DNA of 64,000 nucleotides from Roseateles sp. (GTDB lineage: Bacteria; Pseudomonadota; Gammaproteobacteria; Burkholderiales; Burkholderiaceae_C), in contig JAEUPJ010000064.1 in the NCBI GenBank assembly GCA_016790285.1, positions 312 to 64,311 on the forward strand. The letters run 5' to 3'. Shown here piece by piece: positions 1 through 64,000 of the stretch; positions within the stretch are counted from its first letter, which is position 1; every line of letters starts with the position of its first letter. The translations under genes were made by a program, and so were the position numbers. The notes beneath the pieces were generated by a model. The model saw nothing but the letters and a program-made list of their open reading frames with translations, did no database searches and was not told the origin of the DNA.

Positions 1-254
1 CCGCCGAGAAGGACGCGCATGACCCGTCCAAGACCCATGCCGTGTTCAAGGGATTCGAGCCGATCAGCGCGGGCCAGATGAATACCGCTGAATACAACGA
101 AGCCGTGGCCGACCTGGTGGCGTTCATGCAATGGATGGCCGAGCCGCACCAGAGCCTGCGCGTGCGCTTGGGTGTTTTCGTGTTGCTGTTCCTCGCCGTG
201 TTCACCCTGATCGCGTGGCGGCTGAATGCCGCGTACTGGAAAGACGTCAAGTAG
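1..254 (+). CDS. petC: cytochrome c1 (bc1 complex), C-terminal fragment; the gene begins left of the window
   Basis: The translation ...EYNEAVADLVAFMQWMAEPHQ... is followed by a hydrophobic anchor (VFVLLFLAVFTLIAW) and YWKDVK*, a typical cytochrome c1 tail. It lies directly upstream of sspA-sspB. Confidence 0.7.
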   Translation, partial: AEKDAHDPSKTHAVFKGFEPISAGQMNTAEYNEAVADLVAFMQWMAEPHQSLRVRLGVFVLLFLAVFTLIAWRLNAAYWKDVK

Positions 255-377
255 TTGCCGTGCCGGCTCGGCCGCCCGGCCGAGCCCGCTGCCCGCGCGG
301 CGCGCTGCAAGGAGCGCTGCGCCCGATTCCCATTGCCGCGACCGAGCCGTCGCGCTGCTGACCAGGAGCCCGCCTCG

Positions 378-995
378 ATGATGGTGCTTTATTCCGGAAC
401 CACCTGCCCCTACTCACACCGCTGCCGTTTCGTGCTGTTCGAGAAGGGCATGGACTTCGAGATTCGCGACGTCGATCTCTTCGCCAAGCCCGAGGACATC
501 GCGCTGATGAACCCGTACAACGAGGTGCCGATCCTCGTCGAGCGCGACCTGATCCTGTACGAGTCGCACATCATCAACGAGTACATCGACGAGCGCTTCC
601 CGCACCCGCAGCTGATGCCCGGCGACCCGGTCGCCCGTGCCCGCGTGCGCCTGTTCCTGCTGAACTTCGAGAAGGAGCTGTTCGCCCACGTGAACATCCT
701 CGAAGGCCGTGGCACCACGACCAAGGCGACCGACAAGCAGCTCGAGAAGGCCCGCTCGCAGATCCGCGACCGCCTGACCCAGCTCGCCCCGATCTTCCTG
801 AAGAACAAGTACATGCTGGGCGACGACTTCTCGATGCTCGACGTGGCCATCGCCCCGTTGCTGTGGCGCCTGGACTACTACGGCATCGACATGTCCAAGA
901 ATGCGCTGCCGCTGCTGAAGTACGCCGAGCGCATCTTCAGCCGCCCGGCGTACATCGAGGCGCTGACGCCCTCCGAAAAGGTCATGCGCCGCTGA
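378..995 (+). CDS. sspA: stringent starvation protein A (GST-like)
   Basis: MMVLYSGTTCPYSHRCRFVLFEKGMDFEIRDVD... shows a GST/thioredoxin-like N-terminus typical of SspA. The ATG at 378 was chosen over the upstream ORF extension starting at 255. Confidence 0.85.
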   Translation: MMVLYSGTTCPYSHRCRFVLFEKGMDFEIRDVDLFAKPEDIALMNPYNEVPILVERDLILYESHIINEYIDERFPHPQLMPGDPVARARVRLFLLNFEKELFAHVNILEGRGTTTKATDKQLEKARSQIRDRLTQLAPIFLKNKYMLGDDFSMLDVAIAPLLWRLDYYGIDMSKNALPLLKYAERIFSRPAYIEALTPSEKVMRR

Positions 996-1009
996 ATCTC
1001 CCACCCCCT

Positions 1010-1069
1010 GCGCGCTTCGCGCGCCCCCTCAAGGGGGCACTCCCGGCCGACCGGCGGAGCCGGATCGGC
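1010..1069. repeat. REP-like cluster of short GC palindromes in the sspA-sspB spacer
   Basis: Three palindromes are visible: GCGCGCTTCGCGCGC (1010-1024), CCCCCTCAAGGGGG (1024-1037) and an imperfect one, GCCGACCGGC-GGA-GCCGGATCGGC (1046-1069). Confidence 0.4.
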
Positions 1070-1120
1070 GGGAGTCGCTGGGAATACGGACCACATGGGG
1101 CCTCTGGGCTGATGTAGTAC

Positions 1121-1639
1121 ATGGACAAATCGCAAGGCCAAGACGGTGGGGCGGGGGGCACGTCCACGCGCCCGTACCTGATCCGCGCACTGCACGACTG
1201 GTGCACGGACAACGGGTTCACGCCCTATGTCGCGGTGCACGTCGACCGCTCGGTGCAGGTGCCGATGGAGTACGTCTCGAACAACGAGATCGTGCTGAAC
1301 ATCGGCTTCGACGCGACCAGCGGGCTGGACCTGGGCAACGACTTCATCCAGTTCAAGGCCCGCTTCGGCGGCGTGGCGCGCGAGATCATCGTGCCGGTGG
1401 ACCATGTCGTGGCCATCTACGCCCGCGAGAACGGCCAGGGCATGGCCTTCCCGGCGCCCGAGCCGCTGGCCGAAGGCGCCCCCACCACGTTGCCGAGCTC
1501 GAGCCCCGCACCGGCCGAGGCCCCGCGCCGCAGCGGCCTGCGCCTGGCCAGCGAGGCGACGGACGACGATGGTGACGACACCCCGCCGCCCGACGCGCCC
1601 AGCGGCTCGCCGCGGCCTTCGCTCAAGCGGGTGAAGTGA
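1121..1639 (+). CDS. sspB: stringent starvation protein B / ClpXP adaptor
   Basis: RPYLIRALHDWCTDNGFTPYVAVHVD...IVLNI...F..RFGG matches the SspB N-domain. The C-terminal tail is acidic and Pro-rich. The gene is adjacent to sspA. Confidence 0.8.
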   Translation: MDKSQGQDGGAGGTSTRPYLIRALHDWCTDNGFTPYVAVHVDRSVQVPMEYVSNNEIVLNIGFDATSGLDLGNDFIQFKARFGGVAREIIVPVDHVVAIYARENGQGMAFPAPEPLAEGAPTTLPSSSPAPAEAPRRSGLRLASEATDDDGDDTPPPDAPSGSPRPSLKRVK

Positions 1640-1665
1640 ACGCCTAGAATGGCGCCCTGTTTTTC

Positions 1666-1741
1666 GCCGGCTTAGCTCAGTTGGTAGAGCAACCGCCTTG
1701 TAAGCGGTAGGTCATCAGTTCGAATCCGATAGCCGGCACCA
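1666..1741 (+). tRNA. tRNA-Thr (anticodon UGU)
   Basis: A 76-nt cloverleaf folded by hand. The acceptor stem is GCCGGCT/AGCCGGC and the D-arm is GCTC-AGTTGGTA-GAGC. The anticodon stem ACCGC/GCGGT carries the loop CTTGTAA. The T-loop is TTCGAAT, with one A-C mismatch in the T stem. The 3-prime ACCA is encoded. Confidence 0.85.
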
Positions 1742-1745
1742 CTTC

Positions 1746-1777
1746 AAGACCCCATCGCCCCGCGGCGTTGGGGTCTT
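1746..1777. terminator. hairpin between the tRNA-Thr 3-prime end and the convergent DUF721 gene stop
   Basis: AAGACCCCA (1746-1754) pairs with TGGGGTCTT (1769-1777) across a 14-nt loop. A short T-rich tract (GTCATTTCT) follows. Confidence 0.35.
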
Positions 1778-1778
1778 G

Positions 1779-2117
1779 TCATTTCTGGATGAGCTTGATG
1801 CGGATGCGCCCGGGCAGCCCGGCCTGGGCCAGCAGCGCCTCCAGGCGCGGCAGCAGCTGGCGCAGCTTGGCCGCCACCGCGGCATTGGCGGCCAGCACGC
1901 TCCAGCCGTCCTCGTCCAGGGGCCCGGGCTGCAGGCTGGCAGCGAGGTTGCCGGGCAGGGCGGGCGAAATCAGGCGCAAGCGCCGCCGCGACCCCTCCAG
2001 CCGCTCACCGAGCCGGGCCAGGGCCGCGTGCTCGCGCAGCGCCTGCGCCACGGGCGTGGGCGCAGGGATGCTGGCGCGCGGCACCTTCGGGGGCAGGTAG
2101 CGGGGCGGGGCGGTCAT
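1779..2117 (-). CDS. DUF721 (DciA-like) domain protein
   Basis: The C-terminal part ...DGWSVLAANAAVAAKLRQLLPRLEALLAQAGLPGRIRIKLIQK resembles DUF721 proteins. It is divergent from secA. The ATG at 2117 was preferred to the 2201 extension. Confidence 0.5.
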   Translation of the reverse strand: MTAPPRYLPPKVPRASIPAPTPVAQALREHAALARLGERLEGSRRRLRLISPALPGNLAASLQPGPLDEDGWSVLAANAAVAAKLRQLLPRLEALLAQAGLPGRIRIKLIQK

Positions 2118-2310
2118 GCGGGCAGTGTAGTGAGGGCGGCTGGCCGACGGCTTGCGCGAAAGACCCGCTGCTAAACTGCGCCGTTTTGCGCGACCGGGCA
2201 AGTCCTTCTTGCAATGCCTTGCCGCGTCCCCAGATTCGCGCCCTCAGTTTCGCGTTCCCGCCGGCCGGGCTTGCCCGCCAGCTTCAGCGCAGCACCCCAT
2301 TCTTCGCAGC

Positions 2311-5055
<2,745 letters not shown>

Positions 5056-5077
5056 GTTCCAGGCACCTTCACCCCTC

Positions 5078-5107
5078 ACGGGCCGGCTTAGCCGGCCCGT
5101 TTTCGTT
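5078..5107 (+). terminator. rho-independent terminator after secA
   Basis: ACGGGCCGGC-TTA-GCCGGCCCGT is a perfect 10-bp stem, followed by TTTCGTT. Confidence 0.7.
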
Positions 5108-5281
5108 GTGCAACCCCCTCCGGACCCCACCCAGTTGAGGGGAAGACTGTGTGTTTGAGCACATCCGAGGGGGGCCGCCACGCGCATGGGGGGTGCTCGG
5201 CGGGGGAAGGCCCCCCTAGAGTGCAGTCCAAGCCCCGGTCAAAGCCAGGGTAGTCACTGATAGAGAACCTGAAAGCACGTC

Positions 5282-5830
5282 ATGAAAACGTTGTCCGCAG
5301 CCCTCGCCGCCCTCAGCCTGGCCTTCGCCGGCGCCGCCTCGGCCGCACCCGTGACGATCAGCGTCCAGCAAAGCAGCGTGGACGGCTACGCCGCCGACCT
5401 CTTCTCCGGCAACGCCACGGCCTTCGCCGACCAGCACAGCTTCAGCCTGGGCAGCCTCACGACGCTGACCGGCCAGCTGCGCACCGTCATCGTCGACGGC
5501 GACCCGGACGCCACCACGCCCTACCTGGACATCCAGTCCGCCTACCTGAAGTCGGCCAGCGGCGTGCGCGTCGACCTGTTCGAGACCGTCGGCTTCGACT
5601 GGGCGCACGGCCAGAGCGGCATCGAGATCTGGGACCTGTCCTCCGTGCAACTGGGTGCCGGCCAGTGGACCCTGTTCGTGAACGGCGTCGGCATCAATGA
5701 CAAGGGTGCCGACGGCTACGCCGGCCGCCTGACCGGCAATGCCGCCGACCTGCCCGAGCCTGCCGCCCTGGCGCTGGTCGCCACCGCGCTGGCCGCCCTC
5801 GGCATGAGCCGCCGCCGCCGCAACGGCTGA
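5282..5830 (+). CDS. PEP-CTERM sorting-domain secreted protein
   Basis: It has a signal peptide (MKTLSAALAALSLAFAGAASA). The C-terminal end is LPEPAALALVATALAALGMSRRRR, which gives the PEP motif, a TM helix and an Arg cluster. Confidence 0.8.
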   Translation: MKTLSAALAALSLAFAGAASAAPVTISVQQSSVDGYAADLFSGNATAFADQHSFSLGSLTTLTGQLRTVIVDGDPDATTPYLDIQSAYLKSASGVRVDLFETVGFDWAHGQSGIEIWDLSSVQLGAGQWTLFVNGVGINDKGADGYAGRLTGNAADLPEPAALALVATALAALGMSRRRRNG

Positions 5831-5860
5831 GCCCCTCGACAGAACCTTCCGGACCCGGCC

Positions 5861-6532
5861 ATGAACAAGCAACTCACCTTCCTCGCCCTCGCCGCTGCCA
5901 GCGTCGCCGCCCACGCGGCCACGGTGGACATCACCTACATGGGCAAGGACACGAGCTCCCCCGTCGTGCGCACCTCCCAGACCGGCCAGGTCGCCGCGGG
6001 CGTGCTGAACTACGTCGACACGGTGTCGGGCAGCTTCCTCGCCTACTGCATCGAGCCGGCCCAGCCCAACGCGCTCACGACCTACGGCGCCCAGACCTAC
6101 ACCGTCGACAGCTTCTCCGGCAGCCAGGCCACGCTGCTGCAGGGCCTGTTCTCGAGCACCTACGGCTCGGTGCAGACCGCGAATCAGCAGGCCGCCTTCC
6201 AGCTGGCCGTGTGGGAGATCACCCGCGAGACGAACAGCACGCTGGACGTGTCGCTCAACGCCGGCAGCTTCTTTCTGCGCCCGGCCAACAGCTCCGCCGC
6301 TGCCCAGCAGACCGCTTCGACGCTGCAAGGCCTGGCCAACAGCTACCTCAGCGCGGCGCAAAGCTACCAGGGCGCGTCGCTGTACTCGCTGAGCCGCCTG
6401 ACCAGCGCCGCCTACCAGGACCTCGTCGTCGCCGTGCCGGCCAATGCCGTGCCCGAGCCCGAGACGTATGCCCTGCTGCTGGGCGGCCTGGGCATCGTCA
6501 GCCTCGTGGCGCGCCGCCGACTGCCGCGCTGA
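5861..6532 (+). CDS. PEP-CTERM secreted protein with thioester-domain-like (TQXA-type) motifs
   Basis: It has a signal peptide and a C-terminal [24 protein letters not shown]. Internal motifs are AYCIEP (Cys63) and FQLAVWEI (Gln114). Confidence 0.8.
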
Positions 6533-6560
6533 ACGGGCTGCGCACGCTGCGCACCACGTG

Positions 6561-6588
6561 AGGGCTCCTTCGGGAGCCCTTTGTTTTT
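6561..6588 (+). terminator. rho-independent terminator after the PEP-CTERM gene pair
   Basis: AGGGCTCC-TTCG-GGAGCCCT followed by TTGTTTTT. Confidence 0.8.
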
Positions 6589-6665
6589 CCGGCGTGCGGC
6601 TGCGGCTTCCTTGCCGCGGCTTCCTACAATCCGCGCGCCTTCACCCCGACTCTGCTGAGCGCGCC

Positions 6666-7895
6666 ATGCCCGTCAATCTCTCCGCCCCCGATCCCGCCAC
6701 CCTCCTGCCCGTGCCGGGCGTGCGCCTCGGCGTGACGATGGCTGGCGTGCGCAAGGCCAACCGCCGCGACCTGAGCGTCATTGCGCTGGACGAAGGCGCC
6801 GCCGTCGCCGGCGTGTTCACCACCAACCGCTTCTGCGCCGCCCCCGTGCAGGTGTGCCGCGAGCACCTGGCCGGCGGCTCGGCCGTCCGGGCGCTGGTCA
6901 TCAACACCGGCAATGCGAACGCCGGCACCGGCGCCGACGGCCTCGCCCGTGCGCGCCAGACCTGCCAGGCCCTGGCCGACCTGCTCGGCTGCACGCCGCA
7001 GCAGATCCTGCCGTTCTCCACCGGCGTCATCATGGAGACGCTGCCCGTGGATCGCATCGCCGCCGGCCTGCCCGCCGCGCTCGCCGCCCTGCGCGACGAC
7101 GGCTGGGGCGAAGCCGCCGCCGGCATCATGACCACCGACACCCTGCCCAAGGCCGCCTCGCGCCGCATCACGCTCGGTGGCGTGCCGGTCACGCTGACGG
7201 GCATTTCCAAGGGCGCCGGCATGATCCGCCCCAACATGGCCACCATGCTCGGCTTCGTCGCGACCGACGCCAACATCGCCCCCGCCTTGCTGCAGCCGCT
7301 CGTGAAGGAGGCCGCTGACGCCTCCTTCAACCGCATCACCATCGACGGCGACACCTCCACCAACGACTGCTTCATGCTGATCGCGAGCCGCCGGGCCGCG
7401 CACGCCGAGATCACGTCGCTGGACAGCGCCGACGCCCAGGCCCTGCGCGCCGCGCTGGTTGCCGTGGCGCAGGAGCTGGCCCAGGCCATCGTGCGCGACG
7501 GCGAGGGCGCCACCAAGTTCATCACCATCACGGTCGGGGGCGGCCGCGACGAGGCCGAGTGCAAGCTCGCCGCCTACGCCATCGCCCACTCGCCACTGGT
7601 CAAGACCGCCTTCTTCGCGAGCGACCCCAACCTCGGCCGCATCCTGGCCGCGGTCGGCTATGCCGGCATCGGCGACCTGGACCAGGGCCTGATCGACCTG
7701 GACCTCGACGACGTGGCCGTCGTGCGCCAAGGCGGGCGCCTGCCGGCCTACCGCGAGGAAGACGGCCAGCGCGTCATGAAGCAGGCCGAGATCACCATCC
7801 GCATCGGGCTCAACCGCGGCAGTGCCAGCGCCACCGTCTGGACCTGCGACCTGAGCCACGACTACGTCAGCATCAACGCCGACTATCGAAGCTGA
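6666..7895 (+). CDS. argJ: bifunctional glutamate N-acetyltransferase / amino-acid acetyltransferase
   Basis: [13 protein letters not shown]..., NTGNANAGTG, and the autoprocessing site [13 protein letters not shown], with a full-length ArgJ pattern. The ATG at 6666 was chosen. Confidence 0.95.
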
Positions 7896-8003
7896 TACCT
7901 GCCCCGGCTTGGGGTTTGTGCTCTCAGGGCTTTATCGCATGACCATCGGCGCCTGCCCGGGTGCCGTTCAAAATCGGCGGCATCCCAACCCGGACACCGC
8001 TCG

Positions 8004-10133
8004 ATGAAGCTTCCCCTGTCTGCCCTCACCCTCGCCGCCGTCGTCGCCACGAGCGCCCAGGCGCAAGGCCTCAGCTACCCCGTCACCCGCAAGGTCGACC
8101 AGGCCGACACCTACCACGGCACCACCGTTGCCGACCCCTACCGCTGGCTGGAAGACGACAACGCCGCCGACACCAAGGCCTGGGTCGTCCAGCAGAACGA
8201 GGTCACCGACAAGTTCCTCGCCGCCATGCCGCAGCGCCTGCCGGCGCGGCGCATCTACACCGAGCTCTACAACTTCGAGCGCTTTGGCATCCCCTTCCAC
8301 GAGGGCGGCCGCTACTTCTGGACGCGCAACGACGGCCTGCAGCAGCAGAACGTGCTCTACACGGCCAAGTCGCTGGGCGACACGCCGCAGGTGGCGCTGG
8401 ACCCCAACACGATGAGCAAGGACGGCACCGTGGCGCTCAGCGGCATCGTGCCCTCGCGCAACGGCAAGCTGCTGGCCTACGGCGTGGCCGGCGCCGGCTC
8501 CGACTGGCAGACCTGGAAGGTGCGCGACCTCGCCACCGGCCAGGACCTGGACGACAAGATCGAGTGGGTCAAGTTCAGCAGCGCCTCCTGGACAGCCGAC
8601 GGCCGCGGCTTCTTCTACGCCCGCTACGACGCGCCCAAGGACGGCGAGAAGCTCAAGGGCGCCAACTACTTCCAGAAGCTCTACTACCACCGCCTGGGCA
8701 CGCCGCAGTCCGAGGACGTGCTGGTGGCCGAGAACCGTGACGACAAGGAATGGGGCTTCGGCACCGAGGTGTCCGACGACGGCCAGCTGCTGCTCATCAG
8801 CGTCTGGAAGAGCGCCGGCAGCAAGAACGGCCTGATGGTGCTGCCACTGCCCCAGGGGCGCTTTGCCGGCGGCAAGCCCATGCCCGTCACGCTGAGCTTC
8901 GATGCCCAGTACACGCCGGTGGCCGTCGTGGGCGGCAAGCTCATCGTCAAGACCGACAAGGACGCGCCGCGCGGCCGGCTCGTCGCCATCGACCCCAGGA
9001 AGCCCGCGCCCGCCGCCTGGAAGACGCTGGTGGCCGAAGGCCCCGACGCGATGACCGCGGCCTCTGCGGTCGGCGGCCGCTACCTGCTGAGCTACCTGCA
9101 TGACGCCGCGACGCTGGTGCGCGTGCACGCGGCCGATGGCAAGCCGCTGTCGGACGTGACGCTGCCAGGCGTCGGCACGGCCGGCGGCTTCGGCGGCCGC
9201 TGGGGCGACCGCGAGACCTTCTTCAGCTACACCAGCCTCACGACACCCGCCTCCATCTACCGCTACGACGTCAAGACCGGCAAGGCCGAGCTCTTCAAGT
9301 CGCCCAAGACCGCCTTCAACAGCGACGACTTCGAGACCCGCCGCGAGTTCGTCACCAGCAAGGACGGCACGCGCTTCCCGATCTTCATCGCCGCCAAGAA
9401 GGGCCTCAAGCTCGACGGCAGCAACCCCACGCTGCTGTACGGTTATGGCGGCTTCGACATCCCCATCACCCCGGGCTACGGCGTCACCGCCGCGACCTGG
9501 CTCAAGATGGGTGGTGTCTACGTCATCGCCTCCATCCGCGGCGGGGGCGAATACGGCTCGGCCTGGCACGAGGCCGGCACCAAGCTCAAGAAGCAGAACG
9601 TCTTCGACGACTTCATCGCCGCGGGCGAATGGCTGGTGGCCAACAAGGTGGCCAGCCCCGCCACGCTCGCCATCAACGGTGGCAGCAATGGCGGCCTGCT
9701 CGTCGGCGCGGTGACCAACCAGCGTCCCGACCTCTTCGCCGCCGCCGTGCCCCAGGTGGGCGTGATGGACATGCTGCGCTACCAGAACTTCACCATCGGC
9801 TGGGCCTGGGCGACCGACTACGGCACCGTGAAGGACAGCCCGGAGATGTTCAAGGCGCTGCTGGCCTACTCGCCGCTGCACAACATCAAGAGCGGCGTGA
9901 ACTACCCGGCCGTGCTCATCACCACCGGCGACCACGACGACCGCGTCGTGCCCGCGCACAGCTTCAAGTACGCCGCTGCGCTGCAGGCCGCCGAGACGGG
10001 TGCCGCGCCCAAGCTCATCCGCATCGAGACCAACGCCGGCCACGGCGCGGGCAAGCCCACCTCCAAGATCATCGAGGAGCGCAGCGACGTGCTCGCCTTC
10101 ATCGCCCACACGATGAAGTTGGAAGTGAAGTGA
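8004..10133 (+). CDS. prolyl oligopeptidase (S9A family), secreted
   Basis: Signal peptide, then YPVTRKVDQADTYHGTTVADPYRWLEDD, GGSNGGLL (catalytic Ser) and DHDDRV...NAGHG. Confidence 0.9.
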   Translation: MKLPLSALTLAAVVATSAQAQGLSYPVTRKVDQADTYHGTTVADPYRWLEDDNAADTKAWVVQQNEVTDKFLAAMPQRLPARRIYTELYNFERFGIPFHEGGRYFWTRNDGLQQQNVLYTAKSLGDTPQVALDPNTMSKDGTVALSGIVPSRNGKLLAYGVAGAGSDWQTWKVRDLATGQDLDDKIEWVKFSSASWTADGRGFFYARYDAPKDGEKLKGANYFQKLYYHRLGTPQSEDVLVAENRDDKEWGFGTEVSDDGQLLLISVWKSAGSKNGLMVLPLPQGRFAGGKPMPVTLSFDAQYTPVAVVGGKLIVKTDKDAPRGRLVAIDPRKPAPAAWKTLVAEGPDAMTAASAVGGRYLLSYLHDAATLVRVHAADGKPLSDVTLPGVGTAGGFGGRWGDRETFFSYTSLTTPASIYRYDVKTGKAELFKSPKTAFNSDDFETRREFVTSKDGTRFPIFIAAKKGLKLDGSNPTLLYGYGGFDIPITPGYGVTAATWLKMGGVYVIASIRGGGEYGSAWHEAGTKLKKQNVFDDFIAAGEWLVANKVASPATLAINGGSNGGLLVGAVTNQRPDLFAAAVPQVGVMDMLRYQNFTIGWAWATDYGTVKDSPEMFKALLAYSPLHNIKSGVNYPAVLITTGDHDDRVVPAHSFKYAAALQAAETGAAPKLIRIETNAGHGAGKPTSKIIEERSDVLAFIAHTMKLEVK

Positions 10134-10576
10134 GTGCGGGGGTCGCCCTGCGCGACCTGTGCGCCGCCGACGCGCCAGCGCTGGTGGCGCTCTACCAGCA
10201 CCTGAACCCGGGTGACGCACCGCCCACGGCCGAGGCCGTGCGGGCGGTGTTCGCCCACCCGGGGTTGCGGCATTTCGGCCTCGATCTCGGCGGGCAGCTC
10301 ATCGCCAGCTGCAACCTGGCGGTCATTCCCAACCTCACCCGCGGTGGGCAGGCCTATGGCGTCATCGAGAACGTCGTGACGCACGCTGACCACCGCGGCC
10401 GGGGCCACGGCCAGGCGGTCGTGCGGCATGCCATCGAGCAGGCGTGGGGCAGCGGCTGCTACAAGGTGGTGCTCACCACCAGCCGCAAGGACCCCGCCGT
10501 CTGGGCCTTCTACGAGCGCTGCGGCTTCGCCAGCGGCGACAAGCGGGCCTTCGTCATCCGCGCCCCGCGGGGCTGA
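10130..10576 (+). CDS. GNAT family N-acetyltransferase
   Basis: The GTG start overlaps the upstream stop by 4 nt. The acetyl-CoA motif is HADHRGRGHGQAVV, and FYERCGF is also present. Confidence 0.75.
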   Translation: MSAGVALRDLCAADAPALVALYQHLNPGDAPPTAEAVRAVFAHPGLRHFGLDLGGQLIASCNLAVIPNLTRGGQAYGVIENVVTHADHRGRGHGQAVVRHAIEQAWGSGCYKVVLTTSRKDPAVWAFYERCGFASGDKRAFVIRAPRG

Positions 10577-10580
10577 GCGG

Positions 10581-11855
10581 TCAGAAGTTCACCGCCTTGG
10601 TCTTGAAGCCGCGCGCCACCAGCGTGGCGTTGATGAGCTGGGCCTGCTCGCGGCTGGCAAACGGCCAGACCGTGGCTCGCCAGCCTTCCGGGGTCTGGAT
10701 CACGTCGGCCTGCAGCGTGTCGGGGTCGCCGTGCACGCCCTCCAGGCTCGCCTGCATCTTCTTGAGCAGCGCCTCGGCCTCGGCCTTGGTGCCGGGCGGC
10801 CCCACGAGGGCGACGACGACCTTGTCGGGCGACTTGGCCATGCGCACCAGGCGGGTGTCGGCGGGCTCGGGCTTGGCCTCGGCGGCCTTGACGTCCGCCT
10901 TGCCCTCGGTCTTGCCGTCCTGCCTGGCGGGCTTGTCGCCCGCGCTGCCGCGCTCCTCGACCGGCTTGCTGCGCAGCAGGGGCGGGCGCTTGATGCCGTC
11001 GGTGCGCTCCACGAGCCGCGGGCGGATGTCGGGCGGCGGTGCATCGGGGTCGGGCTCGCTGGCCGCCGCCTGCGCGGCGGAGGCTGCACTTGCCGCGCCT
11101 TCCGGACCCGATGCGGGGGCCGAAGCGGGCAGGGCGGCGTCGGGGGCCGACGCACCGGGCGCCGATGCCGGCGGGGCGATGGGCGCTGAAGCCGCCGCGG
11201 CGGGCTCCGGCACGACCTCGACCTTCGGCGTGGGTCGCAGCAGCCATGCACTGCCGCCGGCGAGCACCAGCAGCAGCGCCGCAGCCGCACCCAGGCGGCG
11301 TGGGTCCCAGAGCCGGCGGCCGGTGATCTCCGACGGGATGCCTCGCCCGGCCAGCACGCGCGTGCGCTTGCTGCCCTGGTCGATGCCGGCCGTCATCAGG
11401 TAGATCTCGAACGGCCAGCCGCTGTGCTGGCTGGCCACCGCTTCGTCGATGACGATGACCCGCCAGGGGCGCGTCTCGGGCGTCGCGGGCGGCTCCATGA
11501 AGCCATGGGCCAGCGCAAAGCGCTCGACCCGCCCCGGGCTCAGGCCCGGCAGGAAGCGTTCGCTGAACGCGCGCCACTGCGTGCGCGGCTTGGCGCCGGG
11601 CAGGCGCAGCGCGCGCACCAGCCCCCGCAGGCGCTGCGCGAGCGCGCCAGCGGCTGACTGTCGCGGGGCTGCGGCCAGCTCGTCGAACGTGACGGCATCG
11701 GTCAGGACGGGCTCGACGAGGCCGCCCGCCTCGGCCGAGGCGCGCACGAAAGGCAGGGCGACCACGCCGACGGTGTGCACGTCGCCCACGGCGATGCGGC
11801 GCGCCAGCGGGTGGCGGTTGTGCCAGGCGACGATCTGTTCAGCAAGACGCTCCAT
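10581..11855 (-). CDS. SPOR domain-containing protein with a low-complexity Ala/Pro linker
   Basis: The C-terminus ...VVVALVGPPGTKAEAEALLKKMQ...TPEGWRATVWPFASREQAQLINATLVARGFKTKAVNF is SPOR-like. The start is ATG 11855; an alternative GTG lies at 11888. Confidence 0.65.
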   Translation of the reverse strand: MERLAEQIVAWHNRHPLARRIAVGDVHTVGVVALPFVRASAEAGGLVEPVLTDAVTFDELAAAPRQSAAGALAQRLRGLVRALRLPGAKPRTQWRAFSERFLPGLSPGRVERFALAHGFMEPPATPETRPWRVIVIDEAVASQHSGWPFEIYLMTAGIDQGSKRTRVLAGRGIPSEITGRRLWDPRRLGAAAALLLVLAGGSAWLLRPTPKVEVVPEPAAAASAPIAPPASAPGASAPDAALPASAPASGPEGAASAASAAQAAASEPDPDAPPPDIRPRLVERTDGIKRPPLLRSKPVEERGSAGDKPARQDGKTEGKADVKAAEAKPEPADTRLVRMAKSPDKVVVALVGPPGTKAEAEALLKKMQASLEGVHGDPDTLQADVIQTPEGWRATVWPFASREQAQLINATLVARGFKTKAVNF

Positions 11856-11913
11856 GACGGATGGATCATCCCCCGGCCGGCGCGGCACCGGCGCGGGGAT
11901 CAGGCCGGTGAAG

Positions 11914-12573
11914 TCAGCCCAGTTGCTTCAGCAGCCAGGCGTTGAGGTCCTGGATCTCTTCCATGCACACCGAGTGCGGCATCGGGTACTCGTGCCACTC
12001 GACGTCGTGGCCCAGGGCCTGCAGCGCATCGCGGCTGGCGGCGCCGCGCGCGGGCACGACGATGCCGTCCTGCGAGCCGTGGGCCATGAAGATCGGCAGG
12101 TCGGCGTTCGCCGGCGCGCGCTCGGCCGCCGTCGTGCCCGCCAGCGGCAGGTAGCCCGACAGGCCCACCGCGCCACCCAGGCGCTCGGGGTAGCGTAAGG
12201 CGGTCAGCAGCGCCATGGCGCAGCCTTGCGAGAAGCCCGCCAGCACGATGCGGCTCGCCGGCACGCCGCGCGCGCGTTCCTGGTCGACGATGGCGGCGAT
12301 GGCCGCGGCCGACTCGCGCAGGCCGGCTTCGTCCTCGCGGCGCACGAGGTCGGTGACGAGGATGTCGTACCAGGCGCGCATCACATAGCCGCCGTTGATG
12401 GTGACGGGCCGCTCGGGCGCGTGCGGGAAGATGAAGCGCACGGCGCCCAGGGCGCGCAGGTCGAGCTCCCCGCAGATGGGCACGAAGTCGTGGCCGTCGG
12501 CGCCCAGGCCGTGCAGCACGATGAGCGTGGTGCCCGGGTTCGCGCCGGTGTCGATGACGTGGGTTTCAAGCAT
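11914..12573 (-). CDS. alpha/beta hydrolase (carboxylesterase/phospholipase family)
   Basis: LIVLHGLGADGHDF, the nucleophile elbow GFSQGCAM, and HGSQDGIV...H. Confidence 0.8.
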   Translation of the reverse strand: MLETHVIDTGANPGTTLIVLHGLGADGHDFVPICGELDLRALGAVRFIFPHAPERPVTINGGYVMRAWYDILVTDLVRREDEAGLRESAAAIAAIVDQERARGVPASRIVLAGFSQGCAMALLTALRYPERLGGAVGLSGYLPLAGTTAAERAPANADLPIFMAHGSQDGIVVPARGAASRDALQALGHDVEWHEYPMPHSVCMEEIQDLNAWLLKQLG

Positions 12574-13021
12574 GGCGTTGCCAGTCTTTCAGGTGGAGTT
12601 CGAATTGACGGTCGCCCCAGCGGTCCAGGCCTTCGCCGGTGGGCTGCCAGCCGGCGCGGCGGTAGAAAGCTTCGGCGCGGGAGTTCGGCGCCGTGCCCAG
12701 GTCCAGGCGTGTGTGACCCTGGGCGAAGAGCCAGTCCACCATCACGTCGTGCAGCTGGCGGCCGTAGCCCTGGCCGTGCAGGGCCGGGTCCACGAACATG
12801 GCCCAGATGTGACCGTTGCGCGCGTCTGCGATGGCGAAGCCCGCGATGCGCAGCTGCGGGTGCGGTGACAGCTCCACCACCCAGCCACGGCCGTACTGCT
12901 CCAGGTAGGCGTGCAGCTCGGCGTCCGAGATGCGGCCGGGTGTCAGCGTGTTTTCGGTGACGGCGTAGCGCACGCGCCAGAGTTCGGCGGTGTCGTCGCG
13001 GGTGGCGATGCGAAGGGTCAT
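12566..13021 (-). CDS. GNAT family N-acetyltransferase
   Basis: MTLRIATRDD...VDPALHGQGYGRQLHD...FYRRAGW. It overlaps the downstream esterase start by 8 nt. Confidence 0.75.
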   Translation of the reverse strand: MTLRIATRDDTAELWRVRYAVTENTLTPGRISDAELHAYLEQYGRGWVVELSPHPQLRIAGFAIADARNGHIWAMFVDPALHGQGYGRQLHDVMVDWLFAQGHTRLDLGTAPNSRAEAFYRRAGWQPTGEGLDRWGDRQFELHLKDWQRHA

Positions 13022-13073
13022 GGCGTCATTGTCGCGACAGCGGGCGCCGCCGGCGGGCCGCATCATGCGCGCC

Positions 13074-13745
13074 ATGGGATCGCTCTACCTCGTCCGCCAC
13101 GGCCAGGCCAGCTTCGGCGCCGCCGACTACGACCAGCTCAGCCCCAAGGGCCACGAGCAATGCCGCCTGCTCGGTGCCTACTGGCGTGAGCGGGGCCAGC
13201 GCTTTGACGCCGTGTTCACCGGCACGCTCAAGCGCCATGCGCAGTCGCTCGCGGGCATCGTCGAGGGCCTGGGGCAGGACCTGCCCGCCGTGGCGCTGCC
13301 GGGGTTGAACGAGTACGACAGCGAGGCCGTCGTGCGGGCCGTCCACCCGGAGCCGCTGGAGGTGCCGCGCGACCCCGAGGCCGTCAAGCAGCACTTCCGG
13401 CTGCTGCGCCAGGGGCTGCTGGCCTGGATGGCCGGCGAGACGGCACCCGTGGGCATGCCCCCGCATGCGGCGTTCGCGGCCGGCGTGGCCGATGCGCTGG
13501 CGCGGGTGCTGGCCGTGGGCGTGGGCCGCCAGGTGCTCATCGTCTCCAGCGGCGGGCCCATCGCCACCGCCGTTGCGCAGGTGCTGTCCACGCCGCCGGA
13601 GACCTTCGTGGAGCTGAACCTGCGCATCCGCAACTCGGCCGTCACCGAGTTCGCCTTCAACCCCAAGCGCCACCACCTCGTCACCTTCAACACCCTGCCG
13701 CACCTGGACACGGCCGAGACGCGGGCGCACATCACCCACGCCTGA
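13074..13745 (+). CDS. histidine phosphatase family protein
   Basis: LYLVRHGQASFG is the RHG catalytic motif. The length and pattern fit the phosphoglycerate-mutase-like fold. An alternative ATG lies at 13065. Confidence 0.8.
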   Translation: MGSLYLVRHGQASFGAADYDQLSPKGHEQCRLLGAYWRERGQRFDAVFTGTLKRHAQSLAGIVEGLGQDLPAVALPGLNEYDSEAVVRAVHPEPLEVPRDPEAVKQHFRLLRQGLLAWMAGETAPVGMPPHAAFAAGVADALARVLAVGVGRQVLIVSSGGPIATAVAQVLSTPPETFVELNLRIRNSAVTEFAFNPKRHHLVTFNTLPHLDTAETRAHITHA

Positions 13746-13868
13746 GAGCGGCGGCCCTGGCCCCATCGGGCCATCACCTCCGGCACACCCCTGGCTCTCC
13801 TGGGCGAAGCGCGCGCGGGCGGGCCCCGACACCATGACGGCTCCTCAACCCCCCGACGGAGTCCTGTC

Positions 13869-14399
13869 ATGTCCACCTCGCGTTTCTTCGCGCTCACGGC
13901 GCTCGTCGCCCTCGCCGCTGCGGCGGTCGTCGAACCCGCCGAAGCCCAGAGCTTCAGCTTCACCCAGGGCGGCTATGCCGACGGCGCCATGCTCAGCGGC
14001 AGCTTCGCCGGCACCGACCTGGACGGTGACGGCTGGCTGTACGGTTATGAGCTCACGAGCTTCGAGCTGAACTGGAGCGGCAACCGCGCCGTGTCCGCAT
14101 TCAGCCTGGGCTTCGAGGAGCGCGCCGGCCTGGAGTACGAACTCGCCACCGGCCAGCTCGCCCACATGGCCGCCTTCAGCCAGGACGGCGAAGGCGTGCG
14201 CTACTTCAGCTACGACAGCATGGGCTGGCCGAGCTACTCGGTCCCCGGCGTCGTGACGGACGAGCGGCTGGGCCTGTCGTCCGTGACCTGGGAGGCACTG
14301 CAGGTGAGCGCCGCCGTGCCCGAGCCGCAGAGCGTGGCCCTGCTGCTCGCGGGCCTGGGCGTGATCGGCGTGCGCAGCGCCCGCCAGCGCCGTCACTGA
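13869..14399 (+). CDS. PEP-CTERM sorting-domain secreted protein
   Basis: Signal peptide, with the C-terminal end VPEPQSVALLLAGLGVIGVRSARQRRH. Confidence 0.8.
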   Translation: MSTSRFFALTALVALAAAAVVEPAEAQSFSFTQGGYADGAMLSGSFAGTDLDGDGWLYGYELTSFELNWSGNRAVSAFSLGFEERAGLEYELATGQLAHMAAFSQDGEGVRYFSYDSMGWPSYSVPGVVTDERLGLSSVTWEALQVSAAVPEPQSVALLLAGLGVIGVRSARQRRH

Positions 14400-14401
14400 C
14401 A

Positions 14402-15661
14402 ATGCGGCCCATGGCCGCGCCGTTGTTCACCGCCCTCATCACCCCGCCCCCGGCCGCCACGGCCCCCGCGCACGAGCGCTTCCTGCACCTGGTGCGCCTG
14501 GCGCTGGCCGGCGGGCAGTTCGGCAAGCTGTTGCTCTCCGGGCCCGTGGGGCACGGCGATGGCGATGGCGAGGATGTCGAGCGGCTGACCGTGCGGGCGA
14601 TTGAGCTGCGCGGTGAGCCCGCGCTCACCTTCCTGTGGCGGCACCGCACGAAGGACGTCACCAAGAACCATGCGCCCGAGGCCGGGCTGGCCGAGATCGC
14701 GGCGCTGCTGGGCGTGCGCTTTCGCAACGCCCACCTGCACACCGCGGCCGAGGAGGTGCAGTTCGCTGTCAGCCGCAAGGGCCGCGAGACGCTGCGCGTG
14801 ACCCGCGTGGAGGGTGCGGAGCCGCCCGCCCCGGCGGCGCACGACAAGGCCAAGCACCGGCCGCTGGAGATGGCCCACCCGGTGTGGTCGGCGCTGGGCC
14901 TTACGCACCTCGTCAAGGGCGAGCCCGCGCTGGTGCCCGCCATGGCGCGCAAGTGGAAGCAGATCAACCGCTTCGTCGAGATCCTGTCGGCGGCCGTGGA
15001 CGAAGCCGGCCTGGCTGGCCCCGTGCGCGTGGCCGACTTCGGCTCTGGCAAGGGCTACCTGACCTTTGCCGTGCACGACTGGCTGCAGGCCAGCGGGCTG
15101 GATCCGCGCGTGACGGGCATCGAGCTGCGCGACGACATGGTCCGGCTGTGCAATGCCGTCATCGAGGGCGAGCAGCTCGCCGGCATCCGCTTCGACCAGG
15201 GCGACGTGCGCACCCAGGCCGTGCAGCCGCTGGACGTCATGATCGCCCTGCACGCCTGCGACATCGCGACCGACCACGCCCTGCACGTGGGCCTGCAAAG
15301 CGGCGCACGCATCATCATGAGCTCGCCCTGCTGCCACAAGGAGCTGCGCCCGCAGATGACGCTGCCCGCGGTGCTGCGGCCCATGCTGCAGCACGGCATC
15401 CACCTCGGCCAGGAAGCCGAGATGGTGACCGACTCCCTGCGCGCCCTGCTGCTGGAAAGCGAGGGCTACCGCACCCAGGTGTTCGAGTTCATCGCGCTGG
15501 AGCACACCAGCAAGAACAAGATGATCCTGGCCGTGAAGGCCCAGGGCGCGGCCGCCGCGGCACTGGCCGCACGCCGGCCGGAGCTGCTGGCGCAGATCGC
15601 CGAGATCAAGCGCTTTTACGGCCTGCGCGAGCAGCGGCTGGAGCAGTTGCTCGCGGCGTGA
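14402..15661 (+). CDS. class I SAM-dependent methyltransferase
   Basis: The motif I-like VADFGSGKGYLTF and the downstream MIALHACD. Confidence 0.7.
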   Translation: MRPMAAPLFTALITPPPAATAPAHERFLHLVRLALAGGQFGKLLLSGPVGHGDGDGEDVERLTVRAIELRGEPALTFLWRHRTKDVTKNHAPEAGLAEIAALLGVRFRNAHLHTAAEEVQFAVSRKGRETLRVTRVEGAEPPAPAAHDKAKHRPLEMAHPVWSALGLTHLVKGEPALVPAMARKWKQINRFVEILSAAVDEAGLAGPVRVADFGSGKGYLTFAVHDWLQASGLDPRVTGIELRDDMVRLCNAVIEGEQLAGIRFDQGDVRTQAVQPLDVMIALHACDIATDHALHVGLQSGARIIMSSPCCHKELRPQMTLPAVLRPMLQHGIHLGQEAEMVTDSLRALLLESEGYRTQVFEFIALEHTSKNKMILAVKAQGAAAAALAARRPELLAQIAEIKRFYGLREQRLEQLLAA

Positions 15662-15769
15662 CGGGGGCGCGGGGTGAGAGTGGCGCTGCGCATCAGAGTG
15701 ATGGCGTCGTCAGGCCGCGCTCGCTGCGGCGCCGGCAGGCGCTGTAGCCCCCATGGCCGAGCAGGACGC

Positions 15770-16753
15770 TCATCGGGCTTGCCGCGCAAAGAAGGCCCAG
15801 ATCAGGGCCGGCCCGTTGGGCTCCATGGGGGAGGGCCCCAGCAGGCGGGGCCGGCGCGCCCAGGGTTGGGGCAGCCCGTGTCCCGCGCCGTGCAGGGTCA
15901 CCAGCTCGACCTCGGTGCGGCCGTCGGGGCCCTGCCAGCGCGTGTGTTCGACACGCTCGCCTTGGGTCGTGGGTGTCAGGCTGACCTGGGGCTCGCCGGT
16001 GATGCCGGCACGCTTTGCCAGGTACTGGGCTGACGCCGTGGAGGAGATGACCTCACCGCCCTTGTAGAACAGCCCCAGCAGGTTGATCTCGCCGCCGGCA
16101 TACGGCACCAGCGGGTCCTGGGTGCCGTTCAGGATCATGGTCGAGGGCGGCTGCCCGACCGGGTGGCACTGGAAGTTCTGCGGTGCTGGCACGTTGGCCA
16201 GCGCGGCGGCCACCGCGCGGTAGCGGGTCGGCTGCTCCAGCGCCAGGCGCAGGGCCATGGAGCCACCGTTGGACACGCCCGCGGCAAACACGCGGTGGGG
16301 GTCGACCCCGATCTCGCCCACCAGCTTGTCCACGAGCGCGGCCAGGAAGGCGGCATCGTCGGCGCGCACGCCGTTCACCGCCGTGTTGCCGATGGTGCTG
16401 CAATCGTTCCAGTCGAAGCCAAAGGACTTCGGGTAGGCCACGGCAAAGCCATGCGCGTCGGCCAGGCGTTCGAAGCCGTAGCCCGTGCCCACGCGAATGG
16501 CCTGCGGGCCTTCGCCCGAGCCGTGCATCACGAGCACGAGAGGCGCTCCCTTGGGCAGGCCCTTGGGCACATAGGTGCGGTAGCTGCGCGGCAGGCCCGC
16601 CACGTCCATGGTGCCTTTGCTGAGCGTGCCGGAGAGCTGCGGCAGCTCGGGCTCGGGCGTGTAGAGGAAATAGGCAAAGAGGGCGGCCGCCAGCGCCACC
16701 AGGGCCAGCAGGCCGAGGAAGCCGATCAACAGCAGGCGAAGAACTCGTTTCAT
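15770..16753 (-). CDS. PHB-depolymerase-family esterase (LpqC-like), membrane-anchored or secreted
   Basis: N-terminal TM helix, R.Y..YVP, LVLVMHGSG, and GVSNGGSMA (nucleophile elbow). Confidence 0.75.
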   Translation of the reverse strand: MKRVLRLLLIGFLGLLALVALAAALFAYFLYTPEPELPQLSGTLSKGTMDVAGLPRSYRTYVPKGLPKGAPLVLVMHGSGEGPQAIRVGTGYGFERLADAHGFAVAYPKSFGFDWNDCSTIGNTAVNGVRADDAAFLAALVDKLVGEIGVDPHRVFAAGVSNGGSMALRLALEQPTRYRAVAAALANVPAPQNFQCHPVGQPPSTMILNGTQDPLVPYAGGEINLLGLFYKGGEVISSTASAQYLAKRAGITGEPQVSLTPTTQGERVEHTRWQGPDGRTEVELVTLHGAGHGLPQPWARRPRLLGPSPMEPNGPALIWAFFARQAR

Positions 16754-17053
16754 GGCAGGGCGGTGGTTGCGGTCATGCCGCGACTGTGACCTGTGACCGA
16801 GCGCCGCAGGCCTTGACCCGACGAGGCACGCCGCGGCGCGGACGGGCCACGCCAGGCGAGGACGGGTGGCGCAAGCGCCGGCCGGTCAGCCCGCGGCGTC
16901 GTTCGTCCGGGCCCGTCGTGCCTGAGAACCGGCACGGCGTGGCTGGTCCGAGAGTGGGTGCGCGCCCGCAAGCGACTCAAAACAATCGCCTCATCGCTTC
17001 GACCTCGCCTTGAAGTTCAAGCCGTACCCGCCCTCCCGCAAAGGCATCTGCCC

Positions 17054-18082
17054 ATGAAATCGCCCCGCAAGCATCGCCCCCGTCGGTTCGTCGCCCTGAT
17101 CACCGCCCTGGCCCTGGGCGTGTCCCTGGGCGCCGCCCAAGCCGCCATCTTCAAGGACGCGCAGCTGGAGTCGTTGCACGAGTCCGGCAAGTTCGCTGAA
17201 CTCGAGCAGCAGGCCCAGGCCCGCCTGAAGGCCAACCCTGCCGACGCCGAGGCCAGCGCGGCACTGGTGCTGGCCCTCACCCTGGCGGACCCCGCCGACG
17301 CCCAGCGCCTGGAGGCCGGTGCCCGGCAGGCCCGGCTCTGCACCGAGCGGCACCCGGCGGTGGCCGTGTGCCATCTGGCGGCCGCGCAGAACCTCGGCCT
17401 GCAGATGCTCAACATGGGCATGGCCCAGGCCCTGCGCCACGTGGGCAGCCTGAAGGACTTCTGGATCCGCACGCTGGAGCTGGAACCGAGCAGCGTCACC
17501 GCCCGCGTGCAGCTGGCCAAGCTCTATGTGACCCTGCCCGGCATGTTGGGCGGCAGCACTTCCAAGGCCAGGGAGCTGGAGGCGGCCGTGCGCAGCAGCC
17601 AGCCCGAGACGGCGCGCATCATCCGTGTGCACATCGCCGCCGAGGCCAGGAAGTGGGCCGAGATGGAGGCCGAGCTGCTGGCGCTCAAGCCCGCCAAGGA
17701 CGCCGCCATGCTCGAAGAAGTGCGCGACGCCACCATGCAGCTCGCCCTCGTCCACCTCAAGGACGGCAAGGACCTGGCCAAGGCCAGGAGCCTGTACGAG
17801 GCGCTGCAGCGCGACCAGCCCGGCCGGGCTGCAGGCTTTTACGGCGCGGCGCGCGTCCAGGCCGCACTGGGGCAGCACGATGAAGCCATCCGGCTCTTCG
17901 AGCGCGCCAGGGCCCTCGCTGGCGCCGACGACTACCCCATCGACCAGCGCCTGGGTGACACCCTGCTGGCCAAGGGCGACAAGGCCCAGGCCAGCGCGGT
18001 CTACGAGCGCTTCATCGCCAGCCGGCGCGCCCGCCCCGCCAATGTCGAAGAAGTGCGCAAGAGCCTGGCCAAGCTCGGCTGA
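17054..18082 (+). CDS. secreted TPR-repeat protein
   Basis: Signal peptide (ALALGVSLGAAQA). The remainder is helical and Ala-rich, with TPR-like repeats (e.g. ...AAGFYGAARVQAALGQHDEAIRLFERA...). Confidence 0.6.
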   Translation: MKSPRKHRPRRFVALITALALGVSLGAAQAAIFKDAQLESLHESGKFAELEQQAQARLKANPADAEASAALVLALTLADPADAQRLEAGARQARLCTERHPAVAVCHLAAAQNLGLQMLNMGMAQALRHVGSLKDFWIRTLELEPSSVTARVQLAKLYVTLPGMLGGSTSKARELEAAVRSSQPETARIIRVHIAAEARKWAEMEAELLALKPAKDAAMLEEVRDATMQLALVHLKDGKDLAKARSLYEALQRDQPGRAAGFYGAARVQAALGQHDEAIRLFERARALAGADDYPIDQRLGDTLLAKGDKAQASAVYERFIASRRARPANVEEVRKSLAKLG

Positions 18083-18099
18083 ACCGCGAGCCGCAACCC

Positions 18100-18522
18100 A
18101 TGAACGAGACCACATCCATGAACGACGTCCCCGTCTGGCGCCTGAACCTGCTGCGCGCCTTCTACCTGCTGGTTACCGTGGGCTTGACGCTCAGCTTCGG
18201 GCCGTCGATGGTCCAGCACGGCGACCTGTGGGCCCAGCGCAAGGGTGAGACGGCCGCCCTGCTCAGCGGCCTGGCCATCCTCTGCGTCTGGGGCCTGCGC
18301 TACCCGCTGCAGATGTTGCCCCTGTTGATCTTCGAGCTGATCTGGAAGGCCGTCTGGCTCGTGGCGATTGCTTGCCCGCTCTGGCTGAACGGGGCGGTCA
18401 CGCCGGCCGTGCAGGAGACCGCCCTGGCCTGCCTGATGGGGATGGTCCTCACCCCGTTGGTGCTGCCTTGGCGCTACATCGCCCACCACTATTTCCGCAA
18501 GCCGGCCGAGCGTTTTCGCTGA
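18100..18522 (+). CDS. small integral membrane protein, unknown function
   Basis: About four hydrophobic helices. It is tightly spaced between the TPR gene and the LytS-type kinase. Confidence 0.5.
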   Translation: MNETTSMNDVPVWRLNLLRAFYLLVTVGLTLSFGPSMVQHGDLWAQRKGETAALLSGLAILCVWGLRYPLQMLPLLIFELIWKAVWLVAIACPLWLNGAVTPAVQETALACLMGMVLTPLVLPWRYIAHHYFRKPAERFR

Positions 18523-18560
18523 GCCCCGGTGCTGCCGCCGGACCCACCTATCCTGTCCCC

Positions 18561-19649
18561 ATGAACGCGAGCCCCCACGCCCAACTCAACGCCACGGCCG
18601 CGCCCGCCGGCTGGCGTGCGCTGCTCGGCTGGCCGCGCGTGCGCACCGTTGCCATCGTCTGCGCGCTGTTCGTCCTGCTGTTCAGCTTTGGCTGGGATGC
18701 CGCGATGTGGCGTCTGGTTGCGCGGGTGTATGGCGTGGGCTTCGCGCTGCTGTTGGCCTTCGGGCTTTTCGAGCAATGGCCGCGGCGCTTGCCCCCGTGG
18801 ATGGCGCGCTGGGCGCTGCAGGTGGCGGCCGTGGGGGTGACGGTGCCGCTGGCCTTCTTCGTGGCCTTCGTGCTGACGACCGCAGCCGGCGCGCCGCCGT
18901 TCTGGAAGACCCCCCGCCTGGAAAGCTACATGACGTTCACTTTCCTGGGCATGCTGGTGGCGCCTTGGACGGCGCTGGCGGCGCTGCTGCGCCACCGCGA
19001 GGCCAAGGTGGAAAAGCTGGCGATCGACTTCGAGCTGGAGCGCAGCGAGCTGGCCCGCCAGGCGCTCGACGCCCGCATGCGCCTGCTCACGGCGCAGGTC
19101 CAGCCGCATTTCCTCTTCAACACCCTGGCCAATGTGCAGGCCCTGGTGGAAGCCGGCTCGCCGCGTGCGCCCGAACTGCTGCAGAGCCTGACCGCGTATC
19201 TGCGCGCCGCCGTACCGCGCCTGGACGGGGCGGCCAACACCCTGGGCCAGGAGCTGGAACTGGTGCGTGCCTACCTGGAACTCATGCAGATGCGCATGCC
19301 CGACCGGCTGGCCTTTGCACTGCATGTCGACCCCGCCGTGCACCTGCTGGATTGCCCGCCGATGACCCTGCTGACCCTGGTCGAGAATGCCGTCCAGCAT
19401 GGCATCGACCCCAGTGAAGAGGGCGGGCGCATCGACGTCCATGCCGAACGACTGGCGGCGGGTCGCTACCGCCTGCGCGTGGTCGATACCGGCGTGGGCC
19501 TGCAAGCCACCGGCGGTGGACTGGGCACGGGGCTGGCGGCGCTGCGTGAGCGCCTGCTGTGGGCCTATGGCGGCAGCGCGACCCTGGCGCTGAGCGAGGT
19601 CACGCCGCATGGCGTGGAAGCAAGGATCGAGTTTTCCGGGAAGCCATGA
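18561..19649 (+). CDS. LytS/AlgZ-type sensor histidine kinase (His_kinase family)
   Basis: Multi-TM N-terminus, the signature QVQPHFLFNTLANVQAL, and the ATPase motifs ENAVQHG and DTGVGL. Confidence 0.85.
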   Translation: MNASPHAQLNATAAPAGWRALLGWPRVRTVAIVCALFVLLFSFGWDAAMWRLVARVYGVGFALLLAFGLFEQWPRRLPPWMARWALQVAAVGVTVPLAFFVAFVLTTAAGAPPFWKTPRLESYMTFTFLGMLVAPWTALAALLRHREAKVEKLAIDFELERSELARQALDARMRLLTAQVQPHFLFNTLANVQALVEAGSPRAPELLQSLTAYLRAAVPRLDGAANTLGQELELVRAYLELMQMRMPDRLAFALHVDPAVHLLDCPPMTLLTLVENAVQHGIDPSEEGGRIDVHAERLAAGRYRLRVVDTGVGLQATGGGLGTGLAALRERLLWAYGGSATLALSEVTPHGVEARIEFSGKP

Positions 19650-20416
19650 ACCCCACTGCCCTGATTGCTGACGACGAGCCGCTGCTGCGGGAGATCCTGG
19701 AGGCCCGCCTGGCGGCGGCCTGGCCGGAGCTGCAGATCGTGGCGCAGGCCCGCAACGGCCGCCAGGCCATCGAGCTGTTCGACCAGCACCAGCCCGCCAT
19801 CTGCTTCCTGGACGTGCACATGCCGGGCCTGAGTGGCGTGGAGGTGGCGCGGCATGTGGGCAAGCGCGCGCACCTGGTCTTCGTCACCGCGTTCGATCAG
19901 TACGCGCTCGAGGCGTTTGAACACGGCGCGCTGGACTACCTCGTCAAGCCCGTCACCGCGCCGCGCCTGGCCGAGACGGTGAAGCGACTGAAGGCACGCC
20001 TGCAGCAGGCGCAGCCGGCCGTGCACAGCGAGGTGCTGCTGACCGAGTTGGCCGCGCGGCTCAAGCTCGACCAGCCCAAGCCGCTGGCCTGGATCCGGGC
20101 CACCGTCGGCGCGTCCCTGCGCATGATCCCGGTGGACGACATCGACTTCCTCAAGAGCGACACCAAGTACACCCTGGTGGCCTATCGGGACGAAGGCCAG
20201 CCCGCCGAGGCCCTGATTCGCACGCCGCTCAAGGACCTGCTCGCCCAGCTCGACCCCGCGCACTTCGCGCAGGTGCACCGCTCGGTGGTGGTCAATCTGC
20301 GCTCGATCCGGCGCGTCACGCGGGGCGAGAACGAGACCGCCGACATCGAGCTCAAGGGCCGCGACGAGCGCCTGGGCGTGAGCCGGACCTACTTGCACCT
20401 CTTCAAGGAGATGTGA
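19646..20416 (+). CDS. LytTR-family response regulator
   Basis: REC domain (LIADDEPLLRE...FLDVHMPGLSG...KP) plus a C-terminal LytTR domain (...IDFLKSDTKYTLV...VHRS.VVN). An ATGA overlap with the kinase indicates translational coupling. Confidence 0.9.
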   Translation: MNPTALIADDEPLLREILEARLAAAWPELQIVAQARNGRQAIELFDQHQPAICFLDVHMPGLSGVEVARHVGKRAHLVFVTAFDQYALEAFEHGALDYLVKPVTAPRLAETVKRLKARLQQAQPAVHSEVLLTELAARLKLDQPKPLAWIRATVGASLRMIPVDDIDFLKSDTKYTLVAYRDEGQPAEALIRTPLKDLLAQLDPAHFAQVHRSVVVNLRSIRRVTRGENETADIELKGRDERLGVSRTYLHLFKEM

Positions 20417-20466
20417 GCTTTCCGATGCACGGCGGCGCGGTGAGCGTCGGGTGAACGCCCGCGGCC

Positions 20467-20492
20467 AAAAAAAACGGCTCCGAAGAGCCGTT
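20467..20492 (-). terminator. rho-independent terminator of the RRM gene (minus strand)
   Basis: On the minus strand, AACGGCTC-TTCG-GAGCCGTT is followed by TTTTTTTT. Confidence 0.75.
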
Positions 20493-20514
20493 GGTCGAAC
20501 CGGGCCGGGAGGCC

Positions 20515-20865
20515 TCAGTAGCGGCCGCCGCCGAAGCCGCCCGTGCCGTAGCCGACGTCGGGGCGGTTGCTGGCGCGGTAGCCCGCGGGGCTGTAGGCGC
20601 CGGGGGCGGCGCGTTCCTCGCGCGGGCGGGCCAGGCTCACGACGATGCTGCGACCGTCCACGGACATGCCGTGCAGGGCGGCGATGGCGGCCTGTGCAGA
20701 CTCGGGGGTTGCCATCTCCACGAAACCGAAGCCCTTGGACTGGCCGGTGTCGCGGTCCATCATGACCTTGGCCGAGGCCACGTTGCCGAACTCGGCAAAG
20801 TTGCTCTTCAGGCTGGCGTCGGTGACGGAATAGGGCAGGTTGCCCACGTAGATCTTGCTGCTCAT
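20515..20865 (-). CDS. RRM-type RNA-binding protein with a Gly-rich tail
   Basis: The RNP motifs are KIYVGNLPY (RNP2) and KGFGFVEM (RNP1). The C-terminal tail is Gly/Arg/Tyr-rich. Confidence 0.9.
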   Translation of the reverse strand: MSSKIYVGNLPYSVTDASLKSNFAEFGNVASAKVMMDRDTGQSKGFGFVEMATPESAQAAIAALHGMSVDGRSIVVSLARPREERAAPGAYSPAGYRASNRPDVGYGTGGFGGGRY

Positions 20866-20968
20866 GGTTGAGCCTTTCGCTGAGTCAGGGCGCGTCGCCG
20901 GGCGGCGTCGATGGTGCACGGGTCGTGCGCCCTGGGTGGTAAATCGGAAGGGGGGGCCGGGCGTGCGG

Positions 20969-21208
20969 TCAGCAGGCCGGGGGACTCGCCATGCTGGTGT
21001 GCAACCAGCCCTGCGTCACGGCGACGAGCCGCGCGGCAGCGTGTGATGCGAACGTCGTGCTCAACCGGAACACGCGGCGGGGGCGGTCGTCGCCGGCTCC
21101 GCCTTGGACGGCAAATGAGGCGCGGAAGCGGCCACAGTCGGTCGGGTGAGTCGCGGGCGAGACGACGTAGGGGCCCATGGGGATGGCGGTCTGCGGAATC
21201 GTGGTCAA
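20969..21208 (-). CDS. small hypothetical protein (start uncertain; the first codon is TTG)
   Basis: The ORF has a high third-position GC when read by eye. No motif was recognised. An internal ATG at residue 11 (MGPYVV...) is a possible start. Confidence 0.3.
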   Translation of the reverse strand: MTTIPQTAIPMGPYVVSPATHPTDCGRFRASFAVQGGAGDDRPRRVFRLSTTFASHAAARLVAVTQGWLHTSMASPPAC

Positions 21209-21331
21209 TCAGGCGTGCCGGCGATGGGGCCGGCGGGGGTGGGGCCCGGCGCCTGCAACGCGGCAGGCCACCCGGGTGACGGCAGCGGTTGGGGGCCGCT
21301 GGGAGAGGCCTTGGCCTCATCAACAGCTCGA

Positions 21332-21365
21332 ATTATACGTAATTGAGAATTTAGGCTGCCGTCAA
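21332..21365 (-). promoter_or_regulatory. candidate sigma70-type promoter in an AT-rich island
   Basis: The minus strand reads TTGACG (21365-21360), then 22 nt, then TATAAT (21337-21332). The -10 element is perfect but the spacing is non-canonical. Confidence 0.25.
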
Positions 21366-21392
21366 TATTACTTTGTGTTTAAAAGCCGGCCA

Positions 21393-21965
21393 TCAGCGCT
21401 GGCGGCGTGCCGCCAGCGCCAGAGCGAGCAGCCCGGGCAGCATCAGCGCCCAGCCAGCCGGCTCCGGCACCACGGCGGCGGTCTCGACACCGCTCAAGTT
21501 CACGCGCCAGAAGCCGCCCTTCTGGTCATTGGCATTGATGTCGTAGCCGGGCTGGTTCCAGTCGGCCAGGCGGATGGGCGCGTCGGCGTCGTAGGTGAAG
21601 CCCTGCGACAGCGCCGTGCCGAGTGCGTCGTTGGAGCTGGCGTTCAGCACCAGGCGGTAGCTGCCCGCGGTGGTGGCGGTGAACTGCAGGCCGGCGTCGA
21701 AGAAGCCGGCGCCGGCGTTGACCAGGCTGCCGCCGTCGTTGTCGCTCAGCACGATGGCGTCACCGCGGGCCACGAACAGCTGCGGGTCGAAGTTCAGGCC
21801 CGACTGCCAGCTGTCGGTCCACAGCGTGATGCTGCTGCCCGCGGCCACCTGGAAGTCGATGACGATCTTGTCGTTGTGGTTGACGGCCTGGCCCGAGAAG
21901 CTCAGGTCGGCGGCGCCGGCATTCAGCGCCGCGAGGGCGGCCAGCAGGGAGAGTGCGTGTTTCAT
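21393..21965 (-). CDS. PEP-CTERM sorting-domain secreted protein
   Basis: Signal peptide, with the C-terminal end VPEPAGWALMLPGLLALALAARRQR. It lies 19 nt downstream of phoD. Confidence 0.8.
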   Translation of the reverse strand: MKHALSLLAALAALNAGAADLSFSGQAVNHNDKIVIDFQVAAGSSITLWTDSWQSGLNFDPQLFVARGDAIVLSDNDGGSLVNAGAGFFDAGLQFTATTAGSYRLVLNASSNDALGTALSQGFTYDADAPIRLADWNQPGYDINANDQKGGFWRVNLSGVETAAVVPEPAGWALMLPGLLALALAARRQR

Positions 21966-21984
21966 GGCGAGCATCCGGGTGGGT

Positions 21985-23655
21985 TCAGGGGGCCAGGGCC
22001 GGCGGGTTGGCGCGGTTGGGCGTCTGGGCCGAGGGGCGCAGGCGGTTCTCACCCGTGCGCACCTCGAAGACGGTGGCGAAGGTCTCGACGTTGCTCGGGC
22101 TTGCGACGGTGTCCACGTACCACCACTCGCCGACGACGCGGTCGCGGTTCACGTCCACCAGCATGTAGCCGCGCCGCGTGAGCTGCACGTACTTGAAGTG
22201 CGGGTTGTAGAACCGGATGGCACCGGCCACCGCGCCGGTGGTGTCGGTGTCGATGCCGGGCGAGCTCACCGAGGTGCCGACGAACTCGACCGCCAGCGAC
22301 CCGGCGCCCGTGGCCTTGTCGTACAGCGCCGGGTTGTAGGGGTTGGGGTGCAGGTCGGCGGCCCAGCTGCTGTGGATGTCGCCGGTGAGCACCACGACGT
22401 TGTTGACCGCGGCCTGTGCAGCATTGCCCTGCAGCGCCGCGTAGAGGCGGTTGCGGGCCGGCTCGTAGCCGTCCCACTGGTCGCTGTTGATGAAGTACAG
22501 GCCCGGGTCGGTCGCCTGGTTGCTGCCCGGGGCCTTGAGCTGGGCGAACATGACGCCCTGGCCGAGCAGCTTCCACTGCGCCGGCGTGCTGCGCAGGCGG
22601 TTGACGAGCCAGGCCTCCTGCGCGTCGCCCAGCAGCGTGCGGGTGGGGTCGCCGTAGCCGGGGTCGGTGGTGGTAAAGCCGGCGCCGAAGGCCGTCGGGT
22701 GCACGGCCGTGGTCAGCTGCTCGGAGCGGGCGTTCACGCGCTCTTCCAGCATCAGCAGCTCGGCCAGGTCGCCGTAGGCGAAGCCGCGGTGGTTGTCGCG
22801 CAGGTTGGCCGTGTCCACGGGGCGCACGGGCATCCACTCGTAGTAAGCCTGCAGCGCGGCGGCCACGCGGGCGGCCCAGGCGCCTTCCGTCGCGGGCTGG
22901 TGGTTCTCGGCGCCGGTCTTGAAGGCGTTGTTGGCGGTCTCGTGGTCGTCCCAGATGGCGATCAGCGGGTGCTGGCGGTGCATGGCCTGGGAGTCGGCGT
23001 CGCGCTTGTACTGGGCGTGGCGCTGGCGGTAGTCGTCCAGCGTCACGATCTCATGGGCCGGCTCGGGCGTGCGCGCGGTGCCGTACTGGCCCGCGCCGTA
23101 CTCGTAGATGTAGTCGCCCAGGTGCATGACCAGGTCGAGGTCGGCGCGCGCGGCGATGCGGGCGTAGGCGTTGAAGTAGCCGTAGGCGTGGTTGGAGCAG
23201 CTGACGACCGCCATGCGCAGGCTGCCCACGCCGGTGGTGGGCAGCGTCTTGGTGCGGCCCACGGGGCTGTCCACGCCCTCGCAGCTGAAGCGGTAGTAGT
23301 AGGTGGTGCCCGGCTTCAGGCCCAGGGCGTCGACCTTGACCGTGTAGTCGCGCCCCGGGTTGGTCTTGGTGCTGACGCGCTGCACGACCTGGCTGAGCGC
23401 CGGGTCGGTGGCGATGACGTACTGCAGCACCAGCGCCGGGCGTGCCGTGGCGGGCGTGATGCGCGTCCACAGGATGACGCGGTCCGACAGCGGGTCGCCG
23501 CTGGCCACGCCATGCTCGAAGCGCACGGGGGCTGCGGCCTCGGCCAGCAGCGGCGCGGTCGCGGCGACGGCGATGGCACCGGCGCCGGAGCGCTTGAAGA
23601 AGTCGCGGCGGCTGCTGCCGTGCCGCGTCGGCTGGACTTTGGAAGGACGACCCAT
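21985..23655 (-). CDS. phoD: alkaline phosphatase D, Tat-exported
   Basis: Twin-arginine signal SRRDFFKRSGAGA. PhoD motifs are FEHGVASGDP, ILWTR, SCSN and GDYIYEY. Confidence 0.9.
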   Translation of the reverse strand: MGRPSKVQPTRHGSSRRDFFKRSGAGAIAVAATAPLLAEAAAPVRFEHGVASGDPLSDRVILWTRITPATARPALVLQYVIATDPALSQVVQRVSTKTNPGRDYTVKVDALGLKPGTTYYYRFSCEGVDSPVGRTKTLPTTGVGSLRMAVVSCSNHAYGYFNAYARIAARADLDLVMHLGDYIYEYGAGQYGTARTPEPAHEIVTLDDYRQRHAQYKRDADSQAMHRQHPLIAIWDDHETANNAFKTGAENHQPATEGAWAARVAAALQAYYEWMPVRPVDTANLRDNHRGFAYGDLAELLMLEERVNARSEQLTTAVHPTAFGAGFTTTDPGYGDPTRTLLGDAQEAWLVNRLRSTPAQWKLLGQGVMFAQLKAPGSNQATDPGLYFINSDQWDGYEPARNRLYAALQGNAAQAAVNNVVVLTGDIHSSWAADLHPNPYNPALYDKATGAGSLAVEFVGTSVSSPGIDTDTTGAVAGAIRFYNPHFKYVQLTRRGYMLVDVNRDRVVGEWWYVDTVASPSNVETFATVFEVRTGENRLRPSAQTPNRANPPALAP

Positions 23656-23743
23656 GCAAGACCTCGTGCGCAGTGCCGCAGCGGGCGCTGCGGATCGGCG
23701 CGAAGCATGGGCCGGGTCTGTGAAGCGGCCGTGACGGCGCGGT

Positions 23744-24583
23744 TCAGCGCCGCGTGCGCCGGCGCGCCAGCAGCGCGAGCCAGCCCAGGCCGCCGAGGAT
23801 CATGGCCCAGCTGCCCGGCTCGGGCACGGCCACCGCGCTCGTCACGAAGTGGCCGTCCGTGGCCGCCCCGTTGGCTGCGGTGAAGCCGTAGAACACCGGC
23901 ACGCCGACCAGCCCCAGGTCGGCAAAGCTCACCTGCGCACTGACGGCGAAGCTGCCGAGGTTGAGGTGGTCGATGGTGCCGGTGAGCAGGCCCGCGTTGT
24001 CGTCCTGCCCGGAAGGCGTGTAGTGCAGTGCAGCGGTCCACTGGAAGTCGGGGTCGCGGATGGCGTCGCCCAGGCCCGTCTCGGTGAAGGCCAGCGGCGT
24101 GACCGAGCCACCGCTCAGGATCTGCAGGCTGGGCGACACCGGCTCGCCGTCGAAATGGAAGGTGTCGATGGCGAAGGCAACGCTCGCGGAGCTCATGCCC
24201 TCGTAGCCCAGGCCCGAGCCTGCGCCACCCAGGCCGGCGGCGCTGGTGAGCGTGAAGGTCAGCCCGTCGCCGCGCAGGTCCTGGCTGACGGGGATGAAGA
24301 AGTGGAAGTCGAAGCTGAAGGCCTGGTTGAAGTCCAGTGCCAGCGCGGTGGGCGCAAAGCCCGCGCCGCCCTGGCCACCCGTGCCGGACTGCGTGAGGAT
24401 GAGGTTGCTGTAGGTGAAGCCGTTGCCCGGCGTGTCGTTCTGGGCCGTGGCGCTGCCGTAGAGCGTCCAGCTGGTGAAGTCGGTGTAGCCACTGGCCAGG
24501 CTCACGCCCTGGTCGGCGTGGGCTGGCGCGGCGGCAAGGCCTGCAGACAGGGCGAGGGTGGTGAGCAGTCGGGCGAGATGCAT
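23744..24583 (-). CDS. PEP-CTERM protein with a legume-lectin-like (concanavalin A-like) domain
   Basis: Signal peptide. The lectin-like motifs are GDGLTFTL, GSGLGYEG and SVAFAIDTF. The C-terminal end is VPEPGSWAMILGGLGWLALLARRRTRR. Confidence 0.8.
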   Translation of the reverse strand: MHLARLLTTLALSAGLAAAPAHADQGVSLASGYTDFTSWTLYGSATAQNDTPGNGFTYSNLILTQSGTGGQGGAGFAPTALALDFNQAFSFDFHFFIPVSQDLRGDGLTFTLTSAAGLGGAGSGLGYEGMSSASVAFAIDTFHFDGEPVSPSLQILSGGSVTPLAFTETGLGDAIRDPDFQWTAALHYTPSGQDDNAGLLTGTIDHLNLGSFAVSAQVSFADLGLVGVPVFYGFTAANGAATDGHFVTSAVAVPEPGSWAMILGGLGWLALLARRRTRR

Positions 24584-24623
24584 GGCGGGTCTCCGGTCAG
24601 GGGTGGCGCCAGTCTCTGGACTG

Positions 24624-24653
24624 ACCGTTAGGCAACCGTTAGCCGGAACGTTC
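24624..24653. promoter_or_regulatory. direct repeat plus palindrome in the divergent promoter region
   Basis: ACCGTTAG occurs twice (24624-24631 and 24635-24642, an 11-nt period). The palindrome GAACGTTC follows at 24646-24653. Confidence 0.25.
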
Positions 24654-24708
24654 AAAACACCCTTCGAAGACCCCTCAAGCGCGGGGGGCGTGCCTATCAT
24701 TCGCCCCC

Positions 24709-27351
24709 ATGGCTCTCGCACACACCAAGACCCGTGCGCCTCGCCCGCGCGCGGGGCTGCTGCTGCCGCGCCCGGCGTTGCTGGCGCACGTGCGCCAGGC
24801 GCTGGACACCCACCGCGCCCTGCTCATCTGCGCGCCGGCCGGCTATGGCAAGACGGCGCTGCTGACGCAGGCGCTGGCCGAGGTCGGCGACGACAGTGCC
24901 GTGGCCTGGGTGGCCCTGGACGAAGGCGACGACCTCGGGCGGCTGCTGGACTGCCTGTTCGCCGCGTTCGAGCCCTACGACCCGCCCTGGCGCACGGCGC
25001 CCGAGGGCCTGCGCGACGCGGCGCTGCGCGGGGGCACGGAGCTCGTCACCGTGGCCGACGCCATGCTCAACGCGCTGGAGGCCTGCGAGGTCGAGCGCGG
25101 GCTGATCGTGCTGGACGACGCCCACCACCTCGTGGACCCCGCGTCCCTGCAGTTCCTGGACCGCTGGCTCGCCCGCATGGGCGAGCGCTGGCGCCTGGTG
25201 CTGTCGGCCCGGCATGAGCCGCCGCTGCGCGTGGCGCGCCTGCGCGCCACGGGCGACCTGGCCGACCTGGGGCCCGAGCAGCTGGCGCTGGACCAGGCGG
25301 AGGTCACGCAGCTCGCGCAGGCCGCGGGCCTGGACGAGGGCGCCGGCGCCGAGCTCTTCCAGCGCAGCCAGGGCTGGGCCGCCGGGCTGCGCCTGGCGCT
25401 CGGGCTGTCGCAGCGCGCCGGCCTGCCGGCGGCCATCGACCGCGCCACCTTCGACTACCTGGCCGCCGAGGTGCTGGACCGGCTGGACGCCGAGCTGCGC
25501 GGCTTCCTGCTGCGCACGAGCGTGCTGCACGAGCTGGACGTTGCGCGCTGCCAGGCGCTCGGCGAAGGCGCCATGGTGGCCAGCTTCCTGGCGGAGATCG
25601 AGCGGCTGTCGCTCTTCGTCACGGTGGTGGACCTGGCGCCGCACACGCTGCGGCTGCACCAGCTCTTTCGGGACATGCTGCAGCAGCGCCTGCGCCTGGA
25701 GCAGCCCGACACGCATCGCCTGCTGCTCGAGCGCGCCGCAGAGCTGGAGACCGACGCACAGCGCCGCCACGGCCTGCTGATGGCCGCCGGCCGCCCCGAC
25801 CGCGCGGCCGAGCTGCTGCTGGCCGATGCCGGCATGCTCATCAACCAGATCGGCGCGCAGGGCCTGCTGGACCTGGCGGGGCGCTTCGACGCGGGCTTCG
25901 CCGAGGTCAGCCCCGAGCTGCACCGCGTGAAGGCGGTGGCGCTGTGGACGATGTGGGAGGCCGAGCGCGCCGAGTACCACCTGGGCCGCGCGGAGGTGCT
26001 GTTCCAGGCGCGCGGCGACGGGGCCGCGCTGCGCGTGGCGCGCGCCCACCTCGCCATCCTGCTGATTGCCCAGGGGCGGCTCACCCAGGCCGCGGCCCTC
26101 CTGCAGGCCCTGGACCCCTTCGATGGTGAAAGCCGCCTGAGCGGCGAGGCGCGGCGCATCGTGCTGCTGGGGCGGTGCTGGCATGCGCTGGAGAGCTGCC
26201 ACTTCGACGCGGTGGCGCCGCTGTTCGAGGCGCAGTTGGCCGAGCTGCTCAAGCACCCCACCGTGGAGGCCTGGTACACCGGCGTGCCGCCGCCGCGCCA
26301 GATCAGCTGCCGCGGCATGGCGGCACCGATGGAGCGCTGGTTCCGCGGTGCGATGCAGGTGGTGGGCGACCGGCCGCTGCCGCTGGGTGTCATGGGCTAC
26401 ATGGCGCGGGCCTGGAGCCTGTTCTGGCAGGGCGAGTTCGCCGAGTGCGAGCAGCACCTGGCCCGTGCAGAAGCCGACGCCGCCTGGTTCGGCCGCCTCG
26501 TCATCGCCCGCAACCACGGGCAGGCCCTGCATGCGATGCTGGACCTGGTGCATGGCCGGCACGAGTCGGCCGTGGCGCTGATGCGGCTGCGCCTGGCCGA
26601 GCACGTGCCGGGCTACGGGCGCTGGGGGCTGTGGCACGGCATCTTCTTCTGCTCGCGCATGGCTGCGGCCTGTGGCGATGCGGCCTTGCTGGACGAAGGC
26701 CTGGCGCGCCTGGTGCGCGAAGGCGCCGAGCTGCCCGACCTCGTCTCGGCGCACCGTCGTGACCCGCTGGCCGGCCTGCGCGCCCGCCAGGCCGAGCTCG
26801 CCGGCCGGCGGGGTGAGGCCATCGCGCTGTGGCGCGGCCTGCTGGCCGAAGGCGAGTCCTCGGACCTGCTGGCCCAGCGCGCGGAAGCCCGGCTGCGCCT
26901 GGCCGCCGCGCTGCTGGAGGGCGGGGACCGCCGCGAAGCCGCCGAGGCCCTGGCGCCCGCGCTCGCCGAGCACGACCCCGGCGGGCTGCTGTGGGCCGTG
27001 CCGCTGATGCAGCGCATGGCCGCGCATGACTGGGGAGAGCTGATCGAGCCGGCCAGCCTGGCGCGGCTGCGCCAGTGGGTGGAGACGCTGGCGCCCGGCG
27101 GCGTGATGCCGCCACCAGCCATGGCCAGCGCCGCGGACGACCGGCTCTCGCAGCGCGAGGCGGAGGTCGTCGCGCAGATCGCAGCGGGCGCCAGCAACAA
27201 GCACATCGCCCGCGCGCTGGACCTGAGCCCGCACACCGTCAAGCGGCATGTGGCCAACATCCTGGACAAGCTGGGCCTGAACTCACGCGGCGAGGCCGCC
27301 GCGTGGTGGCACGACCGTCAGGCTTCCACGAGGCCCGGCACGCTGGGCTGA
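24709..27351 (+). CDS. MalT-like large LuxR-family transcriptional regulator (NTPase + helical repeats + LuxR HTH)
   Basis: Walker A motif APAGYGKTAL, a long helical TPR-like middle region, and a C-terminal LSQREAEVVAQIAAGASNKHIARALDLSPHTVKRHVANILDKLG. Confidence 0.85.
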   Translation: MALAHTKTRAPRPRAGLLLPRPALLAHVRQALDTHRALLICAPAGYGKTALLTQALAEVGDDSAVAWVALDEGDDLGRLLDCLFAAFEPYDPPWRTAPEGLRDAALRGGTELVTVADAMLNALEACEVERGLIVLDDAHHLVDPASLQFLDRWLARMGERWRLVLSARHEPPLRVARLRATGDLADLGPEQLALDQAEVTQLAQAAGLDEGAGAELFQRSQGWAAGLRLALGLSQRAGLPAAIDRATFDYLAAEVLDRLDAELRGFLLRTSVLHELDVARCQALGEGAMVASFLAEIERLSLFVTVVDLAPHTLRLHQLFRDMLQQRLRLEQPDTHRLLLERAAELETDAQRRHGLLMAAGRPDRAAELLLADAGMLINQIGAQGLLDLAGRFDAGFAEVSPELHRVKAVALWTMWEAERAEYHLGRAEVLFQARGDGAALRVARAHLAILLIAQGRLTQAAALLQALDPFDGESRLSGEARRIVLLGRCWHALESCHFDAVAPLFEAQLAELLKHPTVEAWYTGVPPPRQISCRGMAAPMERWFRGAMQVVGDRPLPLGVMGYMARAWSLFWQGEFAECEQHLARAEADAAWFGRLVIARNHGQALHAMLDLVHGRHESAVALMRLRLAEHVPGYGRWGLWHGIFFCSRMAAACGDAALLDEGLARLVREGAELPDLVSAHRRDPLAGLRARQAELAGRRGEAIALWRGLLAEGESSDLLAQRAEARLRLAAALLEGGDRREAAEALAPALAEHDPGGLLWAVPLMQRMAAHDWGELIEPASLARLRQWVETLAPGGVMPPPAMASAADDRLSQREAEVVAQIAAGASNKHIARALDLSPHTVKRHVANILDKLGLNSRGEAAAWWHDRQASTRPGTLG

Positions 27352-28001
27352 CCCATCGCGCGGCTGAGCTTGTTCCAGGCCGCGTCGTTGAGCAGGGCGC
27401 GCGCCGAGTCCATCACCGGGCCCTTCACTTCGGGCGGCAGGCCGCCGATCAGCTCGGCGCGCTCGGCCGGCGTCAGCGCCGGGATCATCCAGCGCAGCAC
27501 CTCGCTCATCTCGCGCGGGCCGATGCTGGCGAGGATGCGGCCGTGCAGCGCGTGCAGCTCGTCGTCGGTGTAGGCCGCCCACAGCGCCTGGTTGTGGCGG
27601 CTCTCCTCCACGGCCATGTGCTCGAAGTTGTGGGCCACGAAGCCCGCGAAGCGCCGGTACAGGCGCTGGGCGGCGGCAGGTGAGGGCATGGCGCGCAGCG
27701 CGGCGGCTTCGGCGCGCAGCGTGGCGATGCTGTCCAGGTGCTCCTCGTGCTCGGCCTCGATGGCGGCACTGGCGCCGGCGCGGCGGGCCTCGATGGCCGG
27801 GTGCAGGAAGGTGTTCTCCTTCTCGACGTGGTGGCGCGCCGCGTCCAGCAGGGCGTCGAGCTGGCCGAGGCTGGCGCCGAGGTCCAGCGGGTCGTCGATG
27901 TCCATGCGGCCGAGCTGCTGCAGGGTCTCGCACATGGCCAGGCGCAGGGCCTTGTGGATGTGGGCGTACAGGTCGTGGCGGTGGGTGGTGGCGGTGGTCA
28001 T
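27318..28001 (-). CDS. hemerythrin-like domain protein
   Basis: His/Glu-rich helices: HDLYAHIHKAL, HHVEKENTFLHP, EHEEHLD and HNFEHMAVEE. The 3-prime end overlaps the convergent LuxR gene by 34 nt. Confidence 0.7.
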   Translation of the reverse strand: MTTATTHRHDLYAHIHKALRLAMCETLQQLGRMDIDDPLDLGASLGQLDALLDAARHHVEKENTFLHPAIEARRAGASAAIEAEHEEHLDSIATLRAEAAALRAMPSPAAAQRLYRRFAGFVAHNFEHMAVEESRHNQALWAAYTDDELHALHGRILASIGPREMSEVLRWMIPALTPAERAELIGGLPPEVKGPVMDSARALLNDAAWNKLSRAMGQPSVPGLVEA

Positions 28002-28209
28002 TGGGAACTCCTTGAGGCCGGCGTGATCGGGTGAAGTGAAGTGGGGCCGGATGCCCGGCAGTGTTCCGGCGCGGCGCCGCGCTGCCATCGCTCCGACGGG
28101 CCAGCGCCGGTGGGCCACGGGGGTGACGAGCGTCATGGCTCTTCGGCGCAGGGGCCCTGGCCCGTCCGGGCGATGCCCGCGCGGGGCCCGCTCGGCACAG
28201 TGCCGTCCC

Positions 28210-29055
28210 ATGCTTCGCCTTGCCTTCGCTGTCGCCATGACCCCGCTGCTGCTCGCCGCCGCCCCGGCGCGCGCCGAGCTGCCCGAGCGCCTGGCCGACA
28301 CCGGCTTCGGCGGCCCGGCGTTGCGGGCGTTCGAGCCGCGGTTCGCGCTGTGGTCCGACGGCGCGGCCAAGCAGCGCTGGATCGCGCTGCCGCCGGGCAC
28401 GCAGGTCGACGCCAGCCAGCCCGACGCCTGGCGCTTCCCCGTGGGCACGCGGCTGTGGAAGACCTTCAGCGTCGACGGCCAGCCGGTGGAGACGCGCCAC
28501 CTCGTGGTCGGCCCCGGCGGGCAGCTCGACGCCGCGACCTACGTCTGGCAGGGCGGCGAGGCCCGCCGCGCGCCGGCCCGGGGCGTGGTGCTGACGCTGC
28601 CGGGCGGCCGCCGCTACGAGCTGCCTTCGACCGGCGACTGCATGGCCTGCCATGCCGGTGCGCGCAGCCCCGTGCTGGGCTTTGCCGCGCTGCAACTGGG
28701 GCCCGCCGTGCCGGCGCTGGTGCGCAGCGGCGTGATCGCCAACGCGCCGCCGGCCTGGCGCGAGCAGGCGCCGGACTTCATCGCCAGCAGCCCCACCGAA
28801 CACGCCGCGCGCGGCTACCTGCACGGCAACTGCGGCCACTGCCACTTCAGCGGCGGCGTACCGGTGCCCCTGCGCCTGGCACTGGACGTCGGCCAGCCCG
28901 CAGCCGCCGTGGACGGTGCCGCCGTGCTCAAGCGCGCCGGCACGCGCAACCCCTACCAGCAGATGCCGCCCCTGGGCACCCGCGAGATCGATGCTCAGGG
29001 CCTGGCTGTGTTGGCCCGTCACTTCCAACCGTTGAACCCGGAGATCCGCCCATGA
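28210..29055 (+). CDS. periplasmic protein with two CxxCH heme-c motifs
   Basis: Signal peptide (MLRLAFAVAMTPLLLAAAPARA), the motif LWSDGAAKQRWIALPPG, and the heme motifs CMACH and CGHCH. Confidence 0.6.
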   Translation: MLRLAFAVAMTPLLLAAAPARAELPERLADTGFGGPALRAFEPRFALWSDGAAKQRWIALPPGTQVDASQPDAWRFPVGTRLWKTFSVDGQPVETRHLVVGPGGQLDAATYVWQGGEARRAPARGVVLTLPGGRRYELPSTGDCMACHAGARSPVLGFAALQLGPAVPALVRSGVIANAPPAWREQAPDFIASSPTEHAARGYLHGNCGHCHFSGGVPVPLRLALDVGQPAAAVDGAAVLKRAGTRNPYQQMPPLGTREIDAQGLAVLARHFQPLNPEIRP

Positions 29056-29579
29056 AAGCTCTCATCCCCCTGCTCATCCTGCTGGCCGGCTCGGCCCAGG
29101 CCGCCGACCGCATCGAGCGCGGCCGCTACCTCGTCAACACCAGCGGCTGCGCCGACTGCCACACGCCGATGAAGATGGGCGCCAACGGCCCCGAGCCCGA
29201 CGCGGCGCGCCACCTCTCGGGCCATCCCCAGGGCTTCAGCATCACGGCGCCGGTGGCACCGCCTGCCGGGCCCTGGCTGGTCGTCATCGCCAACAGCGGC
29301 ACCGCCTACTCCGGCCCGTGGGGCCTGAGCTTCTCCGCCAACCTGACCCCCGACCCCGAGACGGGCCTGGGGCGCTGGAGCGAGGCCGACTTCGTGCAGA
29401 CCATCCGCACGGGCCGGCACCTCGGCCGCGGTCGCCAGGTGCTGCCGCCCATGCCCATCCCCGTGTACAGCCAGATGACGGACGACGACCTCAAGGCCGT
29501 CTTCGCCTACCTGCAGACCCTGCCGCCGGTGCGCAACAAGGTGCCGGACCCGCTCCCGCCCGCCGCGCCCGCGCGCTGA
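29052..29579 (+). CDS. c-type cytochrome
   Basis: Signal peptide, GRYLVNTSGCADCH, and a distal MP axial-ligand region (VLPPMPIPVY). An ATGA overlap with the upstream gene is present. Confidence 0.8.
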   Translation: MKALIPLLILLAGSAQAADRIERGRYLVNTSGCADCHTPMKMGANGPEPDAARHLSGHPQGFSITAPVAPPAGPWLVVIANSGTAYSGPWGLSFSANLTPDPETGLGRWSEADFVQTIRTGRHLGRGRQVLPPMPIPVYSQMTDDDLKAVFAYLQTLPPVRNKVPDPLPPAAPAR

Positions 29580-29617
29580 GGGCTGACGCAACGCCAACCT
29601 TCCTTCTGGAGATCCCC

Positions 29618-30046
29618 ATGACCCTCATCACTCCCGCCCGCCTGGGCCTGATGTCCGCCCTGTGCCTCGTCGCTGCCGCCGTGATCGCCTTCAGCGAAGA
29701 AGCGCAGGCCGCCACCTCCGCGTGCGAAGACACGCCCGCGCTGCAAAAGCGCCTTAACGACTTCGACGCCCGCTGGAATGCGAGCGACGCCTGGGGCCTC
29801 ACGGCGCAGTTCGCGCCCGACGGCAGCCTGGGCGCCGAGAGCGCGGCAGGCCGCCAGGCGGTCTACCGCGAGCTGGTGGAGCGCCTGGGCCGCTCGCAAG
29901 CGCCGCGCCAGACCCGCGTCGTGCGCGCCACGCCCGTGGGCGCGGCATGCCTGGTGGACGTGCAGGTGCGCAGCGGCGAACGCAGCGAGGCCGGCCTCTT
30001 CCTGCTGGCGGCCTCGCGCGAGGGCGGCATCGTCGCGATGCGCTGA
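29618..30046 (+). CDS. secreted NTF2/SnoaL-like (DUF4440-like) protein
   Basis: Signal peptide. LNDFDARWNASDAWGLTAQFAPDGSL is typical of the SnoaL/SgcJ-like fold. The assignment is tentative. Confidence 0.45.
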   Translation: MTLITPARLGLMSALCLVAAAVIAFSEEAQAATSACEDTPALQKRLNDFDARWNASDAWGLTAQFAPDGSLGAESAAGRQAVYRELVERLGRSQAPRQTRVVRATPVGAACLVDVQVRSGERSEAGLFLLAASREGGIVAMR

Positions 30047-30087
30047 GATGGTGGCGGTGGTGGCGGCGGCTGGCCGCCCGCTGCCCG

Positions 30088-32661
30088 TCAGGTCACGCCC
30101 TGCGCGGCCGCTTGAGGCTCTGCGTGGCTGGCTGCGCGCACGAGGTCCTGCACGACCTCGGCAAGCCGCCCCGGCGCGAGCGGCTTGTGCGCCACATAGA
30201 CCCGGGCCCGCGCCGCCTGGATGGCGACGGCCGCATCCATGTCGCCGGTGACCAGCAGCGCCGGCAGCGTCGGCGCTCGCAAGGCCCCGCGCAACTGCGT
30301 GAGCTCATCGAGCCCGTTGAGGCTGCCCAGGTGCAGGTCGCTGAGGAGCAGCGACAGCGGGGGGCGTGTCGGGTCGAGCGAGTTCTTCAGGGCGGCGGCG
30401 TCCGCCGCTGCGTAGACGGTGTAGCCCCAGCGCCGCAACAGCGCCGCCGTGGCTTCGCGCACGTCGGCATCGTCCTCCAGCAGGCCGATCACGCAACCTT
30501 GCGGCGCGTCCGCCCTGGCGGCGGCCTGTGCGACAAGCCTGGCGGCCCCATCGGCCGCGAGCGGCAGTTGCAGCGTCGCCGTCGTGCCCTGGCCCGGCGG
30601 GGAGACCAGCGACAACGGGTGGCCCAGCAGCTCGGCCGCGCGCCGCACGATGGACAGGCCGATGCCCAGCCCCTCCGCGGCCTTCGTCGGGTTGAGCCGC
30701 ACGTGGTCGCGAAAGACCTCTTCGAGCTTGTCGGGCGGGATGCCGGGGCCGCTGTCCTGCACGTTCAGCAGCACGGTGTGGCTGCCGCGCTCCAGGCTCA
30801 CGCGCACGTGGCCCGTGTCGGTGTACTTGATGGCGTTGGAGACGAGGTTGAAGACGATGCGGCGCAACAGGTGGCGGTCCGAGACGACCTCGCCCTCGGC
30901 CGGCGTCACGTGCAGCGTCAGGCCTTTGCGCTGGGCCAGCCCACCGAAATGCAGCGTCACCTCGTGCAGCAGCTCGGCGAGCGACACAGGGCCGGTGTGG
31001 GGCGTGTACTGCCCGTTGTCGAGCCGGCCCAGGTCCATCAGCGCGTCGAGCATGTCGCTGAGCGACGCGGTGCTGCGCCGCACGCTCTGCAGCCAGGCGC
31101 CAAACCTTGACGGGTCGCGCCTGGCGTCGTCACCCAGCTCCGCCAGCATGCCCAGGGCGTGCGCGGGTTGGCGCAGGTCATGGCAGGCGGCCGCCAGCAG
31201 CCGGATGCGTGAAGCGCTGCGCTGCTCGAGTTCGCCGTTGCGCTGCGCCAGTTCGGCCGAGACGCTGGCCAGGCGCCGGCCACGGCGCACGGCCATGCCC
31301 AGGGCCACTGCCGCGAGGGCCCCGCCTAGCAGCGCGATGCCAAAGGCCACGACCCAGCCGCGCTGGCGCTCGGCCTGCAGTTCGGCCTCGGCCTTGAGCT
31401 GCGTGTTCTCCTTGTCCTTGGCGGCGACGTTGAGCTTTTCCTGCAGTTCGATGCGCGCGGTTTCGCCTGCCAGGCGTTGCACTTCTTCGGCTGCTTGGTT
31501 GGCGTCCTTCAAGGCCGCCAGAGCCGCTTCGTGTCGGCCGAATCTCTCGAAGAACTTCGAAATGGCCAGCTTGTAGACGCGCGTGGGTTGCGGGCCGAAC
31601 TCCGATCGGTCAGCGAGCAGCCCGTTCAGCTGCTGGACCTCGCGCAGGCCGAGCGCAAAGGCTTTCGCCGTGCCGACATTGGTGAGAATCTCCAACGTCA
31701 CGCGGCTTCTGAATCCCGAGATCGTCTTGGCGGGTGCGTCAAACCGCCGGCTTTCCTCCAGCAGGGCCAGTGCCTCGGAGTAGCGATGCGCGCGATCGAG
31801 CGCGCGGGCGAACGAGATCAGGGTGAAGGCGGAGTCATGCGCGCCCAGCATTCCGCTTCGCACGGCAGGCAAGGCAGCGGCCATGGCCTGGAGCGCCCCG
31901 CTCAGGTCGCCCGCGCTCAACTTGGATCGAAACATCATCGCGTCGAGGTTCGCGCGCAAGGCAGCAAACTCGGAATCTCTCAATTCGTGGCTTGCACTTT
32001 CCAGAAGCGCGTTCAGTCTTGCCGAGCGAGGATCGGCGCGCAGGGTGGCCTGGACGATGTCGACCATGCAGTAGCCGCGCTGGAAGGGAGCGATGACGTA
32101 GTTCAACTGCGCTGCCCGAACTTCGATGGCGTCATTGAAGCGATTGGCGCTGAGCAAACCCATGACTTTGGTTTCCAGGACGAAGAACTTTCGTGCCGGG
32201 TCTCCCAACTGCAGCGCCAGTGCCTGCAGGTCCTCGGTGCTCATCAGGCCAGGGCATTTGTGTGGCCACGTGTTGCTGGCGGCCGCGACGGCGACATCGA
32301 AAAGCTCACGAACGTAATCCGGGCCTGCCGATTTGGCCGTCTCGATGTGGTCCTTGGCGGCGTTGCATTCCAGCAGGGCCGCATCGGCCACGAGCAGGTA
32401 CCACGCGGCGGCCCGCAAGCGACTGCGGACGTTGCCCGCCCGCTGGGCCTCGCTCAGCTCGGCAAATGCCGTTCGTTGCGCCAGCCCGCGATCGCGCATG
32501 GCTGAGCCGAAGTACCCCATGACGAACCGCTCACGCCATTCGTGATCGATTCGATCCGCCGCCGGTGGTGGCCCGCCGGCGGCTGCCCCGATCGGGAGCA
32601 GGAGCGCCATCCACAGGCTCCACGCCCCCAGCGCATTTCGTCGTGCATTGCCAGCCGTCAT
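30088..32661 (-). CDS. hybrid sensor histidine kinase/response regulator, paralog 1 (subfamily A)
   Basis: 857 aa. Domain order: signal/TM; about 400 aa of helical periplasmic region starting IDHEWRERFVMGYF; the coiled coil ELQEKLNVAAKDKEN; a TM helix (about 436-457); the H-box AAACHDLRQP (His494); the ATPase motifs NAIKYT, DSGPGIPP and GLGIGL; and a REC domain (Asp775 in LLLSDLHL, Lys826 in HKPL). Confidence 0.9.
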   Translation of the reverse strand: MTAGNARRNALGAWSLWMALLLPIGAAAGGPPPAADRIDHEWRERFVMGYFGSAMRDRGLAQRTAFAELSEAQRAGNVRSRLRAAAWYLLVADAALLECNAAKDHIETAKSAGPDYVRELFDVAVAAASNTWPHKCPGLMSTEDLQALALQLGDPARKFFVLETKVMGLLSANRFNDAIEVRAAQLNYVIAPFQRGYCMVDIVQATLRADPRSARLNALLESASHELRDSEFAALRANLDAMMFRSKLSAGDLSGALQAMAAALPAVRSGMLGAHDSAFTLISFARALDRAHRYSEALALLEESRRFDAPAKTISGFRSRVTLEILTNVGTAKAFALGLREVQQLNGLLADRSEFGPQPTRVYKLAISKFFERFGRHEAALAALKDANQAAEEVQRLAGETARIELQEKLNVAAKDKENTQLKAEAELQAERQRGWVVAFGIALLGGALAAVALGMAVRRGRRLASVSAELAQRNGELEQRSASRIRLLAAACHDLRQPAHALGMLAELGDDARRDPSRFGAWLQSVRRSTASLSDMLDALMDLGRLDNGQYTPHTGPVSLAELLHEVTLHFGGLAQRKGLTLHVTPAEGEVVSDRHLLRRIVFNLVSNAIKYTDTGHVRVSLERGSHTVLLNVQDSGPGIPPDKLEEVFRDHVRLNPTKAAEGLGIGLSIVRRAAELLGHPLSLVSPPGQGTTATLQLPLAADGAARLVAQAAARADAPQGCVIGLLEDDADVREATAALLRRWGYTVYAAADAAALKNSLDPTRPPLSLLLSDLHLGSLNGLDELTQLRGALRAPTLPALLVTGDMDAAVAIQAARARVYVAHKPLAPGRLAEVVQDLVRAASHAEPQAAAQGVT

Positions 32662-32902
32662 CCTCAGCCCCTCGCCGCCACGCTGTTGCCGCGCGATGTC
32701 TTGAAGGCGCGGTGGCCCATGTGGCCGTTGCGCCCGTCGTGGCGAAGCCTCTCACTGCGGGAGCAGGGCTGGCAGACCGCGATCGGGGTGTGGGGATCGC
32801 TTCGTGGTTTGGCGGCGTCGTGCTACCGCGCTACTGCATCCGGCATGCGCACGCGGCCCCTCGTGTCGGGCGTTCTGCACTTCGCGCAGCCCGTCATGCC
32901 CG

Positions 32903-35479
32903 CTAGTGCCGCGCCTTGCGCTTCTTGAAGGCCTCCCTCCACGTGTGCGCTGAGGGAGGGAGGCTTGGCGACGGCGCGGCGGCGCTGGGGGCGGACATCA
33001 GCTCCTTCACCAGCGCGTTCAGCTTGCTGGGGGCCAGCGGCTTGTGGGCAAGGTAGGCCCGGGCGATGGCTGCCTTGGCGGTGAGGGCGGTGTCCAGGTC
33101 GCCCGTCACCAGCAGTGCGGGCAGGTCTGGCGCATGCAGGGCTTCTCGCACGGTGGCAATGGCGTCCAGGCCGTTCGAGCCCACAAGGTGCAGGTCGGTG
33201 ATCAGCAGGTCAGGCGTGAACGGCCCCGCGGGCGATTCGGCCAGCAGGCTGCCAGCGTCGCTGGCGGCCCGCACGGTGTAGCCCCAGGAGCGCAGCAACG
33301 CGGCCATCGCGTCGCGAACGTCCACGTCGTCCTCGATCAGCGCGATGTGGCCGCTGCGGGATCGCGGCCTGGCGTCGATGGCGGCGGCGGGGATCTCAGG
33401 GGCGCCGGCCTCGCTGAACGGGAGCTGCAGGCTCACGGCCGTGCCCTCGCCCGGGGACGACGCGAACGTGAGCTCGTGCCCCAGCAGCGCGGCGGCACGG
33501 CGCACGATGGGCAGGCCGATGCCCAGGCCTTCGCCCCCCTTGATCGGGTTCAGGCGCACATAGTCGCAAAAGACATCGTCCAGCTTCTCCGGCGGGATGC
33601 CGGGGCCGCTGTCGCGAACGGTGAGCTGCAGGCCGTTCGCCACCAGGTGCGCGTCCACGCGCACGAAGCCGGTGTCCGTGTACCGGATGCCGTTGGACAC
33701 GAGGTTGAAGAGGATCCGCCGCAGCAGGGCGCGGTCGGAGAGCACATGACCCTGGACAGGTGACACCTCCAGGGTCAGGCCCTTGCGCCGGGCCAGGTTG
33801 CCGAAGTGCAGCTTGACGTCATGCAGCACGTCGGGCAGCGAGACGTCACCGAGCTGAGGGGTGTAGTGGCCGCTGTCGAGGCGGCCCAGGTCCATCAGCT
33901 CGTCGAGCATCTCCGCGAGTGACGCCGCGCTGCGACGCACGCTGTGCAACCAGTCGGTGAAGAGCGGTGCGCTGGGCTGCACGTCGCCACCCAGCTCGGT
34001 CAGCATGCCCAGCGCATGCACGGGCTGGCGCAGGTCGTGGCATGCGGCGGTGAGCATGGCACTGCGCTGCTTGAGGTCGGCCGTGACCATGGCCAGGCGC
34101 CTGCCACGTCGAACCGCCATCGTGAGTGCGCCGGCGGCGCACGCCACGCCACAGGCCGAGACGGCGAAGGCGATGATCCAGCCACGCTGGCGCGCCTCCT
34201 GAAGCTCGGCCAGGCTCTTGAGCTCGGCGTTCTCCTTGTCCTTGGCCGCCACGTTGAGCTTTTCCTGCAGCTCGATGCGCGCCTTCTCGTTGGCCACCTT
34301 CTGCTGCGCATCCGAGGCGCGGTTGGCGTCCTTGAGGGCCGCGAGGGCGGCTTCGTACCTGCCGAACTTCTCGAAGAACGTGGAGATGGCCTGCCGGGCT
34401 CCCTTCGCCGATTGCGGCCCGAAGTAGGCGGTGTCCTCGAGCAGGGATTCCATGTGCCGCACCACCTGCACGCCGCTGTCGTAGGCGTTATGCGTTCCCA
34501 GGGCGGCATAGGTCTCCAGCAGCGTGCGGCTGCGTGACATGCTCACCTGCTTGCTGTTCATGCCGAAGGCCCGGCTTCGGGCCAGCAGCTCCAAGGCCCG
34601 TTGCGGCTCGCCATGGCGTGCGTAGTGGCGGGCGAACAGCATCAGGTAGAAGGCCGAGTCCCGCTCGCCGGGCACGGCATTGAGCATGCCCGGCAGGGCG
34701 CGCTGCATGTATTGGCGCGCCGCAGCTGTCTGATGAGCACTGGCGGCGGCGCGATGCAGCATCCCGAGCACGTGCAGGTGCAGGGCCTCGAAGGCCTGGG
34801 TGTCGGTCAGCTTCAGCGCCGCCTGCAGCAGCCCATCGGCATGGTTGATCTCAGGGTTGGCGTTGAGCTCGGCCTGCGCGCGAGCCAGCAGCGAGTAGGC
34901 ACGCTGGCTGTCGGTGATGGCGTAGTCGAGTTGGCGGGCGGCAAGCTCGATGAGCTCGTTGAAGCGGTTGGCACGCAAGGCGGTCTGCACCCGCGCCTCG
35001 AGCACGAAGTACTGCCGCGCCGGGTCGCCCAGCCCGCGCGCCAGGGTCTCGATCTCGGCCTGGCTCAGAAGGCCGCGGCAAGGCTTGCCGGAAGCGCTGA
35101 TCATCGCGGCGACGGCGACGTCGAACAGCTCGGAGGGGTAGGCTTGGCCAGCAGCCCGCGCTTCGCTGAGGGATTCGTCAAGCACCTGGCAGTTGTCGGC
35201 GTCATCTTCCATGGCCATGAAGTGCCGCGCCGCAGCCCGAAGCCGGGCGCGTGTATCCGGGCTTTGGCGGGTGGCTTCGAACTCGGCAAGCGCCTTCTTC
35301 TGGGCCTGGCCGCGGTTGCGGAAGATGTCGGCGAAGTAGCCCATGACGAAGCGCTCGCGCCATTCGCGGTCGATGCGCTCGACAGGCCTGTCGGTGGCGT
35401 GCACGCAGATGTGCCCGGCCAGCAGCAGGATCAGGCCCGCAGTGCGCATGCCTTTCGCCAGGCGAGCGTTCATCGCCAT
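32903..35479 (-). CDS. hybrid sensor histidine kinase/response regulator, paralog 2 (subfamily B)
   Basis: Same architecture as paralog 1, with IDREWRERFVMGYF, LTAACHDLRQPVHALGMLTELG and ITDLHL. The TM-to-H-box linker is 11 residues shorter. The C-terminal tail is ...HTWREAFKKRKARH. Confidence 0.9.
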   Translation of the reverse strand: MAMNARLAKGMRTAGLILLLAGHICVHATDRPVERIDREWRERFVMGYFADIFRNRGQAQKKALAEFEATRQSPDTRARLRAAARHFMAMEDDADNCQVLDESLSEARAAGQAYPSELFDVAVAAMISASGKPCRGLLSQAEIETLARGLGDPARQYFVLEARVQTALRANRFNELIELAARQLDYAITDSQRAYSLLARAQAELNANPEINHADGLLQAALKLTDTQAFEALHLHVLGMLHRAAASAHQTAAARQYMQRALPGMLNAVPGERDSAFYLMLFARHYARHGEPQRALELLARSRAFGMNSKQVSMSRSRTLLETYAALGTHNAYDSGVQVVRHMESLLEDTAYFGPQSAKGARQAISTFFEKFGRYEAALAALKDANRASDAQQKVANEKARIELQEKLNVAAKDKENAELKSLAELQEARQRGWIIAFAVSACGVACAAGALTMAVRRGRRLAMVTADLKQRSAMLTAACHDLRQPVHALGMLTELGGDVQPSAPLFTDWLHSVRRSAASLAEMLDELMDLGRLDSGHYTPQLGDVSLPDVLHDVKLHFGNLARRKGLTLEVSPVQGHVLSDRALLRRILFNLVSNGIRYTDTGFVRVDAHLVANGLQLTVRDSGPGIPPEKLDDVFCDYVRLNPIKGGEGLGIGLPIVRRAAALLGHELTFASSPGEGTAVSLQLPFSEAGAPEIPAAAIDARPRSRSGHIALIEDDVDVRDAMAALLRSWGYTVRAASDAGSLLAESPAGPFTPDLLITDLHLVGSNGLDAIATVREALHAPDLPALLVTGDLDTALTAKAAIARAYLAHKPLAPSKLNALVKELMSAPSAAAPSPSLPPSAHTWREAFKKRKARH

Positions 35480-35609
35480 CGTCTAGGGCCCTTTCATGCC
35501 GGGGTGAGCAGAGCGTGCGGGGCTTTGCCACCACGCGCGCAGGGCAGCGTGTCATGGTTCAAGGGGGATCCCCATGCCCCACCCGGACAGGGGATGGCCG
35601 GGCGTCCGT

Positions 35610-38177
35610 TCAGGTGGCGGGCCCAGGCGGGTGGCCCGTGCGAGCGGAAGGGGAGCGGATGTGCGTCTTTACCAGCTCTGAGAGCTTGGCTGGCGCCAAG
35701 GGCTTGTGCGTGACGTGCACGCCGGCGTCGGCAGCCAGCGGCGAGATGGCCGTGTCCATGTCGCCTGTGACGAGCAGCGCTGGCAGCTCGGGGTCACGGA
35801 GGGCCTCGCGCAGGCGGTTCACTTCCTGCAGGCCGTCGCTGTTGTGCAGGTGCAGGTCAGTGATGATCAAGCCAGGGTGGTGTTGCTGAGCGGTGATCTC
35901 GGCAAGCACGGTCTGCGCGTCGCTGCCGAGGTGCACCACGTAGCCCCAGCGCCGCAGCAGCGCGGCCATCGCCTCGCAGACGTCGGCGTCGTCTTCCAGC
36001 AATGCGATCACGCCTCCCACGCAAGCGGTTGGCGCGGCCCGCGCCGGCCCGGGGCTGGTGGGTGGAGCCGGGCGGCGGGGCAGGTGCAGCGACGCCGTCG
36101 TGCCCTTGCCCGGCGGGGAGACCAGGGCGAGCTCGTGGCCGAGCAGCTCGGCCGCGCGCCGCACGATGGACAGCCCGATGCCCAGCCCCTCTTCCGCCTT
36201 GTTGGGGTTCAGGCGCACGTAGTCGCGGAAGATGTCGTCGAGCTTGTCGGGGGGGATGCCGGGGCCGCTGTCTTGCACGGTCAGCTCCAAGGCGTCGCCC
36301 TCCGGGTGGACATCCACCCGAACGACGCCCTCGTCGGTGTACTTCACGGCGTTGGCGACGAGATTGAAGATGATCCGGCGCAGCAGGTGCCTGTCCGAGA
36401 CGACATGGACTTCGGTGGTTGCCACCTGCAGGCTCAATCCCTTGCGCTGGGCCGGGCCGCTGAACTGCTGCATCACGTCGTGCAGCAGTTCAGCCAGCGG
36501 CACGTCGCTGAGCTGGGGCGTGTACCTGCCACCGTCCAGCCGCCCCAGGTCCATCAGTTCGTCCAGCCTGTCGCTGAGTGAATCGGCGCTGCGGCGCACA
36601 CTCTGCAGCCAGGCGCTGAAGCGGGCGGGCTCGCGCTTGGCGTCGTGGCCCAGCTCGGCCAGCATGCCCAGGGCGTGGGCGGGCTGACGCAGGTCGTGGC
36701 AGGCCGCAGCGAGCAACCGGATGCGTGAGGCGCTGCGATGCTCGAGCTCGGTGTTGCGCAGTTCCAGCTCGGCGGAGAGCCGGGCCAGCTGCCGCCCGCG
36801 TCGAACGGCCGTCCCGAGCGCTGCTGCAGTTCCGACCCCGCCCAGCAACGCGATGCCGAGGGCCGCGATCCAGCTGCGCTGGCGTTCGGCCTGAAGCTCG
36901 GCCTGAGCCCTGAGCTGCGAGTTCTCCCTGTCCTTGGCGGCGACCTTGAGCCTTTCCTGCAGTTCCACGCGGGCGGTCTCGCTGGCCAGTCGTTCCAGTT
37001 CTTCGCCCGCCTGGTTGGCCTCCGCCAAGGCGGCCAGTGCGACGTCGTGCTTGCCAAACCTCTCGAAGAACTTCGCGATGGTGATCTTGTGGCTGCGGGT
37101 GTGCTGGGGCCCGAACTCCGCCTTGTCGGCCAACAACCAGCTGAGATGCTGGACTTCGCGTAGGCCATGCGCAAAGGCCTTGGCGGTGCCGAGATTGGTG
37201 AGAACCTCCAACGTCACGCGGCTTCTGAAGGCCGATATCTGCTTGGCGGGCGCATTGAAGTGCTTGCTGTCCTCCAGCAGGGCCAGGGCTTCGCTGGAAC
37301 GATGGGCGCGATCGAGCGCTCGCGCGAAGGAGATCAGCGTGAAAGCGGAGCCGTGCGGGCCCAGGATTCCGCTGCGAACGGCAGGTAGGGCAGCGTCCAT
37401 GATCCGGAGCGCGCCCTTGAGGTCACCCTCAGCTAGTCTGGATCGGAACATCATCACGTCGAGGTTGGTGCGCAATGCTGCGAACTCGGTGCCTGCCAAC
37501 TCGCGGTTCGCGTCTTCCAGCAGCCCGTTGAGTTTGGGCGAGCCGGGGCTGGCGCGCAGGGTCGCTTGGACGAGGTCGACCATGCAGTAGCTGCGCTGAA
37601 AGGCTGCGATCGCGTAGTTCATTTGCGTGGTCCGCACCTCGATGACGTCATTGAAGCGATTGGCGCTCGCCAGGCCCAGGGCTTTGGCTTCCAGGACAAA
37701 GAACTGTCTTGCCGGGTCCCCCAGCTGCAGCGCGAGTGCCTGCAGTTCGCTCGCATCCATCAGGCCAGGGCATCGGTGCGGATACATGTTGCCGGCGGCA
37801 GCCACGCCAACATCGAAGAGCTCGCGGAGATAGGCTGCGCCGGCCGATCTCGCCGCCTCGATGGAGTCCTTGGCCAGTTTGCAATCCAGCAAGGCGGAAT
37901 CAGTCACGAGCAGGTACCGCGCGACGGCGCGCAGCTGGCTGCGCAGATCGCCGGATTGACGCGTTGCCGTCAGTTCGGCCCATGCGTGCCGTTGTGCCAA
38001 CTCGTTGCTGCGCAGGAGTTCCGCGAAGTACCCCATGATGAACCGGTCGCGCCATTCCTGGTCGACGCCGTCCTTGGTTTCGAGAACGGGGGCCATGGTG
38101 GCGGAGACGGGCAGCAACAGGCAGAGCAAGAGTTTGCAGAGCACCGTCCGGGTTGTTCGCGCATGGCCATTCAGCAT
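35610..38177 (-). CDS. hybrid sensor histidine kinase/response regulator, paralog 3 (subfamily A)
   Basis: Same architecture, with VDQEWRDRFIMGYF and RSASRIRLLAAACHDLRQPAHALGMLAELG. The start is ATG 38177; the track ORF begins at a TTG at 38183. Confidence 0.9.
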   Translation of the reverse strand: MLNGHARTTRTVLCKLLLCLLLPVSATMAPVLETKDGVDQEWRDRFIMGYFAELLRSNELAQRHAWAELTATRQSGDLRSQLRAVARYLLVTDSALLDCKLAKDSIEAARSAGAAYLRELFDVGVAAAGNMYPHRCPGLMDASELQALALQLGDPARQFFVLEAKALGLASANRFNDVIEVRTTQMNYAIAAFQRSYCMVDLVQATLRASPGSPKLNGLLEDANRELAGTEFAALRTNLDVMMFRSRLAEGDLKGALRIMDAALPAVRSGILGPHGSAFTLISFARALDRAHRSSEALALLEDSKHFNAPAKQISAFRSRVTLEVLTNLGTAKAFAHGLREVQHLSWLLADKAEFGPQHTRSHKITIAKFFERFGKHDVALAALAEANQAGEELERLASETARVELQERLKVAAKDRENSQLRAQAELQAERQRSWIAALGIALLGGVGTAAALGTAVRRGRQLARLSAELELRNTELEHRSASRIRLLAAACHDLRQPAHALGMLAELGHDAKREPARFSAWLQSVRRSADSLSDRLDELMDLGRLDGGRYTPQLSDVPLAELLHDVMQQFSGPAQRKGLSLQVATTEVHVVSDRHLLRRIIFNLVANAVKYTDEGVVRVDVHPEGDALELTVQDSGPGIPPDKLDDIFRDYVRLNPNKAEEGLGIGLSIVRRAAELLGHELALVSPPGKGTTASLHLPRRPAPPTSPGPARAAPTACVGGVIALLEDDADVCEAMAALLRRWGYVVHLGSDAQTVLAEITAQQHHPGLIITDLHLHNSDGLQEVNRLREALRDPELPALLVTGDMDTAISPLAADAGVHVTHKPLAPAKLSELVKTHIRSPSARTGHPPGPAT

Positions 38178-38333
38178 CGTCAACTCCTGATTGCCGCCCT
38201 GCTTTTAAGCGATGCAGTCACCGGTGCCGCGGCGCGCGATGCGCTCGCACGGCTGCCCCACGCTGCAGTGAAGCGAGGGCCCCTCCCAGCACGCACCCGG
38301 TCAGTCGCCCGGGATGGGTGCAGCAGACCTTGT

Positions 38334-40907
38334 TCAATGCCGGGCTTTGCGGCTTCTGTAGGAGGCCAACCACGAGTGCACCGAAGCTTTCGAGACGGCC
38401 GGCAGTGGCGCTGCGGCCTGTGGGTTGATCAGTTGCCGCACGAGCGCGTCCAGCTTGCTGGGCACCAACGGCTTGTTGGCGAGGTAGGCCCGAGCGAGCG
38501 CCGCCTGAGACGTGATGGCGGGGTCCAGATCGCCCGTGATGAGCAGCGCCGGCAGATCGGGCGTCTGCAGCGCTTCGCGCAGGGCGGCGATGGCCTCCAG
38601 GCCCGTCGTGCCGACAAGGTGCAGGTCCGTGATCAGCAGGTCGGGCTTGAACGGCACGCCGGGGGACTCTGCCAGCAGCGCGGGCACGCTGCCGGCGGCG
38701 CGCACGGTGTAGCCCCACGCCACAAGCAGCGCCGTCACGGCGTCGCGAACGTCCATGTCGTCCTCAAGGAGGGCGATCGTGCCGGTGCGCGCTGGCTGCG
38801 TGGCGCTGTCCTCGGCGGGGGCCTGCGCGGGGCTTGCCGCCACACTCAATGGCAGTCGCAGGCTCGCTGCCGTGCCGCCGCCCGGGGGCGAGAAGAGGTG
38901 GAGGTCGTGCCCCAGCAGGTCGGCAGCCCGACGCACGATGGGCAGGCCGATGCCCAGACCTTCGCCAGCCTTGATGGGGTTCAGGCGCACGTAGTCGCGG
39001 AAGGCATGTTCCACCTTCTCGGGCGGGATGCCGGGGCCGCTGTCGCGCACCGTGAGCTGCAAGTCCTCGGATGCGAGGTGCACCTCCACCCGCACGTAGC
39101 CCGTGTCGGTGTACCGGATGGCATTGGAGACGAGGTTGAACAGCATGCGTCGCAGCAGATGGCGGTCTGACACCACATGGCATTGCGCCTGCGCCATTTC
39201 CAGCGTCAAGCCCTTGCGCCGCGCAAGGCTGCCGAAGTGAAGCTGGATGTCATGAAGCACATCTGCCAGCGACACGTCACTGAGGTGGGGTGTGTACTGG
39301 CCACTGTCGAGCCGGCCCAGGTCCATCAGTTCGTCCAGCATCTCCGAGAGCGACGCCGCACTGCGGCGCACGCTCTGCAGCCACTCGCTGAAGCGGTCGG
39401 GATGGGGCTGCACGTCGCTGCCCAGCTCGGTCAACATGCCCAAGGCATGCACCGGCTGCCGCAGGTCGTGGCAGGCGGCGGTGAGCAGGGTGCTGCGCTG
39501 CTTGAGGTCGGCCGTGGCCATGGCCAGCCGTCGGCCACGCCGAACAGCCATGCCGAGCGCGGCTGAAGCGCCCGCGACGCCGCATGCCGCGACCCCGAAG
39601 GCGATGATCCAGCCCCGCTGGCGCGCCGCTTGAAGTTCGGCTTGGCTCTTGAGCTCGGCGTTCTCCTTTTCCTTGGCCGCGACGTGGAGCTTTTCCTGCA
39701 GCTCGACGCGCGCCTTTTCGTTGACCAGCTTCTGCCGTGCCTCCGCGGCCTGGTTGGCGTCCTTGATGGCTTCGAGGGCTGCTTCGTACCTGCCGAATGC
39801 TTCGAGGAATGCGGAGATCTCCAGCTTGGCGGACTGCACGCTCGCGGGGCCGAAGTAGTCGGCGTTCTTCAGCAGCGCCTCCATGTTCCGGACCTCGCGC
39901 ATGCCACTTGAGTAGGCGCTGGACGTGCCCAGCGCCGCATAGATCTCCAGCAGCGTGCGGCTGCGGTACATGCTCACGAGCTTGCTGTTGGTGTGAAAGC
40001 CACGACTTCGGTCAAGCAGGTCCAGCGCTCGCTGCGTTTCGCCGGTTTGCGCGAGGTGGCGGGCAAACAGCGACAGGTAGTAGGCCGAATCCCTCGCACC
40101 CACCACGCCGGAAAGCACGCCTGGCAGGGCGCGCTGCATGTACTGGTGGGCCGCAGCAGTCCGCTTGTCGTTGACGGCGGCGCGGTGCAGCCCGACCACT
40201 TGATGGAGGTACAGGGCTTCGAACTCACGGCTGTCCGTCAGTGCGAGCGCCTGCTGAAACAGCGCTTCAGCGCGGTTGGGTCCCGGTCCGGCGATCCTTT
40301 CAGCCTGGGCCCTGGCCCAGAGCGTATAGGCGCGCTGGAAGTCGGCGATGGCGTAGTCCGCCTGCCTGGCCCGGATCTCGAGCAGCTCGTTGACGCGGCC
40401 CGCGTTCATGGCGGCATAGGCGTGCCCCTCCAGCACGTAGTACATGCGGGCGGGGTCGCCCAGTTCCCGCGCCAGTGCCTCGAGCTCGGCCATGCTCAGG
40501 AACTCCTGGCAATGCGAGCCATTGCCGCTGCCGATGGAGGCGATGGCGAGGTCGAACAGCTCCGCGCGGTACTGCGGGCCCGCCGCGCGCGCGTCCCGCA
40601 GGGACTCGTCGAGGACCTTGCAGTCGGCGGAGTCGTCGTCGATGGCGTAGAAGAATCGCGCGGCGGCGCGCAGCCGCGCGCGAGGGTCCGTGCTGTGCCG
40701 CGTGGCCTCGAATTCGGCGACGGCCTGCGTCTGAAACCGCGCACGGTTGCGGTAGACGTCGGCGTCGTACCCCATCACGAAGCGTTCGCGCCATTCGCGG
40801 TCGATGCGCAGGGGGGCAGTGTCCGCACCCAACGCGCCTGGCGCGATGTACAGCAGGGCCAGGAACCCAATGAACAGGTGGAGGACGGCGCGACGGTGGA
40901 TCGACAT
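38334..40907 (-). CDS. hybrid sensor histidine kinase/response regulator, paralog 4 (subfamily B)
   Basis: 857 aa from ATG 40907 (MSIHRRAVLHLFIGFLAL...). It has IDREWRERFVMGY, the short linker LKQRSTLLTAACHDLRQPVHALGMLTELG, and the tail ...HSWLASYRSRKARH. Confidence 0.9.
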   Translation of the reverse strand: MSIHRRAVLHLFIGFLALLYIAPGALGADTAPLRIDREWRERFVMGYDADVYRNRARFQTQAVAEFEATRHSTDPRARLRAAARFFYAIDDDSADCKVLDESLRDARAAGPQYRAELFDLAIASIGSGNGSHCQEFLSMAELEALARELGDPARMYYVLEGHAYAAMNAGRVNELLEIRARQADYAIADFQRAYTLWARAQAERIAGPGPNRAEALFQQALALTDSREFEALYLHQVVGLHRAAVNDKRTAAAHQYMQRALPGVLSGVVGARDSAYYLSLFARHLAQTGETQRALDLLDRSRGFHTNSKLVSMYRSRTLLEIYAALGTSSAYSSGMREVRNMEALLKNADYFGPASVQSAKLEISAFLEAFGRYEAALEAIKDANQAAEARQKLVNEKARVELQEKLHVAAKEKENAELKSQAELQAARQRGWIIAFGVAACGVAGASAALGMAVRRGRRLAMATADLKQRSTLLTAACHDLRQPVHALGMLTELGSDVQPHPDRFSEWLQSVRRSAASLSEMLDELMDLGRLDSGQYTPHLSDVSLADVLHDIQLHFGSLARRKGLTLEMAQAQCHVVSDRHLLRRMLFNLVSNAIRYTDTGYVRVEVHLASEDLQLTVRDSGPGIPPEKVEHAFRDYVRLNPIKAGEGLGIGLPIVRRAADLLGHDLHLFSPPGGGTAASLRLPLSVAASPAQAPAEDSATQPARTGTIALLEDDMDVRDAVTALLVAWGYTVRAAGSVPALLAESPGVPFKPDLLITDLHLVGTTGLEAIAALREALQTPDLPALLITGDLDPAITSQAALARAYLANKPLVPSKLDALVRQLINPQAAAPLPAVSKASVHSWLASYRSRKARH

Positions 40908-41055
40908 GGCTTGCGGTCCTTTCTGGCAGCGGATGGGGGGTGGGGGCGATGCCTCCGACAACGTGCCTGCGAAGCGGCGTGCCTGGCGTCCAGGGCGGTA
41001 CCCCACGACCCGCTCGCCCCACTCGCCGCACTCGTACATGGCAGGTGGCGCCTAC

Positions 41056-43611
41056 CTATGCATGGCGTTCAGGCCCTGGCCGGGCCGTGTCCACCGAAGG
41101 CGGGCGAATGCAGGACCTGACCAGCTCGGCCAGCTTGCCTGGCGCCAGCGGCTTGTGCGCGAGGCGCACGCCCGCGGCCGCGGCCAGGGGTGCGATCGTG
41201 GTGTCCATGTCGCCCGTGACGAGCAACGCAGGCAGTTCCGGGTCCTGCAGTGCCTCGCGCAGCCGCGCGAGTTCCTCCAAACCGTTGCCGTGGCCCAGGT
41301 GAAGGTCGCTGATGAGCAGCTGCGGCTTGAGCTCATGGACGGCCATCTGGCCCAGCACGGCCTGCACGTCGCTGCCCGTGTGCACCACGTAGCCCCAGCG
41401 GCGCAGCAGCGCCTCCATGGCCTGGCAGACATCGGCGTCGTCTTCCAGCAGCGCGATCACGCCGCCGTTGGGGGGTGGTGCCGCAGGCTCGGCAGCCGCG
41501 GTACTGGCCTGGGGGGCCAGGCTGCAGGGCAGGCGCAGCGATGCCGTGGTGCCCTCGCCGGGGGGCGACACCAGGGCGAGCTCGTGCCCCAGCAGCTCGG
41601 CCGCACGCCGCACGATGGACAGTCCCACGCCCAGCCCCTCGGCCGCCTTGGTGGGATTCAGGCGCACATAGTCGCGAAAGACGTCGTCGAGCCGGTCCGG
41701 TGGGATGCCGGGGCCGGTGTCCTGCACGGTCAAGTGAACGACGTCGCCCTCGCGGTGAACGTTCACGCGAACGACGCCGACGTCGGTGTACTTCACCGCG
41801 TTGGCCACCAGGTTGAAGACGATGCGGCGCAGCAGGTGCCCATCGGACACCACATGACCCTGCGCAGCGGACACCTCCAGCAGCAGCCCCTTGCGTTGCG
41901 CAAGCCCCTGGAAATGCAGTGCCACCTCTTGCAGCAGTTCCGCGAGGGACACATCGCTGATCTGCGGTGTGTACTTGCCGCCGTCCAGCCGGCCCAGGTC
42001 CATCAGCTCGTCGAGCATCTCGCTGAGTGAGCCGGCGCTGCGGCGCACGCTCTGCAGCCACGCGCCGAAGCGGGCGGGCTCGCGTTGGGCGTCCTGGCCG
42101 AGCTCGGCCAGCATGCCCAGGGCGTGGGCGGGTTGGCGCAGGTCGTGGCAGGCGGCCGCCAGCAGCCGGATGCGTGAGGCGCTGCGCTGCTCGAGCTCCG
42201 AGTTGCGCAACTCCAGCTCGGCGGAGACCTTGGTCAGCCGCCGCCCGCGCCGCACGGCCAGGCCGAGTGCCCCACCTGCGGCGGCCACGCCGGCCATGGC
42301 CACCGCGAAGGCCACGATCCAGACGCGCTGGCGTGCCGACTGGAGCTCGGCGTCGGCCCTCAGGCCGGCGTTCTCCTGCTCCTTCGCGGCGACGTTGAGC
42401 TTCTCCTGCAGCTCCACGCGCGCCGTCTCGCTGGCGATGCGCTGCACCGTTTCCGCCGCTTGGATGGCCTCGCGCAGGGCCTTCAGGGCGGCCTCGTAGC
42501 GGCCATGCTTCTGCAGGAACTGGGAGATGACGTTCTTGTACGACTTCACGCGCTGCGGGCCGAAGGTCTCGGTGTCGCGCAGCAGGGTCTCGATGTTGTG
42601 GATCTCCCGCAGCCCTCGCGCGTAGCTGTCCGGCTTCGAGGCTTTGATGAGGATCTCCAGCGTCGCGACGCTGCGCAGCGCATCGAGGGTCTTGCTCGGC
42701 GTGCTGTCTGCCCTGCCGTCGTCCAGCATCGCCAGGGCTTCGTCGTGGCGGCCCATGTGGTTGAGTGCGCGGGCGAAGGCGATCACCTGGAACGCCGAAT
42801 CGCGCGCGCCCATCACGCCGCGCCGCATGCCCGGCTCGGCCGCCTTCATGTGCGCGAGGGCCGCCTTCTGGTCGCCCGCACTGAAGGCGACCCGGAAGGA
42901 AAGCCCCTGAAGCGCCGTCTCCAGCGCAGGGAACTCGCGCGCCGAAACCTTGCCGCGCGCCCGATCCAGCCATTCGCGGGCCCGGTTGTCCTTCGGCTTG
43001 GCCACCAGTTCGGCCTGTGCGACGGTGAGCATCGCGTAGACCTCCTGGAACGGGGCGACTGCGTAGTTCAGCTCCAGCGCATGCAGCGCAATGGCGTCGT
43101 TGTAGCGGTTGGTCCGGTGCAGGCCGATCGCGCGGGCCTCCAGCACGAAGAACTGCCGTGCCGGGTCACCCAGGCGCTGGGCCAGTGCCTCCAGCTCCTC
43201 GATGGGCATCTGCCCGGCGCAAGGCCGGGCGGGCGCATTGCCGGCCACGGCGGCCGCCACGTCGAAGAGGTCCCGCGGCAACTGCGCGGCGACCGACCGC
43301 GCCAGGGCCATGTATTCGTCGATGAGCTGGCAGTCGTCCTGGTCCGCGTCCATGGCCAGGAAGTAGCGGGCCGCGGCCCGCAGGCGCACGACCGTGCTGC
43401 CCTGCGTGCGCGTCGCCTCCAGGGCCTCCAGGGCACGCTTTTGCGCCAGGCCGCGGTCGCGGAAGACGTCGGCGTAGTAGCCCATGACGAACCGTTCGCG
43501 CCATTCCGCGTCGATGGCCGGCGCGGCGGGTTCGGCGCGCACGGTGAAGGCCAGAAGCAACAGGAAGAGTCCAGGCCAGATCCCGGCGCGCTTGCATTCG
43601 CCACCCGACAT
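41056..43611 (-). CDS. hybrid sensor histidine kinase/response regulator, paralog 5 (subfamily A, most divergent sensor domain)
   Basis: 851 aa from ATG 43611 (MSGGECKRAGIWPGLFLLLLAFTVRAEP). It has IDAEWRERFVMGYY and RSASRIRLLAAACHDLRQPAHALGMLAELG, followed by ATPase and REC domains. Confidence 0.9.
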   Translation of the reverse strand: MSGGECKRAGIWPGLFLLLLAFTVRAEPAAPAIDAEWRERFVMGYYADVFRDRGLAQKRALEALEATRTQGSTVVRLRAAARYFLAMDADQDDCQLIDEYMALARSVAAQLPRDLFDVAAAVAGNAPARPCAGQMPIEELEALAQRLGDPARQFFVLEARAIGLHRTNRYNDAIALHALELNYAVAPFQEVYAMLTVAQAELVAKPKDNRAREWLDRARGKVSAREFPALETALQGLSFRVAFSAGDQKAALAHMKAAEPGMRRGVMGARDSAFQVIAFARALNHMGRHDEALAMLDDGRADSTPSKTLDALRSVATLEILIKASKPDSYARGLREIHNIETLLRDTETFGPQRVKSYKNVISQFLQKHGRYEAALKALREAIQAAETVQRIASETARVELQEKLNVAAKEQENAGLRADAELQSARQRVWIVAFAVAMAGVAAAGGALGLAVRRGRRLTKVSAELELRNSELEQRSASRIRLLAAACHDLRQPAHALGMLAELGQDAQREPARFGAWLQSVRRSAGSLSEMLDELMDLGRLDGGKYTPQISDVSLAELLQEVALHFQGLAQRKGLLLEVSAAQGHVVSDGHLLRRIVFNLVANAVKYTDVGVVRVNVHREGDVVHLTVQDTGPGIPPDRLDDVFRDYVRLNPTKAAEGLGVGLSIVRRAAELLGHELALVSPPGEGTTASLRLPCSLAPQASTAAAEPAAPPPNGGVIALLEDDADVCQAMEALLRRWGYVVHTGSDVQAVLGQMAVHELKPQLLISDLHLGHGNGLEELARLREALQDPELPALLVTGDMDTTIAPLAAAAGVRLAHKPLAPGKLAELVRSCIRPPSVDTARPGPERHA

Positions 43612-43767
43612 TGGATGCCCCCTTTCCTTGCCTCGAGATCCCACCGCGGGGTCGCGCCGGAGCGCGTGTCGACTGGCGAGACTCGCACACCAGCGCTGCC
43701 GCCCCCAGTCCTCGAATCGGGTTTGGGGATCTCTTGGAGAAAGTGGCAATGCGTGATATCGCCGGTG

Positions 43768-43805
43768 CAAAAGGAAAGCCCCGGCCGGCGTGAGCCGGTC
43801 GGGGC
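43768..43805 (-). terminator. rho-independent terminator (minus strand) about 270 nt downstream of the PCuAC stop
   Basis: On the minus strand, GCCCCGACCGGC-TCAC-GCCGGCCGGGGC (12-bp stem with one G-T pair) is followed by TTTCCTTTTG. Confidence 0.5.
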
Positions 43806-44049
43806 GCAAGGGCGCCTGACGCCGCCCGGGACGCCACCGAGAGGGGCGTGGGGCTGCGGCGTTCATCACAGCGCAGATGGCCTGGCGGGGCGACACCCGG
43901 AGGTGACGCAGTCGGGGCCCGGATCTTGTGCTTTCGTGGTCGCGGGCGGATCGCGGACCGCCTCGCCAGGGGCCGCAACGTTGCCGGGGGCCATGCACTG
44001 GTGACGGGCTGAATCATCGTCGCGGCCCGGCGTGAACGATGCCGCGATC

Positions 44050-44072
44050 AGCCGGGGCGGGCCCGGCTTTTT
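44050..44072 (+). terminator. plus-strand terminator-like hairpin with no annotated plus-strand gene upstream
   Basis: AGCCGGG-GCGGG-CCCGGCT followed by TTTT, ending 5 nt before the PCuAC stop codon. Confidence 0.35.
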
Positions 44073-44076
44073 CCCG

Positions 44077-44532
44077 TCAGTGGCCGGTCGGCCGGGCGCG
44101 GGCCGGGGCGCGCACGGCCAGCGTCTCCACCTTGCCGCCCTCGCGCTCGATCGTCAGGGTCACCGGCACGGTGTCACCCGCCTTCACGGTGTCCTTCAGG
44201 CCCATCAGCATGACGTGGTAGCCGCCCGGCTTGAGCATCACCACCTGGCCAGCCGGCAGGGGCAGGGCGTTGATGGCGCGCATGCGCATGACGCCGCCGT
44301 CCATGCTCATCTCGTGGACCTCCACGCTGTCCGCCACGGGGGAGCTGCCGCCAACCAGGCGGGCGGCGGTCGGGGATTTCAGCTCGACGAACAGGCCGGT
44401 GGCCTTCTGCCCGGCGACGGTGGCGCGGACCCAGGGGTCGGTGGCGACCGTCTGGGCGCAGGCCGTGCCCGCCGGCAGGGCGGACAGCGCGGCGAGGCTG
44501 AGTGACAGCAGGAGGTGGTGCGTGCGATTCAT
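44077..44532 (-). CDS. periplasmic copper chaperone PCu(A)C (DUF461)
   Basis: Signal peptide. VHEMSMDGGVMRM...GGYHVMLMGL fits the H(M)x10Mx21HxM Cu(I) motif. Confidence 0.85.
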   Translation of the reverse strand: MNRTHHLLLSLSLAALSALPAGTACAQTVATDPWVRATVAGQKATGLFVELKSPTAARLVGGSSPVADSVEVHEMSMDGGVMRMRAINALPLPAGQVVMLKPGGYHVMLMGLKDTVKAGDTVPVTLTIEREGGKVETLAVRAPARARPTGH

Positions 44533-44634
44533 GGGCTTTCCTTGGTGGGGATGAGGGCCGCGGCAGCGAGCGGCTCGCGGTGAGGTTGCGGCGCGGGGGC
44601 CGGACGGGAGCGGGTGGCGGGCAGGCATGGCGCG

Positions 44635-46128
44635 CTATGGGGGCGAAGAACGCCCGCGATGGAACTTGTGCCGCAGCCGCCGCCAGCCCAGCACGACGCC
44701 GGTGCAGGACAGGGCGAGGCCGGCCAGGCTGAAGCCCAGCATCCAGGCGTCCCACGCGGGCCGCGCGTTCAGCAAGACGGGGAGGTCGAAGCTGTGCAGG
44801 AAGGCGAACAGCCAGCGCTCGGCCCGCTGCGGTCGGTTGCTCAGTTGCACCAGGGCGCCGGTGGCCGGGTCGATGACGGCTTCGTGGGCGGCGGGGTCGT
44901 CGAAGTGCAGCCGCAGCGCGGGCAGGGGGCGCTCGCGGTGGCCCGTCATGGTGTGGGGCTCGCGGGCGTAGTAGTGCGCGTCGTAGGCGTGCAGCCACTC
45001 GTGACTCTTGATGCGTGCCTGGGGCAGCAGGGCCTGGGCCGCGGCGGTGTGGGTGGCTTCAGGCAGCGGGGGCAGTGCCTGCCCGTTGGCGTCGACGAGG
45101 AAGCTGGAGGCCGACGTGTGCACGAGCACGACGGGCTGGCCCGCCACGCGACGCCACTCCAGCAGCCGGGGCTCGATGCCCTCGGCCTGCAGCCGCGCGA
45201 GCACGGCGCCGGCCGGCGGTGCGTCGGCCGCCCGCAGCGGGCCGCCGGCGAAGGCGACGCGATCGGGCTTGGGGCCGTCGGCGGTGAAGATCTTCCACGG
45301 GTTCATGGAAAACAGGCCGCTGAGCACCCAGGTCAGCGCGAGCGTGCCGCCGGCCAGGCCCACCAGGTGGTGCCAGCGCATGAGCCCCGTGCGGTAGGGC
45401 GAGCGCGAGCCGGATTTGTACGGCACGCTGAAGCGCCAGCGCCACAGCCCGACGACGAGGCCGCTCAGCGCCAGCACGCCGCCGGCGATGGCCAGCCAGA
45501 TGACGATGTCGGTCCACCAGGCGTCGACAGCGCCCCCGCGGAAGATGTGGAGCCAGTGCAGCCACGCGCCCACCCAGCCCCAGGTGCGCTCGGTGCGGCT
45601 GGCATCGCGCACGACCTCGCCGGTGCGGCTGCTCACGTAGAGCCACCGGCCTGCGGGCTCGTCCACGGCCACCAGCTGAAGCGGGCGGTGGGCGTCGAGC
45701 GCGCGGGAGTGCGTCCAGGCGTCTTCCGTGACCTCGCCGAGCCACTGCACGGGGGCGCCGCCGGCAAACTCCGCCGCGCTCGCCAGGGCGGCGCTGGCTG
45801 GCGTGGGCGGCACGCGCTGGCCGGTGCGTGCGTCGACAGCGGCTGCCGCCTTGCGGCCGTCGCCGAAGACGTAGCGCAGCTCGCCGCCGATGCGCATCAG
45901 CCGCCACTGCGGGGGCTCGCGCAGGCCCGAAGCCGCCAGCGCCTGGGCCAGTGGCACGCAGCAGTCAGGCCCCGCGCGCAGCGGGGCCTGGCCCTGCAGC
46001 TGTTCGGCCGGCGTGAGCTTGGGGTAGCCCACGTACAGCATCACCATGCCCGACAGGAACCACAGCGCCATCACGAGGGCCAGCGCGATGCCGGCCCAGC
46101 GGTGCAGCAGGTAGAGCAGCCGCTTCAT
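44635..46128 (-). CDS. PepSY-associated TM-helix membrane protein (PiuB-like)
   Basis: MKRLLYLLHRWAGIALALVMALWFLSGMVMLY is the typical PepSY_TM start. The LHxW-type helix signature recurs (LHWLHIF, LMRWHHLVG, FAFLHSF). Confidence 0.8.
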   Translation of the reverse strand: MKRLLYLLHRWAGIALALVMALWFLSGMVMLYVGYPKLTPAEQLQGQAPLRAGPDCCVPLAQALAASGLREPPQWRLMRIGGELRYVFGDGRKAAAAVDARTGQRVPPTPASAALASAAEFAGGAPVQWLGEVTEDAWTHSRALDAHRPLQLVAVDEPAGRWLYVSSRTGEVVRDASRTERTWGWVGAWLHWLHIFRGGAVDAWWTDIVIWLAIAGGVLALSGLVVGLWRWRFSVPYKSGSRSPYRTGLMRWHHLVGLAGGTLALTWVLSGLFSMNPWKIFTADGPKPDRVAFAGGPLRAADAPPAGAVLARLQAEGIEPRLLEWRRVAGQPVVLVHTSASSFLVDANGQALPPLPEATHTAAAQALLPQARIKSHEWLHAYDAHYYAREPHTMTGHRERPLPALRLHFDDPAAHEAVIDPATGALVQLSNRPQRAERWLFAFLHSFDLPVLLNARPAWDAWMLGFSLAGLALSCTGVVLGWRRLRHKFHRGRSSPP

Positions 46129-46130
46129 GC

Positions 46131-48296
46131 TCAGAAGCGCCAGTCCAGCGCGCCGCTCACGCTGCGCGGTGCGCCGAGGTACGGCAGGCTCGTGCTCAGG
46201 CTGGCCACGTAGCGCGCGTCGGTCGCGTTGTCCACGCGCAGGCGTGCCGTGAGCTGGGGCGTGATGCGCAGCGTGAGGTTCACGCCCAGCAGGTTGTAGC
46301 CCTCGTCCCAGACGGTATTGGCCGTGTTCGCGTAGCGCTTGCCGACGTGGCGCCAGTCGGCCCCCAGCGTGAGCGCCTCGGTGGGGCGCCAGTCGGCGCT
46401 GGCGCCCAGCACCACGGCCGGTACGTTGGCCGGGCGGTTGCCGGCGCGCGAGACGGTGGCGGTGCCCACGGTCTCGACGAAGGTGTCGAACTGCGCCTGG
46501 GTGTAGCTGGCCTGGGCGGCGAGTGTCCAGGCGGCCGTCGGGCGCCAGCGCGTGCTGAGCTCCACGCCGCGGCTGCTCTGCGCACCGACGGGGATGACCT
46601 GGGTGCGGTCGTTGGGGTCGGTGATGGACAGGTTCTTGCGGACGATGTCGTAGACCGCGACGGTGGCCCAGCCGCGGCCGGCGTCAAAGCCCCACTTGCT
46701 GCCCAGCTCCATCTGGCGGCCGCGCGTGAGGTCGAAGTTGCGCAGCGCCGAGAAGCCGGCGGTGGCGAGCACGCCCGACGGCGGGTCGGCGGCGGTGCTG
46801 GCTTGGGCGTAGACCTGCCAGTCGGCGCTGAGGTCCTTGACCACACCGAGCCGCCCGGTGACGGGCGAGTAGCTCGTCGTGAAGAGCGCCGGGTTGGTGG
46901 CCGAGACGGCGCGGTGGTTGCGCACGTCCAGCCCGATGCGGTCGGCCCGCAGCGCGCTCACGACAGACCAGCCGCCGCCCAGCACCGTGCGGTTCTCCAG
47001 GAAGAGCGCGAAGGTGCGCAGCAGGTTGGTGGCCCCCGGCGTGTAGGTGCGCGTGATGCCGGGCGTCTGCAGGAAGAAGCGGTCGGCCGGTGTGTAGGGC
47101 GAGGTGGTGTCGAAGGGGCCGGCGACGGACAGCGGGAAGCGCGTCTGCTCGTTGAAGCTCCAGTCCCAGCCGGCGGAGAAGTCCGAGCGCAGACCGGCGA
47201 TCGTCGTGGCGTGGCTGGCCTCCAGGCGGCTGCCGGTGACGTGCTGGTCGTGCCGCTGCAGCAGGGCGCTGCTGCGCTCGACCGCGGTGTTCGTGGCCTT
47301 GAAGGTGTAGACCTCGACGTTGTCGTAGTCGCGCAGCGCGCTGTAGCGGTAGAGCGTGTGCGTCACGCGCGTGGCGGGCGAGACGGTCCACTCCAGCAGG
47401 GAGCGCGCCCAGTCGACGTCCTGCTGGTAGCGGCCGTCCACCACGTTGTAGTTCACGCCGAAGGTGCCGCGGTCGAAGGCGAGCTGGCCGCTCACGCTGC
47501 CGTCGGCCGCGCGCAGCATGGGCGTGCCCCAGTAGGGCTGCAGCACCTTCTCGTGCTGGCGCTCCAGGGCCAGCGTGTGGACGAGGCCGGCCGCCAGCGG
47601 CGCGCGCCAGGACGCGCTGGCCTGCCAGGCTTCGCGGTCGCGCCCTTGCGTCCAGAGCGCGCCTTCGCTGCGGTTGAGCTCCACGCGCAGCACCTGCGCG
47701 CCCAGGCTGCGCTGCCAGCTGCCGGCGACCTGGGCACGGTCGCCGAGTGCGGTGACCAGGCGCGTCAGGTCGCCGCTGGTGTCGGCCACCTTGGTGATGA
47801 CGTTGATCGTGCCGCCGACAGCGCCCGACCCGTTGAGGAAGCTCGACGGCCCGCCGATGGCCTCCAGCCGCTCGACGATCCAGCTGTCCACCGGCCGCGC
47901 GGCGATGGCGTCGTACTGCACGCTGATGCCGTTGTAGAGCTGGGCCAGCGAGCTGGCGCCGAAGCCGCGGTAGAACACGCTGCCGGCCGAGCCGGGCGGG
48001 TCGGCGAACACGACGCCGGGAACGCCCTTGAGCAGGTCCTGGGTGGTGGTGGCGCCGCGTGCCTCGATGGCTTCACGGTCGATGACCGTCACGCTGGCGG
48101 GCGTCTGCTGCAGCGTCAGGCCCAGGCGCGAGTTGCTGCCGGCTGCCGCGGCCAGGCCGCTGGCGGTGCCGGTGACGTAGATGCGCTCCAGGGTGGTGGG
48201 CTCGGTCTGCGCCGCAGCAGGCAGGGCGAGCAGGCAGGCGAGGGCGATCGGCGCCGGGGCCGCAAGGCCCGCGTGGGAGAAGTGGGGTCGTGTCAT
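46131..48296 (-). CDS. TonB-dependent outer-membrane receptor
   Basis: Signal peptide, a plug domain (TPASVTVIDREAIEARGATTTQDLLKGVPGV), and a C-terminal beta-barrel ending ...SGALDWRF. Its stop lies 2 nt from the PepSY start. Confidence 0.9.
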   Translation of the reverse strand: MTRPHFSHAGLAAPAPIALACLLALPAAAQTEPTTLERIYVTGTASGLAAAAGSNSRLGLTLQQTPASVTVIDREAIEARGATTTQDLLKGVPGVVFADPPGSAGSVFYRGFGASSLAQLYNGISVQYDAIAARPVDSWIVERLEAIGGPSSFLNGSGAVGGTINVITKVADTSGDLTRLVTALGDRAQVAGSWQRSLGAQVLRVELNRSEGALWTQGRDREAWQASASWRAPLAAGLVHTLALERQHEKVLQPYWGTPMLRAADGSVSGQLAFDRGTFGVNYNVVDGRYQQDVDWARSLLEWTVSPATRVTHTLYRYSALRDYDNVEVYTFKATNTAVERSSALLQRHDQHVTGSRLEASHATTIAGLRSDFSAGWDWSFNEQTRFPLSVAGPFDTTSPYTPADRFFLQTPGITRTYTPGATNLLRTFALFLENRTVLGGGWSVVSALRADRIGLDVRNHRAVSATNPALFTTSYSPVTGRLGVVKDLSADWQVYAQASTAADPPSGVLATAGFSALRNFDLTRGRQMELGSKWGFDAGRGWATVAVYDIVRKNLSITDPNDRTQVIPVGAQSSRGVELSTRWRPTAAWTLAAQASYTQAQFDTFVETVGTATVSRAGNRPANVPAVVLGASADWRPTEALTLGADWRHVGKRYANTANTVWDEGYNLLGVNLTLRITPQLTARLRVDNATDARYVASLSTSLPYLGAPRSVSGALDWRF

Positions 48297-48369
48297 GGTG
48301 AGATGGCCGCAAGCCCGCGGCGGGCGGTCCCTGACGGACGGCCGGCCACGTGCACTGGGGCGGGTTCGT

Positions 48370-48897
48370 TCAGTGGTGGGGTTGGGCGGTAGCCGCGACG
48401 GGCTGCACGGTGAGCTTCACGGCCGGCGCGCGCGGCTTGGGGTTGGCCGCGCTGGGCTTCTCGGCCCAGTGCCACTCGCCCTCGGTGCAGGTCTGGCGCA
48501 CGGCGAACCACAGCTCGCCCGGTTCGGCCGGCAGGCTGGCACGCACGACGAACTCGTCGTACCAGGCATCCGGCAACGCGTCCGCCGGTGAGTTGGCCGT
48601 CCAGCGCACCTCCGCGAGCTCGTCGGTGATGGTCTTGCCGTGGCTCTCGTACGGGGCCTTGAGCGGGCGGCGCGTCGTGGTCAGCGTCCAGCCGGGCTTG
48701 GGGCTGGGCTTGGCGCCGCGCAGGCCGTCGGGCAGGGTCACGGTGATGGCCGTGGTGGCCGCACCGTCGCAGCCGTGGCCGACCTTGAAGGTCGCGCGGT
48801 AGCTGCTGCCGGCGGCGGCCGCGGGCTGGTCGAGCGTGATGTGGGCGTGGGCCGTGCCGGCGAGCAGCGCAGCCGTGAACATGGTGGTGATCTTCAT
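48370..48897 (-). CDS. YcnI-family (DUF1775) copper-binding protein
   Basis: The signal peptide ends ...GTAHA, which would leave an N-terminal His (HITLDQP...). The motif FKVGHGCDG and a C-terminal Pro-rich/TM-like tail are also present. Confidence 0.8.
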   Translation of the reverse strand: MKITTMFTAALLAGTAHAHITLDQPAAAAGSSYRATFKVGHGCDGAATTAITVTLPDGLRGAKPSPKPGWTLTTTRRPLKAPYESHGKTITDELAEVRWTANSPADALPDAWYDEFVVRASLPAEPGELWFAVRQTCTEGEWHWAEKPSAANPKPRAPAVKLTVQPVAATAQPHH

Positions 48898-48908
48898 GGC
48901 GTGGGCCC

Positions 48909-51320
48909 TCACAGGTCGAACTTCAGTTCCGCGGCGTAGCTGCGCTGCGGGTAAGGGTGGAAGTTCCAGTACTTGTCGTTGTTGAGGTTGTCCACGCCGA
49001 AGGCGGCGCTCCACTGGCGGTCGATCTGCCAGCGCACGCGCAGGTCGGCCGTCAGGAGGCTGCTGACGCCCTGGTAGGCGTAGCCGTTCACGTCGGCGTT
49101 GTTCAGCGTGCGGTACTGCGGGCCGCTGTAGCGCACGGCGAGGTTGCCGCTCCAGGCGGCGTTGAGCCGGTAGCCCGCCTGCGCGGTGGCGCGCCATCGG
49201 GCGATGTTGGGCTGCCACTTGCCGACTGTGTCGCCCGGCGTGCTCACGAAGCCGGCGTTGGCCTTGATCTTGGAGTCGGTGTAGGTGAGGCTCATCGACA
49301 GGTCCAGCCCGCGGGCCAGCCAGTCGGTGGCGCCCAGCGTCGTCTCCAACCCCGTGGTGCCCACCTTGTCGACGTTCTGCACGCGGCTGATGTTGCGGTT
49401 GGCTGCGGCGTCGAAAACCGTCTGCGAGTACAGCGAGTCGCGCGTGGTCTCGGCAAAGAGCGTGACGCGCGACTGCAGCGGCCCCCAGTGGCTCTCGGCG
49501 CTGAGCTCGCCCGTCCACGACTTCTCGGGCTTGAGCTTGGGGTCGTTGATGTACTGCGCGTTGGTGGTGGACGTGGCGCCGTACAGCTCGCCGACGGTCG
49601 GCATGCGCACGGCGCGGCCCACGGAGGCTTTCAGGACGGTCTCGGCCGCGGCCTGCCACGACAGCGCCGCCTTGGGCGACAGGAAGTGTTCCTTGCGCGT
49701 GGCGTAGACGCTGGGCGGGGGCGTGCCGGTGGCCGAGAAGTCGGTGCGGCCGTCGCGGGCCTCCCAGGCCTCGGCGCGCAGGCCGAGCACGGCCTTCCAG
49801 TCGGCGTTCAGCAGCCAGGCATCCTGGACATAGGCCGATTGCAGCCGGGTCTTGCCGCTCACCTTGTTGACGAGGGCGCCTGCGGCGTCGCTCAGGTAGT
49901 TGCCGCTGACCGTGGAGGTGAGGTAGCTGAGCTTGTAGCCGTCCTGCTGCAGGCCGACATCGACGACGTGGCCCGTGCCCGCGGGGCGCCAGATGCCTTT
50001 GGCCGCGAGCGTGTGCCAGCCGCTGCCGCTGCCATCGGCCAGCGTGCCGGCGCCGCCGGAGAGCGCGCCCGGCTGGGTGTTGGCGGCACTGTTCTGGCGC
50101 TTGTCGTCGCGGCCGTAGTCGTACAGGCTCGCGGCCAGTTCCCAGTCCCATTCGCCGCCCGTGCGGCTCTTCAGCGACAGGCCGTGCATCATGTGGCTGA
50201 GCTTCTCGCGGGTGACGGCGAAATCAGCCCCCGTGGGCGCGGCGTACTGCTTGCCGTCGATGACGATGGCGCCGCCGTACACCGGCTGGCCCGCTGCGTT
50301 GCGCAGGTAGCTCTCGGCGTTGCCATCGGCCTCGTTGCGCCAGGCGCCGAACACATAGCTCGCGCGCAGCGTGGGGCTCACGTCGTAGGCGACCTTCACC
50401 TTGAAGTGGTCCTGCACCGTGCGGTACTGGGTGCCTGCGCCGATCAGCCACCAGGCCTGGTTGGCATTGTTCAGGCCCGCGACGGCGCCGGTGACCGGTG
50501 TGCCGTTGGTGACGGCCGTCCCCGAGGACAGCAGCCGCGTCGCGAAGGTGAGCGGCTGGCCTTCGCTGTCGGTGCGGTTCACGTTGACCCACCAGCGCCA
50601 GTCGCCCGCGCGGCTGCCCACCGAGGCGCTGGCCTGCCAGGCGCGGTAGGTGGCCTTCGTGTTGTAGAGCTCGAAGGGCTGGGCCACGTAGCCCACCTTG
50701 GCGTGGGCTTCGAAGGCGCTGGGCATGCGGGTGACGTAGTCCACCACCGCACCCGCCGAGTTGCCCGGGTAGGCCGCCGAGAAGGGGCCGTACATCACGT
50801 CCACGCGCTCGATCTCTTCCGGCGTGACCAGCCCCCAGCGCGGCGGGAAGGATAGCCCGCCCACGCCGTTGCCGAGGTGGTTGGACAGCAGCACGCCGTC
50901 GGCATACACGGCCGAGCGCGCGCTGTTGCCGGTGCCCGAGGCGCGGCTGGAGAGGATGGCGTGGTTGTAGTCGCCGATGTAGCGCTTGCGCACCAGGAGG
51001 CTCGGCAGGTACTTGAGCGCGTCTTCCGAGTCGGTCGCGTTGATGTTGCGCTCGATGTCTTCGCGCGTCACGGTCTCGCGCGTGGTCGGGATGTTGGTGG
51101 GCAGGGAGCTGGGCGAGGCGCCTTGCACGCGCACGAGGCCGAGCCGGGTGCGGGGTGCGGCGGTGGCCGTGTCGTCGGTCGCGGCACCCGCGGCGGAAGA
51201 GGCTACAGGGGCCGGGGCGTCGTCGCCGCAATCGCAGTCGTCGCAGGCCAGGGCGAGGCCAGGCAACAGGTACAGCACAACGCACGCCGCGGCGGCGCGC
51301 GCGAGGAGGGTCTTGTTCAT
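48909..51320 (-). CDS. TonB-dependent outer-membrane receptor with a Cys/Asp-rich N-terminal extension
   Basis: The signal region ends ...GLALACDDCDCGDD. The plug domain follows (ETVTREDIERNINATDSEDALKYLPSLLV), and the barrel terminates AAELKFDL. Confidence 0.9.
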   Translation of the reverse strand: MNKTLLARAAAACVVLYLLPGLALACDDCDCGDDAPAPVASSAAGAATDDTATAAPRTRLGLVRVQGASPSSLPTNIPTTRETVTREDIERNINATDSEDALKYLPSLLVRKRYIGDYNHAILSSRASGTGNSARSAVYADGVLLSNHLGNGVGGLSFPPRWGLVTPEEIERVDVMYGPFSAAYPGNSAGAVVDYVTRMPSAFEAHAKVGYVAQPFELYNTKATYRAWQASASVGSRAGDWRWWVNVNRTDSEGQPLTFATRLLSSGTAVTNGTPVTGAVAGLNNANQAWWLIGAGTQYRTVQDHFKVKVAYDVSPTLRASYVFGAWRNEADGNAESYLRNAAGQPVYGGAIVIDGKQYAAPTGADFAVTREKLSHMMHGLSLKSRTGGEWDWELAASLYDYGRDDKRQNSAANTQPGALSGGAGTLADGSGSGWHTLAAKGIWRPAGTGHVVDVGLQQDGYKLSYLTSTVSGNYLSDAAGALVNKVSGKTRLQSAYVQDAWLLNADWKAVLGLRAEAWEARDGRTDFSATGTPPPSVYATRKEHFLSPKAALSWQAAAETVLKASVGRAVRMPTVGELYGATSTTNAQYINDPKLKPEKSWTGELSAESHWGPLQSRVTLFAETTRDSLYSQTVFDAAANRNISRVQNVDKVGTTGLETTLGATDWLARGLDLSMSLTYTDSKIKANAGFVSTPGDTVGKWQPNIARWRATAQAGYRLNAAWSGNLAVRYSGPQYRTLNNADVNGYAYQGVSSLLTADLRVRWQIDRQWSAAFGVDNLNNDKYWNFHPYPQRSYAAELKFDL

Positions 51321-51415
51321 GGGCAGCAGTGATCGAACCAAGCCCGTGCGTGCGGCAGGAGCCGGCAGCGCGGGCAGACGCCGCACCCGGTGGGCGCGGC
51401 AGCGTCAGGGAGCGA

Positions 51416-51799
51416 TCAAAGTGCGGGTGGGGCGCGTGCGCTGGCGGGGCGCCAGGCGTGGGCGGTGACGGGGGCTGTCCAGAAGCGCTCGGGGGCTTGC
51501 TGCACGAGGTCGTTGCGCAGCAGCACTTGCGGTGCCGGCGGCGGGCCGGCGAGGTCGGCGGTGCCGATGTGGCAGGCGGGGCAGTGGCCTTTGGCCAGCA
51601 GGTCCAGCGCGGCCTCGATGGGCTTGGGCTTGGCGGCATTGGCAGCGGTCGGCGCACGGCAGACGTCCTGCCAGGCGCTGTAGTCGCCCCGCGCATGGGC
51701 CAGTGCCGCGCTGAGGCCCGGCGCCAGCACGCCCAGCAGGAACACGGCCACCAGCCACCAGGTGTGGCGGCGCGAGCGGGCGTGGTTCAGGCGAGGCAT
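51416..51799 (-). CDS. DUF2946-like small exported protein
   Basis: N-terminal TM/signal region, Cys motifs (DVCR...GHCPACH), and a position at the head of a TonB-receptor operon. Confidence 0.55.
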   Translation of the reverse strand: MPRLNHARSRRHTWWLVAVFLLGVLAPGLSAALAHARGDYSAWQDVCRAPTAANAAKPKPIEAALDLLAKGHCPACHIGTADLAGPPPAPQVLLRNDLVQQAPERFWTAPVTAHAWRPASARAPPAL

Positions 51800-51908
51800 G
51801 GCGGCGGGATTCTAGGGGGCCACCGTGGTGCCGCGTTCGATCCACGTCAAGGGCGCGTCCGACAAACTGGGGTTGTGCGGCCTGCGCGGGCAGGCCGACA
51901 CTGCGCCG

Positions 51909-52541
51909 ATGGATGCCGCCACCCCGCCCCCCAAACCCTGGCCCGCCCGGCTGCTCGGCTGGATGGGCGCCGAAGCGCCCAAGCTGCTGGCCAGCGTGGT
52001 GCTGCTGGTGCTGGGCTTCTGGATCAAGGATTCGGTGGACCTCGCCATCAAGCAGCGCCAGCTCGACCTGAGCTACACGAAGGAAATGCTCGCCGTGCTG
52101 CAGAAGCTCACCGAGGAGGAAGACCTCGCCAAGCTGAACAACGCGGCCGTCGTGCTGGCGTCGTTCGGGGAGCCGGCGCTGCCCGCGCTGCTGATGGAGC
52201 TGCGCCGCACCGACCTGCATGCCGTGGCCGCACTGCGCGGCCTGGAGGCGCTGGCCGTGCGCGACCCGCAGACCCTGTGCCGCGTGCTGCCGCCGCTGCT
52301 GCTCAAGCGCAACCAGCATTACGGCGTGGGCGCGCACCGCAACCTCATCGACCTCATCGGCGACAACGGCTGCGTGAAGGCGCTGCCGCAGCTGCGCCGC
52401 TACCTCGACCTCGCCAATGCCGCCGCGCAGGGCCGCCCGCAGGAGCTCAACCAGCGCCTGAGTGCCGAGGCTCCCATCACGCCGGACGGCTACCTCATGC
52501 TGAAAAACGCCGCCCAGCAGGCGATTGCCAACCTGGAGTGA
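51909..52541 (+). CDS. membrane-anchored protein with HEAT-like repeats, unknown function
   Basis: One N-terminal TM helix (LLASVVLLVLGFWI). The helical repeats resemble HEAT/PBS-lyase repeats (GEPALPALLMELRRTDLHAVAALRGL...VKALPQLRRYL). The start is uncertain; the track ORF begins at 51825. Confidence 0.5.
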   Translation: MDAATPPPKPWPARLLGWMGAEAPKLLASVVLLVLGFWIKDSVDLAIKQRQLDLSYTKEMLAVLQKLTEEEDLAKLNNAAVVLASFGEPALPALLMELRRTDLHAVAALRGLEALAVRDPQTLCRVLPPLLLKRNQHYGVGAHRNLIDLIGDNGCVKALPQLRRYLDLANAAAQGRPQELNQRLSAEAPITPDGYLMLKNAAQQAIANLE

Positions 52542-52545
52542 ACCG

Positions 52546-53358
52546 ATGTCGCGCCCTCTCCTGAAGGTTCTCTTGATCCTGCTGGCCGCCGCCTCGGCCG
52601 CCCAGGCCGCCGTCGTGAACTGCCCGGCCGCTGCCGGGCGCTTCACGGTGCTGCTGAGCGAACCCAGTGGCGCTGCCATGCCGGACCGCCTGGCGGTGGA
52701 ACGCTTCCTGAACAAGCTGCAGTTCGAGCTCGACCAGGAGCGCGACGAGCACTGGATCAACCCGGGTGCCACGCCCGTGGCCTTTCGGGCCTGCCCGCGG
52801 CGCGCGCCTGCGCTGGACGGCAGCGAGTTCAGCGCCGAACTCGTGGAGCAGCTCAACGACCAGCGCGTGCTGCTGGAGGTCTGGGGCGTGGTCGACAAGG
52901 ACGGCACGCCCCCTGCGCTCACGGCCCAGATCAACTACCTGCTCGTGCCCCTGCGCTTTGCGGCCGACCAGCGCGAGGCCGTGCAGGGCATGCCCAGCGG
53001 CCTGCAGCGGCTGCGCTACCCCGAGGCGGGTGCGGCGCCGACCCAGGACGCCGTGCAGCTGATCACCCGCCCGCTGGACCTGGACGCCTTCGTCGCCACC
53101 AGCCTGGGCCTGAAGCTGCAGCGCGAGCGGGCCTACGAGCCGGCCCACGCCAACCTGTGCCGCGCCTCCAGCCTCATCGGCGCCATGCTCAAGCGGCCCA
53201 TCGCCGGCCGCGCCAAGGCCGAGCTGACCACGCTGCACACGTTCGTGCAGGACAGCGCCGCGCGCACGCTGCGCGAGGCACTCGCCGACACCGCCTACCC
53301 GCGCACCGGCGTGCTGCGGCTGCAGCAACCCGCCCAGCCCTGCGCGGGGGAGGAGTGA
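52546..53358 (+). CDS. secreted hypothetical protein
   Basis: Signal peptide (LLKVLLILLAAASAAQA). No motif was recognised. The start lies 4 nt after the upstream stop. Confidence 0.55.
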   Translation: MSRPLLKVLLILLAAASAAQAAVVNCPAAAGRFTVLLSEPSGAAMPDRLAVERFLNKLQFELDQERDEHWINPGATPVAFRACPRRAPALDGSEFSAELVEQLNDQRVLLEVWGVVDKDGTPPALTAQINYLLVPLRFAADQREAVQGMPSGLQRLRYPEAGAAPTQDAVQLITRPLDLDAFVATSLGLKLQRERAYEPAHANLCRASSLIGAMLKRPIAGRAKAELTTLHTFVQDSAARTLREALADTAYPRTGVLRLQQPAQPCAGEE

Positions 53359-53360
53359 CC

Positions 53361-54659
53361 ATGGCGCGCCGATTCGCTTCGTGGATGGCGGGATGGATGG
53401 CCGCCGTGGCGCTGGCCATGCCCGCGCAGGCGGGCATGTTCGCGCGGCCCTGTTCCGAGCCGGTCGTGTTTCGCGGCGCTGCGGTCAATGCCCTCGTGCT
53501 GCCCTGGCGCGTGGACCCTTCGCAGCCGCGCGCCCAGGAGGCGGGCCGCCAGGTGTCGTCGCTGGCCCACCTGCAATTGCTCATGGGCATGCTGCCGCTG
53601 GGCTCCATCGGCGCGGTGGACCTGGTGGCCGAACCCGATGGCGTGTGCGATGTCGACGACGTGCTCTCGCGCGTCAGCCGCCAGGGCGTGCAGGGCGACC
53701 GGCTGGCGCCGGGCCAGGCGGTGGTGGCGGTGTGGGGGCGGCTGTTCGCGCAGGACGGCGAGCTGTACGTGCAGACCTACCTGCGCTTTGCGCGCCAGGG
53801 CGAGTCCGGGCTGCAACCGGAAACGCTGCTGCTGCGCTGGGGCGGCGTCGAGCTGAAGGCGGGCCTGCCCATGCAGGGCGTGGCCTTCGCGCCGCGGCGC
53901 ATCACGCTGGACGACCTGGCCCGCGTCGATGCCGCCACCCGCGCGGCGCTGCAGGTGCGCCCCCAGCCCGAGGCGGATGCGCCGGGCACGCCCTTTCCGA
54001 GCGCGGGGCGCCAGGGCCTGCCGTACTGGATCACCGAGCAGCGCGGCGACTGGCTGCGGCTGCAGCCCATGCGGGGCGGGCTGCCCGCGGGCTGGGTGCG
54101 CGCGCAGCCGCGCGACGAGGTGGCGCAGTGGTCGCTGTCGCGCTGGCTGCCGGAGCTGGACTACGCGCTGGCCGTGGCCGGCTGGCTGCGGCTGCAGGTG
54201 GGCGCCGGGCGCGGCATGGCGCCCGAAGAACGCACAAGGCTGACGGCCTTCGTCGAGGCCGCGCTGGCCCGCTATGAGCGCGCCGTGCCGGCCGAGCAGG
54301 CGCCGGCCGCATGGGGGCTGGCGGCGTCGCTGCGCGGGCAGATGGCCTGGGCGCGGGGCGAGCAGGCCGCAGCGGCCGGCCTCTTCGCGCAAGCGCGCGA
54401 GCGGCTGCCGGCGTCGGCCGCGGCGGCGAACCTGGCGGCCGTCTCGGCGCTGGTGGGCACGCCGGCCAGTGCCGAGTCGACGCAGCGCCTGGGCCGCAGC
54501 CTGCTCGGGGCGCTGGCCTTGTCACCCCAGGACCCGGTGCTGCGCGCCAACCTGGCCGCGCTTTATGCCCTGTACGCGGACCGCCCGGGCTACAGCCCCT
54601 TCGCACCGGCGGAGCTGGCCCAGCGTCAGCAGGTGCTCGGCGCGCCGCGGCAGCCTTAG
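53361..54659 (+). CDS. secreted hypothetical protein with an SH3-like segment and a helical (TPR-like) C-terminus
   Basis: Signal peptide (MAAVALAMPAQA). The N-domain resembles the preceding protein (VAVWGRLFAQDGELYVQTYLRFARQ against LEVWGVVDKDG...QINYLLVPLRFAADQ). The segment YWITEQRGDWLRLQP...GWV is reminiscent of a bacterial SH3 domain. Confidence 0.55.
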   Translation: MARRFASWMAGWMAAVALAMPAQAGMFARPCSEPVVFRGAAVNALVLPWRVDPSQPRAQEAGRQVSSLAHLQLLMGMLPLGSIGAVDLVAEPDGVCDVDDVLSRVSRQGVQGDRLAPGQAVVAVWGRLFAQDGELYVQTYLRFARQGESGLQPETLLLRWGGVELKAGLPMQGVAFAPRRITLDDLARVDAATRAALQVRPQPEADAPGTPFPSAGRQGLPYWITEQRGDWLRLQPMRGGLPAGWVRAQPRDEVAQWSLSRWLPELDYALAVAGWLRLQVGAGRGMAPEERTRLTAFVEAALARYERAVPAEQAPAAWGLAASLRGQMAWARGEQAAAAGLFAQARERLPASAAAANLAAVSALVGTPASAESTQRLGRSLLGALALSPQDPVLRANLAALYALYADRPGYSPFAPAELAQRQQVLGAPRQP

Positions 54660-54676
54660 CGCCGCCCTGGGGGCGT

Positions 54677-55900
54677 TCAGGCGGCAAGCAGGCTGGCAAC
54701 GGTGCGCGCGATGACGACCGTGGCGCGCTGCAGGTCGGCCAGCACCAGGTGCTCGTCAGCGCGCTTGGCGTTGCTCTCCAGCACGGTGCGGGGGCCGGCA
54801 CCGTAGATGGCGGCCGGGATGCCGCGCGCGGTGTAGAGGCGGACGTCGGTGTACAGCGGCGTGCCCGACGTGGGCACGGGCTCGCCGAACACCTCGCTCG
54901 CGTGCTGCTGCAGCGCGGCCACGAGGGGCGCGGCGCCGGGCAGGGGCTTCATCGAGTGAGCCAGCAGCAGCCGCTTGATTTCCAGCCGGATGCCCGGGCA
55001 GGCCGCCACGGTGGATTCGATCAGCGTGCGCACCTCGGCCTCCACGGCCGCGGGGTCTTCCTCGGGGATCATGCGGCGGTCGAGCTTGAGCACCACCTTG
55101 CCGGGCACGACATTGGTGTTGCTGCCGCCCTCGATGCGGCCCACGTTCAGGTAGGGGTGGGTGATGCCGGGCACCTGCGACAGCCGCGTGCGCAGCACGT
55201 CGTTGTGCGCGTACAGCGCCGTGAGCAGCCGGGTCGCGGCCTGCAGCGCGTCCACGCCGGTGTGCGGGTAGGCGGCGTGCGAGGCCAGGCCGTGCAGGGT
55301 CACTTCCATCTGCAGGCAGCCGTTGTGCGCGGTGACGACCTGGTAGCTGAAGCCGGCGGCAATGAGGAAGTCGGGCTGGGTGAGCCCCTGCGCCAGCAGC
55401 CAGCCGGGGCCGAGTTCGCCGCCGAACTCCTCGTCGTAGGTGAAGTGCAGCTCCACCGCGCCCTTGAGCGGCAGGCCGGACTGCTTGAGCGCCAGCAGCG
55501 CGAAGGTGTAGGTGGCGAAGTCGCTCTTGCTCACGGCTGACGCGCGGCCGTAGAGCTTGCCGCCTGCGATCTCTGCGCCATAGGGGTCGTGCGTCCAGCC
55601 TTCGCCGGGCGGCACGACGTCCCCGTGCGCATTCAGCGCGATCGTCGGGCCGTCGTCGCTGAAGCGGTGGCGCACGATGAGGTTGGTGATGGACTGCATG
55701 CCGGCGGCCTGCACGTCGGCCGCGGGCACGGCGTGCCGCTCCACCGTGAAGCCGAGTTCCGTGAGCAGCTCGGCCGTGCGCTCGGCATGGGGCGCGTTGT
55801 TGCCGGGCGGGGTGTCGGTGGGGATGCGGACGAGGGCCTGCAGGAAGCGGACTTCGTCTTCGAAGTGCTCGGCAACCCAGCGGTTCAGGGGCTCAGACAT
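54677..55900 (-). CDS. M20 family metallohydrolase (ArgE/DapE/ACY1-type deacylase)
   Basis: LVRIPTDTPPGNN, LNAHGDVVPPGEGWTHDPYG and YDEEFGG. It overlaps the upstream gene by 8 nt. Confidence 0.8.
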   Translation of the reverse strand: MSEPLNRWVAEHFEDEVRFLQALVRIPTDTPPGNNAPHAERTAELLTELGFTVERHAVPAADVQAAGMQSITNLIVRHRFSDDGPTIALNAHGDVVPPGEGWTHDPYGAEIAGGKLYGRASAVSKSDFATYTFALLALKQSGLPLKGAVELHFTYDEEFGGELGPGWLLAQGLTQPDFLIAAGFSYQVVTAHNGCLQMEVTLHGLASHAAYPHTGVDALQAATRLLTALYAHNDVLRTRLSQVPGITHPYLNVGRIEGGSNTNVVPGKVVLKLDRRMIPEEDPAAVEAEVRTLIESTVAACPGIRLEIKRLLLAHSMKPLPGAAPLVAALQQHASEVFGEPVPTSGTPLYTDVRLYTARGIPAAIYGAGPRTVLESNAKRADEHLVLADLQRATVVIARTVASLLAA

Positions 55901-57671
55901 GGAGGTTCTCGATCAGATTCAGGAAGGCTGCGACCGCCAGTTCGGCGTCATCCGCCGTCACCGACTCCAGCGGGTTGTGGCTGATGCCGCCGTTGCCGCC
56001 GCGCACGAAGAGCATGGCCTGCGGCAGCAGCTCGTGCATCTTCATCGCGTCGTGCCCCGCGCCCGAGGGCAGGCGGTGCAGGGGCAGGCCCAGTGCCGTG
56101 ACCGCAGCTTCCCAGCGTGCCTGCCAGTCCGGGTCGCTCGGCGCGGCATTGGCGGCCATGGTGGGTTGCAGCGTGAAGGCGAGGCCGCGGCGCTGGCAGA
56201 TCTCGTCCAGCCGGGCGCGCACGTCGGCGTCCAGTGCGTCGCGGGCCTCGTCGGTCGTCGCGCGCAGGTCCAGGCTGAACCTGCACCGGCCGGGGATGAC
56301 GTTGATGGAGCCCGACGGCACCTCCAGCATGCCCACGGTGGCCACCACGTCGGGCACGGCCGAGGCGCGTTGCTCGCAAAAGAGGATGAGCTCGGCCACG
56401 CCCGCGGCCGCGTCGCGCCGCTGGCCCATGGGCGTGGTGCCGGCGTGGCTGGCCAGGCCGACGATCTCGCCCGTGTAGCGTCGGCTGCCGTTGATGCTCG
56501 TGACGATGCCCAGGGGCAGGTCCAGGCTGTCCAGCACGGGCCCCTGCTCGATGTGGGCTTCCACGAAGCCGAGGTAGCGGCTGCGGTCGCGCTTGAGCGC
56601 CATGATGCCGGCCACCTTGCCCGGCAGGCCGGCGCGCTGCATGGCCTCGCGCAGGCTCACGCCGTGGGCGTCGGTCTGGTCGAGCCAGGCGGGGTCGAAG
56701 GCGCCGGTCAGGGCGCTGGACGCGAGGAAGGTGGCGGCGTAGCGCTGGCCCTCTTCCTCTGAAAAGCCCACCACCTCCACCGCGAAGGGCAGGCGACGGC
56801 CGGCGCGGAACAGCTCGCGCACGGCCAGCATGGGCACGAAGATGCCCAGCCGCCCGTCGAAGCGGCCGGCGCGACGCACCGTGTCGAAGTGGCTGCCGGT
56901 GAGCAGGCGCTGCTCGCCCGTGCCGCGGTACACGCCCACGACGTTGCCCACGGCGTCACGGCCCACGTCGTCGAAGCCGCAGTGGCGCATCCAGGCCATC
57001 AGCTGCTCGGCCACCGCGGTGTGGGCGGGCGTGGCGTAGGTGCAGGTGAGGAACTCGGGGTCGTCGCTGTGGCGGGCCAGCTCGGCAGCCCAGTCCCAGA
57101 GCTGCTGGCCCAGGCGGGGCTCGGCACCGAACTTGTCGTTCAGGCGGATCTCGGCGATGCGGTGGATCTGGCGCAGGCACTCGGCCCGCTCCACGTCGGG
57201 GTGGGCGCGCAGACGGCGCTCGAAGGTCGCGATGATCTCCTGCCGGGTGAAGCCCGTGCCCCGCGGGCCGCGCACGGCCAGGATGAAGGGGAAGCCGAAA
57301 CGCGTGTTGTAGGCCGCGTTGAGCTGCTGCAGCTTCGCGAACTCCTCGGGTGTGCAGGCGGTCAGGCCCGCCTTCTGCTGCTCGTTCGTGGACTCGGCCG
57401 TCAGCTCACCCGCCACCGCAGCCTTGCCGGCCAGCTCCGGGTGGGCGCGGATGAGGCCGAGCTGCTCGTCCACGCTGGCCTGGCGCACCACCCGGGCCAG
57501 CTCGACCTTCAGTGCCGCGAGCGACGCGAAAGGCCGTGCCGCGGCGGCGCGCTCGGCGATCCAGGGCGAGTGTTCGTAGGTGCCGTCCAGCAGGGCGACG
57601 AAGTCGGCCGTGGAGGCCGTGTTCAGTTGGTCCAAAAAATGCACTCTGACCCCATTTTCATGGTCGTTCAT
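55893..57671 (-). CDS. fusion protein: OHCU decarboxylase (UraD) N-domain + allantoate amidohydrolase-type (M20/AllC) C-domain
   Basis: The N-terminal part has LLDGTYEHSPWIAERA, IRAHPELAG, STNEQQKAGL and FGFPFILAVRG (UraD). The C-terminal part has GNVVGVY, LLTGSHFDTV..GRFDG.LG and SGAGHDAM (amidase, hydantoinase/carbamoylase family). Confidence 0.8.
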   Translation of the reverse strand: MNDHENGVRVHFLDQLNTASTADFVALLDGTYEHSPWIAERAAAARPFASLAALKVELARVVRQASVDEQLGLIRAHPELAGKAAVAGELTAESTNEQQKAGLTACTPEEFAKLQQLNAAYNTRFGFPFILAVRGPRGTGFTRQEIIATFERRLRAHPDVERAECLRQIHRIAEIRLNDKFGAEPRLGQQLWDWAAELARHSDDPEFLTCTYATPAHTAVAEQLMAWMRHCGFDDVGRDAVGNVVGVYRGTGEQRLLTGSHFDTVRRAGRFDGRLGIFVPMLAVRELFRAGRRLPFAVEVVGFSEEEGQRYAATFLASSALTGAFDPAWLDQTDAHGVSLREAMQRAGLPGKVAGIMALKRDRSRYLGFVEAHIEQGPVLDSLDLPLGIVTSINGSRRYTGEIVGLASHAGTTPMGQRRDAAAGVAELILFCEQRASAVPDVVATVGMLEVPSGSINVIPGRCRFSLDLRATTDEARDALDADVRARLDEICQRRGLAFTLQPTMAANAAPSDPDWQARWEAAVTALGLPLHRLPSGAGHDAMKMHELLPQAMLFVRGGNGGISHNPLESVTADDAELAVAAFLNLIENLHV

Positions 57672-58624
57672 TCCCACACGAAGGCGGTGCGGGCGTCGAA
57701 GGGATGGGTGGCTTTCCAGTGGCGGGCGATGTCCAGGCGGCGGCACACCCACACGTGGTCGTGAGCCTCGAGGTGGTCGAGGAACTTCTGCAGCGCGCGC
57801 ATCCGCCCCGGGCGGCCGAGCAGGCGGCAGTGCATGCCGATGCTCATCATCTTCGGGCTTTCGGCACCTTCGGCGTAGAGCACGTCGAAGCTGTCCTTCA
57901 GGTACTCGAAGAAGGGCTCGCCATGGCTGAAGCCCTGGGGCAGGGCGAAGCGCATGTCATTGCAGTCCAGCGTGTAGGGAACGACGAGATGGGGTGCGAG
58001 GCTGCCGTCGGTCTTCCTGACCTGCAGCCAGAAGGGCAGGTCGTCGCCGTAGTAGTCGCTGTCGTACTCGAAACCGCCGAAGTCGGCCACGAGACGCCGG
58101 GTGTTGGGGCTGTCGCGGCCGGTGTACCAGCCCAGGCCGTGCGGGTCGCGGCCGAGGGTCAGGCGCTGCAGGCTCGCCATGGCCTGGGCCATGTGGGCGC
58201 GCTCGGTGCCTTCGTCCATGCCCTGGTAGTGGATCCAGCGCCAGCCGTGCGAGGCGATCTCGTGGTTGAGTTCCACGAAGGCCTGCGTCACGTCCGGGTG
58301 GCGCTCCAGCGCCATGCCCACGCCGAAGACGGTGAGCGGCAGCGCGCGCTGCTCGAACTCCTTGAGCAGGCGCCACACGCCCACGCGCGAGCCGTACTCG
58401 TAGATGCCTTCCATGCTCAGGTGCCGCGCCGGGTAGCTGGCCGGGTTGAACATCTCCGACAGGAACTGCTCGCTGCCGGCATCGCCATGCAGCACCGAGT
58501 TCTCGCCGCCTTCCTCGTAGTTCAGCACGAACTGCACCGCCACCCGCGCGCCGCCGGGCCACTGCGCATGTGGTGGGTTTTCGCCGTAGCCGATCAGGTC
58601 GCGGGGATAACGGGGTGTGCTCAT
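57668..58624 (-). CDS. puuE: allantoinase PuuE (polysaccharide-deacetylase fold)
   Basis: YPRDLIGYG..PPHAQWPGGARVAVQFVLNYEEGGE, HGWRWIHY, and the C-terminal RRLDIARHW. An ATGA overlap with the downstream gene is present. Confidence 0.9.
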   Translation of the reverse strand: MSTPRYPRDLIGYGENPPHAQWPGGARVAVQFVLNYEEGGENSVLHGDAGSEQFLSEMFNPASYPARHLSMEGIYEYGSRVGVWRLLKEFEQRALPLTVFGVGMALERHPDVTQAFVELNHEIASHGWRWIHYQGMDEGTERAHMAQAMASLQRLTLGRDPHGLGWYTGRDSPNTRRLVADFGGFEYDSDYYGDDLPFWLQVRKTDGSLAPHLVVPYTLDCNDMRFALPQGFSHGEPFFEYLKDSFDVLYAEGAESPKMMSIGMHCRLLGRPGRMRALQKFLDHLEAHDHVWVCRRLDIARHWKATHPFDARTAFVWE

Positions 58625-58656
58625 CCCTACACTTTGCACCAAGGAATGGAACTCTC

Positions 58657-59010
58657 ATGGGCAAACTGACAACACATGTGCTGGACACCGCCAACGGCTG
58701 CCCGGCAGCCGGCATGGCCGTGCGCCTTTACCGCGTCGACGCCGAAGGCCCAAAGTGGCTGCGCACCCTGCAGCTGAACGCCGACGGCCGCGCCGACGGC
58801 CCGGTGCTGGAGGGCGCGGCCTTCACCGCGGGGCGGTACCGCCTCGTCTTCGAGGTTGCCGCCTACTTCCGCGCTCGCGGCGAGACGCTCCCGGAGCCCG
58901 CTTTCCTGGACGAGGTGCCGCTGGACTTCGGCATCGCCGACCCCGACAGCCACTACCACGTGCCCCTGCTGGCCTCGGCCTGGGCCTACTCCACCTACCG
59001 TGGCAGCTGA
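58657..59010 (+). CDS. uraH: 5-hydroxyisourate hydrolase
   Basis: MGKLTTHVLDTANGCPAAG...HYHVPLL.S.W.YSTYRGS is the transthyretin-like HIUase signature. Confidence 0.9.
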   Translation: MGKLTTHVLDTANGCPAAGMAVRLYRVDAEGPKWLRTLQLNADGRADGPVLEGAAFTAGRYRLVFEVAAYFRARGETLPEPAFLDEVPLDFGIADPDSHYHVPLLASAWAYSTYRGS

Positions 59011-59803
59011 AGCGCCCCTCGTCCTCGTCACGGTCGTCCGCGCCGAAGGCAGCGTGCCGCGCGAGGTGGGCGCGTGGATGGCGGTGCGTGCCGACGGCCT
59101 CACCGGCACCGTCGGCGGCGGCCATCTGGAGTTCGACGCCATTGCCCGCGCCCGGGCCGCGCTGGCCGGGGGCGAGCTGGCCGACGAGGTGCGCTACCCG
59201 CTCGGCCCGAGCCTGGGCCAGTGCTGCGGCGGCGTCGTGTGGCTGCGCTTCGAGCGCGTGGCAGCGGGTGAAGACGTGGCGGCGCGGCTGCCCCAGCCGT
59301 CACTGCGGCCGCTGGCCGTGTTCGGCGCCGGCCATGTGGGCGAGGTGCTGGCCCGGTTTGCCCGCGAGCTGCCGCTGGCCTTGCACTGGGTGGACAGCCG
59401 CGAGGGCCAGTTCCCGCCCGGGGCCCCGCCGCGCGGCTGGCAGCAGGAGGTCTGCAGCCCGCCGGCCGACGCCGTGCCCGACCTGGCACCCGGCTCGGCC
59501 GTGCTCGTCATGACCCACAACCACGCCGAGGACTTCGAGATCATTACCGCCTGCCTGCGCCGCCAGCGCGAGCGCGGCGACCTGGCCTTCATCGGCATGA
59601 TCGGCAGCCGCACCAAGTGGGCGAGCTTCCGTCAGCGGCTGCAAGCCCGCGGCTTCACCGAGGCGGACCTGGCCCGCGTCACCTGCCCCATCGGCGTGCC
59701 TGGCGTGGCCGGCAAGCAGCCCGCCGTCATTGCCGTGGCCGTGCTGGCGCAGATGCTGGCGCTGCCGGCGCCGGTGCAGGCGCCGGTGCAGGAGGCGGGT
59801 TGA
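59000..59803 (+). CDS. xdhC: xanthine dehydrogenase accessory protein XdhC
   Basis: LVLVTVVRAEGSVPREVGAWM, GTVGGGHLE, LGPSLGQCCGG and FGAGHVG. I propose a GTG start at 59000, which overlaps the uraH end by 11 nt. No xdhA or xdhB gene is in the window. Confidence 0.7.
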   Translation: MAAEAPLVLVTVVRAEGSVPREVGAWMAVRADGLTGTVGGGHLEFDAIARARAALAGGELADEVRYPLGPSLGQCCGGVVWLRFERVAAGEDVAARLPQPSLRPLAVFGAGHVGEVLARFARELPLALHWVDSREGQFPPGAPPRGWQQEVCSPPADAVPDLAPGSAVLVMTHNHAEDFEIITACLRRQRERGDLAFIGMIGSRTKWASFRQRLQARGFTEADLARVTCPIGVPGVAGKQPAVIAVAVLAQMLALPAPVQAPVQEAG

Positions 59804-60584
59804 GCACCAGGCTGCGCCCGGGCTGGGCCTGCAGCCGCGCGTTGGGCGTGGCAATCTCGCGCTCGTAGTCGGTCCAGGCCTGCTGGATCTCGCCGCGCTC
59901 GCGCATGCCGCGCAGGGCCTGCTCCAGCGCGGGCACCCAGGCGGCGTGGGACTCGTGCACGCCGTGATAGAGCGTCGTGCGCGACAGCGGCGTGGGCACC
60001 ACGCAGATGGCGCCTTTGCGGGTCTCGACCGGCACCTCCACCATCCACGGCGTGCTGAGCGTGAGCGCGTAGTCGGCACTGCCGTTGGCCAGGCTCAGGA
60101 AGGCGTCTGCCGGCGTGTTCGACGGGATGCGGCCGGGCTCGGGCACCATGGCCTCGGCAGCGGCCATGCCGCGCTGCATGCTGACGCGGGCGTGCGCCAG
60201 CTCCTCGGCCGAGACGGTGCGCGGGCAGGGTGGGCGCGCGTAGGCGTACAGCTGCAGTTCCAGCAGCGGCACGTCCACCCGCCGAAGTTGCGGCACCTGG
60301 TCGAAGTAGGTCTGCGAACGCATCGCCACGGCGTCCAAGCGCCCGGCTCTCAGCTCGATGGTGGCGCGGGGCAACGGCAGCGGCAGGTACTCCACGTCCA
60401 GGTTGAGCGCGGCATACGCCCGGCGCAGCAGCGCCTCGGCCGGTGGGAAGTAGCTGCGCTCGACGTTGGTCGCGATGCGCACGGGTGCCGGCGGCGCCAT
60501 CTGGGCCTGCGCGCCCAGGGGCAGGCCCATCGCCCAGGCCAGAGGAATGAGCAGGCTAACCCGTCGGACGGTGTGCAGCGGCAT
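59727..60584 (-). CDS. periplasmic substrate-binding-like protein (family-3 SBP-like), low-complexity Pro/Ala tail
   Basis: Signal peptide (LLIPLAWAMGLPLGAQA), with a pattern ...LDVEYLPLPLPRATIELRAGRLDAV... The last ~25 codons (PPPAPAPAPAPAAPASAP) overlap the xdhC 3-prime end, so the true stop region is uncertain. Confidence 0.5.
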   Translation of the reverse strand: MPLHTVRRVSLLIPLAWAMGLPLGAQAQMAPPAPVRIATNVERSYFPPAEALLRRAYAALNLDVEYLPLPLPRATIELRAGRLDAVAMRSQTYFDQVPQLRRVDVPLLELQLYAYARPPCPRTVSAEELAHARVSMQRGMAAAEAMVPEPGRIPSNTPADAFLSLANGSADYALTLSTPWMVEVPVETRKGAICVVPTPLSRTTLYHGVHESHAAWVPALEQALRGMRERGEIQQAWTDYEREIATPNARLQAQPGRSLVLNPPPAPAPAPAPAAPASAPARPRQ

Positions 60585-60765
60585 GGCCCGCATTCTGAGG
60601 CGTCGCGGCGCTGGGTGCCCATGGCGCAAATCACAGTGGCCGCCGGGTCTGTGGCTTGCCTACACTCCGTGCCGTCGCCGCGGTGTCGGGCTCGCCAGCC
60701 CGTGGACGCGACCCCTGGGCCCCACAGCACCCGCCGTGGTGGTGGCCATCGTGAACCGCTGCCCC

Positions 60766-62030
60766 ATGGACATCTACCTGCTCGACTGGGCCAACCTGCT
60801 GCTGCGCTGGTTGCACGTCATCACCGTCATCGCCTGGATCGGCGCCTCCTTCTACTTCGTCTGGCTCGACAACCACCTCGTCAAGCCCACCGCCGACGAC
60901 CTGAAGGCCAAGGGCGTGGACGGCGAACTCTGGGCCGTGCATGGCGGGGGCTTCTACAACCCGCAGAAGTACATGGTGGCGCCGTCCAACCTTCCGCTCG
61001 CGGAAGAGACGGGCCGTTCCCTAGCTTCCGCGACCCCCTCGGGGGGCGGAGCGCCGCACAGCGGCGCGACTGGGGGCGCCGTGACGCTGCACTGGTTCTA
61101 CTGGGAAAGCTACTGGACGTGGATGAGCGGTTTCGCGCTCTTCGTGGTGCTCTACCTGTTCAACGCCAGCCAGATGCTGATCGACACCCGCGTGTACGCC
61201 TGGGGCGCGCCCTGGCAGGCGGTGCTCGCCGCGCTGGGCTTCCTGCTCGTGGGCACGGCGGTGTACGACATCGCCTGCCAGACGCTGGGGCGCACGCGCG
61301 ATGGCGGCATCGGCAACGATGGCCGCGTGATGGCGGTCGTGGCGGTGTTCGTGGTGGCGGCCACGTGGCTGGCCTGCCAGCTGTTCGCCGGGCGTGCCGC
61401 CTTCCTGCTCATCGGCGCGACGCTCGCGACCATGATGACGGCCAACGTGGCGCACTGGATCATCCCGGGCCAGAAAAAGGTCATCGCCCAGATGCGTGCG
61501 GGCCAGAAGCCCGACCCCATCCATGGCCAGCGCGGCAAGCAGCGCAGCGTGCACAACACCTACTTCGGCCTGCCGGTGCTGATCGCCATGCTGAGCAACC
61601 ACTACGGCATGCTGCACCAGCACCCGCACAACTGGGTGGTGCTGTGCGTGCTGATGGCCGCGGGTGTCGCCATCCGCATCTTCTTCGTGAAGCGCCACAA
61701 GGGCGTCAACAGCTGGGGGGCAGTCGCGCTGGCCCTGGCGCTGCTGGCCGGGCTCATCGTGTGGATGGCGCCCAAGCCAGTGCCCGCGACCACTGCGGCC
61801 GAGCCGGTCACGCTCGCTCAGGTGCAGGCCATTGCCGCCCAGCGCTGCCTGGCCTGCCATGCCGGTGAGGCGGCGCAGAAGGGCGTGCGGCTGGACAGCG
61901 AAGCCGGCCTCGTCGCCCACAAGGCGCAGGTCTACCAGCAGGTCGTCGTGCAGCGCGCCATGCCGCTGAACAACGCCACCGGCCTGACCGAAGACGAGCG
62001 CGCCCTCATCGGCCGCTGGTCACTGCAGCC

Positions 62031-62034
<4 letters not shown>
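60766..62034 (+). CDS. puuD: membrane urate hydroxylase PuuD (DUF989 domain + C-terminal cytochrome c)
   Basis: LLRWLHVITVIAWIGASFYFVWLDN, GELWAVHGGGFY and LHWFYWESYWTWMSGF, plus the C-terminal heme motif CLACH. Confidence 0.85.
60991..61080. repeat. palindrome-rich segment inside puuD (candidate in-frame REP-like insertion)
   Basis: Three palindromes are visible: CTTCCGC-TC-GCGGAAG (60991-61006), CCCCCTCGGGGG (61034-61045) and GCGCCGC-ACA-GCGGCGC (61051-61067). The segment encodes the low-complexity stretch ...AEETGRSLASATPSGGGAPHSGATGGAV... Confidence 0.35.
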
Positions 62035-63320
<1,286 letters not shown>

Positions 63321-63396
63321 GGCGGGTGAAGTGCGTGGCGTGTCGGCGGACGCGCGCCTAGACTGCCCCGGTCGTCATCGCCTCGGAGATCGGAAG

Positions 63397-64000
63397 ATGA
63401 ATGCAGCCGCGGAACGTTTCTTCGTCAGGCACAACGCCCTGCCGACCATGCCCGAAGTGGCCTCGCGGCTGCTCAAGAGCTTCGACGACGACAACGTCGG
63501 CCTGGCGCAGGTGGCGGCCCTGATCGAGAAGGACTCGACGCTCTCCGCCAAGGTCCTGCGGCTGGCAAATACCGCGCACTACAGCCCGTCGCACCAGATC
63601 GCCACGGTGCTGGATGCCGCGCACGCGCTGGGCCTGGAGACGCTGCGCAACCTCACGCTCGCCGCCTGCCTGAGCGGCGCCTTCCCGGCCGTGAAGGGGC
63701 TGGATCGCGCCACGTTCTGGCGCCACAGCGTGGCCACCGCCACCTACGCCCGGATCCTGTCGCGCCAGCTGGGCGTGGACGCCGGCATGGCCGACACCGC
63801 CTACCTCGCCGGGCTCATGCTGCGCACCGGCCAGCTGCTGATGGCCATGGACGAGCCGCACCTCGTGGCCGACGTGGAGGCCCATGCCGCCGAACCCGGC
63901 AGCCGGTTCTCGCTGGAGGAGCACCGCTTCGGCTGCACGCATGCCGACGTGACGGCGTCGCTGGCCGCGCACTGGCACTTCCCGCATGCGCTCGTGGAGG
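63397..64000 (+). CDS. HDOD domain protein, N-terminal part (continues beyond the window)
   Basis: My own translation gives MNAAAERFFVRHNALPTMPEVASRLLKSFDDDNVGLAQVAALIEKDSTLSAKVLRLANTAHYSP...LGLETLRNL, a typical HDOD pattern. The frame is open to the window edge and is not in the ORF track. Confidence 0.75.
   Translation, partial: MNAAAERFFVRHNALPTMPEVASRLLKSFDDDNVGLAQVAALIEKDSTLSAKVLRLANTAHYSPSHQIATVLDAAHALGLETLRNLTLAACLSGAFPAVKGLDRATFWRHSVATATYARILSRQLGVDAGMADTAYLAGLMLRTGQLLMAMDEPHLVADVEAHAAEPGSRFSLEEHRFGCTHADVTASLAAHWHFPHALVE

Follow-up and report, generated by a model that had tools for sequence, protein, structure and literature searches.

Why should five similar hybrid sensor kinases lie side by side on one strand, what might they sense and where could their signals go? 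We addressed these questions for a locus in a 64-kb window, by which we mean the whole stretch of DNA that was analysed (64,000 nucleotides). The host is an uncultured freshwater Burkholderiales bacterium and, beyond the features of the array, the kinase family is of an ordinary hybrid type.

A tandem array of hybrid sensor kinases

ORFs, translations and Pfam matches confirmed that positions 30088-43611 hold the five tandem minus-strand hybrid kinase paralogs that a preliminary description of this DNA had reported. These consecutive ORFs (HK1-HK5) span 13,524 bp and encode proteins of 851-858 aa. They are listed below with the non-coding intervals, starting from the upstream end.

43612..44076, minus strand: non-coding region upstream of HK5, 465 bp, with a terminator-like hairpin at 43798-43781 after the PCuAC gene
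41056..43611, minus strand: HK5 hybrid sensor kinase, 851 aa, A-type core (35-aa TM-to-His linker) with a third sensor type (ORF, Pfam, trees)
40908-41055, minus strand: inter-kinase spacer, 148 bp
38334..40907, minus strand: HK4 hybrid sensor kinase, 857 aa, B type (ORF, Pfam, motifs, linker)
38184-38333, minus strand: inter-kinase spacer, 150 bp
35610..38183, minus strand: HK3 hybrid sensor kinase, 857 aa (TTG start) or 855 aa (ATG start), A type, mosaic
35480-35609, minus strand: inter-kinase spacer, 130 bp
32903..35479, minus strand: HK2 hybrid sensor kinase, 858 aa, B type (ORF, Pfam, motifs, linker)
32662..32902, minus strand: longest inter-kinase spacer, 241 bp
30088..32661, minus strand: HK1 hybrid sensor kinase, 857 aa, A type (ORF, Pfam)

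Because five adjacent genes resemble one another over 850 aa at 49-66% identity, a chance arrangement is excluded. The array is an unusually tidy local gene-family expansion of a protein type that is itself an ordinary bacterial signalling kinase. The same five genes, all intact and with the same flanks, were present in two other, independent freshwater metagenome assemblies. An assembly artefact was also considered and ruled out, since the copies differ by 34-51% and gene order agrees across all three assemblies.

Most of the gene boundaries were straightforward. HK4 starts at ATG 40907, with AAAGGA upstream, and the ENA gene call likewise gives 857 aa. HK3 has two alternative starts, TTG 38183 (857 aa) and ATG 38177 (855 aa); the ATG, which has AGGAG 6 nt upstream at good spacing and is the start implied by the 855-aa ENA call, appears more likely. 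Public annotation gives HK1 as 537 aa (NCBI) or 840 aa (ENA), whereas the ORF itself is intact at 857 aa.

The architecture that had been described for all five paralogs was recovered with Pfam, hydropathy and AlphaFold2 (AF2). In each HK a signal-like N-terminus is followed by a helical periplasmic domain of ~400 aa, a stalk helix, a TM segment, HisKA, HATPase_c and a receiver, and HisKA, HATPase_c and Response_reg scored above the Pfam cut-offs in 5 of 5. By hydropathy, a single strong TM lies at about residues 432-458, and the N-terminus has a short hydrophobic segment, which in HK2 does not reach the threshold of 1.5. Because the sensor domain sits between the signal-like N-terminus and the TM, we place it in the periplasm. 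The catalytic motifs are intact: H494, the N-box (N605/N609), G1 (D636/G638/G640) and G2 (G664/G666/G668) are invariant in all five, as are the receiver residues E729/D730/D731, D775, T805 and K826. Every copy therefore has the DHp histidine, the N, G1 and G2 boxes and the complete receiver that characterize a generic hybrid sensor histidine kinase. The receiver of HK1 is the most divergent among the five and keeps all phospho-acceptor residues. The C-termini extend about 20-40 aa beyond the receiver end, and no Hpt domain was matched in any of the five HKs. In the AF2 full-length monomer, pLDDT is below 50 at residues 430-552 (the TM/DHp region), so that this model says nothing on helix continuity or the linker.

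Short motifs gave a consistent picture. D.EWR[ED]RF[VI]MGY is present in all five paralogs, as had been claimed, and the H-box AACHDLRQP was found in 5 of 5. A motif check also upheld the subfamily-specific motifs that had been proposed to separate {1,3,5} from {2,4}: RSASRIRLLAAACHDLRQPAHALGMLAELG is common to HK1, HK3 and HK5, and LTAACHDLRQPVHALGMLTELG together with an RKARH tail is common to HK2 (ending ...KRKARH) and HK4 (ending ...SRKARH). The stalk motif ELQEKLNVAAK[DE].EN, which had been ascribed to the whole set, is exact in HK1, HK2 and HK5 but deviates in HK3 (ELQERLKVAAKDREN) and HK4 (ELQEKLHVAAKEKEN).

The flanking genes encode PCuAC, PepSY_TM, TonB-dependent receptors, cytochromes c, a hemerythrin-domain protein and a MalT-like regulator. 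The hairpin after the PCuAC gene suggests that the array probably has its own promoter. A sigma-70 consensus scan upstream of HK5 gave no match, and that region contains no credible small ORF. The inter-kinase spacers are all G+C-rich; scanning them revealed no terminator hairpin and no sigma-70-like site. An Rfam scan detected only a tRNA, far from the array.

Proteins that carry this sensor are rare. An exhaustive profile search among 1.84 billion representative proteins defined the family as 25 clusters at 50% identity (a word-indexed protein search gave 3 matches only, and the count is taken from the exhaustive search), and a metagenome scan with a broader 10-sequence profile added one extra locus, L010. 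An exact look-up of the NCBI protein P0004 returned nothing, whereas its ENA variant P0026 gave matches. Elsewhere the relatives are single orphan genes or, in one case, a tandem pair with identical linkers. No conserved neighbour gene was found among them; their neighbours include phasin, a REC-HD-GYP regulator, acetyl-CoA hydrolase, aldehyde dehydrogenase, AraC regulators and PEP-CTERM proteins. Three relatives adjoin PEP-CTERM genes.

These data bear on whether the copies might be redundant or decaying products of local amplification, without functional differentiation, which would make the array a neutral by-product. Kinase gene content does vary between related genomes, and the array has a lower GC than its flanks (0.67-0.70 vs 0.72-0.75) and a lower GC3 (0.84-0.89 vs 0.91-0.96), which could mean weak expression. 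However, at 49-66% identity all copies keep full-length ORFs and every catalytic residue. Comparison of the array genes in the other assemblies with those in the window gave a between-strain dN/dS of 0.10-0.35, with no frameshift or stop, and dN/dS between paralogs is below 1 in every domain, with synonymous sites near saturation. Given this purifying selection, we regard decay as very improbable indeed.

The periplasmic sensor domain

The preliminary description assigned the sensor domain to no described family, and searches with Pfam, curated models, PDB sequences and Foldseek all agreed. In none of the five HKs do residues 1-460 contain a Pfam domain above cut-off, and they have no sequence match in the PDB; TPR models of Pfam were reached only below threshold (TPR_12, 16.8 vs 30.1 bits in HK1; TPR_10, 23.5 vs 27.5 bits in HK5). 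The AF2 model of the sensor is all-helical, with 19 helices and a mean pLDDT of 89.9. It comprises a 54-residue stalk and about 18 shorter helices, each of 11-18 residues, and contains no beta strands. Foldseek searches with this model returned TPR solenoids for all leading matches, with Rap receptors first (E about 1e-3, TM 0.42-0.47, 10-16% identity). The AF2 model and the Foldseek matches display the right-handed solenoid of helix-turn-helix repeats that defines the TPR fold, and the predicted sensor fold is a TPR-like solenoid. Among the elements of two-component signalling, input domains are the ones understood least, and this analysis delineates a compact periplasmic sensor domain that had not been catalogued and could be modelled with confidence.

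Conservation is unevenly distributed along this domain. Helix 1 and the stalk are the best-conserved sensor elements, with 53% and 44% invariant columns, respectively, vs 8-35% elsewhere, so that the interiors are diversified among paralogs and the transmission elements are conserved. C99 and C136 are two Cys invariant in 5 of 5 HKs, and judging solely from the periplasmic location they probably form a disulfide in the solenoid.

The diversified interiors and conserved transmission elements, along with the position of Rap-Phr receptors at the top of the Foldseek list, would suit sensors that are periplasmic counterparts of the RRNPP (Rap/NprR/PlcR) receptors, each with a different secreted peptide. 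We consider this improbable. Structural matches this weak are to be expected for any long TPR solenoid, RRNPP proteins are cytoplasmic, and no small ORF encoding a secreted, Phr-like peptide was found in the spacers or the upstream region.

Divergence of the paralogs and history of the array

Both identity by domain and substitution rates agreed with the claim that the sensors are more divergent than the core. Pairwise identity is 49-66% overall, 40-70% in the sensor and 63-80% in DHp+CA, and dN between A and B types is 0.59-0.65 in the sensor vs 0.22-0.25 in the core (for HK1-HK2, 0.59 vs 0.25). HK5 had been singled out as the most divergent copy, and this is true of its sensor, which is 44-47% identical to the sensor of every other paralog. 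A neighbour-joining (NJ) tree on full-length proteins reproduced the expected split of {1,3,5} from {2,4}, with bootstraps of 100 (1,3), 100 (2,4) and 99 (HK5 with 1,3).

Separate domain trees revealed a more complex history. The sensor tree is ((1,3),5), whereas the kinase core and the receiver both give ((3,5),1), with support of 97-98. Trees and sliding identity show that HK3 is a mosaic, its sensor nearest HK1 and its kinase and receiver nearest HK5. These conflicts indicate that recombination or gene conversion has overlaid any simple duplication. The A-B-A-B-A pattern originally described holds for the {1,3,5}/{2,4} split, but the sensors run A-B-A-B-C. By sequence comparison, the five copies fall into three sensor types: HK1/HK3, HK2/HK4 and HK5.

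The linker between the TM and the phospho-accepting histidine also distinguishes the types. Among the 20 family members measured, 17 have a linker of 35 aa and one relative has a linker of 56 aa; only HK2 and HK4, through the deletion of 11 residues, have one of 24 aa. The 15 other relatives tested all lack a linker of 24 aa, and the B type, with this linker and the RKARH tail, was found only within the array. These comparisons identify the B type as a derived local novelty, marked by the 11-residue linker deletion and the RKARH tail.

Duplication of a two-gene A-B unit, as proposed in the preliminary description, fits the data when the unit is taken as [B-A], with HK4-HK3 at 66.5% and HK2-HK1 at 65.5% identity; it fits only in that form, and the spacers bring no similarity to its support. 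Comparison of the inter-kinase spacers with shuffles yielded no convincing pair (best z = 2.1), which is uninformative at such an age. In the history we propose, HK5 would be an older A-like copy, the B type would have arisen by the 11-residue linker deletion and gain of the basic tail, the [B-A] pair would then have duplicated, and the A-type copies would finally have exchanged their 3' halves.

The strict A/B alternation could instead reflect a functional two-gene module, in which A and B copies are obligate heteromeric pairs. The parallel divergence of HK4-HK3 and HK2-HK1 and the type-specific DHp sequences are consistent with such pairing. Yet the B type is confined to the array, and relatives are single or paired with identical linkers; five genes leave HK5 unpaired; and a helix difference of 11 residues (about 16 angstrom) would put the H-boxes out of register. 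Paralogous kinases in general evolve to avoid heterodimerization, which also counts against obligate A/B pairs, and we judge them very unlikely.

Signal output and comparison with known systems

On balance, we think it probable that the locus is a lineage-specific tandem expansion of orphan, Hpt-less hybrid kinases, whose periplasmic TPR-like solenoid sensors bring diversified inputs into an unlinked phosphorelay. In such a system the N-terminus would be exported; on inspection its hydrophobic segment resembles a cleavable signal peptide, and cleavage would turn the kinase into a single-pass protein. The roughly 18-helix solenoid would bind a periplasmic ligand; a ligand in the TPR groove would most plausibly be a peptide, a protein partner or a polymer, although TPR likeness is generic and offers a prior only. 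The signal would pass through the conserved N-terminal helix and the long stalk helix, a putative membrane-proximal module, and then cross the single TM and a 35-aa helical linker, with no HAMP or PAS, to DHp H494 (HK1). From there the phosphoryl group would go to the kinase's own receiver (D775), and then to an Hpt and a response regulator encoded elsewhere. With three sensor types among them, the five copies most likely feed distinct inputs into a single phosphorelay or a few, much as kinases do in the multikinase networks around GacS/HptB or LuxU.

We give little credence to a bolder reading, in which the solenoid would represent a new class of extracytoplasmic receptors, recognizing peptides or protein termini, wired directly to a kinase and analogous to RRNPP receptors but facing outward in a Gram-negative cell. 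The array would then serve as a diversified receptor battery, and the linker deletion in the B type would change signalling polarity. If this were true, a single genome would sense several related cues, with opposite signs, by way of one phosphorelay. It is also conceivable on this reading that the kinases are linked to the PEP-CTERM surface proteins that abound in these bacteria, since three relatives adjoin such genes.

The preliminary description had also noted that no Hpt or output regulator is encoded nearby. Neither an Hpt nor a dedicated response regulator lies in the array or its immediate flanks, and no Hpt was found within the 64-kb window, but the wider surroundings do include regulators: a MalT-like LuxR protein at a distance of 3 kb and, at 10 kb, a LytS/LytTR pair. 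The receivers of Hpt-less hybrid kinases are sometimes internal regulators and not relay steps. If the receivers here were internal regulatory or phosphate-sink domains, each kinase would phosphorylate a conventional response regulator directly (the LytTR regulator or an unlinked one could be the target), with no Hpt step, as might be expected where neither the five proteins nor the window contains an Hpt domain. One relative, L002 (Pelomonas caseinilytica), indeed has a divergently transcribed REC-HD-GYP-type regulator adjoining it. We nevertheless consider direct phosphorylation unlikely. The LytTR regulator (19559-20416) already adjoins its own LytS-type kinase (18372-19649), the relatives' neighbours are not conserved, the receiver phospho-acceptor residues are conserved in 5 of 5, and the nearest curated family, NahK/ErcS, normally uses a separate Hpt (bioRxiv 10.1101/2023.08.23.554518).

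That family (NCBIfam NF041832 near_NosP_CTERM and NF041831 NahK) provides the best-scoring curated model for the DHp-CA-receiver half of the HKs (233-253 bits, E 1e-69 to 1e-75), and its members resemble them in being Hpt-less hybrid kinases. The scores place the HKs outside it, at 233-253 vs 400 bits for NF041832 and 158-186 vs 1500 for NF041831, and the HK flanks contain no NosP/FIST-type gene of the kind associated with NahK/ErcS. NahK is a cytoplasmic protein that has PAS domains and partners the NO sensor NosP, whereas the HKs have a periplasmic TPR-like sensor and one TM. NahK/ErcS and other Hpt-less hybrid kinases normally signal via a separate Hpt, and several kinases of this kind converge on one in the P. 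aeruginosa GacS/HptB multikinase network (bioRxiv 10.1101/2023.08.23.554518).

The HisKA-HATPase_c-receiver core is common to the HKs and TorS/ArcB/BvgS, but HK scores are far below the cut-offs of 676-982 for these kinases (131-148 bits vs 676.5 for TorS, TIGR02956 / NF008543). TorS has an all-helical periplasmic sensor, and BvgS a large periplasmic sensor preceding one TM. The sensors are nonetheless four-helix bundles (TorS) or Venus-flytrap domains (BvgS), and TorS/ArcB/BvgS carry their own C-terminal Hpt, which the HKs lack.

For the sensor, the best structural matches are the RRNPP receptors, which are likewise TPR solenoids of comparable size and take up short peptides in their groove. 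RRNPP receptors are cytoplasmic, soluble, not fused to kinases and encoded beside a pro-peptide gene; the HK sensors, by contrast, are periplasmic and have no adjacent pro-peptide genes. In Vibrio, the periplasmic sensor of the kinase VbrK/VxrA includes TPR-like helical repeats, and it is suspected that a partner protein binds there (PMC8534201). VbrK/VxrA is a non-hybrid kinase with a small two-domain sensor (PAS + TPR-like), whereas in the HKs a whole 400-aa solenoid runs into the stalk helix; VbrK/VxrA (7CUS/7LA6) had no sequence match to the HK sensor and was absent from its top 50 fold matches.

With shared transmission and kinase modules, three sensor types and two linker lengths in one genome, the array is a natural experiment, suited to the study of sensor specificity after duplication, of linker length against kinase output, and of the ways in which orphan hybrid kinases are kept apart from a phosphorelay or converge on one. 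Orphan kinases are the typical product of lineage-specific expansion, a process to which hybrid kinases are prone (Alm, Huang and Arkin 2006, PMC1630713). Like the expansions in that survey, the HKs are duplicated, orphan and hybrid, with input domains that diverge fastest. Paralogous kinases in the survey were generally scattered, with no significant clustering except at the B. subtilis kin locus (PMC1630713), whereas all five HK copies remain in one head-to-tail array, so that this locus runs counter to the scattering that is usual for paralogous kinases.

Five tandem hybrid kinases

Five long minus-strand ORFs lie head-to-tail at 30088-43611 of the window (G+C approximately 70%) and encode hybrid sensor kinase paralogs, HK1 to HK5, with an overall protein identity of 49-66%:

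30088-32661, minus strand, HK1, 857 aa
32903-35479, minus strand, HK2, 858 aa
35610-38183, minus strand, HK3, 857 aa if started at TTG; 855 aa if started at ATG 38177, the likelier start
38334-40907, minus strand, HK4, 857 aa
41056-43611, minus strand, HK5, 851 aa

The shorter HK3 is more likely because AGGAG sits 6 nt before its ATG. Longer ORFs for HK4 and HK5 only extend upstream and add no signal-like sequence. Public gene calls for HK1 conflict: NCBI (P0003) gives a 537-aa C-terminal fragment from an internal GTG, and ENA gives 840 aa. The HK1 ORF is unbroken over 857 aa and its N terminus is signal-like.

HisKA, HATPase_c and Response_reg domains scored above Pfam cut-offs in all five paralogs, and the catalytic residues are invariant across them. 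A Pfam scan of residues 1-460 found no domain above cut-off in any paralog, only sub-threshold TPR matches. Hydropathy profiles revealed a short N-terminal hydrophobic segment (below the 1.5 threshold in HK2) and a single strong TM segment at about 432-458. Small-residue motifs (VRA-E, VHA-T, VSA-T and ALG-A, among others) come after the N-terminal segment. On visual inspection, the pattern resembles a cleavable signal peptide and one TM. The motifs quoted in the preliminary description were found in the paralogs, except that ELQEKLNVAAK[DE].EN, in the stalk before the TM, is exact in three of the five and not in the other two. The five tandem paralogs with a common architecture are borne out, and the array is real.

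Two ENA freshwater metagenome assemblies, each from a separate run (L008 and L009), contain precisely this array together with its flanking genes from PepSY_TM to PhoD. Relative to L008, all five genes are intact, with 97.3-99.5% protein identity and a dN/dS of 0.10-0.35, comparable to the values of 0.11-0.12 for PCuAC and the MalT-like gene in the flanks. When the paralogs are compared with one another, every domain has a dN/dS below 1. Neither dN/dS, nor ORF integrity relative to L008, nor the catalytic residues across the five gave any sign of decaying copies, which the preliminary description had named as a refuting outcome. Between types, dN of the periplasmic sensor is roughly 2-4 fold above that of the kinase core, as anticipated from the claim that the sensors diverge faster. 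The array has a G+C of 0.67-0.70 versus 0.72-0.75 in neighbouring genes and a GC3 of 0.84-0.89 versus 0.91-0.96; family members in other genomes have a GC3 of 0.82-0.90. This composition is more suggestive of weak codon bias or low expression than of recent transfer.

Subfamilies and mosaic history

In the alignment, the paralogs fall into an A type (HK1, HK3 and HK5), which reads ...ELEQRSASRIRLLAAACHDLRQPAHALGMLAELG, and a B type (HK2 and HK4), which reads LTAACHDLRQPVHALGMLTELG, lacks 11 residues before the H-box and carries a C-terminal basic ...RKARH tail. Neighbour-joining trees (200 bootstraps; five paralogs and 16 relatives) of full-length proteins recovered this split, with bootstraps of 100 for (HK1,HK3), 100 for (HK2,HK4) and 99 for HK5 with (HK1,HK3); the topology named beforehand as refuting it did not appear. 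Sensor identity is 69.5% for HK1-HK3 and 62.9% for HK2-HK4. The HK5 sensor is the most divergent, as proposed, and is effectively a third type because it shares only 44-47% identity with every other sensor. The A-B-A-B-A order holds on the full-length tree, but the grouping of HK5 varies by domain.

In the DHp+CA core (80% identity, bootstrap 97) and the receiver (69% identity, bootstrap 98.5), HK5 groups with HK3, leaving HK1 outside. In a sliding nucleotide comparison, the pairing changes at about alignment column 450, which falls at the TM. Domain-dependent trees and a switch at this position argue that HK3 is a mosaic, or that the 3' half of HK1 was replaced. Between strains, dS and dN are raised in the 3' half of HK1, which hints at recombination import into this segment. 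For its kinase and receiver half (30088-31300, against L008 14100-15392), dS was 0.065-0.109 and dN 0.019-0.033, several-fold above the values for HK2 to HK5 and for the flanks in the same two strains.

Considering the near-equal divergence of HK4-HK2 (66.5% identity) and HK3-HK1 (65.5%), a single duplication of a [B-A] pair would fit, and HK5 would then be an older, A-like copy. The duplicated two-gene unit first suggested is therefore compatible with the identities, but because neither the four spacers nor the region upstream showed detectable similarity to one another, we infer this event rather than observe it.

In 20 family members, we also measured the linker, taken from the basic residues that follow the TM up to the phospho-acceptor His. 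It spans 35 residues in 17 members, 24 in HK2 and HK4 only, and 56, with a 21-residue internal repeat, in one metagenomic relative (P0007). The repeat (RLA..S.EL.Q.NGELE twice; 56 versus 35 residues) makes P0007 a second natural length variant. Both changes, -11 and +21, correspond to multiples of a helical or coiled-coil repeat, which would be expected if one signalling helix ran continuously from the membrane to DHp with no intervening HAMP or PAS. Judged from these sequences, the B type is a local novelty, and the -11 change would make A/B heterodimers structurally awkward.

Sensor family and genomic context

An AlphaFold2 sensor model from the five-sequence sensor alignment (mean pLDDT 89.9, pTM 0.84) comprises some 18 helices, each 11-18 residues long, and a terminal helix of 54 residues running into the TM. 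Foldseek against the PDB returned TPR-type solenoids only, with Rap/Phr receptors as top but weak matches (E ~1e-3, TM 0.42-0.47, 10-16% identity). A profile search of PDB sequences with the sensor gave no matches, and full-length HK1 matched solved structures over residues 463-702 only. Conservation within the sensor is highest in helix 1 (D.EWRERFVMGY) and the stalk, and the repeats between them vary. C99 and C136 are invariant in the five paralogs and show at least 90% conservation among closer family members; they likely form a periplasmic disulfide. The sensor is an uncatalogued domain family.

When 1.84 billion representative proteins were searched exhaustively by HMMER using the sensor profile, 25 clusters were found at E ≤1e-3. 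Full-length matches have 846-875 aa and the paralogs' architecture, with the exception of a 1448-aa TPR-repeat protein with a weak partial match. A scan of 185,579 species genomes identified seven loci in four genomes or MAGs (Pelomonas caseinilytica, Roseateles puraquae and two Burkholderiales MAGs), all single genes except one tandem pair (L003), whose members are each other's closest relatives; JGI metagenomes added one further single gene. MAG AWTP1-25 has four dispersed copies. Copy number and location are fluid, because one of these copies lies within a stretch that is syntenic with window 255-13745, at a site that carries no kinase in the window. The AWTP1-25 scaffold there (L007; 75-98% aa identity) carries two extra hybrid kinases flanking argJ (5671-8205 and 9770-12493), one with the paralogs' TPR-type sensor and one with a 7TMR-DISM sensor; as both are missing from the window (compared region 5861-10133), orphan hybrid kinases have been gained or lost at this position. 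No expansion of the family larger than the five-gene array was seen.

The array has the following neighbours:

44077-51386, minus strand, upstream: two TonB-dependent receptors, PepSY_TM protein and PCuAC copper chaperone, a metal-uptake-like cluster with DUF2946 beyond
43798-43781, terminator-like hairpin in the 465-bp gap between PCuAC and HK5
29618-30046, plus strand, small secreted protein, 142 aa, convergent, downstream of HK1, no Pfam match
within 28036-30046, plus strand, second of three convergent genes: cytochrome c, 173 aa, Pfam-supported
within 28036-30046, plus strand, first of the three: c-type cytochrome-like, two CxxCH motifs, no Pfam match
24709-27351, plus strand, MalT-like STAND regulator, 880 aa, with AAA_22, TPR and LuxR-type HTH, 3 kb from the array
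Further downstream: hemerythrin-domain protein, PEP-CTERM lectin-like protein and PhoD

The hairpin may end the metal-uptake-like operon. No Hpt was found anywhere in the 64-kb window, in agreement with the preliminary description; its claim that output regulators are also missing needs qualifying, as the MalT-like regulator and, 10 kb from the array, a LytS/LytTR pair are present. The MalT-like regulator is conserved together with the array in the second assembly. Neighbours of the relatives' genes are not conserved, and only the Pelomonas copy adjoins a REC-HD-GYP-type regulator. The spacers contained no plausible secreted-peptide ORFs and no Rfam RNA. Three PEP-CTERM proteins are encoded in the window (5861-6532, 13869-14399 and 23744-24721), and a PEP-CTERM gene directly adjoins a family kinase in three relatives: L004 (12996-13646), its near-copy L010, and L007 (12667-13338). 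This adjacency may simply follow from how common PEP-CTERM genes are in these bacteria.

Comparison with known systems

The best-supported interpretation is that orphan hybrid kinases without an Hpt, whose TPR-like inputs in the periplasm have diversified, underwent a lineage-specific tandem expansion. Each kinase would signal through its own receiver to an unlinked Hpt and on to a regulator. The preliminary observation is confirmed and its interpretation borne out in part only. There is as yet no evidence for a new signalling principle; what is new is the uncatalogued sensor family and the unusually ordered array.

The proposed relay parallels the HptB or LuxU multikinase networks (bioRxiv 10.1101/2023.08.23.554518). 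VbrK/VxrA and the Hanks kinase PknS are precedents for periplasmic TPR-like sensing, although their architectures differ from that of HK1-HK5. Among curated models, that of the NahK/ErcS C-terminal region comes closest; because the paralogs score below its cut-off, they are relatives of NahK/ErcS in kinase type, not members. Alm et al. (PMC1630713) showed that lineage-specific kinase expansions give rise to orphan kinases, that hybrid kinases tend to expand, and that paralogous kinases usually lie scattered rather than in clusters. Compared with the expansions surveyed there, the tandem retention of HK1-HK5 is the unusual aspect.
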